A stretch of 46,703 bases of DNA from an uncultured Bacteroidales bacterium (GTDB taxonomy: Bacteria > Bacillota_I > Bacilli_A > ML615J-28 > CAG-698). Each line of letters starts with the position of its first letter. Positions within the stretch are counted from its first letter, which is position 1. Positions 1-46,703 of the stretch are shown here, one piece after another. Under the pieces are notes generated by a model. The model made no database searches. It worked only from the letters and a program-made list of their open reading frames with translations, and was not told the origin of the DNA. Made by a program: the position numbers and the translations under genes. Where the stretch lies: positions 1-46,703 of the forward strand of contig CAZYFI010000002.1 of NCBI GenBank assembly GCA_964646985.1, in the 5' to 3' direction.

Positions 1-1
1 A

Positions 2-30
2 AGTTAAAGAACTTTCTTTAACTTTTTTTT
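2..30. terminator. Hairpin plus T-run at the window edge, just 3' of nadK. It may also terminate an upstream + strand gene outside the window.
   Basis: Perfect 9-bp stem agttaaaga (2-10) / tctttaact (15-23) with a 4-nt loop, followed by a T-run at 24-30. Confidence 0.45.
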
Positions 31-775
31 ATTTTATAAATGATCTTTTTACCCGATGAAAAAAATCAGTATTTGGTTTTACAATAAACGATACCGTCCG
101 TGACGATAATTTCATTGTTACTTTATGCAAATCTTTAAAGTCTAGCAAGAATCCATCGGCACTCACAACCGGAGTTTGATTGGGAAGCATGATAAGCTCA
201 ATCTTTGATTGTTCGGATAGCACCAAAGGCGATGCCAAACTTTTAAACACTCGATTGTTAATCGGAGCAATTTCCGTTAATTGAATCGCTTTTATATTGG
301 GATCAATCACGCTTCCACCCAATGATTTATTATAAGCAGTACTGCCTGTTGGCGGAGAAACAAGCAAGCCTGTTCCACGAAATGTTTCAAATTGTTCATC
401 ATTGATGTATACATCAATATTTTGTGTATGAACAGGATTGATAATTGCCAGTTCATTCACAGCATACCCCTTGAACGTTGTTTGTTCATTGATCAATGTG
501 TATTCTAATATGTGAAACTGATTGATTTCAAATTCGTTGTTTTTCAGCATTTCACAAATCATTGGTAACTCATCTTTATCAAAATCAGTAAAAAACCCCA
601 ATCTACCAGTATTGATACCAATAAATTTGACCGTTTCTAATTGATCAATATATCGATGAATAGAGGAAAGCATCGTTCCATCGCCACCAAATGAAAACAC
701 AACATCGGGGTTTTCATCATCTCTTTGTAGATTGATTGCCAATGGTTCGTGTTTTCCAAACAAAGCATATTTCAT
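29..775 (-). CDS. nadK: NAD kinase
   Basis: 248-aa ORF with the NAD-kinase GGDGT motif (VFSFGGDGTMLS) and the TGSTAYNKSLGGS motif. It lies 4 nt downstream of relQ, as yjbM-yjbN do in B. subtilis. Confidence 0.9.
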   Translation of the reverse strand: MKYALFGKHEPLAINLQRDDENPDVVFSFGGDGTMLSSIHRYIDQLETVKFIGINTGRLGFFTDFDKDELPMICEMLKNNEFEINQFHILEYTLINEQTTFKGYAVNELAIINPVHTQNIDVYINDEQFETFRGTGLLVSPPTGSTAYNKSLGGSVIDPNIKAIQLTEIAPINNRVFKSLASPLVLSEQSKIELIMLPNQTPVVSADGFLLDFKDLHKVTMKLSSRTVSFIVKPNTDFFHRVKRSFIK

Positions 776-779
776 TTTA

Positions 780-1457
780 TCACCATTTTTTTACACTATT
801 CAAAAATAGTTCCATCTCATCAAGTTCAGGCTCATTTTCTCGCACTTTGTCCACCGAGATGTTGCCCATTGTTTGTTTGATCTTTGTCATTTCATCATCA
901 AGGCTAGCACAAATTTTTGAAGCCTGCAGCAAGCGTTCTTTTATTTCTTCAGGAATATGACGATAGTACTTATATTTTAAGGTATGTTCAATAGATGCCC
1001 ACAAATGCATGGCATGCGTTCTAATTTGAAACTCCATATTGATTGGCATACGACCATCAACGGTTTCAACGTTGTACCTAGCAATTAAATGCAGTGAGCG
1101 ATACCCACTTAATTTGGGTTCTTTGATATAGTCTTTCACCAAAAAGATATCAATGTCTTTACGTGCCATCAAAAGTTCAGACACTGTATACACATCTTCG
1201 ATATATTTACAAGTAACACGAATTCCGGCAATATCATATATGCCTTCCGTAATGTGATTAAAATCAATATTTAATCTTTCAGCTTTTTCTAAAATACTAC
1301 TCACTGATTTGACTCGGCCCGAGACAATCTCAATGGGATTGTTGACATTCTTTAATAAAAATTCTTTGCGCATTGCTTCAAGCTTAATAATAAAGCCGCC
1401 CACAGCCAATTCATATGGCAATAAAAAGGATTGCCAATATAGATTTTCATTAATCAT
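780..1457 (-). CDS. relQ: Small alarmone synthetase (GTP pyrophosphokinase, RelQ/YjbM type)
   Basis: 225 aa, single RelA/SpoT synthetase domain. Motifs seen: DIAGIRV, SGYRSLHL, EFQIRTHAMHLWASIEH. Collinear by eye with B. subtilis YjbM. Confidence 0.85.
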   Translation of the reverse strand: MINENLYWQSFLLPYELAVGGFIIKLEAMRKEFLLKNVNNPIEIVSGRVKSVSSILEKAERLNIDFNHITEGIYDIAGIRVTCKYIEDVYTVSELLMARKDIDIFLVKDYIKEPKLSGYRSLHLIARYNVETVDGRMPINMEFQIRTHAMHLWASIEHTLKYKYYRHIPEEIKERLLQASKICASLDDEMTKIKQTMGNISVDKVRENEPELDEMELFLNSVKKW

Positions 1458-1633
1458 GTTTGATTCCTTTCATAACAATTAAAATCATCATCTATATTTT
1501 AACACAAAAACCAACTTATTTGTATCATTTAATTTATTTTTTACAAAAAGTGCATTTTCAAAAAACATATTGCATTTTGTGATATTATATGTATAATATA
1601 CTATGATAAATAAAGGAAGGATGTCTACCAATT

Positions 1634-2203
1634 ATGCACACCAATACTGAAGTTGAATTTAAAACGCTATTATCAAAAGAGGAATATGAGCGTTTAATGG
1701 AAAAGTTTCGCGGCAATCGTACCGATTCGCAAACAAACCATTATTTTGACACACCTCGTTTCTCTTTAAAAGCACTTGACGCTTCTCTTCGTGTTCGGGA
1801 ACGTGATGATTTAGAATTAACCTTAAAACGTAAAAAAGGCTATGCCATGCAAGAATTTACCATTCCGATTGACGTAGAAACCTTTGGGGAAATTAGAACT
1901 ACAGGATTGGTTCCTGATAGTGAAATTAAAAATGAGTTAAGCCCGTTAATTGGATCACAAAAACTTGTTAACTTTTTAAGCCTTTCAACCGTTAGAATGT
2001 ATATGCCTTATAAAACTGGGGTCTTATTTATTGATAAAAGCGATTATTTAGGAACAACAGATTATGAATTAGAATATGAGGCAAAAACATATAGCGGTGG
2101 AAAAAAAGAATTCATTCAAATTATCAACGAATTAGAAATTCAATATCGCAAAAGCGATAAGAAAATTCGCCGAGCATATAACGCGTATAAAAAACTGCAT
2201 TAA
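1634..2203 (+). CDS. CYTH-domain (triphosphate tunnel metalloenzyme) protein, YjbK-like
   Basis: 189 aa with an N-terminal ExExK motif (EVEFK). Size and position, divergent from relQ, match B. subtilis yjbK. A TTGCAT-16-TATAAT promoter-like sequence lies upstream. Confidence 0.75.
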   Translation: MHTNTEVEFKTLLSKEEYERLMEKFRGNRTDSQTNHYFDTPRFSLKALDASLRVRERDDLELTLKRKKGYAMQEFTIPIDVETFGEIRTTGLVPDSEIKNELSPLIGSQKLVNFLSLSTVRMYMPYKTGVLFIDKSDYLGTTDYELEYEAKTYSGGKKEFIQIINELEIQYRKSDKKIRRAYNAYKKLH

Positions 2204-2207
2204 AAAA

Positions 2208-2239
2208 TGGCTAAGAGTTTAATCTTAGCCACTTTTTTT
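2208..2239. terminator. Bidirectional terminator between the convergent CYTH gene and spx
   Basis: Stem tggctaaga (2208-2216) / tcttagcca (2223-2231), flanked by an A-run upstream and a T-run downstream. Confidence 0.7.
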
Positions 2240-2675
2240 ATGCTGATTTATCGATAATTCTAATTGCCTTGCGATATTCACAATCTTTTATTGGAACACA
2301 GTCTTGGCACTCAATGTCGCGTAGTTCTTGAGGAAGGAATAATTCAATATCATCATCGTTATAACCAACTTGAATTTCAAAGTCAGTCACAATGATTGGT
2401 CTTTTTAATACGCTTGGATTGTTCACGATAAAATCAATCAATTCATTGGTTTTCATCTTTTCTAAATCAACATTTAATTCTTTAAAAACATTTGATCTTG
2501 TAGAAATGATGTCTTCAAAGCCGTTTTCACTATTCATTAACATCTTGTAGATATCATCTCGATATAAAGGTGTTGAAAGAATATTTTTTTCTGTGTAGGG
2601 AATTTTATACTGTTGAAAGTATTTTTTTACTTTTCTACACGATGAACAGCTAGGAGAAGTATAAAGTTTTATCAT
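2238..2675 (-). CDS. spx: Spx-family (ArsC-fold) redox-sensing transcriptional regulator with an atypical Cys-rich C-terminal tail
   Basis: N-terminal MIKLYTSPSCSSCRKVKKYF carries the CxxC redox switch. Collinear with B. subtilis Spx up to FLPQELR. RBS aaaggaggg lies upstream. Confidence 0.85.
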   Translation of the reverse strand: MIKLYTSPSCSSCRKVKKYFQQYKIPYTEKNILSTPLYRDDIYKMLMNSENGFEDIISTRSNVFKELNVDLEKMKTNELIDFIVNNPSVLKRPIIVTDFEIQVGYNDDDIELFLPQELRDIECQDCVPIKDCEYRKAIRIIDKSA

Positions 2676-2702
2676 AGTTCCCTCCTTTAAAAATAGTTTT
2701 TG

Positions 2703-2909
2703 TTATCTTCCCGCAAAAAATATGAGCCACATGATGAAAGCAAGGGTCCCTAATACGCCAATGGTAGGTAATACAAACATTAGGAAAGCAGCAATCATCA
2801 TTGCTCCAAAATCCCCTTTTTCTAAAGGCGTTTCTCGCAAATTTTCGCGTGCTTTTTGCTCTTGCTCGGGCGTAAATTTAAGACGGTTTAATAGTTTCTG
2901 TTTCTTCAT
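2703..2909 (-). CDS. Hypothetical small membrane protein (68 aa: charged N-terminus plus one or two TM segments)
   Basis: ORF fills the oppF-spx gap. It has a hydrophobic C-terminal half (MMIAAFLMFVLPTIGVLGTLAFIMWLIFFA). No clear SD, and it overlaps the oppF 3' end by 32 nt. Confidence 0.4.
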   Translation of the reverse strand: MKKQKLLNRLKFTPEQEQKARENLRETPLEKGDFGAMMIAAFLMFVLPTIGVLGTLAFIMWLIFFAGR

Positions 2910-5034
2910 AGAAATGACATGCTACAAAGCGACCTGGTTCCACTTCGCGGAATTCAGGAACACGTTGAGCACACTCCTTACGAGCCAATGGGCAACGAGT
3001 TCTAAACTTGCAACCACTTGGTGGGAATACATTCGATGGAATGTCTCCGGCTAAGAAAATGCGTTGTTTTGTGCCCTGATCAGTAGTTGGAATTGCGGAA
3101 ATAAGGGCTTTTGTATAAGGGTGAAGCGGACGTTGATAAACTTCATCAGCATTACCTAACTCAACAATTTTACCCAAATACATGACACCAATACGGTCAC
3201 TAATATGTTTGATAACACTCAAATCATGAGAAATAAACAAATAGGTCAAATTCTCTTGATCGCGTAAATCTTCTAACAAATTGATGATTTGTGATTGAAT
3301 CGAAACGTCCAAAGCACTTACTGCTTCATCACAAACGATGAACTTAGGATTGACAGCCAAAGCTCTGGCAATACCAATTCTTTGGCGTTGACCACCAGAG
3401 AATTGATGTGGGTAACGATGCAACATATATGGTGCAAGTCCACATTTTTCCATTACTTCTAAGATGATATCTTGATAAGATTCTTTCACCTTATTCTCTA
3501 CATTGTGCGCTTTGAGTCCTTCTCCAATGATTTGTCCAACTGTTAAACGTGGATTCAATGAAGAATATGGATCTTGGAAGATTAATTGCATGTCTTGACG
3601 TAAGCGACGCATTTCTTCTGAGGTTAAGCGTGATAAATCAAGTCCTTTTTCTTTCTTTTCTTCCAACATTGCATACATTGGATGAGATGATACTCTTTCA
3701 TTCGCATCTTTAATGGATTGAGTAAGTTGTTTGCTTAATTCACTTAAACGATAATTATCAGTTTGCAACACTTCAATTTTTGCTTGTAGTTTTTCAATTC
3801 TTTCTTGAAAAACATCTTTTTGAAATTGGGTATATTTATCTGATTCATCTGCTAATTTTTGTTCTTGTTTGAATTTATTTACTTCTAGTATTTGCAACTT
3901 ATCACGATTGATTTGCATTTTGTGAAGAGCATCAATGTTTTTAAATAATGTTTTCGCGACTTCATCGATATCGTTAGATAAAATAAAGGCACCTGTAACA
4001 TTGGATGTTTTTTCTAATAATTTTTCGATTTTTTTGTTTAATCTAGCGATTTGTTTCTTTTCTTGTTCAAAATTATTAAAATCTTTTAACTTTTTGATTT
4101 GTTTTTGCTTTTCAAAGTGAATCAATTTTTGCGCAACAAGTTTTGAAAGAATCTCAGTATTTAATTCAATTGGTTTTTCCAAAAGCGATTTGATTCTAGC
4201 AATACTCTTAGAAACGTCATCTTTAATAATATTAATATTTTTTTGTGCTTCACGAATATCGATATCAACTTCAATAATATGACTTTGCGCTTTACGTTCT
4301 GCAATAGATAGTTTTTTATTTAAATCAGCAATTAAGTTTAAATCAGCGTTTTCAAGTTGTTTTCTAATTTTTGCAACTTCATTTTCTGCTTTTACATTTT
4401 TAATCTTTTTTTGCTTTTCTAATTCTTTTTCTAAATCTACAATTTTTAATTCTAGTTTTGCAATTTTTTCTTCACTTTTATAAATAAACTCATCTAACTT
4501 CAAAGCTTGTTTGATTGCTTTGATGTTATTAGATGAAAAGAAAGTCCCGCATTCATTACGACATTGATCAGCAATTACGTCACATTCACTTTGTAGTTTC
4601 GTGATTTCATTTTCATTTGCTTTACGTTTTTCTGCTAAAGTTTGATCATGCTTTTGCGCTTCAATTTTTTCCTCAATTTTTGGAACAGCAGTTGATAATC
4701 GTTCGTATTTTACACGCGAATTCTTTAAACGGTTGATTTCTTTAAAAAGATATCGTGGTGAATAATCTTCAAGAGTATATCCATAATAAATAATTTTCCC
4801 TGAAGTGATTGGATAAAGTTGCAATAATACGCGCCCCAATGTTGATTTTCCACAACCACTTTCTCCAACCAATCCTAGCGTTTCTCCTTTATGGATTACT
4901 AAATCAACGCCATCGTTGGCTTTTACTGTTAGTACTTCTCGCTGGAATAAACGGGTTTTTTTCAATGGAAAATATTTTTTCATGCCCACAATTTTAATTA
5001 GTGGTTCGTTTGTTAATACTTTACTTTTTCCCAT
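2878..5034 (-). CDS. oppF: Oligopeptide ABC transporter ATP-binding protein OppF with a coiled-coil insertion of about 385 aa
   Basis: Walker A GESGCGKST, Q-loop IFQDP, signature FSGGQRQR, Walker B FIVCDEA, H-loop ISHD, and C-terminal oligo_HPY motif HPYTKALISAIP. Start reassigned to ATG 5034 (MGKSKV...) behind RBS GAGGAG. The track ORF start at 5091 lies inside oppD. Confidence 0.85.
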   Translation of the reverse strand: MGKSKVLTNEPLIKIVGMKKYFPLKKTRLFQREVLTVKANDGVDLVIHKGETLGLVGESGCGKSTLGRVLLQLYPITSGKIIYYGYTLEDYSPRYLFKEINRLKNSRVKYERLSTAVPKIEEKIEAQKHDQTLAEKRKANENEITKLQSECDVIADQCRNECGTFFSSNNIKAIKQALKLDEFIYKSEEKIAKLELKIVDLEKELEKQKKIKNVKAENEVAKIRKQLENADLNLIADLNKKLSIAERKAQSHIIEVDIDIREAQKNINIIKDDVSKSIARIKSLLEKPIELNTEILSKLVAQKLIHFEKQKQIKKLKDFNNFEQEKKQIARLNKKIEKLLEKTSNVTGAFILSNDIDEVAKTLFKNIDALHKMQINRDKLQILEVNKFKQEQKLADESDKYTQFQKDVFQERIEKLQAKIEVLQTDNYRLSELSKQLTQSIKDANERVSSHPMYAMLEEKKEKGLDLSRLTSEEMRRLRQDMQLIFQDPYSSLNPRLTVGQIIGEGLKAHNVENKVKESYQDIILEVMEKCGLAPYMLHRYPHQFSGGQRQRIGIARALAVNPKFIVCDEAVSALDVSIQSQIINLLEDLRDQENLTYLFISHDLSVIKHISDRIGVMYLGKIVELGNADEVYQRPLHPYTKALISAIPTTDQGTKQRIFLAGDIPSNVFPPSGCKFRTRCPLARKECAQRVPEFREVEPGRFVACHFYEETETIKPS

Positions 5035-6019
5035 TATGTCTCTCCTCGATGTTCGGATAGAAACAGCGCACCGACTGAATGTCAGTAACATGAACTAAAT
5101 CTGGTTCTTCATTGATACATCTTTCCGTAGCATATTTGCATCTTGGTGCAAATTTGCATCCTTTTGGCAAATCAAGCGGATGGGGAACGGCGCCAGGAAT
5201 TGCTTCTAAGCGGTCTTTATCTGTTGATAAGCGGGGAATCGAAGTCATAAGACCTTCTGTGTATGGATGGGAGAATTTTCCAGTATCCGAAAATATCGTA
5301 CTAACCGGGGCTTTTTCTACAATCTCACCACAATACATAACAACAACATCATCCGCCATTTCATTAATAACACCTAAGTCATGGGTGATGAAAATAATTG
5401 ACATGTTCGATTCTTTTTTCAAATCATTCATTAATTTTAAAATTTGTGCTTGAATGGTAACGTCTAAAGCTGTGGTAGGCTCATCCGCAATCAAGATTCG
5501 TGGACGGCAAGCAAGTGCCATAGCAATCATAACCCTTTGACGCATCCCACCACTCAATTGATGTGGATATGTTTTTGCGACTTTTTCCGGGTTAGGGATG
5601 CCAACTTCACGAAGCAAATCAACGCTTTTCACATAGGATTCTTTTTTACTCATTCCTTGGTGAATTTGAAATACTTCACCAATTTGACGTTCTACCGTGA
5701 AAACAGGATTTAAAGAGGTCATGGGTTCTTGGAAAATGACAGATATTTTATTCCCACGAACATGTTGCATGGCTCTTTCGCTTACTTCAACTAAATTTGT
5801 TCCTTCAAGATAAATTTCACCTTGATCAATATAACCATTGCCATCGAGCAATCGCAGAATAGACATTGCGGAAACACTTTTTCCAGATCCACTCTCACCA
5901 ACAATGCCAAGAGTTCTTCCTTCATCAAGTGTATACGAAACACCATTCACAGCTTTTACTACACCGCGCTTGGTTTTAAAATATGTATGTAAATTTTTAA
6001 CTTCTAATAATAACGACAT
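5021..6019 (-). CDS. oppD: Oligopeptide ABC transporter ATP-binding protein OppD
   Basis: 332 aa. Walker A GESGSGKS, signature LSGGMRQR, Walker B ILIADEPTTALD, HPYTEGLMTSIP. RBS AGGAGG upstream. Confidence 0.9.
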   Translation of the reverse strand: MSLLLEVKNLHTYFKTKRGVVKAVNGVSYTLDEGRTLGIVGESGSGKSVSAMSILRLLDGNGYIDQGEIYLEGTNLVEVSERAMQHVRGNKISVIFQEPMTSLNPVFTVERQIGEVFQIHQGMSKKESYVKSVDLLREVGIPNPEKVAKTYPHQLSGGMRQRVMIAMALACRPRILIADEPTTALDVTIQAQILKLMNDLKKESNMSIIFITHDLGVINEMADDVVVMYCGEIVEKAPVSTIFSDTGKFSHPYTEGLMTSIPRLSTDKDRLEAIPGAVPHPLDLPKGCKFAPRCKYATERCINEEPDLVHVTDIQSVRCFYPNIEERHNGKK

Positions 6020-6028
6020 ATGGTCCTC

Positions 6029-8017
6029 CTACCTTTCTCTTGACCTTGGGTCAACAGCATCACGAATAGCATCGCCAATAATGTTAATGCTAATTGTAGA
6101 AATACACAAGAAAATGGATGGGAATACCCAGCGCCACCAAGCTGCTTTAATGACTGACATTTCTTGTGCTCCACTAAGCATGTTACCCCAAGAAGGAGCT
6201 GGTAATTGTACACCAAAGCCTAAGAAAGACAATCCTGATTCAGTCAGCAATGAGCTTGCATAACCTAAAGTTGCATTGATAATAATAATCGTAAGAACGT
6301 TAGGAATGATATGTTTGAATATAATTGCTCGGGATTTAACGCCCAATGCTTTCGCAGCAACTACGAACTCTTTTTCACGTTCAGACAAAATTTGAGCACG
6401 AATTAATTGCGCCAAACCTGTCCAACTTAGAACACCTAAGATTACCATGATCATAACCATTCTATCTGTGGTATCAAAATCAGCATTTGCTTGATTTAAG
6501 ATAACCGACAAGGTCATGGCCAACGGGAAGAAAGGAATGGAACCGACAATTTCTGCAAAACGCATCAATAAGATATCAACTTTTCCACCATAAAAACCAG
6601 AAATACCACCAACGATGATACCAATTGTTGTAGAAATAACAACGGCAACCAAACCAATTGTTAAGGAAATTCTTCCGCCATTTACAACACGGGCAAATAC
6701 ATCACGGCCATATTCATCAGTACCAAACAAATGTCCTTTGTGTCCATAAGCTCCTAGCAAATTGCCTTCAGCATCTGTTACAAAATTTTGGAAAAAGCTT
6801 GAATAAATATTAACCGCTTGGGTTCCTTCACTTAATTCTTTTGGAACATCTGTTGCTCCATAAGTATCATCACCCCAAGAATAAACAGATCCATCATCCA
6901 AAATTGCAGAGATGTGTTGATAATTATCTGAACCAACAGCTGTCTTAGAAATTTTAACTACTCTTCCTTGAATTGCAGGATCAAAGTCTAATTCTTTCGA
7001 TAGATTATCTCCCCATACAACAATGGTTCCGTCTTCCCTTAAAACAACAGCACTACCAGCAGTAGTAACAAGTTGCTTGCCTTTTGCATCAGGTCCTAGT
7101 AAGACTGCAGGAATATTGGTTGAAACAGAGCCTGTACCAACGACTTTCACTGTTCCGTCATCAAGTAAGAAAGTTATGTTTTCTCGAGAAAAGCCAGCAT
7201 AAACGGCCTTTTTCCCTACCAAAGCTTGTACTAAATTATAAGGTCGTTTCGAAGTGTTTCCCCACATGAATACGCGGTTTTTGTTAGTAATTACAATCGT
7301 AACTTGGTTTTCTGCAACTACTTCAAGAACGCCGCCATCATCTTCAATTGCCTTCACAACATTGACTGGAGAAACATATCCTTTCATAAGCAAACTAGTT
7401 GGAATGTTTGTAATGCCAAAAGAAATGGTCTCGGTCACCAAACCAAAAGAAATCAAAGAGCCGTCCATTTTTTCTAAAACAAAGTGTTCAGTTCCGGCCC
7501 AAACACGTTTTGCTTTTAAACCCACAGTAATTGCTTCACCTTTTTTAATATCATCTGGTGCTGCTCCGCCTGATGGAAATCCTTCAGCAATTTTATCGAC
7601 GTCTACACCCCAAATATAAACATTGTTTTCTTTATCAATGCCCATACTAAAAGTTGATGCAACAGCAATGTCTAAAATTCCATTTTCCTTTAGTTTATCT
7701 GGAACACTCAACATTGAAAATCCAGGACTAATATTTGCTTGTGTTTTATTCACATAATAGATATCTGCTTTGATAAAAAGACTTCCAACAAAACAAAATA
7801 ATAATACTGCTAAAAAGACGCTAAGCCCAATAATTGCAAGTTTGTTTTTTACAAACTTTTTCGCTGTTACTTTAAGAGGGCTTTGTACAGCTTCTTCTTC
7901 AAGAATCGTCATCTCTTTGTGTGTACCAAAAAAACTTCTGGAAAACATCGATTTGATTGCACGGCCAATAACGATAAATATCTCTTTTATGTTTTGAAAT
8001 AAATTTCTTTTTTTCAT
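6029..8017 (-). CDS. oppC: Oligopeptide ABC permease OppC with a large extracytoplasmic RCC1-like repeat insertion
   Basis: The C-terminal 230 aa or so is a canonical OppC/DppC membrane domain (GTDEYGRDVFARV..., EAA-type loop AAKALGVKSRAIIFKHIIPN). Residues ~83-430, after TM1, are extra (see findings). Confidence 0.85.
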   Translation of the reverse strand: MKKRNLFQNIKEIFIVIGRAIKSMFSRSFFGTHKEMTILEEEAVQSPLKVTAKKFVKNKLAIIGLSVFLAVLLFCFVGSLFIKADIYYVNKTQANISPGFSMLSVPDKLKENGILDIAVASTFSMGIDKENNVYIWGVDVDKIAEGFPSGGAAPDDIKKGEAITVGLKAKRVWAGTEHFVLEKMDGSLISFGLVTETISFGITNIPTSLLMKGYVSPVNVVKAIEDDGGVLEVVAENQVTIVITNKNRVFMWGNTSKRPYNLVQALVGKKAVYAGFSRENITFLLDDGTVKVVGTGSVSTNIPAVLLGPDAKGKQLVTTAGSAVVLREDGTIVVWGDNLSKELDFDPAIQGRVVKISKTAVGSDNYQHISAILDDGSVYSWGDDTYGATDVPKELSEGTQAVNIYSSFFQNFVTDAEGNLLGAYGHKGHLFGTDEYGRDVFARVVNGGRISLTIGLVAVVISTTIGIIVGGISGFYGGKVDILLMRFAEIVGSIPFFPLAMTLSVILNQANADFDTTDRMVMIMVILGVLSWTGLAQLIRAQILSEREKEFVVAAKALGVKSRAIIFKHIIPNVLTIIIINATLGYASSLLTESGLSFLGFGVQLPAPSWGNMLSGAQEMSVIKAAWWRWVFPSIFLCISTISINIIGDAIRDAVDPRSRER

Positions 8018-8020
8018 ATT

Positions 8021-9025
8021 TTACCCCAACTTAACCCTTGGATCAACAACAGTATAGAGCAAATCCAGTAATAAATTTCCAACTAATCCGAGCATTGTGT
8101 AAAACAAATTCATTGCTAGAATAACAGCATAATCTGGTCCTTGCATAAGGGCGTCATAGAGGGTTTTCCCCATTCCCTTCCAAGCGAAAATGGTCTCAGT
8201 AATAGTAGATCCACCAAATATTCCTAACATCCATCCAGTCATGATGGTAACAACAGGAATCATGGCATTACGAAAAGCATGAGAATAAATAACGACTTTT
8301 TCACGAAGTCCTTTTGCTCTTGCTGTTCGAATATAGTCTTGCGTTAAAATATCAATCATCGTACCACGTACATATCGGGTAATTCCCGCAAGAGATGATA
8401 CAGTCAATACAAACACTGGTAAAACCATGTATTTCAAATTATCTAAAAATCTTTGGAACCACGTCATTTGTTCGCGTAAAATGATTCCGGAATTGCTTCC
8501 GCTACTTGGTAAAATTCCTAACCAAGCTGAAAACACTAAAATTGAAATCAAGCCAACGAAAAAACTTGGAATCGACATTCCAACGATTGTGAAAACTTGA
8601 ACACCGTTATCAAAAGTTGAGTATTTTTTGACAGCCGTTTTAATTCCCAAAGGAAACGTAATGGCAAAAACACAGATAAGCACGAATACATTTAATTTAA
8701 TGGTGTTAACCATTGGTGCTTTAATATACCGTAATACTTCAACTCGACTTTGTAAAGTATAGCCAAAATTACCTTGCAATGTTTCTTTTAGCCACATGAA
8801 ATATTGAATAATCAATGGTTGACCAATACCCAAGTCAATTTGAGCTTGCTTAATCATTAACACATACAAATCAGGATCCGATTGTTTTAATGATTGGTCA
8901 ACATACGCCATAACTCTGGCCATATCACCACCAGGAATTGATTTATATAAGAAAAACAATATGACAGTAATTATAAATGCAACAAAGAAGATATATAAAA
9001 TTCTTTTTATAATATATCTAGACAA
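8021..9025 (-). CDS. oppB: Oligopeptide ABC permease OppB
   Basis: BPD_transp_1-type permease (TARAKGLREKVVIYSHAFRNA). The track ORF begins with TTG at 9046. However, AAGGAGG at 9032-9040 sits 6 nt before a second in-frame TTG at 9025 (MSRYIIKRILY...), which is the typical OppB N-terminus. The start is therefore uncertain between 9025 and 9046. Confidence 0.8.
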   Translation of the reverse strand: MSRYIIKRILYIFFVAFIITVILFFLYKSIPGGDMARVMAYVDQSLKQSDPDLYVLMIKQAQIDLGIGQPLIIQYFMWLKETLQGNFGYTLQSRVEVLRYIKAPMVNTIKLNVFVLICVFAITFPLGIKTAVKKYSTFDNGVQVFTIVGMSIPSFFVGLISILVFSAWLGILPSSGSNSGIILREQMTWFQRFLDNLKYMVLPVFVLTVSSLAGITRYVRGTMIDILTQDYIRTARAKGLREKVVIYSHAFRNAMIPVVTIMTGWMLGIFGGSTITETIFAWKGMGKTLYDALMQGPDYAVILAMNLFYTMLGLVGNLLLDLLYTVVDPRVKLG

Positions 9026-9043
9026 ACTAGTTTCCTCCTTTTT

Positions 9044-9077
9044 CAAAAATTAGGAGATTGGTGAAAACCAATCTCCT
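9044..9077 (-). terminator. Intra-operon hairpin between oppA and oppB (partial terminator or mRNA stabiliser)
   Basis: Perfect 11-bp stem aggagattggt (9052-9062) / accaatctcct (9067-9077) with a GAAA-type 4-nt loop. On the minus strand it is followed by AAUUUUUG. Confidence 0.6.
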
Positions 9078-9105
9078 TAATTTAATGTCTAATCGGCCGA
9101 ATTAA

Positions 9106-11523
9106 TTATCCTTCAATAGTTGCGTATAATACGGCTTCGGTTAATGTCCATTCAGCTGTTACATCATAGTTCTTTAGCTTAGGAGAATAGAAAGCGTGAT
9201 ACATATCAGAATACAATGGTAATGATGGTAACAAGATATTAAATCTTAATTGATATTGTTGCCAAGCTTCTAGGTATTCTTGATCATCAGCAGCTCTCAT
9301 CATTTTTAAAGCAGCATCAAGCATTTCTTGATCGAATAAATAGTTGATATTTGCGCCGCCGTCCCAGCCCCAATACTCAATAGAAACATCATAGTAAGGT
9401 TCAAATAAACCAGTATTGAAACCTGTACCTAAGTTAACCATATGGTATTCACGAGCGTCTGTTTCAGTTGCTTCGTATGCAGGGATATCTGCAACTGTCC
9501 ATTTGCCATCGCCATCTTCATCTTTTGGTAAGCCGTAGCCATCGCCATCAGCGCCATAATAATGAGTGTATAACAATGTGTTGAAATCCATTGGTTGATC
9601 TTTAATTTCCATACCAACTGCTTTTGCATTTGGTAATAATTGAGCACGAATTAAGTCAGATACTGGGTTACCAGTTGTATTTGCCCAAGGAACTGTTAAT
9701 TTTACAAGTTCTGTTCCGACTAATTTGTAACGAACTGAACTTCCATCAGCAGCTTGAACATATGCGCCACCAGTAGCATTCTTATTCCAACCAGCTGCTT
9801 CAAGTAATTGAACAGCTTTTGCTGGATCATAACTATATGAATTTAATGCAACTAGATTGCCATCTTTGTCACGGCCTTGTACAACGCCGTTTTCATCTTC
9901 AGATGCGCCAACCATCCATTGTGCTAAACCATATTGTCCATTAGGTAATACACCATATCCACGAGTGTATGTCTCTAAGAATAAGTTACGATTAATTAAG
10001 TAAGCAATTGCTTGACGAACTTCTACATCTGCTGTAGGTCCAGAAGGTGCATCACAGTGGAATGCAATGTGTCCGAAACCATTACGAGAGAATGTTGAGA
10101 AGTTAATATTGCCATAAGCAACTTCTTGTAATCCAGAAATGATAGCATCGCCACCAGAAACTGATTCAATGATGTCAATTTCGCCATTCAATAATGCTTG
10201 CATTTGTGTTGCAGTTGTAACATATTTGAACACGATATTGTCAATGTCTGGTTTTTGACCTTGATAGTCACCAACAAATTTGTCATTGATTTTTAAAGTA
10301 GCTGTTGAAGTTGATTCATCAAAATCATATAAAGAGTAAGGGCCGCAAGTAACACTAATGTCATAGCGGTATCCAGCGCCGTCTTTATCAACAGTTGCTG
10401 CTAAAGCTTCAGCTGTCCAAGTGCCAGAAATCTTCGCACCATTTGTTCCTTGTACTACATCAGCAGCTGGAGCAATGACATGCATTGGCCATGGAGCTGC
10501 AGAATAGTATAAGAACTCATAGTAGTAAGGGAAACGATCTGCGTTGATTGAAATTGAGAATTTATGTGTTCCAAGTAAATCAACACCAGCTAATTCAGCT
10601 AAACCATCAGCATTTTTAGCTGGGTCAGCAAAATCTTTACTACCAACGATATCACCAGTAGTAGTCAATGCTTTACCAATTGCTGTAGCAAATACAGGGT
10701 TAATTGATAATAACATTGGGAATACATAGTCTTTCGCATCAATTGCAGTTCCATCATTCCATACTAAACCTTCATTGATTTCGATTGTATAAGTCTTTGA
10801 TCCATCAGTGTTTTCAGTTACAACAAAGTCTTTTACAACGGTTGGGTCAATCATGTAACGAGCTGCTTCTTTTTGATAAGATACAGTTCCGTACCCAAAT
10901 GTTAATGAACGAATATCAGCATTAGTAGCATTGTTGCCCCAGAATGTTGAGAACATATTAACACCAGCTTCAGTAGTAGAGCCAACTGTTAATGTAGTTA
11001 ATGCTTTTACAGTTACAACTTTAGTTTGTTGTCCTACGCCAGCAAGTGCACAAGTAATTGTTGCAGTTCCGGCTTTCAAACCAGTAACAACACCGTTTGC
11101 AACGGTTGCAACAGTAGCATCGCTTGAAGTCCATGTGAATGCAGGTGATGGCTTATCTGTTGTAGCAGTCAAAGTCAATGTTTTACCAACTTTAACTGAA
11201 CTGTCTCCAGCTAAACTGAAATTGAATTCAGTAACAGAGATAATTATAGTTTTTTCGCCAACGCCTTCAACGCTAACAGTAATAACTACTTCACCAACGG
11301 CAACGCCAGTTACAACGCCGTTATTAACTGTAGCTCGAGCAGTATTGCTTGAAGTCCAAGTAAAGACTGCTTCTGGCTTTTCAGTCACAGGAACTAAAGT
11401 GATTGTTTCTCCGACTTTTACGGTTTGTGGGCCTGAAAGAGAAAGAGTATACGTCTCTTCTTTACAGCCAACAAAAACTAACGCAAGAGCCAAAAAGAAA
11501 ACTAAACTTAAGAATTTTTTCAT
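9106..11523 (-). CDS. oppA: Lipoprotein, family-5 solute-binding protein (OppA-like) with two N-terminal Ig-like (Big_2-like) domains
   Basis: Signal peptide and lipobox LVFVGC. Two units of about 75 aa match each other (…VKVGETITLVPVTEKPEAVFTWTSSNTARATVNNGVVTGVAVGEVVITV / …VKVGKTLTLTATTDKPSPAFTWTSSDATVATVANGVVTGLKAGTATITC). These are followed by an SBP_bac_5-like body of about 620 aa. It is the first gene of the opp operon. Confidence 0.8.
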   Translation of the reverse strand: MKKFLSLVFFLALALVFVGCKEETYTLSLSGPQTVKVGETITLVPVTEKPEAVFTWTSSNTARATVNNGVVTGVAVGEVVITVSVEGVGEKTIIISVTEFNFSLAGDSSVKVGKTLTLTATTDKPSPAFTWTSSDATVATVANGVVTGLKAGTATITCALAGVGQQTKVVTVKALTTLTVGSTTEAGVNMFSTFWGNNATNADIRSLTFGYGTVSYQKEAARYMIDPTVVKDFVVTENTDGSKTYTIEINEGLVWNDGTAIDAKDYVFPMLLSINPVFATAIGKALTTTGDIVGSKDFADPAKNADGLAELAGVDLLGTHKFSISINADRFPYYYEFLYYSAAPWPMHVIAPAADVVQGTNGAKISGTWTAEALAATVDKDGAGYRYDISVTCGPYSLYDFDESTSTATLKINDKFVGDYQGQKPDIDNIVFKYVTTATQMQALLNGEIDIIESVSGGDAIISGLQEVAYGNINFSTFSRNGFGHIAFHCDAPSGPTADVEVRQAIAYLINRNLFLETYTRGYGVLPNGQYGLAQWMVGASEDENGVVQGRDKDGNLVALNSYSYDPAKAVQLLEAAGWNKNATGGAYVQAADGSSVRYKLVGTELVKLTVPWANTTGNPVSDLIRAQLLPNAKAVGMEIKDQPMDFNTLLYTHYYGADGDGYGLPKDEDGDGKWTVADIPAYEATETDAREYHMVNLGTGFNTGLFEPYYDVSIEYWGWDGGANINYLFDQEMLDAALKMMRAADDQEYLEAWQQYQLRFNILLPSLPLYSDMYHAFYSPKLKNYDVTAEWTLTEAVLYATIEG

Positions 11524-11547
11524 TTTTTCCTCCCATTTTTTTCACTT

Positions 11548-11560
11548 GTGCCAATGGCAC
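11548..11560. promoter_or_regulatory. 13-nt palindrome GTGCCA-A-TGGCAC in the oppA 5' leader (candidate operator)
   Basis: Perfect 6-bp arms with a 1-nt centre, lying between the -10 box and the oppA RBS. The loop is too tight for an RNA hairpin, so a dimeric DNA-binding site is more likely. Confidence 0.35.
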
Positions 11561-11575
11561 TTTGTGATTAATCTT

Positions 11576-11604
11576 ATTATACACATCGAAAGGAAAGGTG
11601 TCAA
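11576..11604 (-). promoter_or_regulatory. SigA-type promoter of the opp operon
   Basis: On the minus strand, TTGACA (11604-11599), a 17-nt spacer, then TATAAT (11581-11576). This is an exact consensus. Confidence 0.7.
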
Positions 11605-11715
11605 CAAATATTTTTTCAGTAAGCGCTTTACTTTCATAATAATCTTCTTTTTGCTTGTTTTTGTTACAAAGAAATCGCTTACATCGCTATTTTCATGCAT
11701 TTTTTAAACTGCTAG

Positions 11716-11743
11716 TTGAAAAATATAAAAAAACGAGTATAAT
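11716..11743 (+). promoter_or_regulatory. SigA-type promoter of the trpS T-box leader
   Basis: TTGAAA (11716-11721), a 16-nt spacer, then TATAAT (11738-11743). Confidence 0.6.
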
Positions 11744-11749
11744 GATAAC

Positions 11750-11968
11750 TATAAACAATGATAAGGAATAGTATAGTGTTTGCCTCTTTGTAAAGCGAGT
11801 GTTGGATCGTGAAAGCAACGCCAAAAGCCCACTAGAATGGACCTTAGAGTGCAATGAAGAAATGCATTGACGTTTTGTTCGCGTTAAGAACTTTGAGTGT
11901 ATTGTTAACAATAAACTAAGGTGGTACCGCGGAATATTTCGTCCTTAATTCAATTAAGGACTTTTTTT
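11750..11968 (+). promoter_or_regulatory. T-box riboswitch leader, Trp specifier (UGG)
   Basis: Conserved T-box sequence AAGGTGGTACCGCGG (11919-11933). Terminator gtccttaatt/aattaaggac (11941-11961) plus a T-run. Stem-I GA/AGTA elements (gataaggaatagta). Candidate specifier GAA-UGG-A at 11838-11840. Confidence 0.85.
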
Positions 11969-11980
11969 ATTGGAGGATAT

Positions 11981-12973
11981 ATGAATATTATTTTATCAGG
12001 CGTTAAGCCCACAGGAATTCCAACTTTAGGCAACTATTTGGGTGCTTTAAGAAATTTTGTTAAGTTCCAAGACAAAATGAAGGACTATGATTTCTTTATT
12101 TTTGTTGCCGATTTGCACGCCATTACAACCCCACAAGATGCAACAGTGTTGAAGCAAAACATCAAAAATGTAGCAGCCCTCTATTTGGCTTGTGGTTTAA
12201 AACCCGAAAGACTCACATTGTTTATACAATCAGAAGTAAAAGAACATGCGGAACTTGCTTATATCATGCAATCGCTTGTGTATATGGGTGAATTAGAACG
12301 TATGACCCAATACAAAGATAAAATGGCAAAGCAAGTCCAAGGAGTTAGTGCGGCTTTGTTTACTTACCCTGCCCTCATGGCAGCTGATATTTTGCTTTAC
12401 GATGCAAAATTTGTACCCGTTGGCGAAGATCAAAGACAGCATTTAGAGTTAGCAAGAGACCTTGCCATTCGTTTTAACAATCGTTTTGGAAATACCTTTG
12501 TGGTTCCGGATGGACTCATTCAAGAAAAAGGAGCTAGGATCAAAGATTTGCAAGATCCTACCAAAAAGATGGATAAATCTGCTGATAATGATCGTGGTTG
12601 CATTTATCTTCTGGAACCTTTATCACAAGTGCGTAAAAAAATCAAATCTGCTGTAACAGATAGCGAAGCTCAAGTTCGCTATGACCTAGAAAACAAACCA
12701 GGAATCGCTAACCTAATGACCATATATTCTGTGATCACTGAGATGTCTTTCTCTGATATTGAAACAAAATATCAAAATAAAGGATACGGAGACTTCAAAG
12801 GTGATCTTGCAGAAATTGTTGTAAAAGAAATAGAAGGCATTCAAAATCGCTATCAATATTACATTCATTCTCAAGAATTAGATCAACTGCTAAATGCAGG
12901 AAGAGCCAAAGCTTCGCTATTGGCAAGTAAGAAAATAGCTCAAGTTTATAACAAAATGGGACTTGGACGTTAA
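11981..12973 (+). CDS. trpS: Tryptophan--tRNA ligase
   Basis: Collinear with B. subtilis TrpRS (GVKPTG..TLGNYLGA, VPVGEDQRQHLELARD, KKMDKS). True start is ATG 11981 behind GGAGG. The track start at 11921 (GTG) lies inside the T-box sequence. Confidence 0.95.
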   Translation: MNIILSGVKPTGIPTLGNYLGALRNFVKFQDKMKDYDFFIFVADLHAITTPQDATVLKQNIKNVAALYLACGLKPERLTLFIQSEVKEHAELAYIMQSLVYMGELERMTQYKDKMAKQVQGVSAALFTYPALMAADILLYDAKFVPVGEDQRQHLELARDLAIRFNNRFGNTFVVPDGLIQEKGARIKDLQDPTKKMDKSADNDRGCIYLLEPLSQVRKKIKSAVTDSEAQVRYDLENKPGIANLMTIYSVITEMSFSDIETKYQNKGYGDFKGDLAEIVVKEIEGIQNRYQYYIHSQELDQLLNAGRAKASLLASKKIAQVYNKMGLGR

Positions 12974-13002
12974 AAAACACCGGTTTTCACCGGTGTTTTT
13001 TT
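12974..13002. terminator. Bidirectional terminator between convergent trpS and fructokinase
   Basis: aaaaaacaccgg-ttttca-ccggtgtttttt: a GC-containing stem flanked by an A-run and a T-run. Confidence 0.8.
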
Positions 13003-13055
13003 GAATCTTGAATCCGTAATGAAGCATTCATTGTGAGAGATTTGCTATTTGTGTT

Positions 13056-13976
13056 TCATAGAAAACCAATAATCTCTTGGTAAGTTGGCAAAGCATCAAT
13101 CGCTCCTTTTTTTGTAGTCGTCAATGCTCCCGAAATGTTTCCAAATCGTAACAGTTGTTTAATTTGCCAATCAGATAAAGAACGAATATCTTTTTGATCA
13201 AGATTTGCTAAAACACCAGCATAGAAAGCATCTCCAGCTCCTGTTGTATCAAAGGACTTGACTACAATGGAAGATTCCTTGATTAATCGGTTGTTTCTAA
13301 AAAAGACGGAACCTTCTTTCCCAAGAGTCAAGAAAATCGTTTGATTTGGCCGAGCTATTTTTTTCAATCCCTCTTCATAATTAGCGTCTTGAGTAAAAAG
13401 GGTTAATTCGTCTTGTGATAGCTTTAGAAAATCAGCTAAACAAGCATAAGATTGATAAATTTCGATGGCCGTCTTTTGATTTACGAACAAATCATCTCGA
13501 AAATTGACATCAAAGCTTAGTAATTGGTGATTGTCTTTCACAGTTTGGATAATCTGATCAGCCAACTTTCTCCCTTTTGGTTCGCTTAACATGAGGGACC
13601 CCAAATGAACAATGTTTGCTTTTTTTAATTGAGCAAGACTGGTTTTAGGAATATGAAAATCAGCGGTATTATGACGATAAAAACTAAAATGGCGTTCACC
13701 GTCTTCATCATTTGCAACAAAAGCAAGAGTCGTATTATGCTTTGAATCTTCTGTAAGACAAAGATTGGAAAACGAAATAGTTGAAGCAAATTTTTTTAGG
13801 AATTTTCCCATTAAATCCACGCCAACATTGCCAATAAATCCGACCTTTCCGCCGAATTTCGCAATCCCGCAAGCAACATTAAAAGGTGCTCCCCCGGCAA
13901 AAGATTCGTATGTAACTGTTTGCTTGTTCTTGTTTCCAATTAAGTCAACGAGAATTTCTCCGATGCACACAATCAT
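13056..13976 (-). CDS. Fructokinase (PfkB family sugar kinase)
   Basis: 306 aa. N-terminal GEILVDL...FAGGAPFNVA and the C-terminal PfkB ATP motif DTTGAGDAF. Sits in the fructan locus. Confidence 0.85.
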   Translation of the reverse strand: MIVCIGEILVDLIGNKNKQTVTYESFAGGAPFNVACGIAKFGGKVGFIGNVGVDLMGKFLKKFASTISFSNLCLTEDSKHNTTLAFVANDEDGERHFSFYRHNTADFHIPKTSLAQLKKANIVHLGSLMLSEPKGRKLADQIIQTVKDNHQLLSFDVNFRDDLFVNQKTAIEIYQSYACLADFLKLSQDELTLFTQDANYEEGLKKIARPNQTIFLTLGKEGSVFFRNNRLIKESSIVVKSFDTTGAGDAFYAGVLANLDQKDIRSLSDWQIKQLLRFGNISGALTTTKKGAIDALPTYQEIIGFL

Positions 13977-13986
13977 AATCGTTTCC

Positions 13987-14949
13987 TCAAGTTGTTTCTC
14001 CTAATATAAAATTCGTCGGAACAAAGGTAAATACTTCGGATGGTTCGTTGTTCATCCTTTGAATTAACTGGTTAACTATTGCCACCGCCAAAGCTTCGAT
14101 GTCTTGCTTGACGACGGTAAATTTAGGATGTTGTAATATTTCGTCCATCACGCCATCAAAGGAAATAATTTTAATGTCTTCCGGGACTCTTTTTTCAAAT
14201 TGAAGGGCAATTTGAAAACAAGTGTTTGCGAAAGTATCGCTTTGAGCAAAAATGCCATCTAGCGTCGGGTTGTCTTGCAAAAATTTCTTTGCCACCACAA
14301 ACTCTTCGCCGTGATATATATTTTTGTAACATGATGTTGGTTCCATGTTGTATTTTTGCATAACATCTAAATAAGCAAAATAACGTTTTTGGGTCTCCGA
14401 AGGGGCACTTGACATCCCACCAATGTAACCGATATGTTTACAGCCCTTTTGAACAAGATGTTCAATGGCCTTAAATGTGCTTTCATAGTTATCGCTAGTT
14501 ACACAAGGAACATTATCTAGATGACGATCCAAAGTCACAATATTTAAACCTTGAAAATCAATATCTTGGTATAGGTGGTTGGTAATAAAAATGATCCCAT
14601 CTACTTGTCCGGTTTTAATCATGTTCAACAAATGGATTTCTTTATCTCTTTTTCCTTGAGAACTAACAATAATCATTTTAAACCCTTTTTGATACAAATA
14701 ATCCTCAATGTAAAAAGCAATTTTGCTAAAGAAAACGTGACTAATGGTCGGAACAAATAAGGCTACCAACCCCGATCGTTTGGCTTGCAAGTTTCGCCCC
14801 AATTGATTGGGGATATATTTTAAATCTTTGATGGCATCTTCGATTTTTTTTCGCGATTCCTCAGAAACATAACCATTGTTGTTGATGTACCGAGAAACCG
14901 TCCCAATGCCCACCCCAGCACGTTTGGCGACTTCTTTCATTTGGGCCAT
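13987..14949 (-). CDS. LacI-family transcriptional regulator of the fructan locus
   Basis: HTH MKEVAKRAGVGIGTVSRYINN plus a periplasmic-binding-protein-like effector domain. Start set to ATG 14949 (MAQMKEV) behind AGGAG. Confidence 0.85.
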   Translation of the reverse strand: MAQMKEVAKRAGVGIGTVSRYINNNGYVSEESRKKIEDAIKDLKYIPNQLGRNLQAKRSGLVALFVPTISHVFFSKIAFYIEDYLYQKGFKMIIVSSQGKRDKEIHLLNMIKTGQVDGIIFITNHLYQDIDFQGLNIVTLDRHLDNVPCVTSDNYESTFKAIEHLVQKGCKHIGYIGGMSSAPSETQKRYFAYLDVMQKYNMEPTSCYKNIYHGEEFVVAKKFLQDNPTLDGIFAQSDTFANTCFQIALQFEKRVPEDIKIISFDGVMDEILQHPKFTVVKQDIEALAVAIVNQLIQRMNNEPSEVFTFVPTNFILGETT

Positions 14950-15039
14950 AATTAATACTCCTAACAAAATAAATTTCTTAACTTATTATATCACTATCAA
15001 GAACATTTTTAGCAGATGTTTTCAAATTTTTGTATAAAA

Positions 15040-15087
15040 AGTAGTTCTTTCACAATACTTTTTTTATGCATTCATGAAAGAACTACT
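15040..15087 (-). terminator. Terminator of the fructan operon
   Basis: 13-bp stem agtagttctttca (15040-15052) / tgaaagaactact (15075-15087). On the minus strand it is followed by UUUUAU. Confidence 0.6.
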
Positions 15088-15104
15088 TGATGAATCAATT
15101 GAAA

Positions 15105-17852
15105 TCATCCAACCAATTGATTGGCGATTGTTTGCCATGGAATGTTGTGACTGCGTTCAACGGTCCATTGATCAGAAGCATCTTTGCTGTATAAAGTAAC
15201 CGTGTCAAATCCGTTAGCGATATCTGGAGTAACGGCATAATACGTAGTTACAGCATCAAAGAAAGCAACTGCCCAACCAGCAACTTCAATGTCACAAAGT
15301 TCAAGGTATAATTCTTGACCTAAGTAAGCACTTAAATCAATGAAATATGTTCCCATATCCGCCCAAGAGCCACCAGCATCAACATTAGGGAAATTGGTGT
15401 CGCTAAAACGGTTTTGCTTGTATAAGCCTATTTGAGTGCCATCAGCTTGATATACTTTAACAGCTGCGGCATTTCCGCCCATTTTCACAGAAATAAATCC
15501 TGTTCCATGAAGAGTGAAATTAGTGGAACGCAATGAATATTGTTCGCCTTCTGCAACGCCTGAAGTCCAACCATCAAAATGATAATTGCCACTTTGGTTA
15601 TAAGGAAGTTTTTCATTCCAATAATGTGTCATATTGATGATAGCATTAACAGTAACTTTTTCTGAAGTCCACCCTGTCATATCTCCGGTTTCAAAACCGC
15701 CATTGATAACAACACCATTATTTGCCATTTCCCAAACAATATTAACATTTGGTTCTTGAACCGAATCTTTTGTGGATCCAGCCACCGTATCAAACCCGTT
15801 CGCAACATCTGGAATAGCAGTATGATAGAAATTAATATCATCAAAGAAAGCAACTGCCCAACCAGCTGTAGCTGGATCATCAATCAATTCAACATAGACT
15901 TTTTCGCCTAAATATGCTGATAAATCTGCAAAATAGCGTGTCATGGTTGCCAAACGGCCACCGTTTGCTAAATAAGGGAAATCAAAATCTTTAAATCGAT
16001 AATTAGTGAAGTACCCAATAACGGTTCCATCTTCCAACACAACTCTAACTGCGGCAGCTTTGCCACCCATCATAAACGAAGCCCAACCTGTTCCAGATAA
16101 AGTGAACAATCCAGAACGAAGGGTATAGCCAGCTCCTTCATTAGATGTAGCTGTCCAACCATCAAAGTGATAACTTCCTTGCTGGTTATAAGCTATTTTT
16201 TCACCCCAGAAAGTTTCTGCATTTAAAGCCCCATTGGCGATTTCACCAGAAACAACTGTCCAACCGGTCATATCTCCAGTTTCAAAGCCACCATTGGCAA
16301 CATTGGTACTAGCCGATACAACAACATTGAAAGTACTAGTGACGGTTTCGCTTTCATAAGTCGCTCCATAATGAACGACATAAGTTCCTTCTTGATTAAA
16401 ATCAAAAGCATCAAATCCGGTTGTAAACTCGGTTTCGCCTAAAACAACTTTGGTAATAACAGCCGGTACGGCAGTTTCACCATAAGAAATAACGACATCA
16501 TCCATTAATGCGGTCAAATCATAATCATCAACCAAGGCTGTTACAAAGCCTTCAGCTTCTGTTTCAATCATTAAAGCTGGCAATTCAAATGGATAATCAT
16601 AATTGGTGTAGTAATCTTGCAAATGAGCAAGCGAATTATATGAATCAGTATATGTTTCTGCCATAATCGCTTGATAAGTAGATTTCATTAACGCTTTTAC
16701 TTCGGCTTCAGTCATGCTGACACGGAAATCATCAGCATTAATAAATGCAAATCCGCTACTTGGATTGTTATCCACAATCGAAAGATAGAGAACATCGCCA
16801 AGATAATCTGATGCATCAACATACACACGACGTAATGTCAAAGGCAACCCTGGATCGTTAAAAGTCGTATTCGTAACGGTGATTAATTCTGCATCCGTTG
16901 TTCCGTCATTAATCGAAATATAACAATTAGTTGGTCCTGCACCAATCATAAACGAAATCCAACCATCACCCGCTAATGTAAATTTTGTGGAACGAATCGC
17001 GCCAACTGCTGATTCTGCCGTTGCCCCGTTGTTGTTTCCATCTAAATAATAATCCCCTTCGCCATATACCAAACGATCTGTCCAGTAATATTGCGTAGTT
17101 GGTACAACAACCGTTCCGCCAAATGCTGTTCCGCTTAATTGTTTCCAGCCAGTTAAATCACCTGCTTCAAATCCACCATTGTTGATGGTTGTTGAAGTAG
17201 GATCTTCTTCAAATTCTGGTTCGCCATAAGCTTCGATTTGAGCATCTCGCTCTGTTTGGAAAGCCGTAACTTCGGCTTCTGTCAAGCAAACTACAAAATC
17301 ATCTAAATTAACATAACCATAATCATCGGTATTATCACTATCCGTCACTTTGATGTAAATGACTTTATTTAAGTGTGCTGATAAATCAACGATTTTGCGA
17401 ATCATTTGATCAGTGATATATGGTTCATTGTAATCAGTGTTTGATACTTTTAATAGCGCAGTATCATTGTCTTTTTCAAAGAATTCTACAAAGATCTTAT
17501 CTTGATTCTTTCCAGCTCCCATTTTGAAAGCAATCTTTCCAGTTCCTGTTAATTGGAAGAAATCGGAAGTCAGTGTTCCCACCATTTTTTGGGTTCCGCC
17601 ATCGGTACCACTAAACCAAAATTCACCGGTTTTATCAACCGTAATTCCATTCACTTTTACATCATTCACAATTCCTCGAGGACTAAACGCAGTTTCTGTT
17701 TTCGTCCATCCCGTCCAAACTTCTGCAGTTCCAAGCTCAAATCCACCATTGGTGATTTGGGTTGGATACTCTTCTTTTTTACCACATGCTGCTAACAACA
17801 TTAACGATAGTGTTAGCGTCACTACAAAGGTAAAACGCAACCATTTTTTCAT
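15105..17852 (-). CDS. Large non-catalytic surface lipoprotein with four CBM-like beta-sandwich modules (putative fructan-binding protein)
   Basis: Lipobox LLAAC. Four modules of about 155 aa each open with NGGFE(x)G(x)(x)(x)GW, at about aa 33-188, 222-378, 518-676 and 715-872. No GH32 catalytic motifs. Co-operonic with the GH32 genes. Confidence 0.75.
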   Translation of the reverse strand: MKKWLRFTFVVTLTLSLMLLAACGKKEEYPTQITNGGFELGTAEVWTGWTKTETAFSPRGIVNDVKVNGITVDKTGEFWFSGTDGGTQKMVGTLTSDFFQLTGTGKIAFKMGAGKNQDKIFVEFFEKDNDTALLKVSNTDYNEPYITDQMIRKIVDLSAHLNKVIYIKVTDSDNTDDYGYVNLDDFVVCLTEAEVTAFQTERDAQIEAYGEPEFEEDPTSTTINNGGFEAGDLTGWKQLSGTAFGGTVVVPTTQYYWTDRLVYGEGDYYLDGNNNGATAESAVGAIRSTKFTLAGDGWISFMIGAGPTNCYISINDGTTDAELITVTNTTFNDPGLPLTLRRVYVDASDYLGDVLYLSIVDNNPSSGFAFINADDFRVSMTEAEVKALMKSTYQAIMAETYTDSYNSLAHLQDYYTNYDYPFELPALMIETEAEGFVTALVDDYDLTALMDDVVISYGETAVPAVITKVVLGETEFTTGFDAFDFNQEGTYVVHYGATYESETVTSTFNVVVSASTNVANGGFETGDMTGWTVVSGEIANGALNAETFWGEKIAYNQQGSYHFDGWTATSNEGAGYTLRSGLFTLSGTGWASFMMGGKAAAVRVVLEDGTVIGYFTNYRFKDFDFPYLANGGRLATMTRYFADLSAYLGEKVYVELIDDPATAGWAVAFFDDINFYHTAIPDVANGFDTVAGSTKDSVQEPNVNIVWEMANNGVVINGGFETGDMTGWTSEKVTVNAIINMTHYWNEKLPYNQSGNYHFDGWTSGVAEGEQYSLRSTNFTLHGTGFISVKMGGNAAAVKVYQADGTQIGLYKQNRFSDTNFPNVDAGGSWADMGTYFIDLSAYLGQELYLELCDIEVAGWAVAFFDAVTTYYAVTPDIANGFDTVTLYSKDASDQWTVERSHNIPWQTIANQLVG

Positions 17853-17865
17853 TTTTCTCTCCTTT

Positions 17866-19899
17866 TTATTTATTTACTAAAATATCATATTTATTGACTT
17901 GTTTTAAACTATAGCTGAACTGTATTATACATTTTTGATCAGGGTAAACATTTCCCGTCATTGTCATATAACCATCATTGATGAATACTTCAACACTTGA
18001 TACATCTAAAAATATGCGTAATTTTAAAATCCCGTTATGAAGTACTACGTCAACATTTCGCGTTGAACGGTTCATTTCCGCACCGCTGATGGTCTTTCCA
18101 GAATTACTACGATCAAAGACAACTGTTTGTGATAGAGCATCATAATAAACAAGCGTTTCATTGGCTTCACCCTTAAATAGTTTAACGCCTACTTTGGATG
18201 ATGAGCCAACTTCGATTTCCAGTTCTAATTCTACGGTTTTTCCCGAAATTTGCGGAAGTGTCAAACTTCCATTAACTGTTTTGTTCTGGTAACTAACCGC
18301 ATTGGTCCGATAATCGATGATTTCGCGAACCGGAGTTTGATAAACATGGCCATCTTGATAAGTCAATTCTCTTGGCAAAGTATAAGCACCAACCCAATTA
18401 TGGGCTTGTGTGACCAAAGTCCGATCCCACATTTGCATCCAAGCAAGCATAATCGTTCTTCCATCCGGTGTTTGCATCGTTTGGGCGGCATAAAAATCAA
18501 AGCCTCCATCAAACTCAACAAATTCATCATAATCATAACGCCCACTCTGATAGTCCATTTCACCAACCATGTAAACAACCGAATGAATGTTTTCAAATTG
18601 ATTGCCCTCTTTCGGAAGGTTCTGTGGACTAACAATTAGAATTTCTTGCCCATCGATTGTTACAAAGTCCGGGCACTCATAAACTCCAGATAATTGTAAA
18701 AAATGAGGAGCTAGCGGATTATGATTGTTCATGACTTTTCCTACATAATCCCAACTAGTAAGGTTGGAAGAGCGATATAGAACAATCATTCCATAACCAT
18801 TGGCTTTGGTTCCGATGAGGCAATAATAATAACCGTCATGATAAAACACTTTCGGATCACGGAAATCCGCAGTCGATACCCCAGAAGGCACTTCAATCGT
18901 GGATATTACCGGATTGCGATTCAATTTTTCAAAATTAATTCCGTCCTCTGAAACTGCTAGATTTTGCGTCTGCTGATTATTGGCTACACCTGTATACATT
19001 AAGTACAATTTTCCATCTTTTTCAATGGCAGTGCCGCTAAAGCATCCCAAATCCTGATCATAATCTTGATCCGGTGCTAACGCCACGGGTTGTAATTCCC
19101 ATTTTACAAAATCTTTGGTCGTATAATGACCCCAATGCATTGGTCCCCAACTGCTGGCATAAGGATTAAACTGATGAAACAAATGGCCTTCGCCATTGAA
19201 CCAAATTAACCCATTCGGATCATTACTCCAACCGATTGGCGATATAGCATGGTAAGTATGTCGATAGGTTGGGTTAACTGTATTTAAATTTTCTAGAACA
19301 TATTGATATGCGTCGTATACTTTTCCCACTTGATCTTCAACTCCTTGGTAATTTACAATAAAATCATCAACATTGATATAATTGTAATCATCGATTTTGC
19401 TATCATTATCAATCACTTTTATTTGAACAGTTTTTCCTAGATGTGCACTGGCATCAATTATGACGCGGTGCAAAGTATTCGGGCTACTTTCATCAAAATC
19501 GCTGTTCGCACGAATAGCGAGTTCGTTTCCTCGTGAATCAATTAAGGCCACATAACACAATGCGTTGTTTTTTGCTCCACTTAACAAAAAACCGATTTTT
19601 CCGTTTCCCTTTAATTTAAATTTTTCGCTAAGCATAAATCCGGTTTTACTGAAACCGGCTTTTTTCCCATAAAAGAGAAATTCGCCAGCTTGGTTAAATC
19701 GTTCGCCGTTTTCATCTTTATCATTAAGGACAATACCCGAGTTTGAAAAAGCATCTCCGCTTGTTTCCCAACCTTTTAGAGTCCCGCTTTCAAAACTGGC
19801 ATTTAAAAAAGTATATTCACCCGCAACTGTACTCGTGCATCCCCCCAAAGCTAAAGTGATGGCGAAAAGAATTGCGCTCACAATCCACTTATTTTTCAT
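17866..19899 (-). CDS. GH32 beta-fructofuranosidase lipoprotein (exo-type motifs) with an N-terminal CBM-like module
   Basis: Lipobox LALGGC. N-terminal module of the same family as modules 1-2 of the 915-aa protein (…INVDDFIVNY). GH32 motifs WSNDPNG, FRDPKVF and YECPDF. Confidence 0.85.
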   Translation of the reverse strand: MKNKWIVSAILFAITLALGGCTSTVAGEYTFLNASFESGTLKGWETSGDAFSNSGIVLNDKDENGERFNQAGEFLFYGKKAGFSKTGFMLSEKFKLKGNGKIGFLLSGAKNNALCYVALIDSRGNELAIRANSDFDESSPNTLHRVIIDASAHLGKTVQIKVIDNDSKIDDYNYINVDDFIVNYQGVEDQVGKVYDAYQYVLENLNTVNPTYRHTYHAISPIGWSNDPNGLIWFNGEGHLFHQFNPYASSWGPMHWGHYTTKDFVKWELQPVALAPDQDYDQDLGCFSGTAIEKDGKLYLMYTGVANNQQTQNLAVSEDGINFEKLNRNPVISTIEVPSGVSTADFRDPKVFYHDGYYYCLIGTKANGYGMIVLYRSSNLTSWDYVGKVMNNHNPLAPHFLQLSGVYECPDFVTIDGQEILIVSPQNLPKEGNQFENIHSVVYMVGEMDYQSGRYDYDEFVEFDGGFDFYAAQTMQTPDGRTIMLAWMQMWDRTLVTQAHNWVGAYTLPRELTYQDGHVYQTPVREIIDYRTNAVSYQNKTVNGSLTLPQISGKTVELELEIEVGSSSKVGVKLFKGEANETLVYYDALSQTVVFDRSNSGKTISGAEMNRSTRNVDVVLHNGILKLRIFLDVSSVEVFINDGYMTMTGNVYPDQKCIIQFSYSLKQVNKYDILVNK

Positions 19900-22280
19900 C
19901 AGCCTGATCCTTCCTCATAAATCGATTTCATGCTTGCTACGGTCATTTGTTTGATGACGACATCGCCATTTTCCGAAAACAGCACCATTCCAAGAGAGGA
20001 TGGATCAGGATATATTCGAGCAGATATGGCTTTTTGTTGATTGAAAAAGGCTTCTACCAATGAACGGTCCAAATAGATGTCCATCTCCATGGTAGATTGT
20101 TCAAAGCTGAATGATCCATAAAAATGGCCAGAAATATTTTGATTATCGCTTAAAGCTCCGCTCAATCCTGTTTTAACACCTATGGTTTTTAAGGATTCAT
20201 TAAAATAGAGGGTTGTTTCTTCAAGAACAGAAGCGTTTTTCCGAACTTTAATACCAAATTGGGAAGCATTAACATTTTCAAATTCAATGTGAATATAGAG
20301 CATATCCCCTTTCACATCGCTCAACAACGAATTCGCTTCACTCAAAGTTTTATTCGTCATTGACACTAAGGTTTCTTGATGATAATTGTTTATAGCTGCA
20401 ACAGGACGAATCATCAAATCAGTCCCGTCATCGTTTAAATATACTTCTCTTGCTAACCCGACACCATGCGCCCAACCAGATAAAAAGGCATCTGATGGTT
20501 TTCTTTGATCTTGCATAATACTAAATAAAATAGCTTTTTTGGAAACAGGATCAATAAATCCCGATGGTCCCGTAAACACGTTGTTGCCATAATCAAGCAA
20601 CCTTGGGGTTGTTCCAAATGCTGGATCAGGAGTAAAACGCCCTGCGGTTTTATCAAAACTGCCAAGCCAATAATAAATATCATTATCGGCACTGTCCGCT
20701 GGTGCAGGACTAATAATAAACATATACTTGGTAATGGTATTGCTCTCATTAGAAACTGGTAACATCAAAGGTAATTCCCAAACCGGCCCAAGATCCGCCG
20801 GTTGATTTACTTGTTCGTATAATTGTCCCTTATATGTCCAGTTTTGAAATGAATCATCTTTTGTTGTATAAAGTAGAGCGGTCCCACCGGTATTCCACTT
20901 TGTACTCGATGAACCAATCAACAAATACCAAGTGTCTTGTTCTTGCCAGATATGAGCATCGCGAAATTGTCCCGAAGCTCCCTGACCAGAAACTTGTTTG
21001 ATTGCCAATTCATCATCGACAACCCATTCTGTTAAATACGGATCAGTCGGATCTTTCGGGCGAGCAATGCCAATATTTTGATTGCTGATTAAACCATCTT
21101 TTTGATAAGAATCATTTCCAGCAGTAAATAATAGTACTGGTACTCCATCCGCATCATAGGTGGCTCCCCCACTCCAAACACCATCGGGGCACACGGAATC
21201 AGCCGTTGGTGTAATAACTTCTTTTAGAGGCCGCCAATTAACCATATCATCACTGATTAAATGTCCCCAACCAATATTCCGAAAATAAGGACCAAATAGA
21301 TTGAATTGGAAGAATAAGTGATAATAGCCATTATAATACATCGGTGCATGAGGTTCATTCATCCAATGTTGGTAGGGACCTCCATGATATTGTGTTTTAT
21401 AAATATCATTTGTTAAAATATTTTGTAGCCAAATGTCTTCAAAAGCAATTTCCGGAACAACAACACGGGAATATGCTTTTTGAACATCATCGGCTTGTAA
21501 ACAAGCATCATAAATTTTTAAATCATCTAGTAGTCCACTGACCATGTTTAAAGTTGCCGTAGCATTTGATCCGGGATAACTATTGCGCGCAATGAGCAAA
21601 GGTTCTCCAGAAGCACCAACAATGGTTGCTCCTTGAAAAAAATAATCGCTATTAACCAATTCACCATTTAGATAAATAGCCATCTCACCTTGATCACCAT
21701 CAAATACAGCTACAATATGATTCCATTCGTATTTTACAAGTGGATGATTATCATCCCACAAACTAAGCCAGCGATCGCCTAACCCGACTTGGAAGCTCCA
21801 AGCCCCATGGCGCTGATAACCAAGGATGAATCCTTGATTTTCACTTTTATTATGCTGTGAAACAATGGCTGTCAGTTTATCGGTTCCATTCATTTGTGCA
21901 TTCGGGTCATCCCATTCAAAAGCGCGCGGAGCCACCCAAACACTGATTGTAAGTTGCGACCCACGTACTTTTAAATCTTCTTCTGGATAACGGATAAAGT
22001 TCGAATACCCATCAAATAATAAAGAACCATTAACAACCCCTGTTTTTCGCCACTGCGGATCTTGGGGAGAAGGCAAATAAGTTGGATTGGTCAATACATA
22101 AGCAATGGTTGCTGGGTCTTCTTTTTTAGCAGCATCAAGAGCTTTATTCCCTTGTCCCTCATCAAATGTTAAATGTAACAACAAATCCTTGGCATAGGGA
22201 TCATTATTGCCACAAGCAAATAAACTAGCAACAACGAATATTAGGAAAAAAAACAAGAATATTTTTTTTGTTATTTGCAT
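19899..22280 (-). CDS. LamG-like plus GH32 lipoprotein (variant nucleophile motif WMNEP)
   Basis: Lipobox SLFAC. Concanavalin/LamG-like region (LLFDGYSNFIRYP...LTISVWVAPRAF...LDDLKIYD). GH32 core WMNEPHA (Glu codon 21354-21356), FRDAHIW, WELP. RBS AGGAGG. Its stop overlaps the next ATG (TGATG). Confidence 0.8.
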   Translation of the reverse strand: MQITKKIFLFFFLIFVVASLFACGNNDPYAKDLLLHLTFDEGQGNKALDAAKKEDPATIAYVLTNPTYLPSPQDPQWRKTGVVNGSLLFDGYSNFIRYPEEDLKVRGSQLTISVWVAPRAFEWDDPNAQMNGTDKLTAIVSQHNKSENQGFILGYQRHGAWSFQVGLGDRWLSLWDDNHPLVKYEWNHIVAVFDGDQGEMAIYLNGELVNSDYFFQGATIVGASGEPLLIARNSYPGSNATATLNMVSGLLDDLKIYDACLQADDVQKAYSRVVVPEIAFEDIWLQNILTNDIYKTQYHGGPYQHWMNEPHAPMYYNGYYHLFFQFNLFGPYFRNIGWGHLISDDMVNWRPLKEVITPTADSVCPDGVWSGGATYDADGVPVLLFTAGNDSYQKDGLISNQNIGIARPKDPTDPYLTEWVVDDELAIKQVSGQGASGQFRDAHIWQEQDTWYLLIGSSSTKWNTGGTALLYTTKDDSFQNWTYKGQLYEQVNQPADLGPVWELPLMLPVSNESNTITKYMFIISPAPADSADNDIYYWLGSFDKTAGRFTPDPAFGTTPRLLDYGNNVFTGPSGFIDPVSKKAILFSIMQDQRKPSDAFLSGWAHGVGLAREVYLNDDGTDLMIRPVAAINNYHQETLVSMTNKTLSEANSLLSDVKGDMLYIHIEFENVNASQFGIKVRKNASVLEETTLYFNESLKTIGVKTGLSGALSDNQNISGHFYGSFSFEQSTMEMDIYLDRSLVEAFFNQQKAISARIYPDPSSLGMVLFSENGDVVIKQMTVASMKSIYEEGSG

Positions 22281-22289
22281 TTTTCCCTC

Positions 22290-24644
22290 CTATATTGTTT
22301 TCATCGTCTGGACCAACAGACGATTAATCATGATTTGGCCATCGGCGAATACCATCATTTGCGAAGCGTTATTATAGACCATCGCTGTTAAGGTCCGGTA
22401 ACCGTTGATATAAACTTCAATCATGGCACCATCAATAAAGATCTCTAAATCAAGAACATCTTCAGGTAATAACATCATTTGTCCGCCAAAAACGCCTTTC
22501 ACCACTGTATTTCCCGAGTTGGTCGTATCAATCGAGATATATTGATTGATTACATCATAATGAAGAATTGTTTCTTGCCCAAATTGATCTTTTTTCAAAA
22601 CAATTCCCAAATTATTAGCATCCCCATTGGCTATTTGCAAATGAAGATATAATTGATTCCCAGAAACTGTTGAAAGAGCTTGATTGGCAGTTTGAATATT
22701 GGTGTTTGTTTTATCCACAAGCAAATCAGATTTTAAATCATCCAATTCTTTCAGTGGACCAACCATTAATTCACCATCATCATCGAGCGATAGCTGACGA
22801 GGAACGCCAGCTGAATGAGCCCATCCCGCAGCATATTCCATACGTCCGGTTCTTTGTCCTTGGATAATGCTACAAATTAATACTCGTCCAGTCAAAGGAT
22901 CAGTGGAAATTGTCGGACCGGTAAAAACATTATTTCCCAAATCCATTAATTTGGGATTTTCATGTTCAGGAACAAACTTCATCGTTGTTTTATTAAAATC
23001 ACCTAAGTAATAATAGACATCATTATCTGCCCCTGAACCCGCGGGAGAAAAAGCAAAGAGATATTTCGAAACCGTTTTGTTGGCATTGGTAACCTTCGCA
23101 AGATTCACTAATTCCCAAGTAGTTCCCATATACTTATGGTAAATAGTTGGCATAAACAACTCACCTTGATAATCCCAGTTTAAAAACGAATCATCTTGGG
23201 TAGTAAATACTTGGGCAGTTCCTTTTCCATCATAACGAGCGGACCCAACAAACATATAATAAGTCCCGTCCTCATAATAAATATTCGGATCGCGGAATTC
23301 ATTGGTTTTTGCCATGGACGAATTCGACATTGCCACCAATTGGTCACTTATTACCCATTCTGTCAAATCGGGATCAGTTAAATCTTTGGGAACAGCAATC
23401 GCCACATTTTGATTGCTCCACTGACCAAAGCTTTTAGCATCATCACCCGCTGTAATAAACAAAACCGGCGTTCCGTCTTTTTTATAAGAGGCTCCTCCCG
23501 ACCATATTCCATCTGGGCAAACCGAATTTTTCATAGGAATGATTGCTTCTTTCACATTCCGCCAATTAACCATATCCGGGCTAACCCAATGACCCCAAGC
23601 AATCTGGCGCCAATAAGGTCCCGTAAGGTTAAATTGGTAAAACAAATGGTAGTTGCCCTGATAGTAAAAGAGGGCGTGTGGTTCATTCATCCAATGTTGC
23701 GGAGGTGAAGCATGGTATTGTGGTTTATAAATGTCATCATCTAGAATTTCTTCATTAAGCCATGCATCGGAAAAATGAATGGGGCGGATGCGGTCTTTTT
23801 GTACAAAACTATCATGGTATGTTTTCACATCTAAAGCATTAAGGGATGATTGATATATTCGTAATTCATCCATCAAACCATTAAACATATTTAATTCAAA
23901 GACTCCCGTTTTTTGGGGAATTTGACTTTTACCAATATATAAAGGTTTATCAGCTGGGGCAATTGCTCCAAAGATGCCATCATGATTATTAACCAATTCA
24001 CCGTTTTTATACATGCCCATAAAGCCGGTTGTTCCATCAAAAACAACCGTTAGGTGATTCCATGTATAACGATCTAAATCATTCCATTCATTCCAAAGTT
24101 TTATCCATCGATCACCAAGACCAATTTGAAATGAATATTCGCCATATTTGTGCATGCCTAAAACAAATCCTTGGTTTTCAGCCTTATCATATTGACCAAG
24201 GATTACCTGCAAATGCTCACTATTGTTTTCGACTGCTCCGGGAGCATCCCATTCAAACATTCTTGGACTGATAAACAAATCTATGGTTAAATGTTGTCCG
24301 CTAATTTGGATATCTTGATAACCATACTCAATGTAGTTGGAATACCCATCAAAAGCCAAACAAGAGCCGCTGATAGCGGAACGACTAATCCAAGAAGGAT
24401 CAATGGATTGTTTATATGCGGCTTGGGTAAAGACATAGTTGATCGTAGCTTTCTTAGTTGTTTTCTGATCAGTAATCTCGTTACCTTTATTTTCATCAAA
24501 GTTCGCAAAAAAATACAAATCTTGGAAATAAGGGTCTTCAAATTCATGGTAATAAAGTGCCTCATTGTCTATTTTAGCGCACCCATACGAAAGCAATATC
24601 AAGATGAAAGCCATAAAACAAATAAATATTTTTTTCATTCGCAT
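22290..24644 (-). CDS. LamG-like plus GH32 lipoprotein, paralogue of the preceding gene (WMNEP variant)
   Basis: Same architecture: LAFDGYSNYIEYG, LTIDLFISPRMF, WMNEPHA (Glu codon 23682-23684), FRDPNIY, WELV. Start ambiguous among 24647, 24644 and 24638. Signal peptide ends LLSYGC. Confidence 0.8.
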   Translation of the reverse strand: MRMKKIFICFMAFILILLSYGCAKIDNEALYYHEFEDPYFQDLYFFANFDENKGNEITDQKTTKKATINYVFTQAAYKQSIDPSWISRSAISGSCLAFDGYSNYIEYGYQDIQISGQHLTIDLFISPRMFEWDAPGAVENNSEHLQVILGQYDKAENQGFVLGMHKYGEYSFQIGLGDRWIKLWNEWNDLDRYTWNHLTVVFDGTTGFMGMYKNGELVNNHDGIFGAIAPADKPLYIGKSQIPQKTGVFELNMFNGLMDELRIYQSSLNALDVKTYHDSFVQKDRIRPIHFSDAWLNEEILDDDIYKPQYHASPPQHWMNEPHALFYYQGNYHLFYQFNLTGPYWRQIAWGHWVSPDMVNWRNVKEAIIPMKNSVCPDGIWSGGASYKKDGTPVLFITAGDDAKSFGQWSNQNVAIAVPKDLTDPDLTEWVISDQLVAMSNSSMAKTNEFRDPNIYYEDGTYYMFVGSARYDGKGTAQVFTTQDDSFLNWDYQGELFMPTIYHKYMGTTWELVNLAKVTNANKTVSKYLFAFSPAGSGADNDVYYYLGDFNKTTMKFVPEHENPKLMDLGNNVFTGPTISTDPLTGRVLICSIIQGQRTGRMEYAAGWAHSAGVPRQLSLDDDGELMVGPLKELDDLKSDLLVDKTNTNIQTANQALSTVSGNQLYLHLQIANGDANNLGIVLKKDQFGQETILHYDVINQYISIDTTNSGNTVVKGVFGGQMMLLPEDVLDLEIFIDGAMIEVYINGYRTLTAMVYNNASQMMVFADGQIMINRLLVQTMKTI

Positions 24645-24651
24645 CACTTCT

Positions 24652-25575
24652 CTATTTCAATCCCGTAAAAGCGACACCTTCTATGATATATCTTTGTGCA
24701 AAGATATAAACAAGGGCAATTGGAATTGTACTAAACGTGAGGGAAGCCATGACAAGAGAGATATCTTTTGGATTAAAATTGTTGATAAGTTGTAAGAATA
24801 CTTGTAATGGTTGTTGGGCTGGGTTCGAGAACATTAATTGTGCAAACACATATTCATTCCAACTTCCCATAAACGTAAAGATGGCAACGGTCGCAAAGAC
24901 AGGCAGCGACAGCGGAACAACCACTTTAAAGAAAGTCGTTAATTTCGAAGCTCCGTCCACATAAGCAGCTTCTTCTAATTCCTTAGGAATTCCCAAGAAA
25001 AAGGCGCGAAACATGAAGATATAAAACGGACTGACTAACCCCGGCAATAAGTAACCGATAATGCGAAATTCCGGAGATAGTAATCCAAGATTTTTTAAAA
25101 TGACATATAGTGGAACAATCGAAGTTTCAACCGGAACAATCAAGATTAAAATGATAATGCTGACAATGGTTTTATGGCCAGGAAATACAAAGCGCGACAA
25201 AGCATAACCAGCAATCGAATTAACCAGTAATACTCCCGTAATCGAAACGGTGGCATACATAATACTGTTTAGGATTGATCGTCCAAAATTATCAAAAGTA
25301 GAAAACAAGTTCTGATAAGATATTAACCATTTGCTTACATCCCAAGTGGCAGGAAAAAAAGTTTTAATCGAATTAATATTCTCATACACTTGTGCTTGGG
25401 TTTTAAAACTATTGGATAACATCCAAACAACTGGGAACAAAAAGATAATACATAAAATGACCAACATGATTCTAAACAGTATTTTAATGATGATTTCTTG
25501 AAACGAATAATGCCGTTTTTCTTTCTTTGGCAATTGTAAAATCGATAATGGAATATCTTTGCGTTTTTTCATCAT
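24652..25575 (-). CDS. Carbohydrate ABC transporter permease (MalG/MsmG-like)
   Basis: Six-TM BPD_transp_1 permease with EAA loop (ELEEAAYVDGASKLTTFFKVVVP). Start set to ATG 25575/25572 behind GAGGTG. Confidence 0.85.
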   Translation of the reverse strand: MMKKRKDIPLSILQLPKKEKRHYSFQEIIIKILFRIMLVILCIIFLFPVVWMLSNSFKTQAQVYENINSIKTFFPATWDVSKWLISYQNLFSTFDNFGRSILNSIMYATVSITGVLLVNSIAGYALSRFVFPGHKTIVSIIILILIVPVETSIVPLYVILKNLGLLSPEFRIIGYLLPGLVSPFYIFMFRAFFLGIPKELEEAAYVDGASKLTTFFKVVVPLSLPVFATVAIFTFMGSWNEYVFAQLMFSNPAQQPLQVFLQLINNFNPKDISLVMASLTFSTIPIALVYIFAQRYIIEGVAFTGLK

Positions 25576-25582
25576 TATCACC

Positions 25583-26515
25583 TCACACCGTATTATCTTT
25601 CTCAAAGACTTTGCGAAGGGTTAAGGCAATGGTTGCCATAAATACCGTGTATATCAGTGCAATTGCACTGGAATATCCTACATCCCGGAAGTTAATCCCT
25701 TGCAAGTAAATGTAATATGACATGGTTAGAGTGCGATCAATTGGACCTCCGCGCGTCATTATCATCGGTTGCGTTATCAACCGAAAGGCACCAATCATCA
25801 TCGTGATTAAGACAAATGAGAATGTTGGTTTGATACTCGGAAGCGTAATTCGCCAAAATTGTTGCAATTTGTTGGCTCCATCCATGCTTGAAGCTTCATA
25901 TAATTCCTTCGGAATGTTTTTTAAAGCCGACAAGAAAATGAGCATTTGATATCCTGCACCTTGCCAAGCTGAGATCATAATAATTAAATTCATTGCTTGA
26001 TCTGGATCACTCAAAAACAACTGTCGCGATAGTCCGATGCTTTCCAACAAAGCATTGATTAAACCATCTTGCTCGTTTAATAAATTAATCCATAGCATGG
26101 AGGTTACCGCCAAAGAAAGCATGGTCGGAACAAAGAATGCCCACCGGAAAAAAGTATTGCCTTTCATCGGTTTATTTAAAATCAGCGCCAGAATCAAAGC
26201 CGCTCCCAATTGTAGAGGAATCACTTTCAAAACAAACTCCATCGTGTTTTTAAAAGCCTGAATCAGAATTTTATCTTGAAAAGCATTTTTAAAATTGGTA
26301 AATCCAATGAACTTCGTTTGATTGAGTTGCAATAAATTGGCATCGGTAAAAGAATAAGCTAACGAGATAACAATCGGCATAATCACAAAAATGATACCTA
26401 AAATAACGGCAGGTAACAAAAAACTCCAACCAATGATCGTATCGGATGTTCGATATGTTTTTCCAAACAATTTATAATACATTCGTAATTTTGGTTTTTT
26501 TACAGAGCCTACCAT
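25583..26515 (-). CDS. Carbohydrate ABC transporter permease (MalF/MsmF-like)
   Basis: EAA loop ELYEASSMDGANKLQQFWRITLP. RBS AGAGGTG upstream. Confidence 0.85.
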   Translation of the reverse strand: MVGSVKKPKLRMYYKLFGKTYRTSDTIIGWSFLLPAVILGIIFVIMPIVISLAYSFTDANLLQLNQTKFIGFTNFKNAFQDKILIQAFKNTMEFVLKVIPLQLGAALILALILNKPMKGNTFFRWAFFVPTMLSLAVTSMLWINLLNEQDGLINALLESIGLSRQLFLSDPDQAMNLIIMISAWQGAGYQMLIFLSALKNIPKELYEASSMDGANKLQQFWRITLPSIKPTFSFVLITMMIGAFRLITQPMIMTRGGPIDRTLTMSYYIYLQGINFRDVGYSSAIALIYTVFMATIALTLRKVFEKDNTV

Positions 26516-26529
26516 TGTTCACCTCTATT

Positions 26530-27879
26530 TTAATTATCGATTTGAGCAACTTGGGTATCAATATAATCCTCAAGATCATATTCTGAAGTTCCATACATGG
26601 TTTCAATGTATTCAATAATTTTACTATAGCTACTACTTACTTTTGGATAGTTCACCATTTTTGGTCTTGGAGTCGCAATTTCTGTTAGGATTGTTGCTAA
26701 TGAACCAAGTGCGCCTGTTTGAAATTCAGTTAAATCAGTTAACAAAGCTTTATGGGTAGGGAATGTTCCGATTGATTCATACATCAATTGACTTCCGGTT
26801 GTACCTGTTAAATATGCAACCGCAATCGCTGCTGATGCTGGATCAGAAGAATTGACCGTCACACCGAACCCCCATGAACCACAACCGGCCACAGGCGTGC
26901 CTTTTGCCGTTCCTTCTGCGAAAACTGGCATCGGCATTATTCCATAGTTAGGAATAAAACTATTATAGTTCTTTTTGATTGTGGAAATATTCCATGGTCC
27001 ATGAATTTCAAAAGCACATTCACCGCCAGCTAAAGCATCGGTATTACTGCCGTTATAAACCCAAGATTCTCCATCACCATCGGGAGCAAAAAACATTTCC
27101 AGGATCTTAATTCCTTTTATGGAATTAGCTGAATTTAGTGCTCCATCTACTACTTCATTCGTACCAAAGAAGCTTCCTCCCGCTGAATAAAGTAAAGACG
27201 AATATAAATACATAACGCCTTCATCGCCACCAAATCCTAAATTTAATTTGATTCGGTACTCAAGATTAGCAGCTTTTAAAGCAACCATTGCTTCCATAAC
27301 ATCAAGCCAAGACCACGGATTGGTAACCGTTCCAAAATCAGCTTCTTCGTAGCCAACTTGTTTTAACAGTTCTTTATTAAAGTACATCCCGGTTGGGGCA
27401 TCCATTCCCGAAAGGGCGTATAATTTTCCATCAATCGTGCTTTGTTCGATAACGCTGTCAACATAACTAGAAGTAATATCAGAAGTTAAATATTGATCAA
27501 TTGGTGCTAAAATTCCAGCATCTGCGTAAGCTGCGATATTGGGAGCATCAACTGCTACGATATCCGGTAGTCCTCCTGATAATATTTCCGCATTAATGGC
27601 TGTTTGTAATGTATCAGAACTATTTTTAAATTCCAATTTCATCTTTAGGATTCGTTTTCCATCAGCAGTTTTGAATTGCTGTTCGTTAAATAATTCAGCA
27701 ATTGTGGAATAAACCATTCCTTCATCTTCTGCTTCTGATTTGTGAACCCAAACTTTAATTACTTTTACTTCATCGGTGTCTTCATCTTCGGCTGGTTTAC
27801 AACCTATGAAAACAAAGAAGCTAAGCAATAGCACTAATCCAGTAATAACAAGTTTCCCAAAGTTTTTCATTTTTTTCAT
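26530..27879 (-). CDS. Carbohydrate ABC transporter substrate-binding lipoprotein (family 1 SBP)
   Basis: Lipobox FVFIGC and an SBP_bac_1-like body. Start is likely ATG 27879 or 27870 (MKKMKNFGK / MKNFGK) behind GAAAGGA. The track start at 27939 looks like an upstream extension. Confidence 0.8.
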   Translation of the reverse strand: MKKMKNFGKLVITGLVLLLSFFVFIGCKPAEDEDTDEVKVIKVWVHKSEAEDEGMVYSTIAELFNEQQFKTADGKRILKMKLEFKNSSDTLQTAINAEILSGGLPDIVAVDAPNIAAYADAGILAPIDQYLTSDITSSYVDSVIEQSTIDGKLYALSGMDAPTGMYFNKELLKQVGYEEADFGTVTNPWSWLDVMEAMVALKAANLEYRIKLNLGFGGDEGVMYLYSSLLYSAGGSFFGTNEVVDGALNSANSIKGIKILEMFFAPDGDGESWVYNGSNTDALAGGECAFEIHGPWNISTIKKNYNSFIPNYGIMPMPVFAEGTAKGTPVAGCGSWGFGVTVNSSDPASAAIAVAYLTGTTGSQLMYESIGTFPTHKALLTDLTEFQTGALGSLATILTEIATPRPKMVNYPKVSSSYSKIIEYIETMYGTSEYDLEDYIDTQVAQIDN

Positions 27880-27958
27880 CCTTTCTGTTGTCATTAAAAA
27901 TGAGAAAATAGTTTGTTTCATGATTATGTTTTGAAACATCTAGAATTTGCATTCTATA

Positions 27959-27972
27959 TGGAAACGATTCCA
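27959..27972. promoter_or_regulatory. LacI-family operator candidate O1 (TGGAAACGATTCCA)
   Basis: 14-mer fits TGNNANCGNTNNCA exactly, with 5-bp perfect arms. It lies in the 5' UTR of the fructan operon. Confidence 0.6.
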
Positions 27973-28014
27973 CTTTGTGCTAAAAAAAGACAAATTATTT
28001 CTCTTTCTTAAATG

Positions 28015-28028
28015 TGGAAACGATTCCT
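28015..28028. promoter_or_regulatory. LacI-family operator candidate O2 (TGGAAACGATTCCT)
   Basis: Identical to O1 at 13 of 14 positions. It starts about 13 nt downstream of the -10 box. The O1-O2 centre-to-centre distance is 56 bp. Confidence 0.6.
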
Positions 28029-28040
28029 CTAGTTGGTTTC

Positions 28041-28069
28041 ATTGTAAACCCTTACAAAATCTTTGTCAA
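28041..28069 (-). promoter_or_regulatory. SigA-type promoter of the fructan operon
   Basis: On the minus strand, TTGACA (28069-28064), a 17-nt spacer, then TACAAT (28046-28041). Confidence 0.65.
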
Positions 28070-28244
28070 GCACTTTTAATAAAAAATATTTTAAATGATT
28101 ACATTAAAAAACAAACCCTTCCAAGGAAGGAACTTATCCATAAACCAAATCAATAAAATTAAGAGAGTGAAATAAAGTAATACGGCTTCAAATTGAAGCG
28201 TCATTATGGAAAAATTAGTAATAATAACGACGCATCATCTAGCA

Positions 28245-28286
28245 AAAATAAAAAGTCCTAGGAATATTTTCAAATATTCCTAGAAC
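28245..28286 (-). terminator. Terminator of the Wzy_C-like/YfhO operon
   Basis: Stem of about 15 bp, gtcctaggaatattt (28255-28269) / aaatattcctagaac (28272-28286), with one wobble. On the minus strand it is followed by a U-run. Confidence 0.7.
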
Positions 28287-28323
28287 TTCTTTATTCAATT
28301 CATGATATGCTTTTTTCCACCAT

Positions 28324-29691
28324 CTAAACAGAATCAATCTGTTCTTTTAGGCCAATAATATATTCTTTTTTTTGAAACACATCTTTTAGTTTGATGCGTG
28401 GTGCATCTTCTAGGTAAGCCGCCAAGATGGCTATGTTTGTCATAATTAAGGGATTATGAAATGTATTGTCCATTAATCCATGAATCATCATTGCAACAAT
28501 CGAAAACAAAACAAAAATATTAAACAAACTATAAGAGAATGCTTTTCGAATCATGGCAAACAACAAAAAAGCAAAGGATAAAAAGCCAACGCTTCCTACT
28601 GTCGCTAGCATTTGCATCACATAGTTGTGATAATGCTTTAACAAAGGCGCATCAAATCCAATTGTTAAATAATGGGCGGCAGTAAATGAGCCCGTGCCTA
28701 ACAGTGGGTTTTGCTTAAACAAGGTCCAGGCATATTGGTATATTTCTAAACGCGCAACATCGTTAAACCATCCACGTTCATCCATTCTTAAAATATATTC
28801 TCGAAAGCCTTCTACCAATTTTTCTTGCGATGAAGCAATAAAGAAGGCTGCAACTCCTAACACAAGCGATGTACCAAAGGTTATCCAAAATAACTTTTTC
28901 TTGTTTGTTTTATCATAATAAATTTTTGAAAAAATTAGAAATGGTACGATTAAAATTGCAAAGGCAATGTATGCGGCTTTGCTTAAAGTAAGCACAAGCA
29001 GTGTTACCAAAGCAATAATCAAAGCCGTAATGAATAAGTGCTTTGGATGTTTGAACAAGTAATAAACAATCAAAGGTAGAATCGTAAGCAAAACCATGGC
29101 AATCGAATTGGTAACTCCCCACCCAAGTTCAATAGACTTATCCCAAGTATACGTGCCTTTAAACCCTAAAATAAAGATGATAAATTCTATAAAGATAGCC
29201 AAGCCAAATAAACTATATGTTTTCGCAAGATATTCTTGATCGCCTTTTTCTTTGCGATTATGAAAATACATGTAAAAATAAACAAAAGCAAAGGTTTGCA
29301 ATACCCCAACAATTCCTTGTTCTAATAATGGTTTGTCTATTGTAATTAACGACAAGATATTAGCCCCCAAATAAACAAAAAAGGCAATTAAAATCAGATC
29401 TTTAAAATGAAATTTTGTTTTCAGAAAACTGATAAAGGCAAAGGGAAGTAATATCCCAACAGCTGCAAAGACGCTGTTGCGATTAAAAGCAAAATAGGTA
29501 TCGCGATAATTGATTAATATTCCTAAAGCAATGGTAACATATACTACTTTTTTTGTTTGAAACAAAGCAATAAACAAGCCAATGGCAATACTAATGGCCA
29601 CAGCTAAAACTTGGCTTTTTAAATACCAAAAGCCAATGGATGCCGCATAGAAAACGATCATGAAATAAGGGCTTTCTAAAAAACGTTTCAC
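28324..29691 (-). CDS. O-antigen ligase/polymerase-like (Wzy_C family) polytopic membrane protein
   Basis: 455 aa with 10 or more TM segments and a large external loop with KHYHNYVMQMLATVGSVGF-type motifs. Its ATG overlaps the yfhO stop (ATGA at 29688-29691). Confidence 0.65.
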   Translation of the reverse strand: MKRFLESPYFMIVFYAASIGFWYLKSQVLAVAISIAIGLFIALFQTKKVVYVTIALGILINYRDTYFAFNRNSVFAAVGILLPFAFISFLKTKFHFKDLILIAFFVYLGANILSLITIDKPLLEQGIVGVLQTFAFVYFYMYFHNRKEKGDQEYLAKTYSLFGLAIFIEFIIFILGFKGTYTWDKSIELGWGVTNSIAMVLLTILPLIVYYLFKHPKHLFITALIIALVTLLVLTLSKAAYIAFAILIVPFLIFSKIYYDKTNKKKLFWITFGTSLVLGVAAFFIASSQEKLVEGFREYILRMDERGWFNDVARLEIYQYAWTLFKQNPLLGTGSFTAAHYLTIGFDAPLLKHYHNYVMQMLATVGSVGFLSFAFLLFAMIRKAFSYSLFNIFVLFSIVAMMIHGLMDNTFHNPLIMTNIAILAAYLEDAPRIKLKDVFQKKEYIIGLKEQIDSV

Positions 29692-32390
29692 TTTTTTTCA
29701 CGCTTCTTTCTTGCGCAAGCACGCTCACAAACGAGGGTAACAACAAGTAGACTGAGTCCTAACATAGATACCAACAAGCCCACTTTCATGCCAACAACTT
29801 CATAGACAAATTCGATGTTGTGATGCCCAGCTTCTAAAAATAAGCCCATGTATCCAATGTTAACTTGCTCAATTTCGGTTTTCACACCATCCACAAAGGC
29901 TGTAAATCCTTGGCTGTATGGCAAAGAAATAAACAACAAGCCATCACTGTTTAAGTCGATTGTCCCAGAAAATCCTTGGCTATGAAATGTGATATCTTCT
30001 AATGTTTCTTGTGCCAAAAGTGAGGTTTTTGTTGCTACATCTGTTACATCATTTACATAGTAACCAATATCAGAAATCGCATAAACTCCTTTATCAAACC
30101 TAATTTTGACTGTTAAATCCCCACTTGGAAAAGCTCCCAAATTGATTAATGGTTCAAAATTATCATGATAAAAAAATGTCCCTTGCGCATAAAGTGTTTC
30201 ACGATAGCGACTGAGTAGTTCGTTGTTTTGATATGCTTCTACATAATAATTGACTTTTTTATTTTCTAGATTTCTAATGTTTTGTGCATGAAAATAGACA
30301 TCATGCCCAAAGACATACGGAATGGTAAATTGAATAATCGCATCTTCACTAGCAATCAATTCATTTTCCTGAAAATGCGCATTGGTTAGACTAAGAGTTG
30401 GAGCAACTTTATTGATTTGATCATAAGAAATAGCAGGCAATTGATCATCATCAAGCAATCCATGCGTCAATAGCAAGTTTTCTCGTTCCACTTCGTTTAA
30501 TCCATCAACAAATTGTTTGCTCACATATTGATGATAAACAAAACCAAAGGGTAAGAAGTGATTGCTTTCATAGACGCTCATATGTTCTAATTCATCGGTG
30601 ATAACCCCACCATTTGCAATGGTTGGATTCTCAACTTTGTTGATGGGAAAACGATCTACAAATAAAAACCCAAAGGGAATTGCTCTTGCATCACTTGCTT
30701 TAATTAACATGAATTTAACTTGATTGATGGCGTTCAAAGCGGTACGATTGTTAAAACCAGTATATCCGACCGTGCTATTTAAATTATAAACATTATAATA
30801 ATCCATCACTTGGCCAATAGAAGAGGATGCCATCGAATTGTATGCATAGGTGCTTTTATACCCATAAACCAAATTGTCGTTTCCCAAGTAGTCACTACGA
30901 AGCACATAACTGCTTTGATCCATACGATAATAAGTATCATCTACAAACATGTCATAGGCTTCTTTGTGATCATATGCGGCAAGATTGGTATTTGTTGTCA
31001 TAGAAAACGTATAAAGTAAACTAACAGCCAAGCCAAAAACAACATAAGAAACAAGCAACCACTTATGAAATGCTTTGATGGAAATAGATTTGACCCAATT
31101 CCATTTTTCTTCTGGTGATTTTTTGATTGTGTAAAGGAGCAACAAAACAAGCATTCCTGCTACTACTTGTACAATCACTTTACCAATTCCACTAAAACGA
31201 TTGGATAAGATAAATCCACCAAAAAACAAAACCATTGATAACCCCAGTCCTACAATCAATTTAACTGGGCTTTTCAAATGAAAGGCATCAATCGTTTCTT
31301 GCTCATCAAACAGTGTTCCAACTGCCAGAGCAACTGGCAATATCAAAATATAACTCCAGCGATTGTTCACATAAGAAAAGACATTCACAGCAAATCCAAA
31401 TAGTGAAATAAATAACATAAGGGAAAAAATGGTAAAGAAAATTGTTTTCCAATCGCGTTTATGCTGAAAAAAGTACACAAGGGCAAATAAGAAAACAAGT
31501 CCATTTCCTATGCTCGAAGTGTAACTTGAACTAATCATCGGAATAAAGAAGGAAGAAATGGTTCCCAAATAATACAAATTATCGTAAATCAAAAGTCCCT
31601 TTGTTTGAGCACGTGACCCAAAATAGACTGCAAGCAATTGTGGTACCAGTACAAATCCGCCAATTAATATTCCTAACCCAAACAAATAGTTAACCAATAA
31701 CCACTTGTTCCTTCTTTTTTCCCATGGTTCTTCTTTTCTTGCTAGCCATAGTTTTATAATAACGAACGCTTCAAATGCAATTGCAGAATAAATACTCAAA
31801 TAAAATTGTGTAATGAATGCGAAAAAAGCACCAACTACCAACCAATAGGCTTTTTTGCCATCCAAGCATTTGCTTGCTCCTAAAAAAATAAGCGGCAACC
31901 ATAAAACCCCATTAATAAACATAGGATGGCGAAATGCAGAATATAATACCGTTACATTAAATACATAAAACAACGCTGAAAGCAAAATGGCTCTTGTACT
32001 TTTTACTTGCGTATATTTCAACAACCAAATAAAAAATATGCCAGCAAAATACAAACGAATGGCAATAAATAGAATGTATTCAAAATGAATCCAACTAATA
32101 GGCAACAAAACCGCGATGATATTCAATGGATCAAACAGAGAATAAAAAGTATAATATGTGAAAATATCGCTTCCCAATCCCAAATCGGGGCGATATATAT
32201 TCAATTCGTTTCCTAAAATAAATTGTTTGATGGCACCAATGTAATCTTGGAAAAAAACGATGTGTTGTGTCAATCCATCAATAAACAATCCCTTTTTGAT
32301 GATCAATGGAAGAGCAATGACCAAAAACAAAGCAAGGAACAACATACTATATTGCCAATAGATATTATTTTTCAGTTTTTTCATCATCAT
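29688..32390 (-). CDS. yfhO: YfhO-family GT-C type membrane glycosyltransferase
   Basis: About 900 aa: many N-terminal TM helices, a large extracytoplasmic C-terminal domain and a terminal TM anchor. Architecture matches bacterial YfhO. Start is probably ATG 32390 (MMMKKLK), 10 nt after AAGGA; the track start is 32414. Confidence 0.7.
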   Translation of the reverse strand: MMMKKLKNNIYWQYSMLFLALFLVIALPLIIKKGLFIDGLTQHIVFFQDYIGAIKQFILGNELNIYRPDLGLGSDIFTYYTFYSLFDPLNIIAVLLPISWIHFEYILFIAIRLYFAGIFFIWLLKYTQVKSTRAILLSALFYVFNVTVLYSAFRHPMFINGVLWLPLIFLGASKCLDGKKAYWLVVGAFFAFITQFYLSIYSAIAFEAFVIIKLWLARKEEPWEKRRNKWLLVNYLFGLGILIGGFVLVPQLLAVYFGSRAQTKGLLIYDNLYYLGTISSFFIPMISSSYTSSIGNGLVFLFALVYFFQHKRDWKTIFFTIFSLMLFISLFGFAVNVFSYVNNRWSYILILPVALAVGTLFDEQETIDAFHLKSPVKLIVGLGLSMVLFFGGFILSNRFSGIGKVIVQVVAGMLVLLLLYTIKKSPEEKWNWVKSISIKAFHKWLLVSYVVFGLAVSLLYTFSMTTNTNLAAYDHKEAYDMFVDDTYYRMDQSSYVLRSDYLGNDNLVYGYKSTYAYNSMASSSIGQVMDYYNVYNLNSTVGYTGFNNRTALNAINQVKFMLIKASDARAIPFGFLFVDRFPINKVENPTIANGGVITDELEHMSVYESNHFLPFGFVYHQYVSKQFVDGLNEVERENLLLTHGLLDDDQLPAISYDQINKVAPTLSLTNAHFQENELIASEDAIIQFTIPYVFGHDVYFHAQNIRNLENKKVNYYVEAYQNNELLSRYRETLYAQGTFFYHDNFEPLINLGAFPSGDLTVKIRFDKGVYAISDIGYYVNDVTDVATKTSLLAQETLEDITFHSQGFSGTIDLNSDGLLFISLPYSQGFTAFVDGVKTEIEQVNIGYMGLFLEAGHHNIEFVYEVVGMKVGLLVSMLGLSLLVVTLVCERACARKKREKK

Positions 32391-32510
32391 TATTTTGAAA
32401 TCCTTATGTAGCATTGTAGCATATTGACCCTCATTTTACAATTATTTGTTTACTAAAAGCCTGAGATTTAGTATAATGTTACTTACGAAGAACCAAAGGA
32501 GCCCGTTAAC

Positions 32511-33422
32511 ATGAAAAAAATATCATTGGTCATTCCCTGTTATAATGAACAAGAAGTCTTGCGACTTACTTATGAAGAATTAATCAAATATTTAAATAAA
32601 GATTATGAATTTCAATTTATTTTAGTAAACGATGGTTCCAAAGACCAAACATTATCGATTATGAAAGATCTTGCAAAACAAGATAATCGCGTGAAATATC
32701 TTACTTTTTCCCGAAACTTTGGAAAAGAAGCCGCTTTATTAGCAGGCTTAGAAGCTGCAAAAAAGACAAACAGCGATGCTGCCATATTGCTTGATGCCGA
32801 TTTACAAGATCCACCTTCTCTCATTCCCCAAATGCTTACCTATTATGAGGAAGGATACAAACACATCTATGCAAAGCATCGAACCCGCGCTGGAGAATCA
32901 AAATTTAAGACGTTTTGTGCTCTTTCTTTTTATAAAGTATATGCACACCTCACTAAAAACAAAACACTTGCGAAAGGTGCAAGAGATTTTTGTTTGCTAG
33001 ACAAACAGGTAATCGATGCTATGCTTGCCATAAAAGATTATAAACGTTTCACAAAAGGCATTTATAATTGGATTGGCTTTGAAAAGAAAGTAATTGAATT
33101 TGATTATGTTCCAAGAGCCGAAGGGACGACAAAATGGAATTTTAAGTCGTTATTTCGTTATGCCATTTTAGGAATCAAACAATTTAGTCAAGTGTATTTG
33201 CTTGTTACTTCATTGTTAATGCTCCTTGCTTTGGGATTTATTGCATATGATGTAATAGACGGTTTTATCAATCAATTTAATTGGCTAAGTTTACGATTAG
33301 ATGTGTTTATGTTTTTTGTGTTTTTAAGCATTCATGTTGTCTTAAAATTAATGTATGACATCCGTGATCAAAGCTTAAATCGTCCAATTTATATCACCGA
33401 GGAAAGCAATATCAATGATTAA
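32511..33422 (+). CDS. GT2 polyprenyl-phosphate glycosyltransferase (CsbB/GtrB-like)
   Basis: LVIPCYNEQE, VNDGSKD and DADLQDPP (DxD) motifs plus two C-terminal TM helices. RBS AAAGGAG. Confidence 0.85.
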   Translation: MKKISLVIPCYNEQEVLRLTYEELIKYLNKDYEFQFILVNDGSKDQTLSIMKDLAKQDNRVKYLTFSRNFGKEAALLAGLEAAKKTNSDAAILLDADLQDPPSLIPQMLTYYEEGYKHIYAKHRTRAGESKFKTFCALSFYKVYAHLTKNKTLAKGARDFCLLDKQVIDAMLAIKDYKRFTKGIYNWIGFEKKVIEFDYVPRAEGTTKWNFKSLFRYAILGIKQFSQVYLLVTSLLMLLALGFIAYDVIDGFINQFNWLSLRLDVFMFFVFLSIHVVLKLMYDIRDQSLNRPIYITEESNIND

Positions 33423-33837
33423 TTTCATCAAAAAGTTCCTTACTAGAAACTTTATTGTTTTTTGCATCATTGGTGTTTTTAACACGTTAATTCACTGGGG
33501 CGTATACTTACTAATCTACAAGCAATCTATTTTGCTAGCAAACACGATTGCGTTTGTTGTTGCTTCTTTGTTTTCTTATTGGGCAAATGCGAAATTCACC
33601 TACCGAGAAAAAACAACATCAAGAACGTTTGTGCTGTCTTTTTTTACATTTTTAGTTAAATTAGGTTTGTCAGACGGTCTTGCTTATCTATTTGAACTTT
33701 GGTTCAATCATATGGGATGGACGGTACTGTTAAAAATCATTCCATTATTCATCACTGTCATTTTATTGCCAATGCAATTTTTAGTGTTTAATAAAATATT
33801 TGTTTCTAAAAAAAATTCCCCAAATGAAAAGCTGTGA
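33415..33837 (+). CDS. GtrA-family membrane protein (putative lipid-linked sugar flippase)
   Basis: 140 aa with four TM helices. Opens FCIIGVFNTLIHWGVYLL, typical of GtrA. Overlaps the GT2 stop by 8 nt. Confidence 0.8.
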   Translation: MINFIKKFLTRNFIVFCIIGVFNTLIHWGVYLLIYKQSILLANTIAFVVASLFSYWANAKFTYREKTTSRTFVLSFFTFLVKLGLSDGLAYLFELWFNHMGWTVLLKIIPLFITVILLPMQFLVFNKIFVSKKNSPNEKL

Positions 33838-33858
33838 AAAACATTTCACAGCTTTTTT
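33827..33858. terminator. Bidirectional terminator between convergent gtrA-like gene and tyrS
   Basis: aaaagctgtgaaa-aac-atttcacagctttttt. The 9-bp core stem gctgtgaaa / tttcacagc is flanked by A- and T-runs. Confidence 0.75.
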
Positions 33859-35118
33859 CTATTGATGCATTACCAAATAATAGTTTTTTTTGCCACGACG
33901 AATGACAGTAAATTGACGATCAATGGCTTTGTCTTTCGAAATGATATAATCTAAACTCGTTATGACATCACCATTGATGCTAATTGCTTTGTTGTTGATA
34001 AATTCTCTTGCTTCTCGTTTAGAAGAAGCCGCCTTTACAAACACAAGAGCATCAATTAAATTCATATCTTCCATGATCGTAACCGAAGGAACATCGCTAA
34101 AACCGACACTTATTTCTTTGGCACTCAAGTTTCCAATTTTTCCACTAAATAAGGCTTCTGACATTTTAATGGCTTGGTTGTATGCTTCTTCGCCATGAAC
34201 CAAACAGACAATTTCTCGTGCTAGCACTTTTTGTGCTTCGCGCAAATGTGGTTCGTTTTTTACTTTTTCTTCGAGGGCTGATATTTGTTCATGTGATAAA
34301 AATGTGTAATACTTCAAAAAACGGATGACATCTAAATCAGCAGTATTAATAAAAAACTGATACATTTCATAAGGCGATGTTTTGTCTTCATCTAGCCAAA
34401 CAGCACCACTTTCTGTTTTTCCAAATTTTGTTCCGTCTGATTTTGTAATCAAAGGTAGTGTTAGTCCAAACACTTTTGCTTCAGGCCCTTCTACTTTTCG
34501 AATTAAATCCATTCCCGCCGTAATGTTTCCCCATTGATCTTGACCACCAATTTGCATTTCACAATGCAAAGATTTATCTTGATACATGTGTAAAAAGTCA
34601 ATGCTTTGCATAATCATGTAAGAGAATTCCAAATAAGTTAAACCATTATCCAAACGTGATTTCACGCTTTCTTTCGCAAGCATTTGATTAATATTAAAAT
34701 GCTTGCCAAATTCACGCCACATTTCAATCGCCGATAATTTGCTTAACCATTCATAGTTATCTAAACAAAAAGCTCCTTCACCATCAAAGACCAAAAAACG
34801 AGCAAATTGTTTTTTAAATAATGCCGCCCATTTGTGAACCGTTTCTACTTCATTCATTTGACGCTCGTTTCTTTTGCCAGAAGGATCGCCAATTAATCCA
34901 GTTCCACCACCTGTTAGAGCAATCACACGGTGTCCAGCACGATAAAAGCGCATTAAAGTAACAATGGGTAGTAGCGACCCAATGTGTAAACTATCCGCTG
35001 TTGGATCAAATCCACAATACAAAGTAATGGGTTTTTCTTCTAGGCGTTTTTCTAATTCTTCTTCGTTAATGATGTCATATACGAGACCACGCCATTTTAA
35101 ATCTTGTAATAAATTCAT
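33859..35118 (-). CDS. tyrS: Tyrosine--tRNA ligase
   Basis: HIGS (HIGH) motif in CGFDPTADSLHIGSL, KFGKT (KMSKS) motif, and a C-terminal S4 domain. Start is ATG 35118 (MNLLQDLKWRG) behind AAGGAGG. Confidence 0.95.
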   Translation of the reverse strand: MNLLQDLKWRGLVYDIINEEELEKRLEEKPITLYCGFDPTADSLHIGSLLPIVTLMRFYRAGHRVIALTGGGTGLIGDPSGKRNERQMNEVETVHKWAALFKKQFARFLVFDGEGAFCLDNYEWLSKLSAIEMWREFGKHFNINQMLAKESVKSRLDNGLTYLEFSYMIMQSIDFLHMYQDKSLHCEMQIGGQDQWGNITAGMDLIRKVEGPEAKVFGLTLPLITKSDGTKFGKTESGAVWLDEDKTSPYEMYQFFINTADLDVIRFLKYYTFLSHEQISALEEKVKNEPHLREAQKVLAREIVCLVHGEEAYNQAIKMSEALFSGKIGNLSAKEISVGFSDVPSVTIMEDMNLIDALVFVKAASSKREAREFINNKAISINGDVITSLDYIISKDKAIDRQFTVIRRGKKNYYLVMHQ

Positions 35119-35135
35119 ATATCCTCCTTTAAACA

Positions 35136-35328
35136 TAAAAGTCCTTAAGAAAAAATCCTAAGGACGAAATAAATCCGCGGTACCACCTTAGTTTTTAGAT
35201 TGCTCTAAACCCTCTTGTTATCTATTAGCTCACAAGTTGTAATTCCCGAACAATAAGCTTTGAATTTTCACCAACCATTCAAATCTCTAAAACTGCTTAT
35301 AAATTCAGTACTCATACTTGCTCAAACG
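35136..35328 (-). promoter_or_regulatory. T-box riboswitch leader, Tyr specifier (UAC)
   Basis: On the minus strand: AAGGTGGTACCGCGG (35175-35189), terminator gtccttagg/cttaaggac (35141-35165) plus a U-run, a GAGCAAGTA stem-I element, and candidate specifier GAAU-UAC-A at 35239-35241. Confidence 0.85.
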
Positions 35329-35330
35329 CT

Positions 35331-36320
35331 TTATTTAGTTGACTCTCGCCAAATCATTTTGTAATCAACCAAAATGTGTTTTGGTTTTTCATGTGTGCCG
35401 TTTTCTTTCATTAACTCGGTTAAATAAGCCATAGCACGATTGCCAATTTCATAAATTGGTGTTTCTACACAAGTAAGTTTTGGATTCGCCAGTTCAGCAT
35501 ACTTGGTGTTTTGAAATCCAATGACTTGGATGTCACTTGGAATATGATATCCTTTTTTTGTTGCAATGTTCATAAATGAAATGGCCATAGAATCACGAAC
35601 AAACAACGCAACTTCTGGAAGTTTGTTCTCTACAATTTGCATAAAATGTTTTTCATTTATGGCAATATCGCCACTTGAAAAAACAATGTTGGTTGGTAAT
35701 TTGGACTCTTCCATTGCTTTCACATAACCGCTTAGTTTTAAATCGTTTACGGTATATTTGTGTTCAGTACCAACAAACATGATGTTTTTGCTTCCACGTT
35801 CAATCATTTTTCTCGTGATGTTGTAAGCTGATTCTTGATAATCAATACAAACACTGCCAAATTTATCAGACTTTGGAATGGCATTGACAAACAAAACAGG
35901 AACCGGTGCATATTGTAACAACTTGGCTGTTTCTTGTGTCATTTCATCATTCATAAGTAGAACACCATCCACGCTTGACGCAATGACTTCACCCCATAAT
36001 TCTTGTTCTTGCTTTGGGTTTGAGTTAATGAACAAGCGAATGGTATATCCTAATTTCTTAGCACTGTCATCAATTCCTTGAATCATTTCTGCAACCGATG
36101 CTTGAGATATTCTTGGAACGACAATGGCAACCGTTGTCGAACGGCGACTTGCTAAACCACGCGCATTCGCGTTTGGTTTATAGCCTTTTTCTTTGATAAT
36201 TCGCAGCACTTTATTGCGCGTAGCTTCTTTCACTTTTTCAGGATGATTTAACACCCGTGAAACAGTAGCTAAACTAACCCCCGCTGCTCCAGCGATATCA
36301 TAAATTTTGGCTTGGTTCAT
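35331..36320 (-). CDS. ccpA: LacI-family regulator, CcpA-like
   Basis: N-terminus IYDIAGAAGVSLATVSRVLN...NARGLASRRSTTVAIVVP closely parallels CcpA (…ARGLASKKTTTVGVIIP). 329 aa. The gene symbol is tentative. Confidence 0.65.
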   Translation of the reverse strand: MNQAKIYDIAGAAGVSLATVSRVLNHPEKVKEATRNKVLRIIKEKGYKPNANARGLASRRSTTVAIVVPRISQASVAEMIQGIDDSAKKLGYTIRLFINSNPKQEQELWGEVIASSVDGVLLMNDEMTQETAKLLQYAPVPVLFVNAIPKSDKFGSVCIDYQESAYNITRKMIERGSKNIMFVGTEHKYTVNDLKLSGYVKAMEESKLPTNIVFSSGDIAINEKHFMQIVENKLPEVALFVRDSMAISFMNIATKKGYHIPSDIQVIGFQNTKYAELANPKLTCVETPIYEIGNRAMAYLTELMKENGTHEKPKHILVDYKMIWRESTK

Positions 36321-36340
36321 TATCTCACCTCTTTTTCATA

Positions 36341-36369
36341 ATTATATCACACGATGAAAATATTTTCAA
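36341..36369 (-). promoter_or_regulatory. SigA-type promoter of the ccpA-like gene
   Basis: On the minus strand, TTGAAA (36369-36364), a 17-nt spacer, then TATAAT (36346-36341), preceded by TGa (extended -10). Confidence 0.6.
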
Positions 36370-36375
36370 TTAAAT

Positions 36376-37599
36376 TTAAAAGCTAAAGTTCCCATTTTCA
36401 AAAACAGTAACTTGCTTTTGATCATTTGTGTTTCCAACTATTTTCATATCGCTACTGCCAAACATAAAGTCAACATGCGTCATTGACTTGTTGTAGCCTT
36501 TTGCACTCAACTCTTCTTCATTCATTTCGTGACCACCCAAAATATTCATTGTATAGGCGTTTCCCAACGCCAAATGACAAGAAGCATTTTCATCAAATAA
36601 CGTATTATAAAACAAAACATTCATATTAGAGATTGGTGAATTATGAGAAATAAGCGCAACTTCACCTAAATAAGAACTGCCTTCATCAAATTCTAACAAA
36701 CTTTTTAAAGCGGCTTTCTCTTTTTTTGCGCCATAATTTACTACTTTTCCATTTTTAAATTCTAGCCAAAAATCTTCAATCAATTTTCCTTGATAATTTA
36801 ATGGTTTGGTTGCTACTACTTTCCCATTCACTTTGTATTTGTGTGGCATTGTAAACGTTTCTTCTGTTGGGATATTGGGCGCAAAATAAACACCGTTTTT
36901 CGCGGTTTCACCACCGCCACCCCAAATGTGATTTTCTACTAGTCCTACTGTTAAATCAGTTCCCAAACTGTTGGTAAAGTGTAATGATGCAAAATTATAT
37001 TTGTTTAGCATCGCATTATGACGAGCTAATGTATCCATATGATCATGCCATTCCAAAACTGGATTGTTGTCATCACGAACACGTGATGCCATTAAAATAC
37101 TATCAAGTAATCTTTCAAAGGCTTTGGCACCCTTAAAGACTTTTTTGGCCCAAACATCGGTTGGATAAGCGATGACACACCATTGTGAGCCATTGGACAT
37201 CATATGTTTACGATAAAAATCAACTGCTTTTTGTGTTGCCATAGCGCTCATCTGTAAACGTTTTGCATCAATGTGTTTTAATAGTCCGGGTGTAGGTGCA
37301 CTAATAGAAATCACGGCAGCATTTTTGTCAACAATATATTGAAATTGCTCTACTACATAATGAGGAACTTCTTGTAATGTTTCCTCAGATACATTTTCAT
37401 AGTACATTTTATTTAAGGCATCATCATTCCAACGTACCATAACATTGGATGCTTTTCTTGCATAAGCTGCCTCAACCAATAAGCGAGTAAATTCCTTACA
37501 TTCAACCGGAGAATTAATTACCAATAATTGTCCTTCTTGCACATTAACACCAACTTCGACGGCTAATTGTGCGTATTTTTTCAAATTTTCTTTGTTCAT
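36376..37599 (-). CDS. Aminopeptidase, M29 family (AmpS/PepS-like)
   Basis: Collinear by eye with B. subtilis AmpS (LKKYAQLAVEVGVNVQEGQ...). Start is ATG 37599 behind AAAGGAG. Confidence 0.85.
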   Translation of the reverse strand: MNKENLKKYAQLAVEVGVNVQEGQLLVINSPVECKEFTRLLVEAAYARKASNVMVRWNDDALNKMYYENVSEETLQEVPHYVVEQFQYIVDKNAAVISISAPTPGLLKHIDAKRLQMSAMATQKAVDFYRKHMMSNGSQWCVIAYPTDVWAKKVFKGAKAFERLLDSILMASRVRDDNNPVLEWHDHMDTLARHNAMLNKYNFASLHFTNSLGTDLTVGLVENHIWGGGGETAKNGVYFAPNIPTEETFTMPHKYKVNGKVVATKPLNYQGKLIEDFWLEFKNGKVVNYGAKKEKAALKSLLEFDEGSSYLGEVALISHNSPISNMNVLFYNTLFDENASCHLALGNAYTMNILGGHEMNEEELSAKGYNKSMTHVDFMFGSSDMKIVGNTNDQKQVTVFENGNFSF

Positions 37600-37644
37600 A
37601 TTTGACTCCTTTAGAAATATCATATCATATAAATGAGTCTATTT

Positions 37645-37674
37645 AAAGAAAAAAAAGCAGTTTCCTGCTTTTCT
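37645..37674 (-). terminator. Terminator after rplS
   Basis: Stem aagcag (37655-37660) / ctgctt (37665-37670). On the minus strand it is followed by a U8 run. Confidence 0.7.
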
Positions 37675-38022
37675 TTAATTGCGCTCTTTAATACGAGCTG
37701 CTTTTGCGGACAATGTACGAATATAATTCAATTTCGCACGACGAACCAAACCTTTACGTAATACTTCGATTTTCGCAATGTTAGGGGTATGAACTGGGAA
37801 AGTTCTTTCTACTCCAACACCATAAGAATTTTTACGTACAGTAAACGTTTCGCTAATTCCGCCTCCACGTCTTTTTATTACCAATCCTTCAAACATTTGA
37901 ATACGTTCGCGATTTCCTTCTTTGATCTTAACGTGCACTTTAACTGTGTCGCCAGGACGAAACTCAGGAACATCATTCTTCATGTAAGCGTTGGTAATGT
38001 CAGCAATCAATTGTTGACTCAT
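37675..38022 (-). CDS. rplS: 50S ribosomal protein L19
   Basis: [46 protein letters not shown] is a typical L19 sequence. Start is ATG 38022 behind AGGAG. The track start at 38082 is an upstream extension. Confidence 0.95.
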
Positions 38023-38149
38023 TGTTTTCACGCTCCTTCTGCCAATGTTCATTCTCATCACAAAAGGATGACAGCGGAACACCGTGATCAGCTAGACAGC
38101 CCTTGCTTCTAGCCTGATATATTATATCTTAAATCATGTGAAAAAGCAA
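38023..38149 (-). promoter_or_regulatory. rplS promoter plus a structured 5' leader of about 95 nt (possible L19-leader type autoregulatory RNA)
   Basis: On the minus strand, TTGCTT (38149-38144), a 17-nt spacer, then TATAAT (38126-38121). The leader contains gctag...ctagc and tcatc...gatga pairings. A Firmicute L19 leader family is known, but I cannot verify the match by eye. Confidence 0.45.
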
Positions 38150-38165
38150 GTTATTTCACAAAATA

Positions 38166-38615
38166 CTAACAAGTTTCACATTCTCCAACTTCAGGCACAA
38201 AACCATCACCCTTTAAGGTGGCATAGGTGTGATATCCACTAGCAAAGTAATGCACATTGCGATACCCAGCTTCTAAGAGCAAATGCGCCAAATAAGCACT
38301 ATCGCTACCGTCTTCATCCATAAGAATAATAAGATATTGATAATCATCCCCAATCAACAATTGAAGATGTTCAAAAATGGTGTCAAGGGCTTTTTCTTCT
38401 CCTAATGAATTGGTTGTTCGCATACAAAAGAACCCAGGAATACGCCCCAATTTGCATATTTCTTCACTACGCAAATCATATGCTTTTGTTTTTTGATTTC
38501 CAATGTTTTCTAAAATGCGATCAAATTGCGCTATGTCATTGTCTTGGTAAACATAAACTTTCCCTGAAGAACAACCTACAAGCAACAACAACAAAAGAAA
38601 CATCACGTGTTTCAT
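38166..38615 (-). CDS. Rhodanese-like lipoprotein lacking the catalytic cysteine, with a C-terminal CxxC
   Basis: Lipobox LLLVGC. Rhodanese-fold signatures (AYDLRSEEICKLGRIPG..., LLEAGYRNVHYFASGY), but the active-site loop reads LMDEDGSDS. Ends GECETC. Start is ATG 38615, overlapping the trmD TGA. Confidence 0.65.
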   Translation of the reverse strand: MKHVMFLLLLLLVGCSSGKVYVYQDNDIAQFDRILENIGNQKTKAYDLRSEEICKLGRIPGFFCMRTTNSLGEEKALDTIFEHLQLLIGDDYQYLIILMDEDGSDSAYLAHLLLEAGYRNVHYFASGYHTYATLKGDGFVPEVGECETC

Positions 38616-39340
38616 AACGTTTTTCCTTGCTTGATTTGTTCTAACCACTTTTTGTCTTCAGCTGATAAATTGGCTCTGTTTAACAAATCTTTGCGATACT
38701 GATAGGTTCGTTCAATGGCTTTAAATCTACGATATTGTCTAATTTTTTCGTGATCCCCCGATATCAGCACTTCAGGAACGCGAAGTGTTTCAAATACTTC
38801 AGGCCGAGTATATTGGGGATATTCTAAGAGCATATCCTGAAAACTTTCTGTCATTGTTGATTGATTATTTCCTAGCACATTTGGTAATAACCTCACAATA
38901 CTATCTACTATTGCCATAGCAGCAATCTCGCCTCCAGTTAAGACGAAATCACCAATAGAAACAACCTCATCTACATAGTTTAAAATTCGCTCGTCGATCC
39001 CTTCATAATGACCACATATAATGATGACATGCTCAAAATGAGCCAATTCTTGGGCTTTATTTTGCCCATAAATCAATCCTACGGGACTTGTCAATATTTT
39101 ATGTGCATTTGCATAATTAGGTATAGAGCGCAAACAAGCAACAATTGGTTCTACGCTGATAATCATTCCCGCACCACCACCATAGGAATAATCATCTACT
39201 TGCTTGCTTTTTTTGCTAGAAAATGTTCTAAAATCATGAATACGAATCTCAACAATCTGTTTTTCTATTGCTCGCTTAACAATCGAAGAAGAAAGCCCGG
39301 AAAACATTTCTGGAAATAAAGTTAAGATATCAACGATCAT
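38612..39340 (-). CDS. trmD: tRNA (guanine37-N1)-methyltransferase
   Basis: MIVDILTLFPEMF..., YGGGAGM and GHYEGIDER motifs. ATGA overlap with rimM. Confidence 0.95.
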   Translation of the reverse strand: MIVDILTLFPEMFSGLSSSIVKRAIEKQIVEIRIHDFRTFSSKKSKQVDDYSYGGGAGMIISVEPIVACLRSIPNYANAHKILTSPVGLIYGQNKAQELAHFEHVIIICGHYEGIDERILNYVDEVVSIGDFVLTGGEIAAMAIVDSIVRLLPNVLGNNQSTMTESFQDMLLEYPQYTRPEVFETLRVPEVLISGDHEKIRQYRRFKAIERTYQYRKDLLNRANLSAEDKKWLEQIKQGKTL

Positions 39341-39843
39341 AACAATCCCTCAATTGGCGTAATGATAATCATGCGATGAATGGTATCAACTTGCTTGATA
39401 AACTCAGGAACAAAAGGAATGAGGGACTCTTTGTTGTTTGTCTTCTTTACAACCAACAATATTCCTTGGGGGAGTGGTGTAATGTCCGACACTTCTCCAA
39501 TTAATTCCATATTTTCTAAATACACTTGTAATCCAATTAAATCATCATAATAAAATTCATTCTCAGGGAGTTCAGACAATTGATCACGATCAACATAAAC
39601 AGTAGATCCTACATAATCCAACACCATGTTGATATCAAAAAGATTGTTAAAGGTAATCAAATCCCATTGTTTGTGCACGCGATGCGTAGTGATCGTTATG
39701 GTTTCCATTTTCCCTTGTCTTTTCACATACAACGCATTGTTTTTTTGAAAACGTTCCTTGCGAAAATCAGAATCAGATTTTATTTTCACTTCACCCTTAA
39801 TCCCGTGGGTTCCAACTATGATGCCAACTTCAATTAATTTCAT
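39337..39843 (-). CDS. rimM: 16S rRNA processing protein RimM
   Basis: MKLIEVGIIVGTHGIKGEVKIK is a typical RimM N-terminus, and a PRC-barrel C-terminal half follows. Start is ATG 39843, overlapping the ATPase TGA (ATGA). Confidence 0.9.
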   Translation of the reverse strand: MKLIEVGIIVGTHGIKGEVKIKSDSDFRKERFQKNNALYVKRQGKMETITITTHRVHKQWDLITFNNLFDINMVLDYVGSTVYVDRDQLSELPENEFYYDDLIGLQVYLENMELIGEVSDITPLPQGILLVVKKTNNKESLIPFVPEFIKQVDTIHRMIIITPIEGLL

Positions 39844-42278
39844 TTGCTCACCTTCATCGCTCTCCAAGAATTTAACACAGCAATCAAAGAAACTCCAACA
39901 TCAGCAAACAAAGCTTCATAAATTAGAAAATCTAGTAAAAATGAAAAGACAGAACCTACAATAAATGGCTCAATTAATGCCAATGTCAATACGATAAACT
40001 TCACGCTTAATGCAAGCACTATATTTTGTACTACGATATGGCGTGTCTTTTTGGCTATTTTCTTTGCAATTGGAAGTTTCAATAAATCATCGGTCATCAG
40101 CACAATATCAGCAACTTGAATGGCAGCATCGGACCCCAACGCGCCCATCGCAATACCAATATCAGCACCACTCAATACTGGCGCATCGTTAATTCCGTCG
40201 CCAACAAAGACAACCTTGCTCGATTCTGGTGTGCTTGCTTTGATTTCTTGTAATTTTTCCACCTTCATAATCGGGGATAATTCAGAATAATATTCATCAA
40301 TTTGAAGTGCTTGAGATACTTCTTTTGCAACTTCAGCGGCATCTCCAGTTAACATAATTACCTTTTTTATGCCCATTGCTTTTAATTGTTGAATTGCTTC
40401 ATAAGCATTGTCTTTGATTTGATCTTTTACTAAAATACATCCCTCGGTTTTGCCGTTTATGGCAACAAAAACTTTTGTTCCAACAATTGTTACTTCTGGT
40501 GTTGTAATGTTTAAGGATTCTAAAAATTCATTTTTCCCAACAACAACATGCAAACCATCCACTAAATTGGTAACACCAAAACCAAGACCTTGCTTTTGTG
40601 ATGAAATTCTTGCTAGTGTAATGTTTTCTTGTCCATATGCTTCCACGATTGATTTCGCAATCAAATGGTTGGCGTTAAGTTCACAATGAGCAGCATATTC
40701 TAAAATTTGCTCTTTGGAATAGCTGCCAAAACTTAATGTTTCACTCACCACAAATTTACCTGTTGTAAGTGTCCCTGTTTTATCAAAAACAACGGTATCG
40801 ACATCATTCAAAGCTTCTAAATAGTTGCTTCCCTTAATTAAGATTCCTTGCCTGCTTGCTCCTCCGATTCCGCCAAAAAAACCAAGAGGAATTGATAAAA
40901 CCAAAGCGCACGGGCACGAAATAACAAGGAAGATTAAAGCAACCAAAATCGATTTTTTAAATCCGTTCGTCCAAGACAAATCATAAGTTGGTAAAATAAA
41001 CGGCAGTAAAAAAGCGAGTATAACCGCAACAATCACTACAATCGGCGTATAGTAACGGGCAAATTTAGAAATAAATGTCTCCGATTTCGCTTTTTGGCTA
41101 CTTGCGTTTTCTACAAGATTTAATATTTTCGAAACCATGGAATCTTCATATATTTTTGTGACTTTAATTTTTAATGTCCCATTGGTACTAATAGATCCTG
41201 ATAAAACTTGATTGCCACGTCTCACATCTTTGTACACACTTTCACCAGTTAACGCTGATACATCGAGTGCACTTTCGCCTTCAAAAACAATGCCATCTAA
41301 TGGAATTCGTTCACCGGCACGCACATAAATCATATCGCCTACTACCACTTCCATTGGATCAACCGATACAATTTCATTGTTGACAATGATATTTGCAGAT
41401 TCTGGCTGAATATCAATCAAAGCAGCAATCGATTTACGCGAATAATTGATAGCATGATGCTGAACCATTTCCCCAATTTTATAAAACACCATAACGAACA
41501 CGGCTTCATCATAATAGCCTACAATTAACGCTGTAATGGTCGCAAGCGACATCAAAAATTTTTCATCAAAAATGCGCCCAGAACGTATATTTTTATATGC
41601 ACCATATAACACGTCCCATGCAAGCATTACGTATCCAACTGTATAAGTAACGTAGATAATAACCGTAACAATAATGGGGCTTACCTCAGTAAATTGTTTT
41701 AATATTGTTTTTATAATATAACCAAAGAAGAAAATAGATACCCCAATAATAAAGAAATTTCTACCTACTTTATCATGTTTAAAATCATCTTCAAATTGGT
41801 GTTTTTTCTTGGTTTTTTCTAATACCCTAATGGCAGGATCAACGGTTGATGCGATTGCTTGTACTCTTTCTTGTAGATTTGCAATCAAATCAGCGTCTGT
41901 CGTTTCAATAATAAAACGAGTAGAAGCAAAATCTACAACAATAAATTCATATTGAAAGTTTCTTTTTGCAATTCGCTCTATTTTTGAAGAACAAGCAGCA
42001 CAATCAAGATTTTCTAATATCAACACTTTTCGATAAGTTTGTTTGACTTCGCGTGGCTTGATCTCAATGGCATCATCGACATTCTTTATCATTTTAATGA
42101 TTTTTTCTAATTCCGCATCCATTTCATCACTAGATAAAAACTCTAGTGTCAATATCTTCGTTTCTTTGTTTAGTTTGAATTTTCCTATAAAGTCTTTCGA
42201 TAAATCAAATTCGATTTTGCGAATTTTGTTTTGACTTTCTAGGTTATCTAAGTAAAATATTTTCTTCAATGATTTCAT
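39840..42278 (-). CDS. Heavy-metal P1B-type ATPase (Zn/Cd/Pb-type signatures)
   Basis: HMA motif LDCAACSSKIE, TM6 CPC (ISCPCALVLS), phosphorylation site DKTGTLT, GDGINDAP, and TM8 ADVGVSLIAVLNS (Asp as in ZntA/CadA-type pumps). Confidence 0.85.
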   Translation of the reverse strand: MKSLKKIFYLDNLESQNKIRKIEFDLSKDFIGKFKLNKETKILTLEFLSSDEMDAELEKIIKMIKNVDDAIEIKPREVKQTYRKVLILENLDCAACSSKIERIAKRNFQYEFIVVDFASTRFIIETTDADLIANLQERVQAIASTVDPAIRVLEKTKKKHQFEDDFKHDKVGRNFFIIGVSIFFFGYIIKTILKQFTEVSPIIVTVIIYVTYTVGYVMLAWDVLYGAYKNIRSGRIFDEKFLMSLATITALIVGYYDEAVFVMVFYKIGEMVQHHAINYSRKSIAALIDIQPESANIIVNNEIVSVDPMEVVVGDMIYVRAGERIPLDGIVFEGESALDVSALTGESVYKDVRRGNQVLSGSISTNGTLKIKVTKIYEDSMVSKILNLVENASSQKAKSETFISKFARYYTPIVVIVAVILAFLLPFILPTYDLSWTNGFKKSILVALIFLVISCPCALVLSIPLGFFGGIGGASRQGILIKGSNYLEALNDVDTVVFDKTGTLTTGKFVVSETLSFGSYSKEQILEYAAHCELNANHLIAKSIVEAYGQENITLARISSQKQGLGFGVTNLVDGLHVVVGKNEFLESLNITTPEVTIVGTKVFVAINGKTEGCILVKDQIKDNAYEAIQQLKAMGIKKVIMLTGDAAEVAKEVSQALQIDEYYSELSPIMKVEKLQEIKASTPESSKVVFVGDGINDAPVLSGADIGIAMGALGSDAAIQVADIVLMTDDLLKLPIAKKIAKKTRHIVVQNIVLALSVKFIVLTLALIEPFIVGSVFSFLLDFLIYEALFADVGVSLIAVLNSWRAMKVSK

Positions 42279-42280
42279 AT

Positions 42281-42559
42281 TTAAATATGAGAAGTGTGGT
42301 GAAACACCTGCGCTATCACTTCATGAATGTGATGATCGCTTAATTGATAATACACTTCTTTTCCCTTTCGCTCGCTTTTTACAACGTTATTGTTTTTTAG
42401 AATACGGAGTTGATGTGAAATCGCTGATGGCGTCATTTGCAGTTCATTGGCAATAAAACCAACCGGTTTTGCTTCGTTGCTCAGTGATTGCACAATATTT
42501 AAACGAGTAATATCACCCAAACATTTAAATATCAAAACACTTTTTTCTATTTGATTCAT
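42281..42559 (-). CDS. ArsR/SmtB-family metalloregulator with a CzrA-like alpha5 site
   Basis: wHTH (ITRLNIVQSL...ELQMTPSAISHQLRILK). The C-terminal D-x-H-x10-H-x2-H (SDHHIHEVIAQVFHHTSH) matches the alpha5 Zn/Co site spacing of 0, 2, 13, 16. Start is probably ATG 42559 behind GAGG. Confidence 0.8.
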   Translation of the reverse strand: MNQIEKSVLIFKCLGDITRLNIVQSLSNEAKPVGFIANELQMTPSAISHQLRILKNNNVVKSERKGKEVYYQLSDHHIHEVIAQVFHHTSHI

Positions 42560-42575
42560 AAATACCTCATTCATT

Positions 42576-42589
42576 TGAACACTTGTTCA
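42576..42589. promoter_or_regulatory. ArsR/SmtB-type operator candidate TGAACA-CT-TGTTCA
   Basis: Perfect 6-2-6 inverted repeat, 17 nt upstream of the regulator start codon and downstream of the -10 box. It resembles the core of 12-2-12 SmtB/CzrA operators. Confidence 0.6.
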
Positions 42590-42600
42590 TATCTTCATAT

Positions 42601-42629
42601 ATTATAAATGAAGCAAAACAATAAGTCAA
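42601..42629 (-). promoter_or_regulatory. SigA-type promoter of the arsR-ATPase(-rimM-trmD) unit
   Basis: On the minus strand, TTGACT (42629-42624), a 17-nt spacer, then TATAAT (42606-42601). Confidence 0.65.
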
Positions 42630-42640
42630 TTGATAAAATT

Positions 42641-42665
42641 AAAAAAAGTCAGAAAACTGACTTTT
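42641..42665 (-). terminator. Terminator-like hairpin after the KH-domain gene
   Basis: Stem aaaagtcag / ctgactttt (42643-42665) with a 4-nt loop. On the minus strand it is followed by a U-run (rc of A7 at 42641-42647). Confidence 0.6.
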
Positions 42666-42915
42666 AAAATGAATCAACTGATATTTCAATGCGCTTGCCA
42701 GCACGAGCTGCACAAGCATAAGCAATCGTTCGAATAGAATTAATGATTCTTCCTTTTTTGCCAATCAATCTGCCAACATCTTCAGGGTTAACTAAAATTT
42801 GGACATTGATTACATCTTCTTCATCAGCAAATGTTTTTACAACCATTTCTTCAGGAAAAGAAATAAGTGGCCCAACTAAGTCGCCGAGAAATTTTTCATA
42901 ATTAATTTCTTTCAT
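42664..42915 (-). CDS. KH-domain RNA-binding protein (YlqC/UPF0109 family)
   Basis: 83 aa with GRLIGKKGRIINSIRT (GxxG KH motif). Conserved position after rpsP. Confidence 0.85.
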   Translation of the reverse strand: MKEINYEKFLGDLVGPLISFPEEMVVKTFADEEDVINVQILVNPEDVGRLIGKKGRIINSIRTIAYACAARAGKRIEISVDSF

Positions 42916-42923
42916 CTCTGCAC

Positions 42924-43190
42924 CTACTTAGTTTGCTTGGAAAATTTTTCGATAATTCCTAATTTTGAAAGCAATGATTTTACTGTATCAGTGGGTTGAG
43001 CACCATTGTTAAGCCATTTCAATGCTTTTTCTTCATCGATTTTAAGCATATTCGTTTTTTCAATTGGATGATATGTTCCTAAAACTTCGATGAATCTGCC
43101 ATCACGAGGGTTACGAGAATCGGTTGCAACAACACGGTAAAACGGTCTTTTGTTTGCGCCAAATCTTTGTAATCTAATTTTTACTGCCAT
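42924..43190 (-). CDS. rpsP: 30S ribosomal protein S16
   Basis: [35 protein letters not shown] is a typical S16 sequence. Confidence 0.95.
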
Positions 43191-43220
43191 GATAGATACC
43201 TCCTTATTTGTTTATGATGT

Positions 43221-43249
43221 ATTATATCATATTCAAACAATGGTGTCAA
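43221..43249 (-). promoter_or_regulatory. SigA-type promoter of rpsP
   Basis: On the minus strand, TTGACA (43249-43244), a 17-nt spacer, then TATAAT (43226-43221). Exact consensus. Confidence 0.7.
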
Positions 43250-43288
43250 GCATTTTTACTTAACAGATGTTTTTTAAATTCTATATTT

Positions 43289-44464
43289 TCATTGTTTCTC
43301 ATCTAGATATTGCTTGATTGATTCTGCATCTTTATCACCACGCCCGGATAAATTAACAATGATGATTTTATCTTTTGATAACGTCTTTGCCAGCTTCATG
43401 GCATAAGCGACGGCATGACTTGATTCGATGGCAGGAATAATGCCTTCGGTTTTCGAAAGTTCTAAAAAGGCTTCTACTGCTTCTTGGTCTGTTGCGCTAA
43501 CGTACTTTGCTCTTTGAGTGAATTGTAAATAGGCATGTTCGGGTCCAACGCCAGGATAATCTAATCCAGCAGAAATAGAATACACTGGAGCAATGTTTCC
43601 TTCCTCATTCAAAATCACTTTTGTATTCATTCCATGGATGATTCCTTCTTTTCCAAGCGTCAAGGTTGCTGCGTGTTCTTTCGTGTTTAATCCTTTCCCT
43701 GCCGCCTCAACACCAATGATTTTTACTTGTGGGTTATCTAAAAAATCAGCAAATAAACCAATCGAGTTCGATCCTCCACCAACGCAAGCAATCACATAAT
43801 CTGGAAGTCTATTTTCTTTTTCCATCATTTGCCGCTTGGCTTCTTCGCCAATGATTTTTTGAAAATAACGCACTATCGTTGGATACGGATGTGGGCCAAC
43901 AACACTTCCAATCAAATAAAAGGTATCTTGAATTCTTTCTACCCATTTGCTGATGGCAACATCAACAGCATCTGCCAATGTTTTGGTTCCTTGCGTTACG
44001 CCAGTCACTTTGGCTCCAAGCATTTGCATGCGAAACACATTTAATTGTTGACGATTCATATCAATCTCACCTTGAAACACTTCACATTCCATATGAAACA
44101 TGGCTGCAGCAGTAGCGGTTGCAACGCCGTGTTGTCCAGCTCCAGTTTCTGCAATCACCTTTGTTTTTTTCATTCTCTTGGCAAGTAATATTTGTCCAAT
44201 GGCGTTATTAATTTTATGCGATCCTGTATGATTTAAATCTTCTCTTTTTAAATAAATTTTAGCTCCACCACATTGTTCTGATAAATTTTTCGCATAATAA
44301 AGCGGCGAAGGACGCCCAACGTAATCTTTTAGATAATACATTAATTCTTCATGAAACAACGGATCTTTCATTGCTTCATGAAAAGCAGTTTCCAATTCTT
44401 CCAATGCATTTATGACTGCTTTTGGTACATATTGACCACCATATTTTCCATATTGAAATTTCAT
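43289..44464 (-). CDS. trpB: Tryptophan synthase beta chain (TrpB1-type), with no trpA in the window
   Basis: Collinear with B. subtilis TrpB ([20 protein letters not shown] with the PLP lysine, [23 protein letters not shown]). Confidence 0.9.
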
Positions 44465-44548
44465 ATTTATACTTCCTTTCTATTATTTCATTTGTTTCTT
44501 TCAATCTATTTAACATTCAAGGCCCCATAAGAACACTTCCTTTCCAAT

Positions 44549-44797
44549 AAAAAAGTCCTCTGCAAAAAACTGCAGAGGACGTGTTTTACGTGGTGCCACC
44601 TCATATTTAGTCTAAAAAAAGACCCTCATCAAGTACAAACATACTTTAGCTTTTGGTAACGGAAGCTTCCGTGGCGCCCTACTTTACATTCAAACGCCCT
44701 CTCACAAACCCATTCAAAAATAATCATTTTATCAGTTCACACCAACCACTGACTCTCTGGAAAACAATTTACTTTTTACTTGCTTTTGCTCATCGAT
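44549..44797 (-). promoter_or_regulatory. T-box riboswitch leader, Trp specifier (UGG), controlling trpB
   Basis: On the minus strand: AGGTGGCACCACG (44589-44601), terminator gtcctctgc/gcagaggac (44555-44580) plus a U-run, a GATGAGCAAAAGCAAGTA stem-I element, and candidate specifier GAA-UGG-G at 44710-44712. Confidence 0.8.
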
Positions 44798-44804
44798 TTA
44801 TGAC

Positions 44805-44833
44805 ATTGTAATATACAATGTGAACCAAGTCAA
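44805..44833 (-). promoter_or_regulatory. SigA-type promoter of the trpB leader
   Basis: On the minus strand, TTGACT (44833-44828), a 17-nt spacer, then TACAAT (44810-44805). Confidence 0.55.
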
Positions 44834-44891
44834 TATATATTTTAATTTTTTATTGTTTTATGATATAATGAACAAAAAGTGAGGGAATACT

Positions 44892-45182
44892 ATGTATAAA
44901 TCAAAGTTTGCAAATGAAGACATCGAATCTTTGTATGATGCCATTTTAACTTTAGAAACCAAGGAAGAATGTTATCGATTCTTTGAGGATCTTTGCACGA
45001 TCAAAGAAATTTTTGACATGGCGCAACGACTGAACGTTGCTTTGTTGTTAAAAGAAAAAACTCCTTATCAAGAGATTGTGAAAAAAACAAATGCTTCTAC
45101 TGCAACTATCTCAAGAGTAAACAAATCATTATTGTATGGAGCAGAAGGATACCACCTTTACTTCAACAAAGCAAAAAAATAA
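44892..45182 (+). CDS. YerC/YecD-family (Trp-repressor-like fold) protein
   Basis: 96 aa. LYDAILTLETKEECYRFFEDLCT...ASTATISRVNKSL is collinear with B. subtilis YerC. Confidence 0.8.
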   Translation: MYKSKFANEDIESLYDAILTLETKEECYRFFEDLCTIKEIFDMAQRLNVALLLKEKTPYQEIVKKTNASTATISRVNKSLLYGAEGYHLYFNKAKK

Positions 45183-45197
45183 TTAATTTCACTACAT

Positions 45198-45220
45198 GCA
45201 CTTTAAAAAGTGCTTTTTTT
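45198..45220 (+). terminator. Terminator after the yerC-like gene
   Basis: gcactt-taaa-aagtgc followed by T7. Confidence 0.65.
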
Positions 45221-45297
45221 CTTCGAGAACGTTTTCTTTGCTTTATTGCTTTACTTTGCTAAAGCGTTAAAGTATAATGCTTTTCGAGGTGAAATTT

Positions 45298-46086
45298 ATG
45301 AAAAAATTATTTGTTTTATTTTTACTTAGTCTGTCTTTTGTTTTAACTAGCGGTTGTACCAACCAAACGCCAAACACATGGGATGCCATCAAAGAACGGG
45401 GTTTTATCATCGTTGGCTTAGATGATACGTTTGCTCCAATGGGGTTTCGCAACAATTCTGGCGAACTAATCGGTTTTGATGTCGATTTAGCAAAAGAAGT
45501 AGGAACACGCTTGGGTGTTGAAATTAAGTTTCAACCAATTGATTGGGATTCCAAGGTGTTAGAGTTAAACAGTGGAACAATTGATATGATTTGGAATGGC
45601 TTAACCATTACAGAAGCAAGGATGGAAGAAATGCTGTTTTCTGATCCTTATATTGCCAACACGCAAATGATTATGATTAAAAAAGATGCTTCTATTAATC
45701 TCATTTCTGATTTATCAGGCAAAAAAGTAGGCGTTCAAATCAGTAGCGCCGCCCAAGATGCCGTTAATGCAAATCCAATAGTAGATTCGCTCGAAACATT
45801 ATTAAAATATGATCCATATAATCAAGCACTGTTGGAACTAAAAAATGGTACCATTGACGCTGTTGTTATTGATGAAATAATGGGACGATATGTCATGAGT
45901 CAGTCAAGCAATGAATATGGCGTTGCACAAGAAAATTTTGCAACAGAAAACTATGGAATTGGCTTTCGTTTAGAATCTAACAGTATCAGAGATAAAATCA
46001 ATGAAACATTAATAGCAATGATTGCGGATGGGAAAGCTTCAGAAATCTCCATAAAATGGTTTGATGAAGATATCATTCTAAAGTGA
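45298..46086 (+). CDS. Amino-acid ABC transporter substrate-binding lipoprotein (family 3 SBP)
   Basis: Lipobox LTSGC. GFDVDLAKEVG...IDMIWNGLTIT motifs of polar amino-acid binding proteins. Start is ATG 45298 behind GAGGTG. Confidence 0.85.
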   Translation: MKKLFVLFLLSLSFVLTSGCTNQTPNTWDAIKERGFIIVGLDDTFAPMGFRNNSGELIGFDVDLAKEVGTRLGVEIKFQPIDWDSKVLELNSGTIDMIWNGLTITEARMEEMLFSDPYIANTQMIMIKKDASINLISDLSGKKVGVQISSAAQDAVNANPIVDSLETLLKYDPYNQALLELKNGTIDAVVIDEIMGRYVMSQSSNEYGVAQENFATENYGIGFRLESNSIRDKINETLIAMIADGKASEISIKWFDEDIILK

Positions 46087-46703
46087 TCCCTTATTTATTA
46101 GAAATTCTTCAGTATCTGACAAAAGGTGCAATCATTTCGTTAAGTGTCTTTTTCGTTACGATTGCTTTTTCTTTTCCTTTTGGCATTTTACTATCTTTGG
46201 GATTGAGGAAAAACAAGTTTTTTAAAAAAATAATCAACATCTATACTTGGTTTTTTAGAGGAACGCCATTGATGCTACAATTATTCTTGTTTATGTATGG
46301 ATTGCCGGCAATTGGTATTTCGGTTGATAGAATGATGGTTGCTTTTATTGCCTTTACCATTAATTACAGCGCTTATTTTGTAGAAATCATCAGGGCAGGA
46401 ATGGAAAGCTTGCCGAAAGATCAATATGAAAGTGCCGAAGTTATGGGAGCTTCTTCTTTTCAAACCTATCGTTTTGTTATTTTGCCACAAGCTATTAGAA
46501 TCCAATTCCCGGTCATTGCCAACGAAATCATTACTTTAATCAAAGACACCGCTTTGGTGACTGTGATAGCAGTATCTGATTTGATGAGAAATGTAAAAGA
46601 AATCGTGTCTAGGGATTTTACGATTTCTCCTTTTATTGTCGCGTCTATGTTTTACTTACTAATTAGTTTTTTTATTGTAAAAATATTTAGACAATTAGAA
46701 AAG
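46083..46703 (+). CDS. Amino-acid ABC transporter permease (HisM/GlnP type), 3'-truncated by the window end. Not in the supplied ORF track.
   Basis: My translation from GTG 46083, which overlaps the SBP TGA (GTGA), is open for 207 codons to the window end: VIPYLLEILQYLTKGAIISL...FFRGTPLMLQLFLFMYGLP...QYESAEVMGASSFQTYRFVILPQAIR (EAA loop). Confidence 0.8.
   Translation, partial: MIPYLLEILQYLTKGAIISLSVFFVTIAFSFPFGILLSLGLRKNKFFKKIINIYTWFFRGTPLMLQLFLFMYGLPAIGISVDRMMVAFIAFTINYSAYFVEIIRAGMESLPKDQYESAEVMGASSFQTYRFVILPQAIRIQFPVIANEIITLIKDTALVTVIAVSDLMRNVKEIVSRDFTISPFIVASMFYLLISFFIVKIFRQLEK

Follow-up and report, generated by a model that had tools for sequence, protein, structure and literature searches.

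Why several subunits of one oligopeptide-type importer should carry extra domains is the question raised by the opp operon of the window, by which we mean the whole stretch of 46,703 nucleotides that was analysed. Opp and Dpp systems import nutrient and signalling peptides, and their first full structures appeared in 2024-2025. The initial annotation described a coordinated, three-part decoration, with two N-terminal Ig-like domains on OppA, an external propeller on OppC and a cytoplasmic coiled coil on OppF. Our analysis indicates that the operon belongs to a widespread, apparently undescribed subfamily of Opp/Dpp-type (PepT) type I ABC importers, called propeller-Opp here. This subfamily has six genes, namely oppA, oppB, an oppC with a propeller, oppD, an oppF with a helical module and a small gene, and it is inherited both vertically and horizontally. 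The window contains all three features that define it: the OppC propeller, the OppF module and the small gene, which encodes an LEKxD motif. The Ig-like domains of OppA, in contrast, are a recent local addition rather than part of the conserved set.

Organization of the operon

All five opp ORFs are on the minus strand (Table 1). As previously described, most junctions are tight or overlapping: oppB and oppC are separated by 3 nt and oppC and oppD by 9 nt, and the oppD stop and oppF start overlap by 14 nt. The gap between oppA and oppB is 59 nt, and includes a hairpin that is possibly a partial terminator, which would yield an excess of oppA message. The promoter proposed upstream of oppA is a full match to the consensus. 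The oppF gene was listed as an ORF at 2878-5091, but its true start is the ATG at 5034, which is preceded by the ribosome-binding site GAGGAGA. The operon does not end at 2878, as was first thought, since a sixth conserved gene that overlaps the end of oppF had been overlooked. A T-box adjoining the operon belongs to trpS, which is on the opposite strand.

Table 1. Features of the propeller-type opp operon, in positions of the window
Feature	Position	Strand	Extent	Basis
Sigma-70-type promoter upstream of oppA (TTGACA, 17-nt spacer, TATAAT)	11576..11604	(-)		12/12 consensus positions; consensus match only
oppA, lipoprotein substrate-binding protein	9106..11523	(-)	805 aa	Pfam and homologue architecture
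Two tandem Big_2 Ig-like domains of OppA	11005..11454	(-)	~aa 24-96 and ~aa 99-173	Pfam
Terminator-like hairpin in the oppA-oppB gap	9052..9077	(-)		11-bp stem, then T run
oppB, canonical permease	8021..9046	(-)	341 aa	BPD_transp_1_N and BPD_transp_1; Opp4B and DppB models
oppC, permease with propeller insertion	6029..8017	(-)	662 aa	Pfam, AlphaFold2, Foldseek
7-bladed RCC1-like beta-propeller of OppC	6743..7699	(-)	~aa 107-425	Pfam, AlphaFold2, Foldseek
oppD, canonical ATPase	5021..6019	(-)	332 aa	ABC_tran and oligo_HPY; four-cysteine C-terminal domain
oppF, ATPase	2878..5034	(-)	718 aa from ATG at 5034	Pfam, motifs, conserved length
Helical insertion in OppF ATPase domain	3646..4785	(-)	~380 aa	Alignment boundaries, AlphaFold2, hhalign
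Two homologous modules of OppF insertion	~4180-4767 and ~3640-4179	(-)	~190 aa each	hhalign
Sixth gene, small membrane protein	2703..2909	(-)	68 aa	HMM, conserved position; overlaps oppF stop by 32 nt

The underlying transporter has the composition of the PepT/Opp-Dpp family (TC 3.A.1.5). It has a cluster C family-5 binding protein (SBP_bac_5, E 1e-40, OppA aa 237-662 in Pfam), two different permeases (an OppB type with BPD_transp_1_N and an OppC type with OppC_N) and two oligo_HPY ATPases (E ~1e-19 in both) with intact motifs and four cysteines each. These cysteines, which form a [4Fe-4S]-type motif in OppD and OppF, were read from the translations, and cluster binding is predicted. OppB and OppD were considered near-canonical, and their alignments agree with this assessment. 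OppB aligns end to end with the canonical Opp4B and DppB models (aa 10-339 against positions 3-319 of 319 in Opp4B, at 244.7 bits and thus below the equivalog cutoff of 450), and aa 4-322 of OppD align with positions 1-314 of the 318-position OppD model.

A propeller in an external loop of OppC

OppC has the expected OppC_N transmembrane segment (aa 46-98) and BPD_transp_1 domain (aa 466-660) in Pfam, and matches the Opp4C model at 321.1 bits, below the equivalog cutoff of 350. The propeller occupies the extracytoplasmic loop between TM1 and TM2, directly before a conserved GTDxxGRD motif. Three kinds of evidence confirm that it is an RCC1-like propeller, with seven blades and RCC1-type repeats. 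In Pfam, RCC1_2 (54.4 bits, cutoff 22) and the RCC1-like WD40_RLD (79 bits, below its cutoff of 150) both match aa 108-388. AlphaFold2 predicts seven blades, each of three to four strands, with pLDDT of ~85. The best Foldseek matches are BLIP-II (TM-score 0.69), UVR8 and the HERC2 RLD, which share the seven-bladed RCC1-type fold (target-normalised TM-scores 0.6-0.7, E ~1e-13). These three are protein-protein interaction modules, of which BLIP-II binds beta-lactamase, but they are only 15-20% identical to the OppC propeller. Moreover, propellers of the BLIP-II type are soluble proteins, whereas that of OppC is embedded in a loop of a membrane protein. In some relatives (P0013-P0017, with OppC of 761-899 aa), an extra extracellular coiled-coil insertion is present within the propeller itself.

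A helical insertion within the OppF ATPase

An additional helical module is indeed present in OppF, but rather than being an appended coiled coil, it is inserted inside the ATPase domain. The insertion lies between the strand that follows the Walker A helix (SGKIIYYG) and the sequence leading to the Q-loop (GLDLSRL...IFQDP). In an alignment with M. tuberculosis OppD, query residue 83 (chain residue 420) is followed by query residue 464 (chain residue 422), so that solved Opp/Dpp structures have one residue where the OppF of the window has ~380. All catalytic motifs of OppF are intact, namely Walker A, Q-loop, an LSGGQ-type signature that reads FSGGQ, Walker B and H-loop, and four cysteines are retained in its C-terminal domain. 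The length is kept at 714-720 aa in 18 clusters whose identity falls to 49%, and we therefore reject a frameshift or fusion artefact as the source of the long OppF.

The insertion is all-helical according to AlphaFold2, with about ten helices of 15-45 residues and pLDDT of ~90; confidence is low for the ATPase core and C-terminal domain of the same model, owing to a shallow alignment. The two halves of the insertion align with each other (hhalign probability 90%, E 1.6e-6), and the single-module inserts of OppF proteins from Clostridia align with both halves (E 5e-11 and 1e-15). These alignments show that the insertion arose by tandem duplication of a module of ~190 aa that is also found in Clostridia. 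Across 14 sequences down to 49% identity, there is a near-absence of insertions or deletions, and GxF turns are conserved.

Foldseek matches to the OppF model were confined to the ATPase core, with none for the helical insertion. A phmmer search with the insertion alone against 1.84 billion representatives yielded one strong match (P0122) and two borderline matches; a census by single-sequence phmmer fails because the module is too divergent. In SMC and Rad50 ATPases, a long antiparallel coiled coil after the Q-loop replaces the helical subdomain and ends in a hinge or hook. OppF was rejected as an ATPase of this kind, given that its insertion precedes the Q-loop and consists of two modules of relatively short helices with no hinge or hook motif.

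A small membrane protein encoded after oppF

The product of the sixth gene has a charged N terminus, the motif LEKGD-xx-AM-x-I-x-A and then ~30 hydrophobic residues with a central proline. No Pfam or NCBIfam family matches this protein, and its gene is unnamed. Proteins of its family are ~65 aa and predicted to be bitopic, and a juxtamembrane Asp and an Ala are nearly invariant, each being present in 52 of 53 sequences. An HMM for the family detected 54 copies among 8,391 small ORFs, all of them directly after oppF in propeller-type operons; every copy is on the same strand as oppF, at a distance of -150 to +165 nt from its stop. When applied to ~1.3 Mb of six-frame sequence, the HMM found no match away from oppF stops. 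Public gene calls annotate the small gene in six other loci.

Variable spacers on OppA

The first 20 residues of OppA form a lipoprotein-type signal with a lipobox, the last four being FVGC, and the family-5 binding core starts at approximately aa 175. The two Ig-like domains proposed between these elements were recovered as two stretches of Big_2 (PF02368; 45.6 bits against a gathering cutoff of 22.8, E 7e-12). Homologues at 68-93% identity have the same architecture and are 805-809 aa long, and the Big_2 pair is confined to these close relatives. The next relatives (P0250-P0253, with OppA of 651-665 aa) lack Big_2, yet have the propeller and a long OppF on the same contigs. Big_2 is also absent from OppA of three further loci (L002, L084 and L085). 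BLAST with the Big_2 pair of the window and Pfam searches of nine other long OppA proteins revealed no common domain in their N-terminal extensions, and the spacers differ among relatives, with acidic linkers or an unknown domain in place of Big_2. One relative has an OppA of 1016 aa with additional surface repeats (P0254). Thus, of the three-part decoration that was proposed, the association of propeller and OppF insertion holds, but OppA does not share in it. The Big_2 pair is probably a lineage-specific spacer that separates the lipid anchor from the binding core.

Distribution and co-occurrence of the conserved features

Propellers in OppC occur in ~100 homologous protein clusters, and a scan of GTDB with the full OppC alignment found them in at least 58 species, although the closest relatives of the window are not among the matches listed. 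The permease core of OppC is 33-45% identical inside the family, and identity drops to that of generic OppC outside it. Hosts of the sampled operons are mostly Clostridia, together with some Erysipelotrichia and Acholeplasma-like Bacilli and a Treponema MAG. Clostridial examples are MAGs assigned to Roseburia, Agathobacter, Oscillospiraceae and Anaerococcus, as well as Lachnospiraceae and Sellimonas intestinalis.

To measure co-occurrence we used 55 operons, from ~55 species, in which OppC reaches 540 aa or more and both ATPase genes are complete. The OppF insertion is present in 49 of these, spread over Bacillota that diverged deeply, and the small gene directly follows oppF in 47. All three hallmarks are found in 45 operons, the insertion without the small gene in four, the small gene without the insertion in two, and neither in four (one of which is a false propeller call). 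OppF is of canonical length in approximately 5 of 54 propeller operons (L005, L020, L042, L045 and L044); that of L044 has 462 aa but canonical spacing from Walker A to the signature. About seven propeller operons have no detectable small gene. Because some operons lack the long OppF or the small gene, the hallmark parts are separable.

By comparison, neither the OppF insertion nor the small gene was found in any of six canonical Opp operons. In Sedimentibacter sp. zth1, two propeller operons, whose OppF proteins have 485 and 482 aa, lie next to a canonical operon with an OppF of 326 aa, and the sugar ABC importer encoded in the window itself is undecorated. These canonical neighbours in the same genome and the same window lead us to reject decoration as a trait of every ABC importer in the lineage, and the operon specificity suggested by the initial annotation is upheld.

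The longest OppF insertions, in proteins of 636-720 aa, are found in the Acholeplasma-like clade of the window, which shares extended synteny with an Acholeplasmataceae MAG. The alignments indicate that this lineage duplicated the OppF module to ~380 aa, and that Big_2 was added by the closest relatives alone.

Comparison with known importers

The five core components and gene order are shared with E. coli OppBCDF and DppABCDF and with M. tuberculosis OppABCD (PDB 8z21, 8z1v-8z1z and 8j5q). E. coli OppF is 54% identical to the ATPase core of OppF over 233 aligned columns, and E. coli OppC is 41% identical to the membrane domain of OppC. However, in the solved systems the TM1-TM2 loop of OppC or DppC is short where the OppC of the window has a propeller of ~320 aa, and there is neither a sixth subunit nor an Ig-like spacer on the binding protein. 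Propeller-Opp adds three features missing from solved structures, namely the large external propeller, the insertion within OppF and a candidate for an additional subunit, and is a concrete target for structural biology. We found no paper or curated family describing propeller-Opp operons, and no literature joining OppC with RCC1, a permease with a propeller, or Mollicute OppF with insertions.

The closest parallel to the OppF insertion is in Mollicutes. The curated models of OppD (NF043079, MMSYN1_0167, 561 positions) and OppF (NF043078, MMSYN1_0168, 649 positions) imply insertions of ~215-320 aa at the same site between Walker A and Q-loop: residue 81 of the OppD of the window corresponds to position 297 of the Mycoplasma model, and residue 534 of the oppF ORF to position 464. 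Only the insertion site is shared, and the proteins of the window fall far below the equivalog cutoffs (310.7 against 800, and 242.9 against 740). Both ATPases are expanded in mycoplasmas, whereas OppF alone is expanded in the window, and a propeller is missing from the 307-position OppC model of Mycoplasma. The host of the window is akin to Mollicutes by synteny, and the propeller-Opp family may explain the length of mycoplasma OppD and OppF.

Possible functions and alternative explanations

We consider it likely that the window encodes a distinct six-component Opp-type importer of the propeller-Opp subfamily, whose added parts have roles that we infer as follows. It is most likely still a binding-protein-dependent, ATP-driven importer, and peptides are its most likely substrate. 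A peptide role is suggested by the family-5 binding protein, the best NCBIfam matches (Opp4A, Opp4B and Opp4C), the similarity of the OppF core to E. coli OppF and a related locus in which an M3 oligoendopeptidase gene adjoins oppA (L086), although OppA scores far below the cutoffs of the curated Opp4A, NikA and CntA models. In E. coli, DppD and DppF bind [4Fe-4S] through the four-cysteine oligo_HPY C-terminal domain, and the B permease DppB carries a scoop motif (PMC12136057). The corresponding OppB region is presumably kept in the window, and the intact catalytic motifs and four-cysteine domains of both ATPases suggest that transport remains ATP-driven.

The ancestral hallmarks are all on or beside the OppC-OppF half of the transporter. 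In E. coli DppBCDF, the F ATPase is the partner of the C permease (PMC12136057), which places the conserved decorations on one half-transporter. The propeller is most likely a platform for protein-protein interactions beside the site where OppA docks, on the side of OppC, where it would probably capture or retain lipid-anchored OppA, or a partner that feeds OppA. Long and variable OppA spacers probably allow the anchored binding protein to extend far enough to dock next to the propeller or above it. On the cytoplasmic side, the charged N terminus of the small protein and the helical module of OppF probably form a membrane-proximal accessory assembly, which would stabilize or regulate the OppC-OppF half.

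Co-occurrence in an operon family of single origin can, however, reflect inheritance rather than functional requirement. All three hallmarks could have arisen once and been co-inherited in a transporter that otherwise behaves like an ordinary Opp system. This explanation is compatible with the single origin that the OppC core identities suggest, with exceptions in both directions among the 55 operons, with the clearly sporadic addition of Big_2 and with an insertion that evolves so fast that phmmer finds one representative. We nevertheless view it as unlikely, because the features are kept in all the host groups named above, from Clostridia to the Treponema MAG, although OppC identity among these is only 33-41%. 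Moreover, the OppF insertion is nearly free of indels and has conserved turn motifs, its duplicated form is held at a fixed length in 18 clusters, and two residues of the small protein are almost invariant.

Alternatively, in line with a more ambitious proposal of the initial annotation, the propeller might bind something other than OppA and couple this binding to uptake. Candidates would be a polymer of the wall or of the host, or a protease or peptidase that is either secreted or located at the surface. Family-5 systems also import non-peptide ligands, the structural neighbours of the propeller are protein-binding, and the coiled-coil insertions within some propellers and the surface repeats on the 1016-aa OppA also fit this reading. 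Such capture seems improbable to us, given that the loci inspected have no conserved adjoining gene for a secreted partner, that no riboswitch or regulator points to the substrate (Rfam detected no regulatory RNA upstream of the opp operons in six related loci), and that the position of the propeller next to the binding-protein docking site favours interaction with OppA.

The initial annotation also raised the possibility that OppA is tethered at a distance from the membrane in a wall-less or thin-walled cell. In a version of this idea that covers all decorations, they would anchor or space the transporter in the naked membrane of a Mollicute-like cell. The synteny with an Acholeplasmataceae MAG, the extreme OppF lengths in the clade of the window and the same-site insertions implied for mycoplasma ATPases fit this proposal, as does the recovery of M. 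pneumoniae OppF in a detergent-insoluble core fraction, which is known from a fractionation list only (PMC4669176). As an explanation for the family it fails, because the hosts of most members are Clostridia with a cell wall (such as Lachnospiraceae, Oscillospiraceae, Anaerococcus and Sellimonas), and the sample already largely shows the propeller operon to be as frequent and as conserved in walled hosts as in Mollicute-like ones. The hallmark set is also specific to one operon inside a single genome, and the Mycoplasma OppC model lacks the propeller. We therefore judge adaptation to wall-less cells very improbable.

Propeller-Opp is common in gut and rumen Clostridia and in Mollicute-like Bacilli, and it probably makes a genuine contribution to the peptide uptake of such communities. 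A bolder version, which we think unlikely, is that propeller-Opp is a new class of six-subunit importer with a built-in transmembrane arm for regulation or sensing. The LEKxD protein would link TM1 and the propeller of OppC to the OppF module, so that external events, such as a ligand or partner attaching to the propeller, gate ATP hydrolysis, or cytoplasmic signals gate docking. Such an importer would be common in gut Clostridia and ancestral to the Opp ATPase expansions of mycoplasmas.

Other importers with accessory domains include OpuA, with its CBS domains, MetN and MalK, with C-terminal regulatory domains, and OpuA and GlnPQ, with fused binding domains. The concept is shared with propeller-Opp, in that extra domains regulate the ATPase or hold the binding protein near, but in these systems they are C- or N-terminal fusions of other folds. 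To our knowledge, none of these systems has its ATPase interrupted ahead of the Q-loop, carries a propeller within a loop of a permease or includes a small membrane subunit of its own. Foldseek also detected OpuA and MetNI as structurally similar to the ATPase core of OppF.

The propeller-type Opp operon

Five opp genes lie on the minus strand of the window, all co-directional. The descriptive statements of the initial annotation about this operon are borne out, apart from two corrections concerning the position of the OppF module and a sixth gene. OppB and OppD are near-canonical, aligning end to end with canonical models, and the consensus promoter proposed upstream matches at 12 of 12 positions. 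The oppF ORF is listed from position 5091, but its likely start is the ATG at 5034, which has GAGGAGA just upstream, overlaps the oppD stop by 14 nucleotides and gives a protein of 718 amino acids. The 59-nucleotide gap between oppA and oppB contains a terminator-like hairpin, an 11-bp stem with a T run behind it, that could attenuate read-through and thus lead to excess oppA transcript. The operon has every part that a functional binding-protein-dependent importer requires, each of them intact.

Coordinates of features in the window and in related loci from other genomes
Feature	Locus	Coordinates	Strand	Remarks
Promoter	window	11604-11576	-	
Hairpin	window	9052-9077	-	oppA-oppB gap
Small gene	window	2703-2909	-	68 amino acids
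T-box	window	11749-11949	+	for trpS (11921-12973)
T-box	window	35157-35335	-	for tyrS (33859-35136)
T-box	window	44572-44802	-	upstream of PLP-dependent enzyme gene (43289-44464)
Fructan locus	window	13056-27939	-	
915-residue protein	window	15105-17852	-	adjoins GH32 genes
Surface-glycan genes	window	28324-33837		
M29 aminopeptidase gene	window	36376-37623	-	25 kb from opp
Tandem propeller operons	L001, CP071445.1	1658956-1680806		Sedimentibacter sp. zth1
Altered ATPase gene order	L030	10010-14474		Erysipelothrix MAG
Enlarged OppC (P0016)	L085	8001-10700		sister clade
M3 oligoendopeptidase gene	L086	3825-5519		divergently adjacent to oppA

In OppC (662 amino acids), the first transmembrane helix (OppC_N) is followed by RCC1-type repeats (residues 108-388) and a BPD_transp_1 core. 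Its AlphaFold2 model has TM1 at residues 59-81, seven blades at approximately residues 107-425 (pLDDT ~85) and a membrane core at residues 440-655, in agreement with the external propeller described earlier. The propeller occupies the external TM1-TM2 loop, just ahead of a GTDxxGRD motif conserved in the OppC alignment. Its best Foldseek matches are BLIP-II (target-normalised TM-score 0.69), UVR8 and the RCC1-like domains of HERC2, and the membrane part matches OppC of E. coli and M. tuberculosis. In a sister clade (P0013-P0017), OppC reaches 761-899 amino acids through an extra helical Ala/Glu/Lys-rich segment of 100-240 residues between propeller blades, a second-order decoration on the outer side; in this clade, the small gene encodes 127 amino acids.

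The extra cytoplasmic module ascribed to OppF is present and predicted to be helical, but it is not appended to the protein and instead sits inside the ATPase fold, before the Q-loop. In an alignment with M. tuberculosis OppD (8j5q), OppF residues 13-83 correspond to chain residues 350-420 and residues 464-653 to 422-608, so that ~380 OppF residues stand in place of one. The insertion follows the strand after the Walker A helix (SGKIIYYG) and precedes GLDLSRL…MRRLRQDMQLIFQDP, which leads into the Q-loop. AlphaFold2, run on a 15-sequence alignment, predicts an all-helical insertion (pLDDT ~90) of about ten helices, each 15-45 residues long; the ATPase core was poorly modelled, which we attribute to the shallow alignment. 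In 14 homologues that are as little as 49% identical, indels in the insertion are almost absent and two GxF turn motifs are retained, CGTFF and TGAFILS. All OppF catalytic motifs are intact, as are four cysteines in the C-terminal domain. The two halves of the insertion are homologous to each other (hhalign probability 90%, E 1.6e-6), and each of them also aligns with the single ~190-residue insertions found in 50 clostridial OppF proteins (97-98.6% probability, E 5e-11 and 1e-15). The window insertion therefore represents a tandem duplication of an older module.

The sixth gene, which extends past the operon as initially delimited, directly follows oppF, overlaps its stop by 32 nucleotides and encodes a small membrane protein with the sequence MKKQKLLNRLKFTPEQEQKARENLRETPLEKGDFGAMMIAAFLMFVLPTIGVLGTLAFIMWLIFFAGR. 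Public gene calls place a gene of similar size at this position in Sedimentibacter (twice), one Acholeplasmataceae MAG and four other contigs, and none of these small proteins matches Pfam. An HMM built from ten of them was searched against 8,391 small ORFs (35-135 amino acids, six frames) from the window and every fetched locus. All 54 matches are on the same strand, -150 to +165 nucleotides from the oppF stop, in propeller-type operons (those with a beta-propeller inside OppC); there were none elsewhere, including 20 canonical control loci. The proteins have a charged N terminus of variable length and the consensus L-E-K-x-D-x-x-A-M-x-I-x-A, whose Asp and Ala occur in 52 of 53 sequences, then ~30 hydrophobic residues with a central Pro, after which the protein ends. 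No Pfam or NCBIfam family was found for them.

Distribution and co-occurrence of the add-ons

A protein search found ~100 clusters (90% identity) sharing the OppC architecture, from Bacilli MAGs, Anaerorhabdus, Sedimentibacter, Clostridiales and Acholeplasmataceae. When one genome of each GTDB species was scanned, propeller-type OppC turned up in at least 58 species; those among the matches listed include Lachnospiraceae, Oscillospiraceae, Ruminococcus, Roseburia, Agathobacter, Sellimonas intestinalis, Anaerococcus, Tissierellaceae, Christensenellales, Erysipelotrichaceae and a Treponema MAG. Twenty canonical OppC loci among the same matches served as controls. In the propeller-type loci of the scan, the distance from Walker A to the signature in the second ATPase is almost always 222-316 residues, compared with 104-119 in canonical ATPases.

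We tallied 55 operons with an OppC of at least 540 amino acids and two complete ATPase genes. Besides the propeller, 45 have both the OppF insertion and the small gene, four only the insertion, two only the small gene, and four neither, one of the last (L064) being a false propeller call. The small gene directly follows oppF in 47 of the 55, and canonical operons have neither feature (n=6). In the Erysipelothrix MAG, the insertion-bearing ATPase (491 amino acids) seems to come first after oppC, ahead of the canonical one (312 amino acids), with the small gene behind the latter; the gene order may be C-F-D.

OppA (805 amino acids) carries a lipoprotein-type signal (…FVGC, Cys20), the two N-terminal Ig-like domains that had been reported (Big_2, residues ~24-173) and a family-5 binding core. 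The combination of Big_2 with SBP_bac_5 is confined to nine clusters that share 68-93% identity with the window OppA and to one 1,016-residue variant. The next relatives (651-665 amino acids, core 62-69% identical) are without Big_2, and their contigs also carry a propeller OppC and a 717-residue OppF. Elsewhere in the family OppA has 597-805 amino acids, and the segment ahead of the core varies: Erysipelotrichaceae and Acholeplasmataceae have no addition, Anaerococcus and others have acidic low-complexity linkers, and Oscillospiraceae-type members have a conserved segment that matches nothing in Pfam. P0254, the 1,016-residue homologue from a Bacilli MAG, has Big_2 and Flg_new (PF09479) repeats before the core, a still longer surface spacer.

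The proposal that the three decorations form a coordinated set thus holds for the propeller and the OppF insertion, which occur together in 49 of 55 operons, but not for Big_2, which is recent and limited to close relatives. The decorations thus fall into three different ages, the propeller and a single OppF module being ancestral, the OppF duplication arising at the Acholeplasma-like clade and Big_2 being recent. The alternative that such features are lineage-wide among ABC importers of the clade is contradicted within single genomes. In Sedimentibacter sp. zth1, a tandem pair of six-gene propeller operons (OppF 485 and 482 amino acids) precedes glmS with its ribozyme and then a canonical Opp operon (OppC 412, OppF 326 amino acids), and the sugar ABC importer of the window has ordinary permeases (310 and 317 amino acids). 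The features are therefore operon-specific. This Sedimentibacter strain is cultured and has a complete genome, making it a good experimental entry point.

Relation to known transporters and possible function

The closest solved systems, E. coli OppBCDF, DppABCDF and M. tuberculosis OppABCD, lack all three add-ons. For OppD (561 positions) and OppF (649) of the Mycoplasma mycoides group, the NCBIfam models imply insertions at the same site, although the window proteins score far below their cutoffs, and the Mycoplasma OppC model has no propeller. The annotation of propeller-Opp proteins goes no further than generic ABC subunits, and our literature search found no paper with OppC and RCC1 together or describing this architecture.

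In E. coli DppBCDF structures, DppB touches DppD and DppC touches DppF, and DppB's scoop motif, which lies between TM1 and helix α3, reaches into the binding protein (PMC12136057). Homology places both conserved add-ons on the OppC-OppF half, leaving the OppB-OppD half canonical, and this is the main reason to think that the add-ons, which are conserved, structured and operon-specific, may form one functional unit. The propeller could be a protein-interaction platform beside the OppA docking site, probably capturing or retaining OppA, with OppA spacers (Big_2 in the window) supplying reach. Inside the cell, the N terminus of the small protein and the OppF helical module might constitute a membrane-proximal accessory assembly that would stabilise or regulate the OppC-OppF half. 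There is a real, though unproven, chance that propeller-Opp embodies a new regulatory principle.

Peptides are the likely substrate, given the family assignment and the M3 oligoendopeptidase gene adjoining the operon in one relative (L086), an arrangement consistent with peptide import. The M29 aminopeptidase gene of the window is likewise consistent with it; both genes encode cytoplasmic peptidases.

Genomic context

Over a long stretch, the window is syntenic with an Acholeplasmataceae MAG and other 'Bacilli' MAGs, in the order P-type ATPase, rimM, trmD, rplS, a LacI-family gene, tyrS, trpS and the opp operon, then genes for an spx/arsC-family protein, a CYTH protein, a small alarmone synthetase, NAD kinase and clpP. 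None of the three T-boxes controls the opp operon. Between tyrS and trpS, the shared gene order is interrupted in the window by a fructan-utilisation locus and surface-glycan genes; two related loci (L002 and L084) have no fructan locus there, so that of the window looks like an insertion. It encodes three GH32 enzymes, two with Laminin_G_3 modules, a PfkB kinase, a LacI regulator and the canonical sugar importer, whose binding protein has 469 amino acids. The 915-residue protein, with no Pfam match at E ≤ 1e-5, has weak, below-cutoff matches to NCBIfam NTTRR-F1 repeats and a faint N-terminal lipoprotein-signal match (E 0.0087-0.11), and might be a surface protein belonging to the fructan locus. 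The surface-glycan genes comprise a Wzy_C ligase-like gene, YfhO (908 amino acids), a family-2 glycosyltransferase and GtrA, and are relevant to the question of whether surface glycopolymers occur in the host in spite of its Acholeplasma-like synteny.

Follow-up and report, generated by a model that had tools for sequence, protein, structure and literature searches.

Type I ABC importers are generally taken to rely on a separate binding protein for recognizing their substrates, and folded extracytoplasmic domains within their permeases are rare, with MalF-P2 as the textbook case. A permease gene in the window, a stretch of 46,703 nucleotides, raises the question of whether such an importer can carry a beta-propeller inside its OppC subunit and what the domain might do there. 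We find that the protein serves an ABC importer of the Opp/Dpp type (PepT family) as its OppC subunit and has a complete seven-bladed propeller inserted. This design is real and widespread. The original prediction that a permease of this type lacks a prior description is supported: the database names of the homologs are generic only (e.g. 'ABC transporter permease subunit'), and literature searches found no paper on a propeller-bearing OppC or ABC importer permease.

The permease and its insertion

The open reading frame at 6029..8017 on the minus strand, the strand on which all genes of the cassette lie, translates into an OppC-type permease of 662 residues. Its first 82 residues (7772..8017, minus strand) comprise a basic cytoplasmic N-terminus and TM1, LAIIGLSVFLAVLLFCFVGSLFI, at residues 60-82; AlphaFold2 places a helix at residues 58-80, and the OppC_N family (PF12911) matches residues 46-98 with 33.2 bits, above its cut-off of 23.9. 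The insertion, residues 83-430, corresponds exactly to 6728..7771 and lies between TM1 and the GTDxxGRD motif. It opens with a linker that connects TM1 with blade one (residues 83-112; 7682..7771, minus strand) of the pattern TQxNxxPG...VP..L, modeled with pLDDT of 85-96, in which Q93, P98, and P106 are invariant and the mean conservation of 0.60 equals that of the beta-strands. Residues 113-424 (6746..7681, minus strand) hold the seven blades of the predicted propeller, whose motifs are found at residues 133, 188, 249, 290, 332, 378, and 420, with a spacing of 41-61 aa. The remainder, residues 425-662 (6029..6745, minus strand), contains the conserved junction YGxKGxLxGTDxxGRD, with GTDEYGRDVFARV at residues 432-444, and the TM2-TM6 core, where an EAA-type coupling motif, EFVVAAKALG...IIPN, can be read off the translation. 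The reading frame, the limits of the insertion, and all seven blade motifs are as the original prediction had them.

Its assignment to OppC proved sound as well. The core matches BPD_transp_1 (PF00528) with 109 bits (E=2e-31) and, in a phmmer search of PDB sequences, E. coli OppC (8z21_B) with E=2.5e-51; Foldseek matches the membrane part to E. coli OppC/DppC with TM scores of 0.72-0.75. Over the TM2-TM6 core, identity to 8z21_B is 41% and the TM score 0.74. The protein reached no named NCBIfam equivalog cut-off; the best score, for Opp4C, was 321 bits against 350, and the rest were far below. Judged by these matches, it belongs to the OppC superfamily and stands outside every named equivalog.

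We compared the permease with the solved importers E. coli OppBCDF (8z21) and DppABCDF (8z1v-8z1z) and M. tuberculosis OppABCD (8j5q). Like OppC and DppC, it has an OppC_N TM1, a BPD_transp_1 core, the GTDxxGRD and EAA-type motifs, and an operon with OppA, OppB, OppD, and OppF. Unlike them, it carries a propeller in place of the TM1-TM2 loop; because E. coli OppC (8z21_B) aligns only with residues 51-80 (TM1) and 426-660, some 345 residues here replace about 20 in E. coli.

Fold and location of the insertion

The repeats in the insertion rise far above chance expectation in sequence searches. Pfam RCC1_2 reaches 54.4 bits, above its cut-off of 22 (E=8.9e-15), and the RCC1-like domain PF25390 matches residues 108-388 with E=5.4e-22, although its 79 bits fall below a very strict curated cut-off of 150. 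Against PDB sequences, phmmer matched the insertion to BLIP-II (E=8e-12) and also to HERC1/2, RPGR, and UVR8. The single-chain AlphaFold2 model of OppC has a pLDDT of 87.9 and a pTM of 0.80, and it shows seven beta-strand sets within residues 113-424, mostly at pLDDT 85-97. Foldseek returned a probability of 1.00 for BLIP-II (TM 0.70-0.75), UVR8, HERC2, RPGR, and RCC1. These results show that, consistent with the original prediction, the insertion is a seven-bladed RCC1-like propeller, presumably closed into a ring.

The propeller shares seven blades and RCC1_2-type repeats (WG, G..H, DG) with RCC1, the HERC2 RLDs, RPGR, UVR8, and BLIP-II. It differs from RCC1-like domains in being inserted in a polytopic membrane protein, on the extracytoplasmic side of an importer, and its identity to them is 15-20%. 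RCC1 proper promotes guanine-nucleotide exchange on Ran-type GTPases; exchange of that type is implausible for an extracytoplasmic bacterial domain whose likeness to RCC1 is in fold only. BLIP-II is secreted as a soluble propeller and attaches to class A beta-lactamases via defined Trp-rich loops, whereas the propeller described here is membrane-embedded and not secreted, so that the likeness is again one of fold and repeats.

Two lines of evidence place the propeller outside the cell, as had been proposed. Residues 1-57 of OppC contain 12 K/R against 5 D/E, and the insertion has a net charge of -11; in addition, OppC is homologous to solved OppC/DppC, and the TM1-TM2 region of solved DppB and DppC is periplasmic (PMC12136057). 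The propeller thus sits in the first extracytoplasmic loop (TM1-TM2) of OppC. Both lines contradict a cytoplasmic insert. A reading frame produced by mis-assembly or a chimeric gene call is at odds with the confident single-chain model and with the recurrence of the architecture in hundreds of independent assemblies and in complete isolate genomes, those of Sedimentibacter sp. zth1 (CP071445, two tandem copies) and Alloiococcus sp. CFN-8; we regard an artefact or a cytoplasmic insert as extremely improbable. Structural identity and outside location, taken jointly, have a probability of about 0.95.

This site has a known counterpart. In DppB, the TM1-TM2 region carries the scoop motif, a helix-loop-helix of ~30 residues that touches the cleft of the binding protein, inserts into DppA, and has been proposed to seal the cavity (PMC12136057). 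The propeller, in the extracytoplasmic TM1-TM2 region of OppC, occupies the pseudo-symmetric counterpart of this DppB/OppB position, where OppC gains a whole domain. Both junctions between propeller and membrane (the linker 83-112 and YGxKGxLxGTD) are short and conserved as strongly as the strands, which, together with the high whole-chain pTM, suggests that the propeller is rigidly mounted.

The cassette and its distribution

The cassette begins with oppA (9106..11523, minus strand), and a candidate sigma-70-type promoter, a 12/12 pattern match to TTGACA-17-TATAAT, lies 52 nt upstream of its start (11576..11604, minus strand). We rejected a T-box at 11749-11949 as a control element of the opp operon: it is on the plus strand, in the leader of a divergent tRNA-synthetase gene. 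OppA is an 805-aa lipoprotein substrate-binding protein consisting of a signal peptide with the lipobox FVGC, two Big_2 Ig-like domains (E=7e-12), and an SBP_bac_5 core (E=1e-40); among solved structures, OppA 9p48_A comes closest (E=3.5e-26). In the gap between oppA and oppB, a hairpin with an 11-bp stem (5 GC pairs) is followed by a T-run (9052..9077, minus strand) and is possibly a partial terminator that would make oppA transcripts exceed those of the downstream genes.

[quoted passage not shown] Downstream of oppC, oppD (5021..6019, minus strand) encodes a 332-aa ATPase with four cysteines in its oligo_HPY C-terminal region (Pfam), and oppF (2878..5091, minus strand) encodes a 737-aa ATPase that matches OppF families and is MMSYN1_0168-like. 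ABC_tran is matched in two stretches of OppF; Walker A (residue 76) and the Q-loop (residue 504) are separated by a K/E/L-rich insert of ~375 aa that is probably a coiled coil. Both ATPases are of the oligo_HPY type. The true OppF start may be M20.

A sixth gene, by which the cassette differs from the solved Opp/Dpp importers, encodes a small tail-anchored membrane protein of 68 aa (2703..2909, minus strand), in which LEKxDxxAMIIAA is followed by one TM helix. It has no match in Pfam or NCBIfam, and its homologs come after oppF in 70 related loci; that a small membrane subunit accompanies the propeller OppC was previously unnoticed. As a propeller-specific partner it was rejected, since similar small ORFs come after oppF in propeller-less loci (L087, L089).

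The propeller-bearing OppC is not rare: it is encoded in no fewer than 370 Bacillota species genomes from several orders, including those of the abundant gut genera Gemmiger, Subdoligranulum, Pseudoflavonifractor, Eisenbergiella, and Roseburia. The gene order oppA-oppB-oppC(propeller)-oppD-oppF-small tail-anchored protein is kept among 86 loci compared, and in every cassette OppA is full-size and OppB normal. Membrane-domain identity among sampled propeller forms is 50-98%, with the exception of P0102 (37%), compared to 39-45% for plain OppC, and in a word-indexed search with the insertion alone the closest relatives were all OppC fusions; by sequence, propeller-bearing OppCs are one coherent Bacillota permease clade. 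An exhaustive search with the insertion alone gave 15,479 matches, mostly RCC1 proteins of giant size, which accumulate score over their many repeats and make that search useless for sizing the OppC-fusion family.

Two further features of the cassette had been linked to the propeller, and neither link survived the comparison. OppF is ~716-737 aa only in the clade of the window, 480-540 aa in others, and ~336-340 aa in Oscillospiraceae-type loci, so a long OppF is not coupled to the propeller. Nor is an Ig-decorated OppA: the ~805-aa form is common to the window and its nearest relatives (L008-L010), but two loci of the same clade read with Pfam (L004, L005) have a long OppF and no recorded Big_2 match in OppA. 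Since OppA decorations vary by clade, no fixed OppA feature is paired with the propeller.

Next to the propeller cassettes, the only neighbor to recur is an M3 oligoendopeptidase, whose genes, from two subfamilies, lie immediately upstream of oppA in 30 loci; no gene for a candidate partner recurs there. M3 oligoendopeptidases (PepF) act on oligopeptides and not on di- or tripeptides; with the adjoining genes assigned here at the level of the family, the substrate of the propeller-type importer would most likely be oligopeptides.

What the propeller may do

We asked which parts of the importer co-vary with the propeller, using a mirror-tree test with partial correlations on 70 cassettes. The known contacts OppA-OppB and OppD-OppF gave partial r values of 0.56 and 0.59. 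The propeller co-varied most strongly with its own membrane domain (0.39), followed by OppF (0.33) and OppB (0.25); its specific co-variation with OppA was almost nil (0.09), a value that is a proxy and not a test of binding. Analysis of conservation by loop class found no conserved non-structural surface patch or pocket on the propeller. Its conserved residues are mostly the generic repeat positions WG, G..H, and DG, and variability is greatest in the D-A loops. These loops carry lineage-specific inserts, and coiled-coil hairpins of 100-250 aa are among the inserts in P0013 and P0016; across the family, the propeller domain ranges from 310 to 600 aa.

RCC1-like propellers serve as scaffolds for interactions and are not enzymes. 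This property, together with a site symmetric to the DppB scoop, points to an outer interaction platform beside the OppA dock, and our favored guess, a tentative one drawn from analogy, is that the propeller serves to dock or retain OppA. It would have a fixed position next to where the lipoprotein docks and would there hold or orient OppA or help to seal the delivery cavity, much as MalF-P2 does for MalE, and substrate hand-over would be left to the canonical scoop region of OppB. Because OppB has BPD_transp_1_N, the propeller would add to the normal docking apparatus and not replace it. MalF-P2 of MalFGK2, the functional analogy that we favor, is likewise a folded extracytoplasmic domain within a type I importer permease; unlike the propeller, it is Ig-like, has ~185 aa, and lies between TM3 and TM4 in a different permease family; the likeness is one of analogy, and no homology is expected. 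MalF-P2 has a Kd of 7-22 uM for MalE and does not let go of it during the cycle (PMC6906923). The docking role is weakened by the mirror-tree value for propeller and OppA, which is below those for OppB and OppF, by the lack of a conserved non-structural surface patch, and by the differences in OppA decorations between clades.

The missing co-variation with OppA would suit a different reading, in which the propeller is a receptor for another partner. This would be a secreted or surface protein, for instance a peptidase, a protease of the cell envelope, or an enzyme resembling penicillin-binding proteins, and peptide production would thereby be physically coupled to uptake. BLIP-II clamps beta-lactamase-fold enzymes with one propeller face, and it is the closest solved relative of the insertion both by sequence and by fold; this likeness, though, sits in repeat positions generic to RCC1. 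The D-A loops, which evolve fast and differ in their inserts from lineage to lineage, would suit a variable external partner, and a related plain-OppC cassette adjoins a gene for a 2512-aa Peptidase_S8/PA envelope-protease-like protein. Against such a receptor, the only gene that recurs near the propeller cassettes encodes an M3 oligoendopeptidase, and that family is known as one of cytoplasmic enzymes. We consider this reading unlikely.

About equally unlikely, in our estimate, is that cargo such as long oligopeptides binds to the propeller directly, which would make it a further site of capture or pre-concentration, or a lid against the escape of released peptide, partly independent of OppA. 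To our knowledge, no RCC1-like domain binds free peptides as cargo; the propeller offers no conserved, pocket-like set of non-structural residues, and as OppA is full-size and OppB normal in every cassette, canonical capture is intact. In favor of cargo binding, the adjoining M3 enzymes act on oligopeptides, the site is symmetric to a scoop proposed as a cavity seal (PMC12136057), and beta-propellers have been described as often binding ligands, either at one face or within their central channel (PMC3797127).

More broadly, the propeller could be a second, permease-borne receptor for its own partner or cargo, whether a signaling peptide, a protease at the surface, or a substrate that is a protein or a long peptide. 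With the conserved tail-anchored subunit it could define a distinct class of Opp importer, one whose membrane domain would share in selection with the soluble binding protein; we consider this, too, rather improbable. Should the propeller turn out to tether OppA or to capture a partner, models of peptide uptake, and possibly of peptide signaling, would change in the carriers. Several of these are cultured, for example Pseudoflavonifractor capillosus ATCC 29799, so the question is open to experiment. If it is passive decoration, it is a curiosity of domain architecture only.

Such a passive role, in which the propeller has no specific ligand and is mainly structural or steric, stabilizing OppBC assembly with the small tail-anchored protein or keeping wall or capsule polymers off the docking site, seems to us more doubtful still. 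A domain of this size kept in so many species and several orders would be a costly spacer, and propellers are typically interaction modules. The rigid, conserved junctions favor a structural role, as do the leading partial correlations with the membrane domain of OppC itself and then with OppF. The same OppC loop also carries different inserts in other relatives, namely loops of 73-119 aa and, in P0104, a different domain of ~390 aa (pLDDT of 38.6 in AlphaFold2 run without an alignment), which indicates that the TM1-TM2 loop tolerates many decorations.

A propeller within the OppC permease

The oppC ORF (6029..8017, minus strand) encodes a 662-aa protein that belongs to the OppC/DppC permease superfamily and falls below every named NCBIfam equivalog cut-off. 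Pfam places OppC_N at residues 46-98 and BPD_transp_1 at residues 466-660, and finds RCC1_2 repeats well above threshold (54.4 bits, cut-off 22); PF25390, which models the RCC1-like domain, matches residues 108-388 (E=5.4e-22), at 79 bits below its strict cut-off of 150. In the translation, TM1 spans residues 60-82, the GTDEYGRDVFARV motif lies at residues 432-444, and seven blade ends fall at residues 133, 188, 249, 290, 332, 378 and 420, spaced 41-61 aa apart; these positions are exactly those of the original prediction, which had described an RCC1-like propeller inserted in OppC, and the Pfam matches to RCC1_2 and OppC_N agree with it. The insert itself covers residues 83-430 (window 6728..7771, minus strand). 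The E. coli OppC chain 8z21_B matches the C-terminal part of the protein (E=2.5e-51, query residues 426-660 against chain residues 79-302), and TM1 aligns to chain residues 29-58; judging from these alignment blocks, about 345 residues stand in the window protein in place of about 20 in E. coli. Searched against PDB sequences, the insert matches BLIP-II (E=8e-12) as well as HERC1/2, RPGR and UVR8.

We modelled OppC with AlphaFold2 using a 49-sequence alignment (mean pLDDT 87.9, pTM 0.80). TM1 is modelled as a helix at residues 58-80, followed by seven groups of beta-strands within residues 113-424 and by TM2 from residue 439. In Foldseek searches of the PDB, the membrane part matches DppC/OppC chains (E ~1e-15, TM 0.72-0.75), and the modelled insert matches BLIP-II (TM 0.70-0.75), UVR8, the HERC2 RLDs, RPGR and RCC1, all with probability 1.00. 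These results identify the insert as an RCC1-like propeller of seven blades, as had been predicted.

The first 57 residues of OppC contain 12 K/R and 5 D/E, versus 32 K/R and 43 D/E in the insert, a split that fits the positive-inside rule with the N-terminus inside and the insert outside. [quoted passage not shown] Together, the charge bias and the solved topology uphold the predicted extracytoplasmic location, and the propeller is at the pseudo-symmetric counterpart of the DppB element that touches the binding protein. The window OppB retains its BPD_transp_1_N region (Pfam). Other OppC relatives carry different inserts in the same loop, either 73-119 aa long or, in the relative P0104, a domain of about 390 aa; given this variety, the TM1-TM2 loop of OppC seems to be an insertion hot spot. 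The P0104 insert (L087:2504-4582) has no Pfam match, and a single-sequence AlphaFold2 run gave no usable fold (pLDDT only 38.6).

Distribution and the conserved cassette

The architecture recurs in over 100 clusters of proteins (90% identity), with lengths of 545-899 aa and no name more specific than 'ABC transporter permease subunit' or 'peptide/nickel transport system permease protein'. We scanned GTDB, taking one genome for each species and one junction motif as the query, and found that at least 370 species genomes encode a relative. Carriers include Oscillospiraceae (Pseudoflavonifractor capillosus ATCC 29799, Gemmiger formicilis, Subdoligranulum, Fournierella, Ruthenibacterium), Lachnospiraceae (Eisenbergiella, Roseburia, Oliverpabstia), Christensenella, Erysipelotrichaceae, Sedimentibacter and the window's own Bacilli/Tenericutes group. 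We found no description in the literature of a propeller in any ABC importer permease; propeller-OppC is real, widespread and uncharacterised, its sequences already public under generic names. In the membrane domain, propeller-bearing forms are 50-98% identical to the window protein (one outlier, 37%) versus 39-45% for plain OppC relatives, and the nearest relatives of the insert searched alone are all OppC fusions. This pattern of sequence similarity points to one clade with a single old insertion. One locus, in Sedimentibacter sp. zth1 (CP071445), carries a tandem pair of complete propeller-type cassettes and, after them, a third opp operon of the plain kind.

The gene order oppA-oppB-oppC(propeller)-oppD-oppF is nearly invariant in 86 related loci, and in 70 a small ORF lies 3' of oppF. 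Its product combines the motif LEKxDxxAM(I/L)(I/L)AA with a single TM helix at the C-terminus, and has no match in Pfam or NCBIfam. Similar but diverged small ORFs also end related propeller-less cassettes (L087:6814-7098, L089:9738-9986), marking a wider Opp subgroup; this membrane protein is probably a sixth subunit of that subgroup, or an assembly factor, that has escaped recognition.

When we clustered the flanking ORFs of all loci, a single neighbour recurred: in 30 loci, a gene for an M3 oligoendopeptidase lies immediately upstream of oppA (within L012-L040 and L050-L085; for example, L022:2628-4430 and L062:2931-4655). In 22 Oscillospiraceae-type loci this is PepF proper (TIGR00181; 649 bits, cut-off 490), and in eight Lachnospiraceae-type and other loci it belongs to the TIGR02289 subfamily (570-605 bits, cut-off 442). 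The presence of two different M3 subfamilies at the same position argues for a functional tie to oligopeptide import.

Candidate roles of the propeller

We propose that the propeller would act as a fixed platform for interactions, next to where OppA docks. Its place of insertion (PMC12136057), the precedent of MalF-P2 as a permease-borne docking domain (PMC6906923), and rigid conserved junctions all suggest this role; conservation is ~0.6 or higher in both the linker TQxNxxPG...VP..L and the junction YGxKGxLxGTD. The propeller may work like MalF-P2, to which it is unrelated.

We compared 70 cassettes by the mirror-tree method; every part co-varies with the others (r 0.87-0.97), as genes of one operon should. 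After removal of the shared signal, partial correlations recover the known contacts OppA-OppB (0.56) and OppD-OppF (0.59); that of the propeller is highest with its own membrane domain (0.39), followed by OppF (0.33), OppB (0.25) and, far behind, OppA (0.09), the last giving no support for a dominant propeller-OppA constraint in this set. By loop class, the conserved propeller positions are generic RCC1 ones only, the D-A loops are its most variable part (conservation 0.22) and carry lineage-specific inserts, and the propeller and OppA core evolve fastest in the cassette (mean p-distance 0.50 and 0.48, versus 0.24-0.27 for the ATPases and membrane core). The platform reading therefore has three rivals: binding to a partner other than OppA and direct binding of cargo, both of which we consider unlikely, and a structural role, less probable than either. 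In the relatives P0013 and P0016 (L005:7001-9700), a 100-250-aa stretch rich in A, E and K interrupts the propeller in the D-A loop that joins blades IV and V; it is probably a coiled-coil hairpin and would stand out from the propeller as an extracellular stalk.

The window cassette and its surroundings

Among relatives, the closest are MAGs with the label Bacilli or Tenericutes. The window's opp genes form a single minus-strand cassette, with a perfect consensus promoter match at 11604-11576. OppA (9106..11523) is an 805-aa lipoprotein with two N-terminal Big_2 Ig-like domains before the SBP_bac_5 core. The proposed tie between an Ig-decorated OppA and the propeller did not hold up: Big_2 is on record in none of six other cassette OppAs read against Pfam (619-757 aa, including two window-clade OppAs with long OppF), a count resting on loci other than the window's nearest relatives, L008-L010, whose OppAs are ~805 aa like its own. 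A strong hairpin with a T-run (9077-9052) separates oppA from oppB (8021..9046) and is likely a partial terminator, which would yield surplus oppA transcript.

Downstream lie oppD (5021..6019), oppF (2878..5091) and the small ORF (2703..2909; 68 aa, LEKxDxxAMIIAA, tail-anchored), which overlaps the oppF end. Between Walker A (residue 76) and the Q-loop (residue 504), the 737-aa OppF has a ~375-aa K/E/L/I/Q-rich insert, probably a coiled coil, where OppD has 54 residues; in this respect OppF is similar to its long Mollicutes counterpart (NCBIfam MMSYN1_0168). Across clades, OppF is ~336-340, 480-540 or 716-737 aa long, with inserts of 0, ~150-200 or ~380 aa, so that a long OppF goes with clade, independently of the propeller. 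Four cysteines in the C-terminal oligo_HPY region of both OppD (5021..5200) and OppF (2878..3060), e.g. CKFAPRCKYATERC...C, resemble the [4Fe-4S] sites reported in E. coli DppD/DppF (PMC12136057).

A T-box leader at 11749-11949 (plus strand) was rejected as an opp control element, as it belongs to the divergent class Ib tRNA synthetase gene (11921..12973). Two others, on the minus strand, precede tyrS (35157-35335; gene 33859..35136) and a PALP-family enzyme gene (44572-44802; gene 43289..44464). Beyond opp, the window holds housekeeping genes and a fructan-utilisation locus (13056..27939, minus strand), with a 915-aa protein lacking Pfam domains (15105..17852), three GH32 enzymes (two with Laminin_G_3), a LacI regulator, a PfkB kinase, and a sugar ABC importer of SBP_bac_1 and two permeases.

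Follow-up and report, generated by a model that had tools for sequence, protein, structure and literature searches.

A lipoprotein of four CBM38 modules encoded in a GH32 operon is a candidate surface fructan-capture protein

Organization of the locus

The window, which is the whole stretch of 46,703 nucleotides that was analyzed, carries on its minus strand an operon that begins with the genes of an ABC sugar importer and ends with an ORF of 915 aa. The sequence-only reading had placed this ORF in a GH32 operon without giving its strand, and three GH32 genes indeed lie just upstream of it in the same orientation. The features of the locus are:

28041..28069, minus strand: TTGACA-17-TACAAT, the closest match to a sigma-70-like promoter in this region, by consensus only
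24652..27939, minus strand: genes at the start of the operon for parts of an ABC sugar importer, namely a family-1 solute-binding protein and two permeases
19899..24647, minus strand: two paralogous LamG (Laminin_G_3)-GH32 lipoproteins of 793 and 785 aa, termed G2 and G3
17866..19899, minus strand: upstream neighbour, a GH32 lipoprotein of 677 aa that has a single CBM38 module at its N-terminus (aa ~25-195, termed G1N) and the canonical motifs WSNDPNG, RDP and ECP
17857..17865, minus strand: ribosome-binding site AAAGGAGAG, as read from the sequence, with a spacing of 6 nt to the ATG of the 915-aa ORF
15105..17852, minus strand: ORF, including its stop codon, for the non-catalytic lipoprotein of 915 aa with four CBM38 modules
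15034..15088, minus strand: terminator-like hairpin with U-run, directly 3' of the stop codon of the 915-aa ORF
13056..14967, minus strand: genes beyond the terminator for a PfkB fructokinase and a regulator of the LacI family

The 915-aa ORF starts with ATG 13 nt after the stop codon of the adjacent GH32 gene, and the ribosome-binding site follows that stop directly. The hairpin marks the end of the operon; its predicted folding energy is -21.8 kcal/mol (z -5.7), and equal stability was reached in 0 of 200 shuffled sequences. The promoter-like match sits upstream of the gene for the solute-binding protein. Metatranscriptome contigs with at least 99% identity map on the operon, some of them within the 915-aa ORF; this RNA evidence consists of assembled contigs from one metatranscriptome, in which DNA carry-over is possible. 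No record of the exact 915-aa protein was found in the contig index. As read, the operon contains neither a cytoplasmic GH32 nor an ABC ATPase, and the downstream pathway is therefore incomplete as read.

Module architecture of the 915-aa lipoprotein

The protein is composed of a signal peptide, four modules (M1 to M4) and a spacer between the two module pairs:

17784..17852, minus strand: aa 1-23, signal peptide of the lipoprotein type; lipobox LAAC with Cys23
17268..17756, minus strand: M1, aa 33-195, CBM38 of the C-terminal CFTase subtype, ending VNLDDFVV/TEAEV
16698..17186, minus strand: M2, aa 223-385, CBM38 of the C-terminal CFTase subtype
16302..16697, minus strand: spacer, with two helices at aa 382-416 and, at aa 427-512, a domain that is rich in beta structure and probably Ig-like
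15813..16301, minus strand: M3, aa 518-680, CBM38 of the N-terminal CFTase subtype, ending GWAVAFFD
15228..15710, minus strand: M4, aa 715-875, lineage-specific duplicate of M3 (56% identity)

The signal sequence MKKWLRFTFVVTLTLSLMLLAAC23 contains the lipobox that had been noticed earlier, Cys23 is kept in at least 90% of 86 homologues, and a helix spans aa 3-21 in the AlphaFold model. The protein thus has the signal of a bacterial lipoprotein, with Cys23 as the predicted site of lipidation.

The repeat motifs were found where they had been described. NGGFE opens the modules at aa 35, 225, 520 and 717. Residues 184-195 and 374-385 hold the module end (V/I)N(L/A)DDF(V/R)V with the subsequent TEAEV, and GWAVAFFD, at aa 664 and again at aa 859, precedes PD(V/I)ANGFDTV both times. 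Four repeated modules are thus present as proposed, with a size of about 165-175 aa instead of about 155 aa. In pairwise BLAST comparisons their similarity is far above chance, with 56% identity between M3 and M4 (E 4e-64), 35% between M2 and M3 (E 3e-26), 33% between M1 and M2 (E 1e-24) and 29% between M1 and M3 (E 2e-13). The proposal of two subtypes, each duplicated, holds for the two subtypes and for the origin of M4 from M3, but not for M1 and M2, which are old positions conserved separately; M2 is equally close to M3 and to M1. Only 30 of the 86 aligned homologues possess M4. The number of M3-type copies per homologue ranges from one to three, the commonest form having three modules and about 720 aa, and M2 is the best-conserved part of the protein, with a mean identity of 66% to the 86 homologues. 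The subtype of M1 and M2 had also been recognized on the adjacent 677-aa GH32, whose N-terminus is 40% identical to M1 (E 7e-29).

For the spacer, which had been read as Ig-like, aa 427-512 are beta-rich in the full-length AlphaFold model (pLDDT above 90) and the sub-threshold matches are all Ig-like: 2kpn (Big_3-like) at E 0.14 and InlK_D3 at E 0.007, with sub-threshold Big_3, PKD and Bact_surface_Ig-like matches in orthologous spacers. The secondary structure of the model and the weak Pfam matches suggest that this domain is probably Ig-like.

The modules are homologous to CBM38

CBM38 was first defined in cycloinulo-oligosaccharide fructanotransferase (CFTase). The sequence-only reading had left it undecided whether the modules belong to CBM66 or to a new family; similarity to the CFTase modules instead assigns M1 to M4 to CBM38, the inulin- and levan-binding module of that enzyme. 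The experimentally characterized CFTase is that of Paenibacillus macerans (GenBank AAG47946.1), and the comparison was made with its namesake orthologues from P. polymyxa (P0356) and Niallia circulans (P0317; UniProt O52973). The closest relationship is that of M3 to the first N-terminal module of the P. polymyxa enzyme (aa 77-245), with 45% identity over 172 aa and a BLAST E value of 7e-42. M4 (39%, E 6e-33), M2 (38%, E 3e-24) and G1N (37%, E 4e-20) follow, and M1 is 30% identical to aa 77-237 (E 9e-16), so that all modules match CFTase modules at E <= 1e-15; the values for N. circulans are similar. Both subtypes exist in CFTase, the N-terminal type corresponding to M3 and M4 and the C-terminal type to M1, M2 and G1N, and the segments common to the N-terminal CFTase modules and M3/M4 include W.EK(I/L).YNQ.G.YH.(D/N)GW. 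Among the conserved W, Y, H, E and R residues are W549, Y555, H562 and W566 in M3 and W257, E280, R287 and R342 in M2.

A profile built from the five modules of the window matches the P. polymyxa enzyme at aa 73-252, 259-399 and 1167-1333, and the first two matches fall in the published CBM38 segment. According to PMC10076258, which cites Lee et al. 2004, this segment is residues 32-389 of the P. macerans enzyme; it comprises two beta-sandwiches and binds levan and inulin with low micromolar affinity. Indirect evidence for CBM38 comes from a Defluviitalea GH32 protein, for which dbCAN places CBM38 at 44-189, 221-367, 409-527 and 1313-1448 (PMC7355431); these coordinates coincide with the profile matches in the similarly built protein P0135 (36-215, 220-399, 403-566 and 1328-1494).

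The levan-end-binding CBM66 of Bacillus subtilis SacC resembles the present modules as a non-catalytic fructan-binding beta-sandwich attached to a GH32. Its fold class, Laminin_G_3 (LamG/ConA-like), is carried by the two neighbouring GH32s G2 and G3 and not by M1 to M4. CBM66 was rejected for M1 to M4, which gave no Laminin_G_3 match even at E 10 and no PDB sequence match; the best 50 fold matches of M2 likewise included no CBM66 label, but CBM4/6/16/35/61-type modules. A PDB sequence search with the LamG domains of G2 and G3 did not return SacC at E <= 1e-3, and because CBM66 identity is not supported by that search they are called Laminin_G_3 only.

Predicted fold and absence of an enzyme domain

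The fold comparison proposed in the sequence-only reading was performed with M2 and with the full-length chain. M2 alone was modelled by AlphaFold with a pLDDT of 94.2 as an all-beta module of about 10 strands, a beta-sandwich whose best Foldseek matches are beta-sandwich CBMs (TM about 0.5-0.65), namely the porphyran-binding CBM 8xmz, CBM61, CBM35, CBM6, CBM4-2 and CBM16. The full-length model (pLDDT 92.2) matched mostly unrelated multi-sandwich proteins such as reelin and Cry protoxins at TM below 0.2 and gave no useful information on the fold; the SGBP-B structures 7kwb and 6e57 were among its matches. A literature search on 8XMZ returned nothing relevant.

Neither the whole protein nor any single module had a usable match in Pfam or NCBIfam scans, even when the limit was relaxed to E 10. 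The sole NCBIfam match, NTTRR-F1, reached 46 bits against a cutoff of 70 and spans only the start of M4 (NGGFETG...W). CBM_4_9 (PF02018) did not match the 915-aa protein at the gathering threshold; marginal matches of 27-28 bits inside modules of the relatives P0122, P0378 and P0371, together with the CBM4-2 and CBM16 folds, suggest a distant superfamily link only. No related chain was retrieved from the PDB by sequence, whether the query was the protein or a profile of 87 sequences; the weak matches were the N-terminal motif of 8xmz (E 0.02) and the Big_3-like 2kpn mentioned above. No model or structure for a CBM38 module was found in Pfam, NCBIfam or the PDB, which is why the protein looks like an orphan.

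The protein had been described as non-catalytic, and neither the Pfam and NCBIfam scans nor the motif search nor the AlphaFold model revealed an enzyme domain. The motif search found no WMNDPNG, RDP or EC. A cryptic GH32 was rejected, since these motifs and any Pfam or NCBIfam GH32 match are missing and the model consists of beta-sandwiches, helices and the Ig-like domain. As the modules are related to fructan-binding CBMs rather than to a non-fructan family, and a cryptic enzyme domain was not detected, the main lines of the earlier reading stand.

Homologues and their gene neighbourhood

At least 368 homologues of the 915-aa protein were found, all of them unnamed and lacking Pfam domains; the family is annotated as hypothetical everywhere because no Pfam or NCBIfam model covers CBM38. 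It occurs in at least 104 species-level genomes, mostly of uncultured gut Clostridia and Bacilli. The 80 family genomes that were listed are all metagenome-assembled and belong mostly to Clostridia from rabbit, ruminant, mouse and chicken gut. The gene was also met in wastewater communities.

The neighbourhood is conserved. Of 80 loci, 79 have a GH32 gene no more than 10 kb away. A LamG-GH32 gene is present in 77 of the 80, on the same strand in all 77 and at a distance of at most 600 bp in 62. The ABC importer is found in example homologous loci, as is the LacI/PfkB gene pair. Among the 145 best cluster representatives, 24 have the modules fused to GH32 in one chain, and the G1N fusion, these 24 relatives and the 79 linked loci together establish the GH32 association expected of CBM38. 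The other 121 of the 145 best module-bearing relatives have no GH32 in the same chain, and some of them may bind other glycans.

Proposed function and alternative explanations

Homology and gene context suggest that M1 to M4 bind fructan, and the 915-aa protein is probably a non-catalytic, lipid-anchored surface fructan-capture protein of four CBM38 modules. The chain would be exported, lipidated at Cys23 and extended from the membrane of its monoderm Bacilli host into a surface-exposed position. Its four modules could grip beta-2,1 and/or beta-2,6 fructan chains multivalently, the linkage specificity being a matter of prediction, and would thereby keep the polymer beside three co-anchored GH32 lipoproteins, the two LamG-GH32s and the CBM38-GH32 of the exo type, with which it may cooperate. 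Fructose or short fructo-oligosaccharides released by these enzymes would enter through the ABC importer of the operon and be phosphorylated by PfkB, and the LacI repressor would control the fructan system.

CFTase-type proteins unite two or three CBM38 modules, LamG, GH32 and a further CBM38 in one chain, and the 915-aa protein is the CBM38 array of such a multimodular enzyme, encoded as a separate polypeptide. Instead of acting on its own, the array could be an obligate subunit stably bound to one or both of the adjacent LamG-GH32s, providing CBM38 in trans and perhaps steering the product profile between hydrolysis and transfructosylation. Over ~770 aa, G2 and G3 share 36-39% identity with the LamG and GH32 core of CFTases, and they have its unusual motif variants WMNE(P/A)HA and WEL(P/V), a LamG-GH32 gene adjoins the lipoprotein gene in the same orientation in most of the 77 loci, and the conservation of M2 (66%), far above that of the other modules, is expected for an interface or a key site. 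Yet no docking or interaction domain was recognized in the lipoprotein, adjacency is equally expected of independent proteins in one pathway, and LamG-GH32s of gut Firmicutes are exohydrolases by themselves as recombinant proteins (PMC7833758; PMC12678895). An obligate subunit is therefore considered unlikely. A wider assembly of the 915-aa lipoprotein, the three GH32 lipoproteins and the lipoprotein solute-binding protein into a membrane-anchored fructan "utilisome", with the lipoprotein as the detached CBM38 arm of a CFTase, is similarly doubtful. If it existed, it would be the Gram-positive counterpart of the Bacteroides levan utilisome, and because G2 and G3 share the CFTase-specific WMNE(P/A)HA and WEL variants it might generate, on the cell surface, products of transfructosylation or cyclic products that are retained by the CBM38 array.

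A multivalent, lipid-anchored and non-catalytic architecture with an Ig-like spacer would also suit an adhesin that anchors the cell to levan biofilms or plant particles for a positional benefit. Relatives with up to 7-10 modules, 1500-3900 aa and no GH32 fit such a role, as does the presence of the gene in communities of wastewater and gut, in which biofilms with levan are found. However, in 79 of 80 loci the family gene is part of an operon for fructan catabolism, and the operon layout with its ribosome-binding site and terminator implies co-transcription with enzymes and importer, pointing to substrate acquisition. Adhesion as the main function thus seems very unlikely, although adhesion and capture are compatible with each other. 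Finally, the modules could have drifted towards another ligand, or could form a structural stalk that spaces enzymes from the membrane and binds no fructan. They share no more than 30-45% identity with those of CFTase, a single CBM family can include different specificities, and most module-bearing relatives are not fused to GH32; on the other hand, aromatic and polar stretches typical of sugar sites are conserved between the N-terminal CFTase modules and M3/M4, the linkage to GH32 is kept across Clostridia and Bacilli, and the adjacent exo-GH32 carries the same module. A loss of fructan binding is accordingly regarded as highly improbable, and fructan capture remains the preferred reading.

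Relation to known systems

Fructans such as inulin, FOS and levan are the most widely used prebiotics, and how Gram-positive gut bacteria hold soluble fructans at their surface is poorly understood. An enzyme-free CBM38 array is a candidate for the surface fructan-binding activity of gut Firmicutes. The 915-aa gene could serve as a marker for fructan loci that are incompletely described by searches for GH32 only, and the protein, for which no related PDB chain was found, offers a convenient soluble target for a first CBM38 structure. To specialists the finding will not be surprising, as a known module family and the known concept of non-catalytic surface glycan-binding proteins are newly combined.

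The CBM38 modules of CFTase (IBM, formerly X39) from P. macerans, P. polymyxa and N. circulans are the homologous system. They share with the present modules 30-45% identity, a beta-sandwich of ~165 aa opening with N-x-x-F-E-x-G-x-L-x-G-W, a tandem arrangement and the association with GH32 and a LamG domain. CBM38 is otherwise known as an appendage of fructan-degrading enzymes, in CFTase within a secreted chain, whereas here a stand-alone array forms a separate lipoprotein with an Ig-like spacer. Binding of inulin and levan was shown for the P. macerans enzyme, as cited in PMC10076258, and is predicted by homology for the present modules.

The comparison with SusE/F proteins made in the sequence-only reading holds as a functional analogy, not as homology. 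SusE, SusF and the levan-locus SGBP BT1761 of Bacteroides are likewise N-terminally lipidated, non-catalytic tandem beta-sandwich proteins of a glycan utilization locus, and their presumed role is to keep polymer on the cell surface available to nearby enzymes and an importer. They have no sequence homology to the 915-aa protein, reside in the outer membrane with SusC/SusD as partners and consist of SusE/F-type domains, whereas modules of CAZy family CBM38 and an ABC importer are found here, in hosts that are Bacilli and Clostridia. Neither SusC nor SusD is encoded at the locus, and the 915-aa protein has no significant Pfam match of any family.

In Firmicutes, the Sas proteins of Ruminococcus bromii are non-catalytic surface proteins of a Gram-positive gut bacterium with starch-binding CBMs. 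They resemble the 915-aa protein as enzyme-free surface proteins of CBMs and spacers for polysaccharide capture, but serve the capture of starch and are attached via cohesin-dockerin or the cell wall, whereas the present protein combines a predicted fructan ligand, a predicted lipid anchor and a different CBM family.

Modular architecture of the target protein

The open reading frame at 15105-17852 (minus strand, ATG start, 915 aa), here called the target, contains the module opening NGGFE at aa 35, 225, 520 and 717, marking four modules (M1 to M4 from the N to the C terminus). M1 and M2 end with DDF(V/R)V and TEAEV (aa 184-195 and 374-385), and M3 and M4 end with GWAVAFFD (aa 664 and 859), each time followed by PD(V/I)ANGFDTV. 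A motif search found WMNDPNG, RDP and EC absent from the target. All of this agrees with the sequence-only reading, as does the lipobox: the N terminus, MKKWLRFTFVVTLTLSLMLLAAC, is a lipoprotein signal, and in an alignment of 86 homologues at least 90% retain its cysteine. Pairwise identities are 56% for M3 and M4 (E 4e-64), 35% for M2 and M3 (E 3e-26), 33% for M1 and M2 (E 1e-24) and 29% for M1 and M3 (E 2e-13); judged by these alignments, the four modules are homologous, with similarity far above chance. The adjacent 677-aa GH32 protein, G1, had been proposed to begin with an M1-type module, and its N-terminal ~170 aa are indeed 40% identical to M1 (E 7e-29).

AlphaFold2, run on the whole target with an 87-sequence alignment, gave a confident model (pLDDT 92.2, pTM 0.73). 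It consists of a signal helix and four all-beta modules, with helical linkers at aa 192-209 and 382-416 and short beta extensions behind M3 and M4; a propeller or any other domain resembling an enzyme is absent. The spacer at aa 427-512 forms a beta-rich domain. Its Ig-like nature is plausible but not proven, because its matches are sub-threshold, though every one is to bacterial Ig-like families (2kpn, E 0.14; InlK_D3, E 0.007); 4 of 10 orthologous spacers likewise gave sub-threshold matches to Big_3, PKD or Bact_surface_Ig-like.

Assignment of the modules to CBM38

In scans of the protein and its modules, no Pfam or NCBIfam model covered the module, and no PDB chain was sequence-related to it. 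A Foldseek search with the whole-target model returned generic multi-sandwich proteins only. A separate AlphaFold model of M2 (pLDDT 94.2, pTM 0.91) had its best matches among carbohydrate-binding modules; the top matches were the porphyran-binding CBM 8xmz (E 5e-5, TM 0.52/0.65), CBM61, a gingipain adhesin domain, CBM35, CBM6, CBM4-2 and CBM16. By this model the module folds as a jelly-roll beta-sandwich, which places it in the CBM4/6/16/35/61 superfamily and not among modules of the LamG/ConA type. Membership in CBM66, one of the two options left by the sequence-only reading, was rejected on this fold and on the lack of any CBM66-labelled entry among the 50 best Foldseek matches.

A profile of the five window modules (M1 to M4 and the N-terminal module of G1) was searched against 1.84 billion cluster representatives, giving 1717 proteins at E <= 1e-3, of which 273 reached E <= 1e-30. 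A GH32 catalytic domain lies in the same chain in 24 of the 145 best matches, usually as two to four modules, LamG, GH32 and a C-terminal module. With one such GH32-fused relative, P0135, as the query, proteins named by their sources as cycloinulo-oligosaccharide fructanotransferase (CFTase) were retrieved: P0356 from Paenibacillus polymyxa (1333 aa) and P0317 from Niallia circulans (UniProt O52973). The profile matches P0356 at aa 73-252, 259-399 and 1167-1333. M3 is 45% identical to aa 77-245 of P0356 over 172 aa (E 7e-42), followed by M4 (39%, E 6e-33), M2 (38%, E 3e-24) and M1 (30%, E 9e-16), and the G1 module is 37% identical to the C-terminal CFTase module (E 4e-20).

PMC10076258, citing Lee, Kim and Choi 2004, equates CBM38 (once called X39) with residues 32-389 of the CFTase from P. 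macerans and describes them as a pair of beta-sandwiches that bind levan and inulin with low micromolar affinity. The window modules match this defining region, which was set in P. macerans and is matched here in P. polymyxa P0356. For a Defluviitalea GH32 protein, dbCAN placed CBM38 at 44-189, 221-367, 409-527 and 1313-1448 and GH32 at 808-1121 (PMC7355431); the similarly built P0135 has profile modules at 36-215, 220-399, 403-566 and 1328-1494 and GH32 at 816-1307. Assignment of the target modules to CBM38 is supported, because homology to CFTase modules, a predicted beta-sandwich fold and association with GH32 were all found.

The two module subtypes described earlier proved to be old, since a 12-module alignment places both in CFTases. 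M3, M4 and the CFTase N-terminal type have the common signature W.EK(I/L).YNQ.G.YH.(D/N)GW ... (D/G)W(G/A)V.F.D, and M1, M2, the G1 module and the CFTase C-terminal type the common ending G(F/Y).(H/Y)(I/V)N(V/L)DDF.V.

CBM38-type modules also occur in large arrays of 6, 7 and up to 10 copies per chain (P0121, 1520 aa; P0122, 1075 aa; P0125, 3900 aa; P0152, 3220 aa). GH32 was not detected in these four relatives, and some large-array relatives carry Bact_surface_Ig-like or lamin-tail domains.

Operon structure and CFTase-like neighbours

Genes of the operon, in gene order
26530-27939, minus: solute-binding protein, first gene
between the solute-binding protein and G3, minus: two permeases
22290-24647, minus: G3, LamG-GH32, paralogue of G2
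19899-22280, minus: G2, LamG-GH32, 42% identical to G3
17866-19899, minus: G1, CBM38-GH32, canonical WSNDPNG/RDP/ECP motifs
15105-17852, minus: target

All operon genes lie on the minus strand. The most promoter-like site precedes the binding-protein gene, a good ribosome-binding site for the target lies 13 nt past the G1 stop, and a strong hairpin with a U-run follows the target stop (dG -21.8 kcal/mol, z -5.7); the target therefore closes a seven-gene operon. Downstream of it are a LacI regulator and a PfkB fructokinase. Neither a cytoplasmic GH32 nor an ABC ATPase gene is part of the operon, so genes elsewhere must encode the energising subunit and determine the fate of imported oligosaccharides.

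The N termini of G1, G2 and G3 have lipoprotein-like signals ending in cysteine (LGGC, LFAC, SYGC). The nearest structures to G1 are of the sucrose-6-phosphate-hydrolase/beta-fructofuranosidase type. G2 and G3 are 36-39% identical to the LamG and GH32 core of CFTases over ~770 aa, with which they have the unusual variants WMNE(P/A)HA, FRD(P/A) and WEL(P/V) in common. By sequence, the operon encodes as separate lipoproteins the parts that form one chain in CFTase-type enzymes, a fusion/fission relation that supports functional coupling.

In G2 and G3 (19899-24647, minus strand) WMNEPHA replaces WMNDPNG and WEL(P/V) replaces EC; G2 has FRDA where RDP is expected.

Homologues and their genomic neighbourhood

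More than 368 homologues of the full-length target are present in a 90%-clustered database, all unnamed or 'hypothetical' and none with a Pfam domain; the nearest, from a 'Bacilli bacterium' MAG, is 91% identical. The family layout is lipobox, M1, M2, spacer and one to three M3-type modules, most commonly as a three-module form of ~720 aa, and among 86 aligned homologues only 30 have M4. Conservation is highest in M2, where mean identity is 66%, compared with 57% in M1, 50% in M3 and 39% in the Ig-like domain.

With every GTDB species represented by a single genome, 104 of the genomes scanned carried the family. The 80 listed carriers, all MAGs, belong to Oscillospiraceae, Lachnospiraceae, Christensenellaceae, other Clostridia and a few Bacilli, and come from rabbit, ruminant, mouse, chicken and human gut and also from digesters. 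GH32 lies within 10 kb in 79 of these 80 loci, the exception sitting on a 3.7-kb contig. A LamG-GH32 gene is nearby in 77, always on the same strand, at most 600 bp away in 62 of the 77 and mostly directly downstream. PfkB kinase (60 loci), ABC permeases (60) and LacI (57) are further neighbours.

In two clostridial loci, L001 (8282-9943) and L002 (3973-5619), the solute-binding-protein position holds a ~550-aa protein without a Pfam match; in the window an SBP_bac_1 protein of 469 aa takes this place. It seems that different lineages have swapped the importer's binding protein.

Proposed function

Building on the architecture, fold class, CBM38 homology, absence of an enzyme domain, operon structure and conserved neighbourhood established for the target, we infer its lipidation, surface exposure, ligand and linkage preference, and cooperation with the enzymes. 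With its lipid anchor and no enzyme domain, the target would use its array of four CBM38 modules to grip fructan chains multivalently and keep them beside co-anchored GH32 enzymes, whose products would be taken in via the ABC importer. This mechanism as a whole is probably correct and is the most likely reading. The target could instead be an obligate in-trans subunit of the LamG-GH32 enzymes, which we consider unlikely; a role as an adhesin to fructan matrices is still less probable, and loss or change of ligand by the modules is very improbable.

The capture mechanism had been likened to SusE/F. The analogy holds at the functional level only: SusE/F belong to an outer membrane and SusC/D, whereas the target has neither and is not homologous. 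In the searchable literature CBM38 was found only as a GH32-enzyme module or as a count in CAZyme tables, and no description of a stand-alone multi-CBM38 lipoprotein was found; in the Eubacterium rectale fructan loci drawn by Sheridan et al. 2016, 'hypothetical' genes appear without comment. Both the fructan-binding module family and the non-catalytic surface glycan-binding protein type are known, and their combination is new and not yet characterised. Although not surprising, the family has value for gut-fructan biology and could lead to the first CBM38 structure.

Occurrence and other features of the window

The target gene occurs mainly in wastewater metagenomes. In one wastewater metatranscriptome, contigs match the operon at 99% identity or higher, also within the target (16669-16868), which hints at expression. 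In run X1, a wastewater metagenome, a Logan contig has 14 extra letters between window positions 18596 and 16094 and would skip the G1 end, M1-M2 and the spacer; this may reflect chimeric assembly across repeated modules or else a genuine deletion variant.

Three T-box leaders exceed the Rfam gathering threshold.

T-box leaders in the window
11749-11949, plus: upstream of trpS (11921-12973)
35157-35335, minus: upstream of tyrS (33859-35136)
44572-44802, minus: upstream of a PLP-dependent enzyme gene (43289-44464)

A second LacI-family regulator (35331-36320, minus strand) adjoins an M29 aminopeptidase gene, distant from the window's sugar genes. An Opp-type peptide ABC transporter at 2878-11523 (minus strand) has unusual additions: a 662-aa OppC-like permease with an RCC1-repeat (beta-propeller) insert, an 805-aa family-5 binding protein with a Big_2 domain and lipobox, and a 737-aa ATPase with an extended N-terminal part.

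Follow-up and report, generated by a model that had tools for sequence, protein, structure and literature searches.

A metal-efflux cassette nested in the rpsP-rimM-trmD-rplS operon of a clade of uncultured Bacilli

We report that in the window, i.e. the whole stretch of 46,703 nucleotides that was analysed, the conserved cluster rpsP-KH-rimM-trmD-rplS is interrupted by a metal-efflux cassette (a repressor gene, arsR, and a P1B-2-type ATPase gene) and by a separate lipoprotein gene. Transcription most likely reaches rimM and trmD through the ATPase gene, both by read-through of a terminator (T1) that follows the KH gene and from an autoregulated, metal-inducible promoter. We consider the explanation as a whole, covering the operon type, the origin of the cassette and the transcript with two starts, to be rather probable. 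The locus would be an operon of the Bacillus subtilis type, in which a promoter, rpsP, khpA, T1, rimM and trmD are followed by a P3-type promoter with an L19 leader, rplS and the terminator T3, and where the slot of ylqD (T1 to rimM) would be occupied by a self-contained cassette with a sigma-A promoter, a 12-2-12-type operator and the genes for a CzrA-type repressor and a P1B-2 ATPase. This cassette would have become fixed in a single event, before a large clade of uncultured Bacilli (digesters, wastewater, gut) diversified, and been inherited vertically thereafter. The rimM, trmD and lipoprotein genes would lack promoters of their own and make up the distal portion of a transcript with the order arsR-ATPase-rimM-trmD-lipoprotein. 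This transcript would have two starts, the strong rpsP promoter, via T1 read-through as the ancestral route, and the arsR promoter, which metal is expected to derepress. Since the latter is negatively autoregulated it is expected never to be fully off, and under metal stress rimM and trmD would rise as passengers.

The genes and signals are all on the minus strand, in the order rpsP, KH gene, hairpin terminator, promoter, operator, arsR, ATPase gene, rimM, trmD, lipoprotein gene and rplS. The rpsP gene for ribosomal protein S16 (42924-43190; Pfam PF00886, E 4e-27) is preceded by the best promoter in the region (43221-43249; TTGACA-17-TATAAT plus an extended TG, 12/12 matches), which has an equivalent 12/12 promoter in the relative L082. 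The KhpA-type (khpA/ylqC-type) KH-domain gene follows (42664-42915; PF13083, E 6e-19), and T1 (42637-42665), the hairpin AAAAGTCAG-TTTT-CTGACTTTT with a T-run, begins within its stop codon. The arsR promoter (42601-42629; TTGACT-17-TATAAT) is with 11/12 matches second only to that of rpsP. Downstream of the operator region (42570-42613) are the genes for a CzrA-like ArsR/SmtB metalloregulator (42281-42574; Pfam HTH_5, ArsR family) and for a P1B-2-type (Zn/Cd/Pb) efflux ATPase (39840-42278; Pfam E1-E2 ATPase and HMA domains), and then rimM (39337-39843; Pfam RimM), with its ribosome-binding site GAAGGTGAG inside the 3' end of the ATPase gene, trmD (38612-39340; Pfam TrmD) and a rhodanese-like lipoprotein gene (38166-38615; PF00581, 34 bits). 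Stop and start codons overlap as ATGA, read directly from the sequence, at ATPase/rimM (39843-39840), rimM/trmD (39340-39337) and trmD/lipoprotein gene (38615-38612). Hence, the interrupted cluster, the promoter and operator belonging to the cassette and the three overlaps, all described in an earlier sequence-only reading, were recovered.

The ATPase scores 446 bits against TIGR01512, the IB2 Cd/Zn-family model (cutoff 313), while its score against the Cu ATPase model is below the cutoff of that model. Its best solved structure is ZntA (4UMV, E 4.5e-84), and the motifs CxxC, CPC, DKTGT, GDGIND and ADVG are kept in six lineages. We predict that it is a P1B-2 exporter, probably for Zn/Cd/Pb. 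The repressor matches NF033788 (82 bits, cutoff 55) and, among solved structures, best Staphylococcus aureus CzrA (E 1e-18). Its D80, H82, H93 and H96 align to CzrA residues 84, 86, 97 and 100, and all four alpha5 ligands are kept in six orthologues, which suggests a CzrA-type alpha5-site ArsR protein that would sense Zn/Co. The ATG at 42558 is a more probable translation start than 42574, as it has a GAGG ribosome-binding site and fits the N-termini of the orthologues. The arsR gene is transcribed (RNA contigs X30 and X31).

The operator core at 42589-42576 is a perfect 6-2-6 palindrome, TGAACA-AG-TGTTCA, within an imperfect 12-2-12 repeat; it is present as a single copy in the window, the chance expectation being 0.22 at ≤1 mismatch. 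A second inverted repeat, CTTCAT...ATGAAG (42593-42613), flanks the -10 box of the arsR promoter. The candidate operator fits the SmtB/ArsR 12-2-12 type (PMC8790569). A promoter at this position is kept in L082, L083, L084, L140, L142, L143 and L145, and the core TGAAyA-NN-TGTTCA in L082, L083, L084, L142 and L143; L140 has the variant TGAGCA-TT-TGTTCA, and no clear copy was seen in L002, L003 or L146. As in the CzrA-regulated Zn/Co efflux operons (S. aureus czrAB; B. subtilis CzrA with cadA/czcD) and the SmtB/ZiaR-type arsR-ATPase pairs, the locus encodes an alpha5-site repressor with D-x-H...H-x2-H ligands, the gene of which comes first in its operon and is followed by that of a metal exporter. 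In contrast to those operons, the exporter gene runs into rimM, trmD and the lipoprotein gene with overlapping codons and no terminator, and the locus is situated downstream of a ribosomal-protein promoter.

Continuity of RNA over the ATPase/rimM junction was evident from metatranscriptome contigs of the window lineage (X16, 39159-40004; X15, 39067-39892; X26, 39825-39979). In the L001 lineage a single 5.2-kb RNA contig extends from the start of rpsP to the end of rplS in three of four runs of one sample, and beyond rplS in the fourth; its depth is 37-55 compared to 0-4 upstream, and the junction crossings recurred in three independent runs that belong to other studies. These RNA data are assembled contigs, whose depth is flat and which carry no information on strand.

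Alternatively, rimM and trmD might be transcribed independently from one or more constitutive promoters located inside rimM or towards the 3' end of the ATPase gene, in which case the nesting would have no regulatory consequence for these genes. We consider this unlikely. The earlier reading saw no sigma-A promoter in the last ≈150 nt of the ATPase gene, and our search extends this to the ≈760 nt ahead of rimM, where no sense-strand site reached 9/12 matches. No promoter-like site was positionally conserved among six lineages in the last 900 nt, where L082 and L001, which have higher GC, have no site above 8/12, and synonymous sites towards the 3' end of the gene show no raised conservation. 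In the A+T-rich window the number of weak promoter-like sites matches that of shuffled sequence (25 found, 24.4 expected), so that functional ones could be hidden among them; one weak, unconserved candidate has TTGACA at 39989-39984 but a poor -10. Another, TTGATA-16-TATCAT (39389-39362; 10/12), lies inside rimM, 22 nt ahead of trmD, but is not conserved in L082. Internal signals have also been described for the B. subtilis operon, e.g. T2 within trmD (PMC10100781). Against internal promoters, the RNA contigs reach 40004, upstream of any candidate near rimM, the 4-nt overlap between rimM and the ATPase stop codon is kept in L082, L083, L084, L003/L085, L143, L144 and L146, and in L002 rimM starts 23 nt after arsR.

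Transcription through the ATPase gene, the reading that we prefer, would begin in part upstream of T1. The T1 hairpin (42665-42644) has 9 bp followed by the T-run, with a folding energy of -10.4 kcal/mol (z = -4.3 vs shuffles), and a hairpin is kept at this position in 10 relatives despite differing sequence. T1 (-9 to -10 kcal/mol) is only moderately weaker than T3 at the operon end (-13 kcal/mol). In Sporosarcina, Fonticella and other Firmicute outgroups a hairpin with a T-run likewise directly follows the KH stop codon, and as it is only 8-35 nt from the rimM start there is no room for a promoter in between. The hairpin thus appears, from these comparisons, to be the ancestral T1 and not to have arrived with the insert. 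In B. subtilis (ylxM-ffh-rpsP-ylqC-ylqD-rimM-trmD-rplS), the promoter is just upstream of rpsP and T1 directly follows the KH gene; neither rimM nor trmD has a promoter of its own, and all rimM-containing transcripts were assigned to promoters upstream of rpsP and end at T2 or T3, hence extending past T1, which makes read-through the canonical route to rimM (PMC10100781). By analogy, T1 is probably an ancestral leaky terminator (attenuator) also here; this leakiness is deduced from homology, since none of the assembled metatranscriptome contigs bridges T1 into arsR. The earlier reading was therefore right about the presence of a terminator after the KH gene, whereas read-through of it is not the unusual, inserted wiring that it had proposed.

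What is unusual is limited to two features: a metal-responsive promoter has been added, and passenger genes amounting to 2.8 kb separate T1 from rimM. Compared to B. subtilis, ylqD is missing and its slot holds the 2.8-kb arsR-ATPase cassette with a second, regulated promoter downstream of T1, and there is an extra lipoprotein gene after trmD. The four core genes are co-transcribed also in the E. coli trmD operon (rpsP-rimM-trmD-rplS), which differs in having no KH gene, T1-type terminator or insert and in that differential expression is mainly translational. In E. coli, RimM and TrmD are required at far lower levels than S16 and L19.

It is highly improbable that a chimeric assembly, or an insertion that is recent and specific to one strain, accounts for the arrangement. 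Although the contig is of metagenome type and from an uncultured organism, DNA contigs from independent bioreactor and landfill metagenomes span all junctions (X1 records 4-6, X2 record 32), and the same order is present in >14 independently assembled relatives; on these grounds we rejected misassembly, one of the outcomes against which the earlier reading had been set. The synteny comparison that it proposed revealed an arrangement conserved across a large clade. Specifically, all relatives that were compared share the order, namely seven lineages (genome and metagenome scans) and 8/8 sampled ATPase homologues (48-65% identity). The cassette lies between the KH gene and rimM in L082, L083, L084, L003/L085/L088/L121, L140 and L142-L146, while L001/L141 have only the ATPase gene, having lost arsR, T1 and the arsR promoter. 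L002 has lost the ATPase gene; for L147, ATPase-rimM-trmD is visible on a contig that begins just upstream of the ATPase gene, the KH side being outside. The cassette is absent from all >100 outgroup loci. In a neighbour-joining tree based on S16, KH, RimM and TrmD the carriers form one clade (77% bootstrap); lineages with the full cassette occur on either side of its basal split, and both partial forms are nested within. Moreover, the sequence identities of the ATPase and of ArsR vary in step with those of the housekeeping genes, which also speaks against a recent insertion.

The linkage might be adaptive rather than a frozen accident. In one version metal would raise RimM/TrmD and thereby tie ribosome maturation and the m1G37 methylation of tRNA to the load of Zn/Cd; in the other, the ribosomal promoter would supply the exporter with growth-rate-coupled basal expression. 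We regard such adaptation as quite improbable, even though the linkage is retained across deep divergence (TrmD to 60% and ATPase to 48% identity), the ribosomal transcript of L001/L141 simply includes the ATPase gene, which has RNA coverage at a comparable contig depth, L142 gained a DtxR-like regulator gene and FeoAB at the same slot, and L002 retains arsR and its promoter directly before rimM. No mechanism connecting RimM/TrmD with Zn/Cd is known to us, nor did a literature search reveal one. Unrelated cargo is also accepted at this slot: L051 carries a GNAT gene plus an ABC exporter there, Listeria floridensis a mixed insert of 4 kb and L140 a methyltransferase gene. Furthermore, once rimM had been separated from its promoter only precise deletions would be tolerated, which alone explains the long retention. 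Given that read-through to rimM/trmD is the normal Bacillus design, we see this metal-efflux cassette, nested in a ribosomal operon throughout one clade of uncultured Bacilli, as a curious variant of an operon rather than a new mechanism.

The lipoprotein has a lipobox (LLVGC), a rhodanese domain where Asp replaces the catalytic Cys in the alignment, and four conserved Cys including a C-terminal CxxC; orthologues are present in L001, L002, L082, L083, L140-L143 and L147. The rplS gene for ribosomal protein L19 (37675-38022; PF01245, E 4e-50) has, as noted earlier, its own promoter (38149-38121; TTGCTT-17-TATAAT, read from the sequence), which is below the promoter-scan threshold because of its weak -35; the motif CTTGC...TATAAT is kept in five lineages. 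A probable L19 leader (38042-38085) matches RF00556 with 26.7 bits, under the gathering score of 36 (E 0.015), and its GTTCCGCTG core is kept in relatives. The promoter corresponds to P3 of B. subtilis, where rplS likewise has a separate promoter and a leader and is followed by T3 (PMC10100781). Here T3 (37645-37676) is a hairpin followed by eight T.

The gene order and positions in the sequence-only reading, which had a metal-efflux module and a lipoprotein gene inside the rpsP-KH-rimM-trmD-rplS cluster, were confirmed, with all elements on the minus strand. A sigma-A promoter (12/12 in the consensus scan; 43249-43221) precedes rpsP (43190-42924) and a KhpA-type KH gene (42915-42664), and a 9-bp hairpin with a T-run, referred to as T1 following the B. 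subtilis naming, starts inside the KH stop codon (42665-42637). Thereafter come the parts of what we refer to as the cassette: the arsR promoter TTGACT-17-TATAAT (11/12; 42629-42601), the perfect palindrome TGAACA-AG-TGTTCA (42589-42576), an ArsR-family gene (42574-42281, with 42558 as the more likely start) and a heavy-metal P-type ATPase gene encoding 812 aa (42278-39840). The cassette is followed by rimM (39843-39337), trmD (39340-38612) and a lipoprotein gene with a rhodanese-like domain (38615-38166), and the three ATGA stop/start overlaps are positioned exactly as first noted. The rplS gene (38022-37675) has its own conserved promoter (38149-38121), a probable L19 leader (38085-38042) and a terminator, the T3 hairpin, at its 3' side. 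This leader was the only candidate that the Rfam search for riboswitches and leaders gave near the cassette; it scores below the gathering threshold of RF00556 (26.7 bits vs 36, E 0.015), and the match is full-length, in the expected place and has a core that is kept in relatives. Elsewhere in the window, three T-box leaders exceed the gathering threshold of Rfam: 11749-11949 (+), 35157-35335 (-) and 44572-44802 (-), where the last precedes a lone trpB-like gene (44464-43289) directly upstream of the rpsP promoter.

The predicted products had been named a CzrA-like repressor and a P1B ATPase, and both identities were correct, with CzrA and ZntA as the best solved structures and the IB2 model passed by the ATPase. 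The repressor passes PF01022 (HTH_5, winged helix; 43 bits vs 22) and NF033788 (82 bits vs 55), and among solved structures it matches chains of S. aureus CzrA best (E about 1e-18). Residues D80, H82, H93 and H96 align to CzrA positions 84, 86, 97 and 100 (chains 1r1u and 4ggg), which we take to be the Asp/His/His/His ligands of the alpha5 Zn/Co site; all four are invariant in the six aligned orthologues, in which a conserved alpha3N Cys pair is absent. The 6-2-6 palindrome is the sole copy in the window (0.22 expected by chance), its core TGAACA-NN-TGTTCA is typical of SmtB/ArsR 12-2-12 sites, and an imperfect 12-2-12 inverted repeat near the predicted transcription start is conserved in relatives; a second inverted repeat brackets the -10 box. 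Operators of the 12-2-12 type have been described for the SmtB/ArsR family (PMC8790569). Domain, ligand set and operator type are thus those of a predicted alpha5 (CzrA-type) ArsR/SmtB sensor. Concerning the start of arsR, the longest reading frame begins at 42574, abuts the operator and lacks a ribosome-binding site. Since the ATG at 42558 is preceded, at a distance of 8 nt, by a GAGG site and agrees with the N-termini of the orthologues, the automatic annotation probably over-extends the gene by five codons. The arsR genes of L083 (a close relative) and L145 (a sampled ATPase homologue locus) may have very short leaders or be leaderless.

The ATPase passes TIGR01512 (IB2, Cd/Zn family; 446 bits vs 313) and the NCBIfam heavy-metal model, and falls below the cutoff of the Cu model TIGR01511 (IB1; 364 bits vs 397). 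Among solved structures ZntA (4UMV, E 4.5e-84) matches it best, and both the CPC motif and the transmembrane Lys are aligned. CAAC at position 93 (N-terminal HMA domain), CPC at 455 and ADVG at 792 were identified, and CxxC, CPC, DKTGT, GDGIND and the C-terminal ADVG are kept in six lineages. We take CPC, the Lys of the penultimate transmembrane helix and the Asp of the last one (ADxG) to be Zn/Cd specificity residues. The subtype is most likely P1B-2 (Zn/Cd/Pb), and the transported metal would be one of these three.

The last gene before rplS encodes a protein with the lipobox MKHVMFLLLLLLVGC, which fits the signal-peptide pattern [LVI][ASTVI][GAS]C, and the orthologues have LIGC, LSAC, LSSC or LASC; an LPAM_1 match, in the homologue locus L140, is weak. 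The rhodanese-like domain passes Pfam (34 bits vs 22.2). Its active-site loop is MDEDGSDS, in which an Asp sits where, judged against the canonical rhodanese loop, we would expect the catalytic Cys; the four closest of six aligned orthologues also have Asp at this position, and the domain is predicted to be rhodanese-like only. Neither solved structures (PDB) nor NCBIfam gave a match to this protein. Four Cys, among them those of a CxxC or CxC at the very C-terminus, are kept in all orthologues and could form an extracytoplasmic metal or thiol site. Most of the clade has the gene, also L002, the lineage that lacks the ATPase gene; it is missing from L003 and L144-L146.

Misassembly, raised in the sequence-only reading, and a recent insertion are ruled out by independent DNA contigs and wide synteny. 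Every junction is covered by contigs from independent bioreactor and landfill metagenomes, and the comparison of related genomes that had been proposed places the cassette at the same site throughout the clade. The comparison covers 139 loci, found by searching GTDB species genomes with TrmD and metagenome contigs with RimM. In more than 100 outgroup loci KH and rimM are neighbours, and the closest relatives carry the cassette at the same site (L082/L081, L083, L084 and L003/L085/L088/L121, the latter being Coprobacillus sp. CAG:698-like gut MAGs). Searching with the ATPase gave >100 clusters at 47-83% identity, named as Bacilli or Acholeplasmataceae MAGs. The ATPase gene is directly followed by rimM-trmD in all eight sampled homologues (48-65% identity), with rpsP and KH upstream in seven; the eighth contig (L147) begins just upstream of the ATPase gene. 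In a neighbour-joining tree based on S16, KH, RimM and TrmD the carriers group together (77% bootstrap), and the full cassette occurs on each side of the basal split. The lineages with partial cassettes are nested: L001/L141 ('UBA3946') keep the ATPase gene without arsR, T1 and the arsR promoter, and L002 keeps T1, promoter and arsR, with the ATPase reading frame cleanly missing and rimM 23 nt after arsR. ATPase and ArsR identities drop in step with those of housekeeping proteins. These data fit a cassette that was inserted once, long ago, was inherited vertically and was later lost in part in some lineages. The KH-ATPase spacer of L001 was rejected as a structured leader, its folding energy being no better than that of shuffled sequences (z 0.37). 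On L147, one gene (P0063; 137-2809) encodes an 890-aa product with both ArsR HTH and ATPase domains, suggesting either that repressor and pump are fused or that gene calling or a frameshift produced an artefact; translation of the gene does not reproduce the database protein exactly.

Dependence of rimM and trmD on read-through of the KH terminator had been called unusual; we find that it is the norm for the rpsP operon. A hairpin with a T-run directly after the KH stop codon is present in 15 of the 66 loci with a KH-rimM distance of ≤450 nt, seven of them in Sporosarcina and others in Fonticella and several MAGs. At these loci the ribosome-binding site and start codon of rimM usually lie within about 8-35 nt of the hairpin, leaving no room for a promoter. 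In B. subtilis, T1 is "downstream of ylqC", the equivalent hairpin position, and the only promoters located by Northern and Rend-seq data lie ahead of ylxM, immediately ahead of rpsP and ahead of rplS; the rimM transcripts are assigned to the first two, extend past T1 and end at T2 or T3 (PMC10100781). Because outgroup loci carry T1 hairpins and the B. subtilis transcripts pass T1, read-through is, by analogy, the ancestral route, and the normal one, by which rimM and trmD are expressed less strongly than rpsP. The post-KH hairpin is hence ancestral and not part of the inserted wiring, and the cassette was dropped between T1 and rimM, in the slot of ylqD in Bacillus and Listeria. Ten cassette-bearing lineages keep a hairpin at the T1 position with a wholly different sequence in each (e.g. 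AAAAGTCAG, AAGAGTTAAC, CCATAAG, GTTAGC, ATACCAGT and TTTCCATGG), which indicates that selection acts on the predicted structure. The window thus resembles the B. subtilis-type operon in having T1 directly after the KH gene, a separate rplS promoter with a probable leader, and T3 after rplS, whereas it differs in having an 11/12 promoter with an operator between T1 and rimM.

The remark that no promoter is visible upstream of rimM held. No sense-strand site of at least 9/12 was found in the window within about 760 nt upstream of rimM, and no candidate is positionally conserved across six lineages. The GC-richer loci L082 and L001, where chance matches are rare, gave nothing above 8/12 in 900 nt, and a 10/12 site inside rimM (39389-39362) is not conserved. 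Third-codon-position conservation is flat along the ATPase gene, which is a weak test given that synonymous sites are saturated (0.25-0.45 identity throughout). A conserved internal promoter was rejected on the basis of these scans and this profile. The main rival, an unrecognised internal promoter that drives rimM and trmD, we consider unlikely. In at least eight lineages, both the 4-nt overlap of ATPase stop and rimM start and a rimM ribosome-binding site inside the 3' end of the ATPase gene are kept. The RNA evidence consists of assembled contigs only. In the window lineage, metatranscriptome contigs X16 (39159-40004), X15 (39067-39892) and X26 (39825-39979, 100% identity) cross the ATPase/rimM junction, and the arsR and ATPase gene bodies are covered at depths similar to those of rimM and trmD. 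No RNA contig bridges T1 into arsR, 42538-42647 being uncovered in ten metatranscriptome runs that gave short, low-depth contigs only; the window organism is absent from the digester runs rich in the L001 lineage. For L001, four digester runs of one sample gave one RNA contig that starts at rpsP (6416-6441) and ends at the rplS stop codon (11639-11654) in three of the four runs, and continues past rplS in the fourth. Its depth is 37-55 vs 0-4 immediately upstream, so it is RNA and not contaminating DNA. Crossings from KH into the ATPase gene and from the ATPase gene into rimM were seen again in three runs from other studies. Hence, continuous RNA across the ATPase/rimM junction is present in two lineages.

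Our preferred model, which we regard as probable, is that a transcript from either the rpsP or the arsR promoter carries rimM, trmD and the lipoprotein gene as its distal genes. By the first route, transcription would start at the rpsP promoter, partially read through T1 and continue into arsR, the ATPase gene, rimM, trmD and the lipoprotein gene; by the second, it would start at the arsR promoter and run through the ATPase gene into rimM and trmD. Since the repressor gene comes first in the unit that the repressor controls, the arsR promoter would be negatively autoregulated, with a non-zero basal level, and metal, probably Zn, Co or Cd, would raise its activity, with rimM and trmD rising as passengers. 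This would be tolerable given a low demand for RimM and TrmD and persistence of the ancestral read-through. The demand for both proteins is low in E. coli and B. subtilis.

Alternatively, the nesting may have been selected: an exporter gene in the rpsP operon would let basal efflux scale with ribosome synthesis, ribosomes being a major zinc pool, while metal stress would boost RimM and TrmD, and the slot would have become a metal-homeostasis island in a hard-wired link between metal status and maturation of the ribosome or tRNA. Three observations lend this some colour: the L001 pump gene is simply part of a ribosomal transcript, L002 retained arsR and its promoter before rimM, and L142 gained FeoAB and a divergent gene for a DtxR-like regulator at this site; however, the slot also takes unrelated cargo, and retention is expected anyway once rimM depends on transcription through the insert. 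We hold such an adaptive link to be quite improbable.

If the model of distal genes holds, two growth-critical translation factors sit permanently behind a metal-responsive promoter and a membrane-pump gene in uncultured, widespread Bacilli from digesters and gut. In bacteria where this was tested, TrmD is essential, and loss of RimM leads to severe growth defects. The arrangement would be a natural example of a foreign regulated cassette captured in a housekeeping operon and then hard to remove, and the clade provides its own controls: repressor, terminator and promoter are missing from one lineage and the pump from another, and a third has additional genes for iron transport. It is also a clean synteny marker for the clade and a warning to annotation pipelines that break up operons wherever a terminator-like hairpin occurs. 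In the literature searched, we found no work that connects czrA or P-type ATPases with rimM/trmD, and no description of a cassette nested in the rpsP-rimM operon. Both building blocks are textbook and no new protein or mechanism is involved; it is the nesting that appears to be new, an operon curiosity that is well conserved, comes with natural controls and opens no new question.

The KH-rimM site seems to be a recurrent insertion point. In L142 (600-4000), an abundant lineage, the slot has gained a divergent DtxR/MntR-family regulator gene on the opposite strand as well as FeoA, FeoB and a 58-aa reading frame upstream of arsR-ATPase, and looks like a small metal-homeostasis island; its arsR promoter has the near-perfect palindrome CACATATGAACA-AA-TATTCATATGTG. 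A Mycoplasmatota MAG (L051, 6900-9500) has a GNAT acetyltransferase gene and an ABC exporter (ATPase and permease genes) at this position, and Listeria floridensis (L047, 5340-9480) has ~4 kb of inserted genes ahead of ylqD, among which an alcohol-dehydrogenase-like gene and an esterase-like one lie on the opposite strand. In three Izemoplasmatales-type loci (L007, L009 and L012), rpsP and KH are missing upstream of rimM, and a P1B ATPase gene (36-37% identity) is located ~3 kb downstream of rplS on the opposite strand, which may be a coincidence. Finally, in L145 (2125-2404) the T1 hairpin (AACTACACATTTGTGTAGTT) is duplicated, and the two copies flank an element of ~190 nt that has inverted ends and lies between KH and the arsR promoter; this resembles a small MITE-like insertion that duplicated its target.
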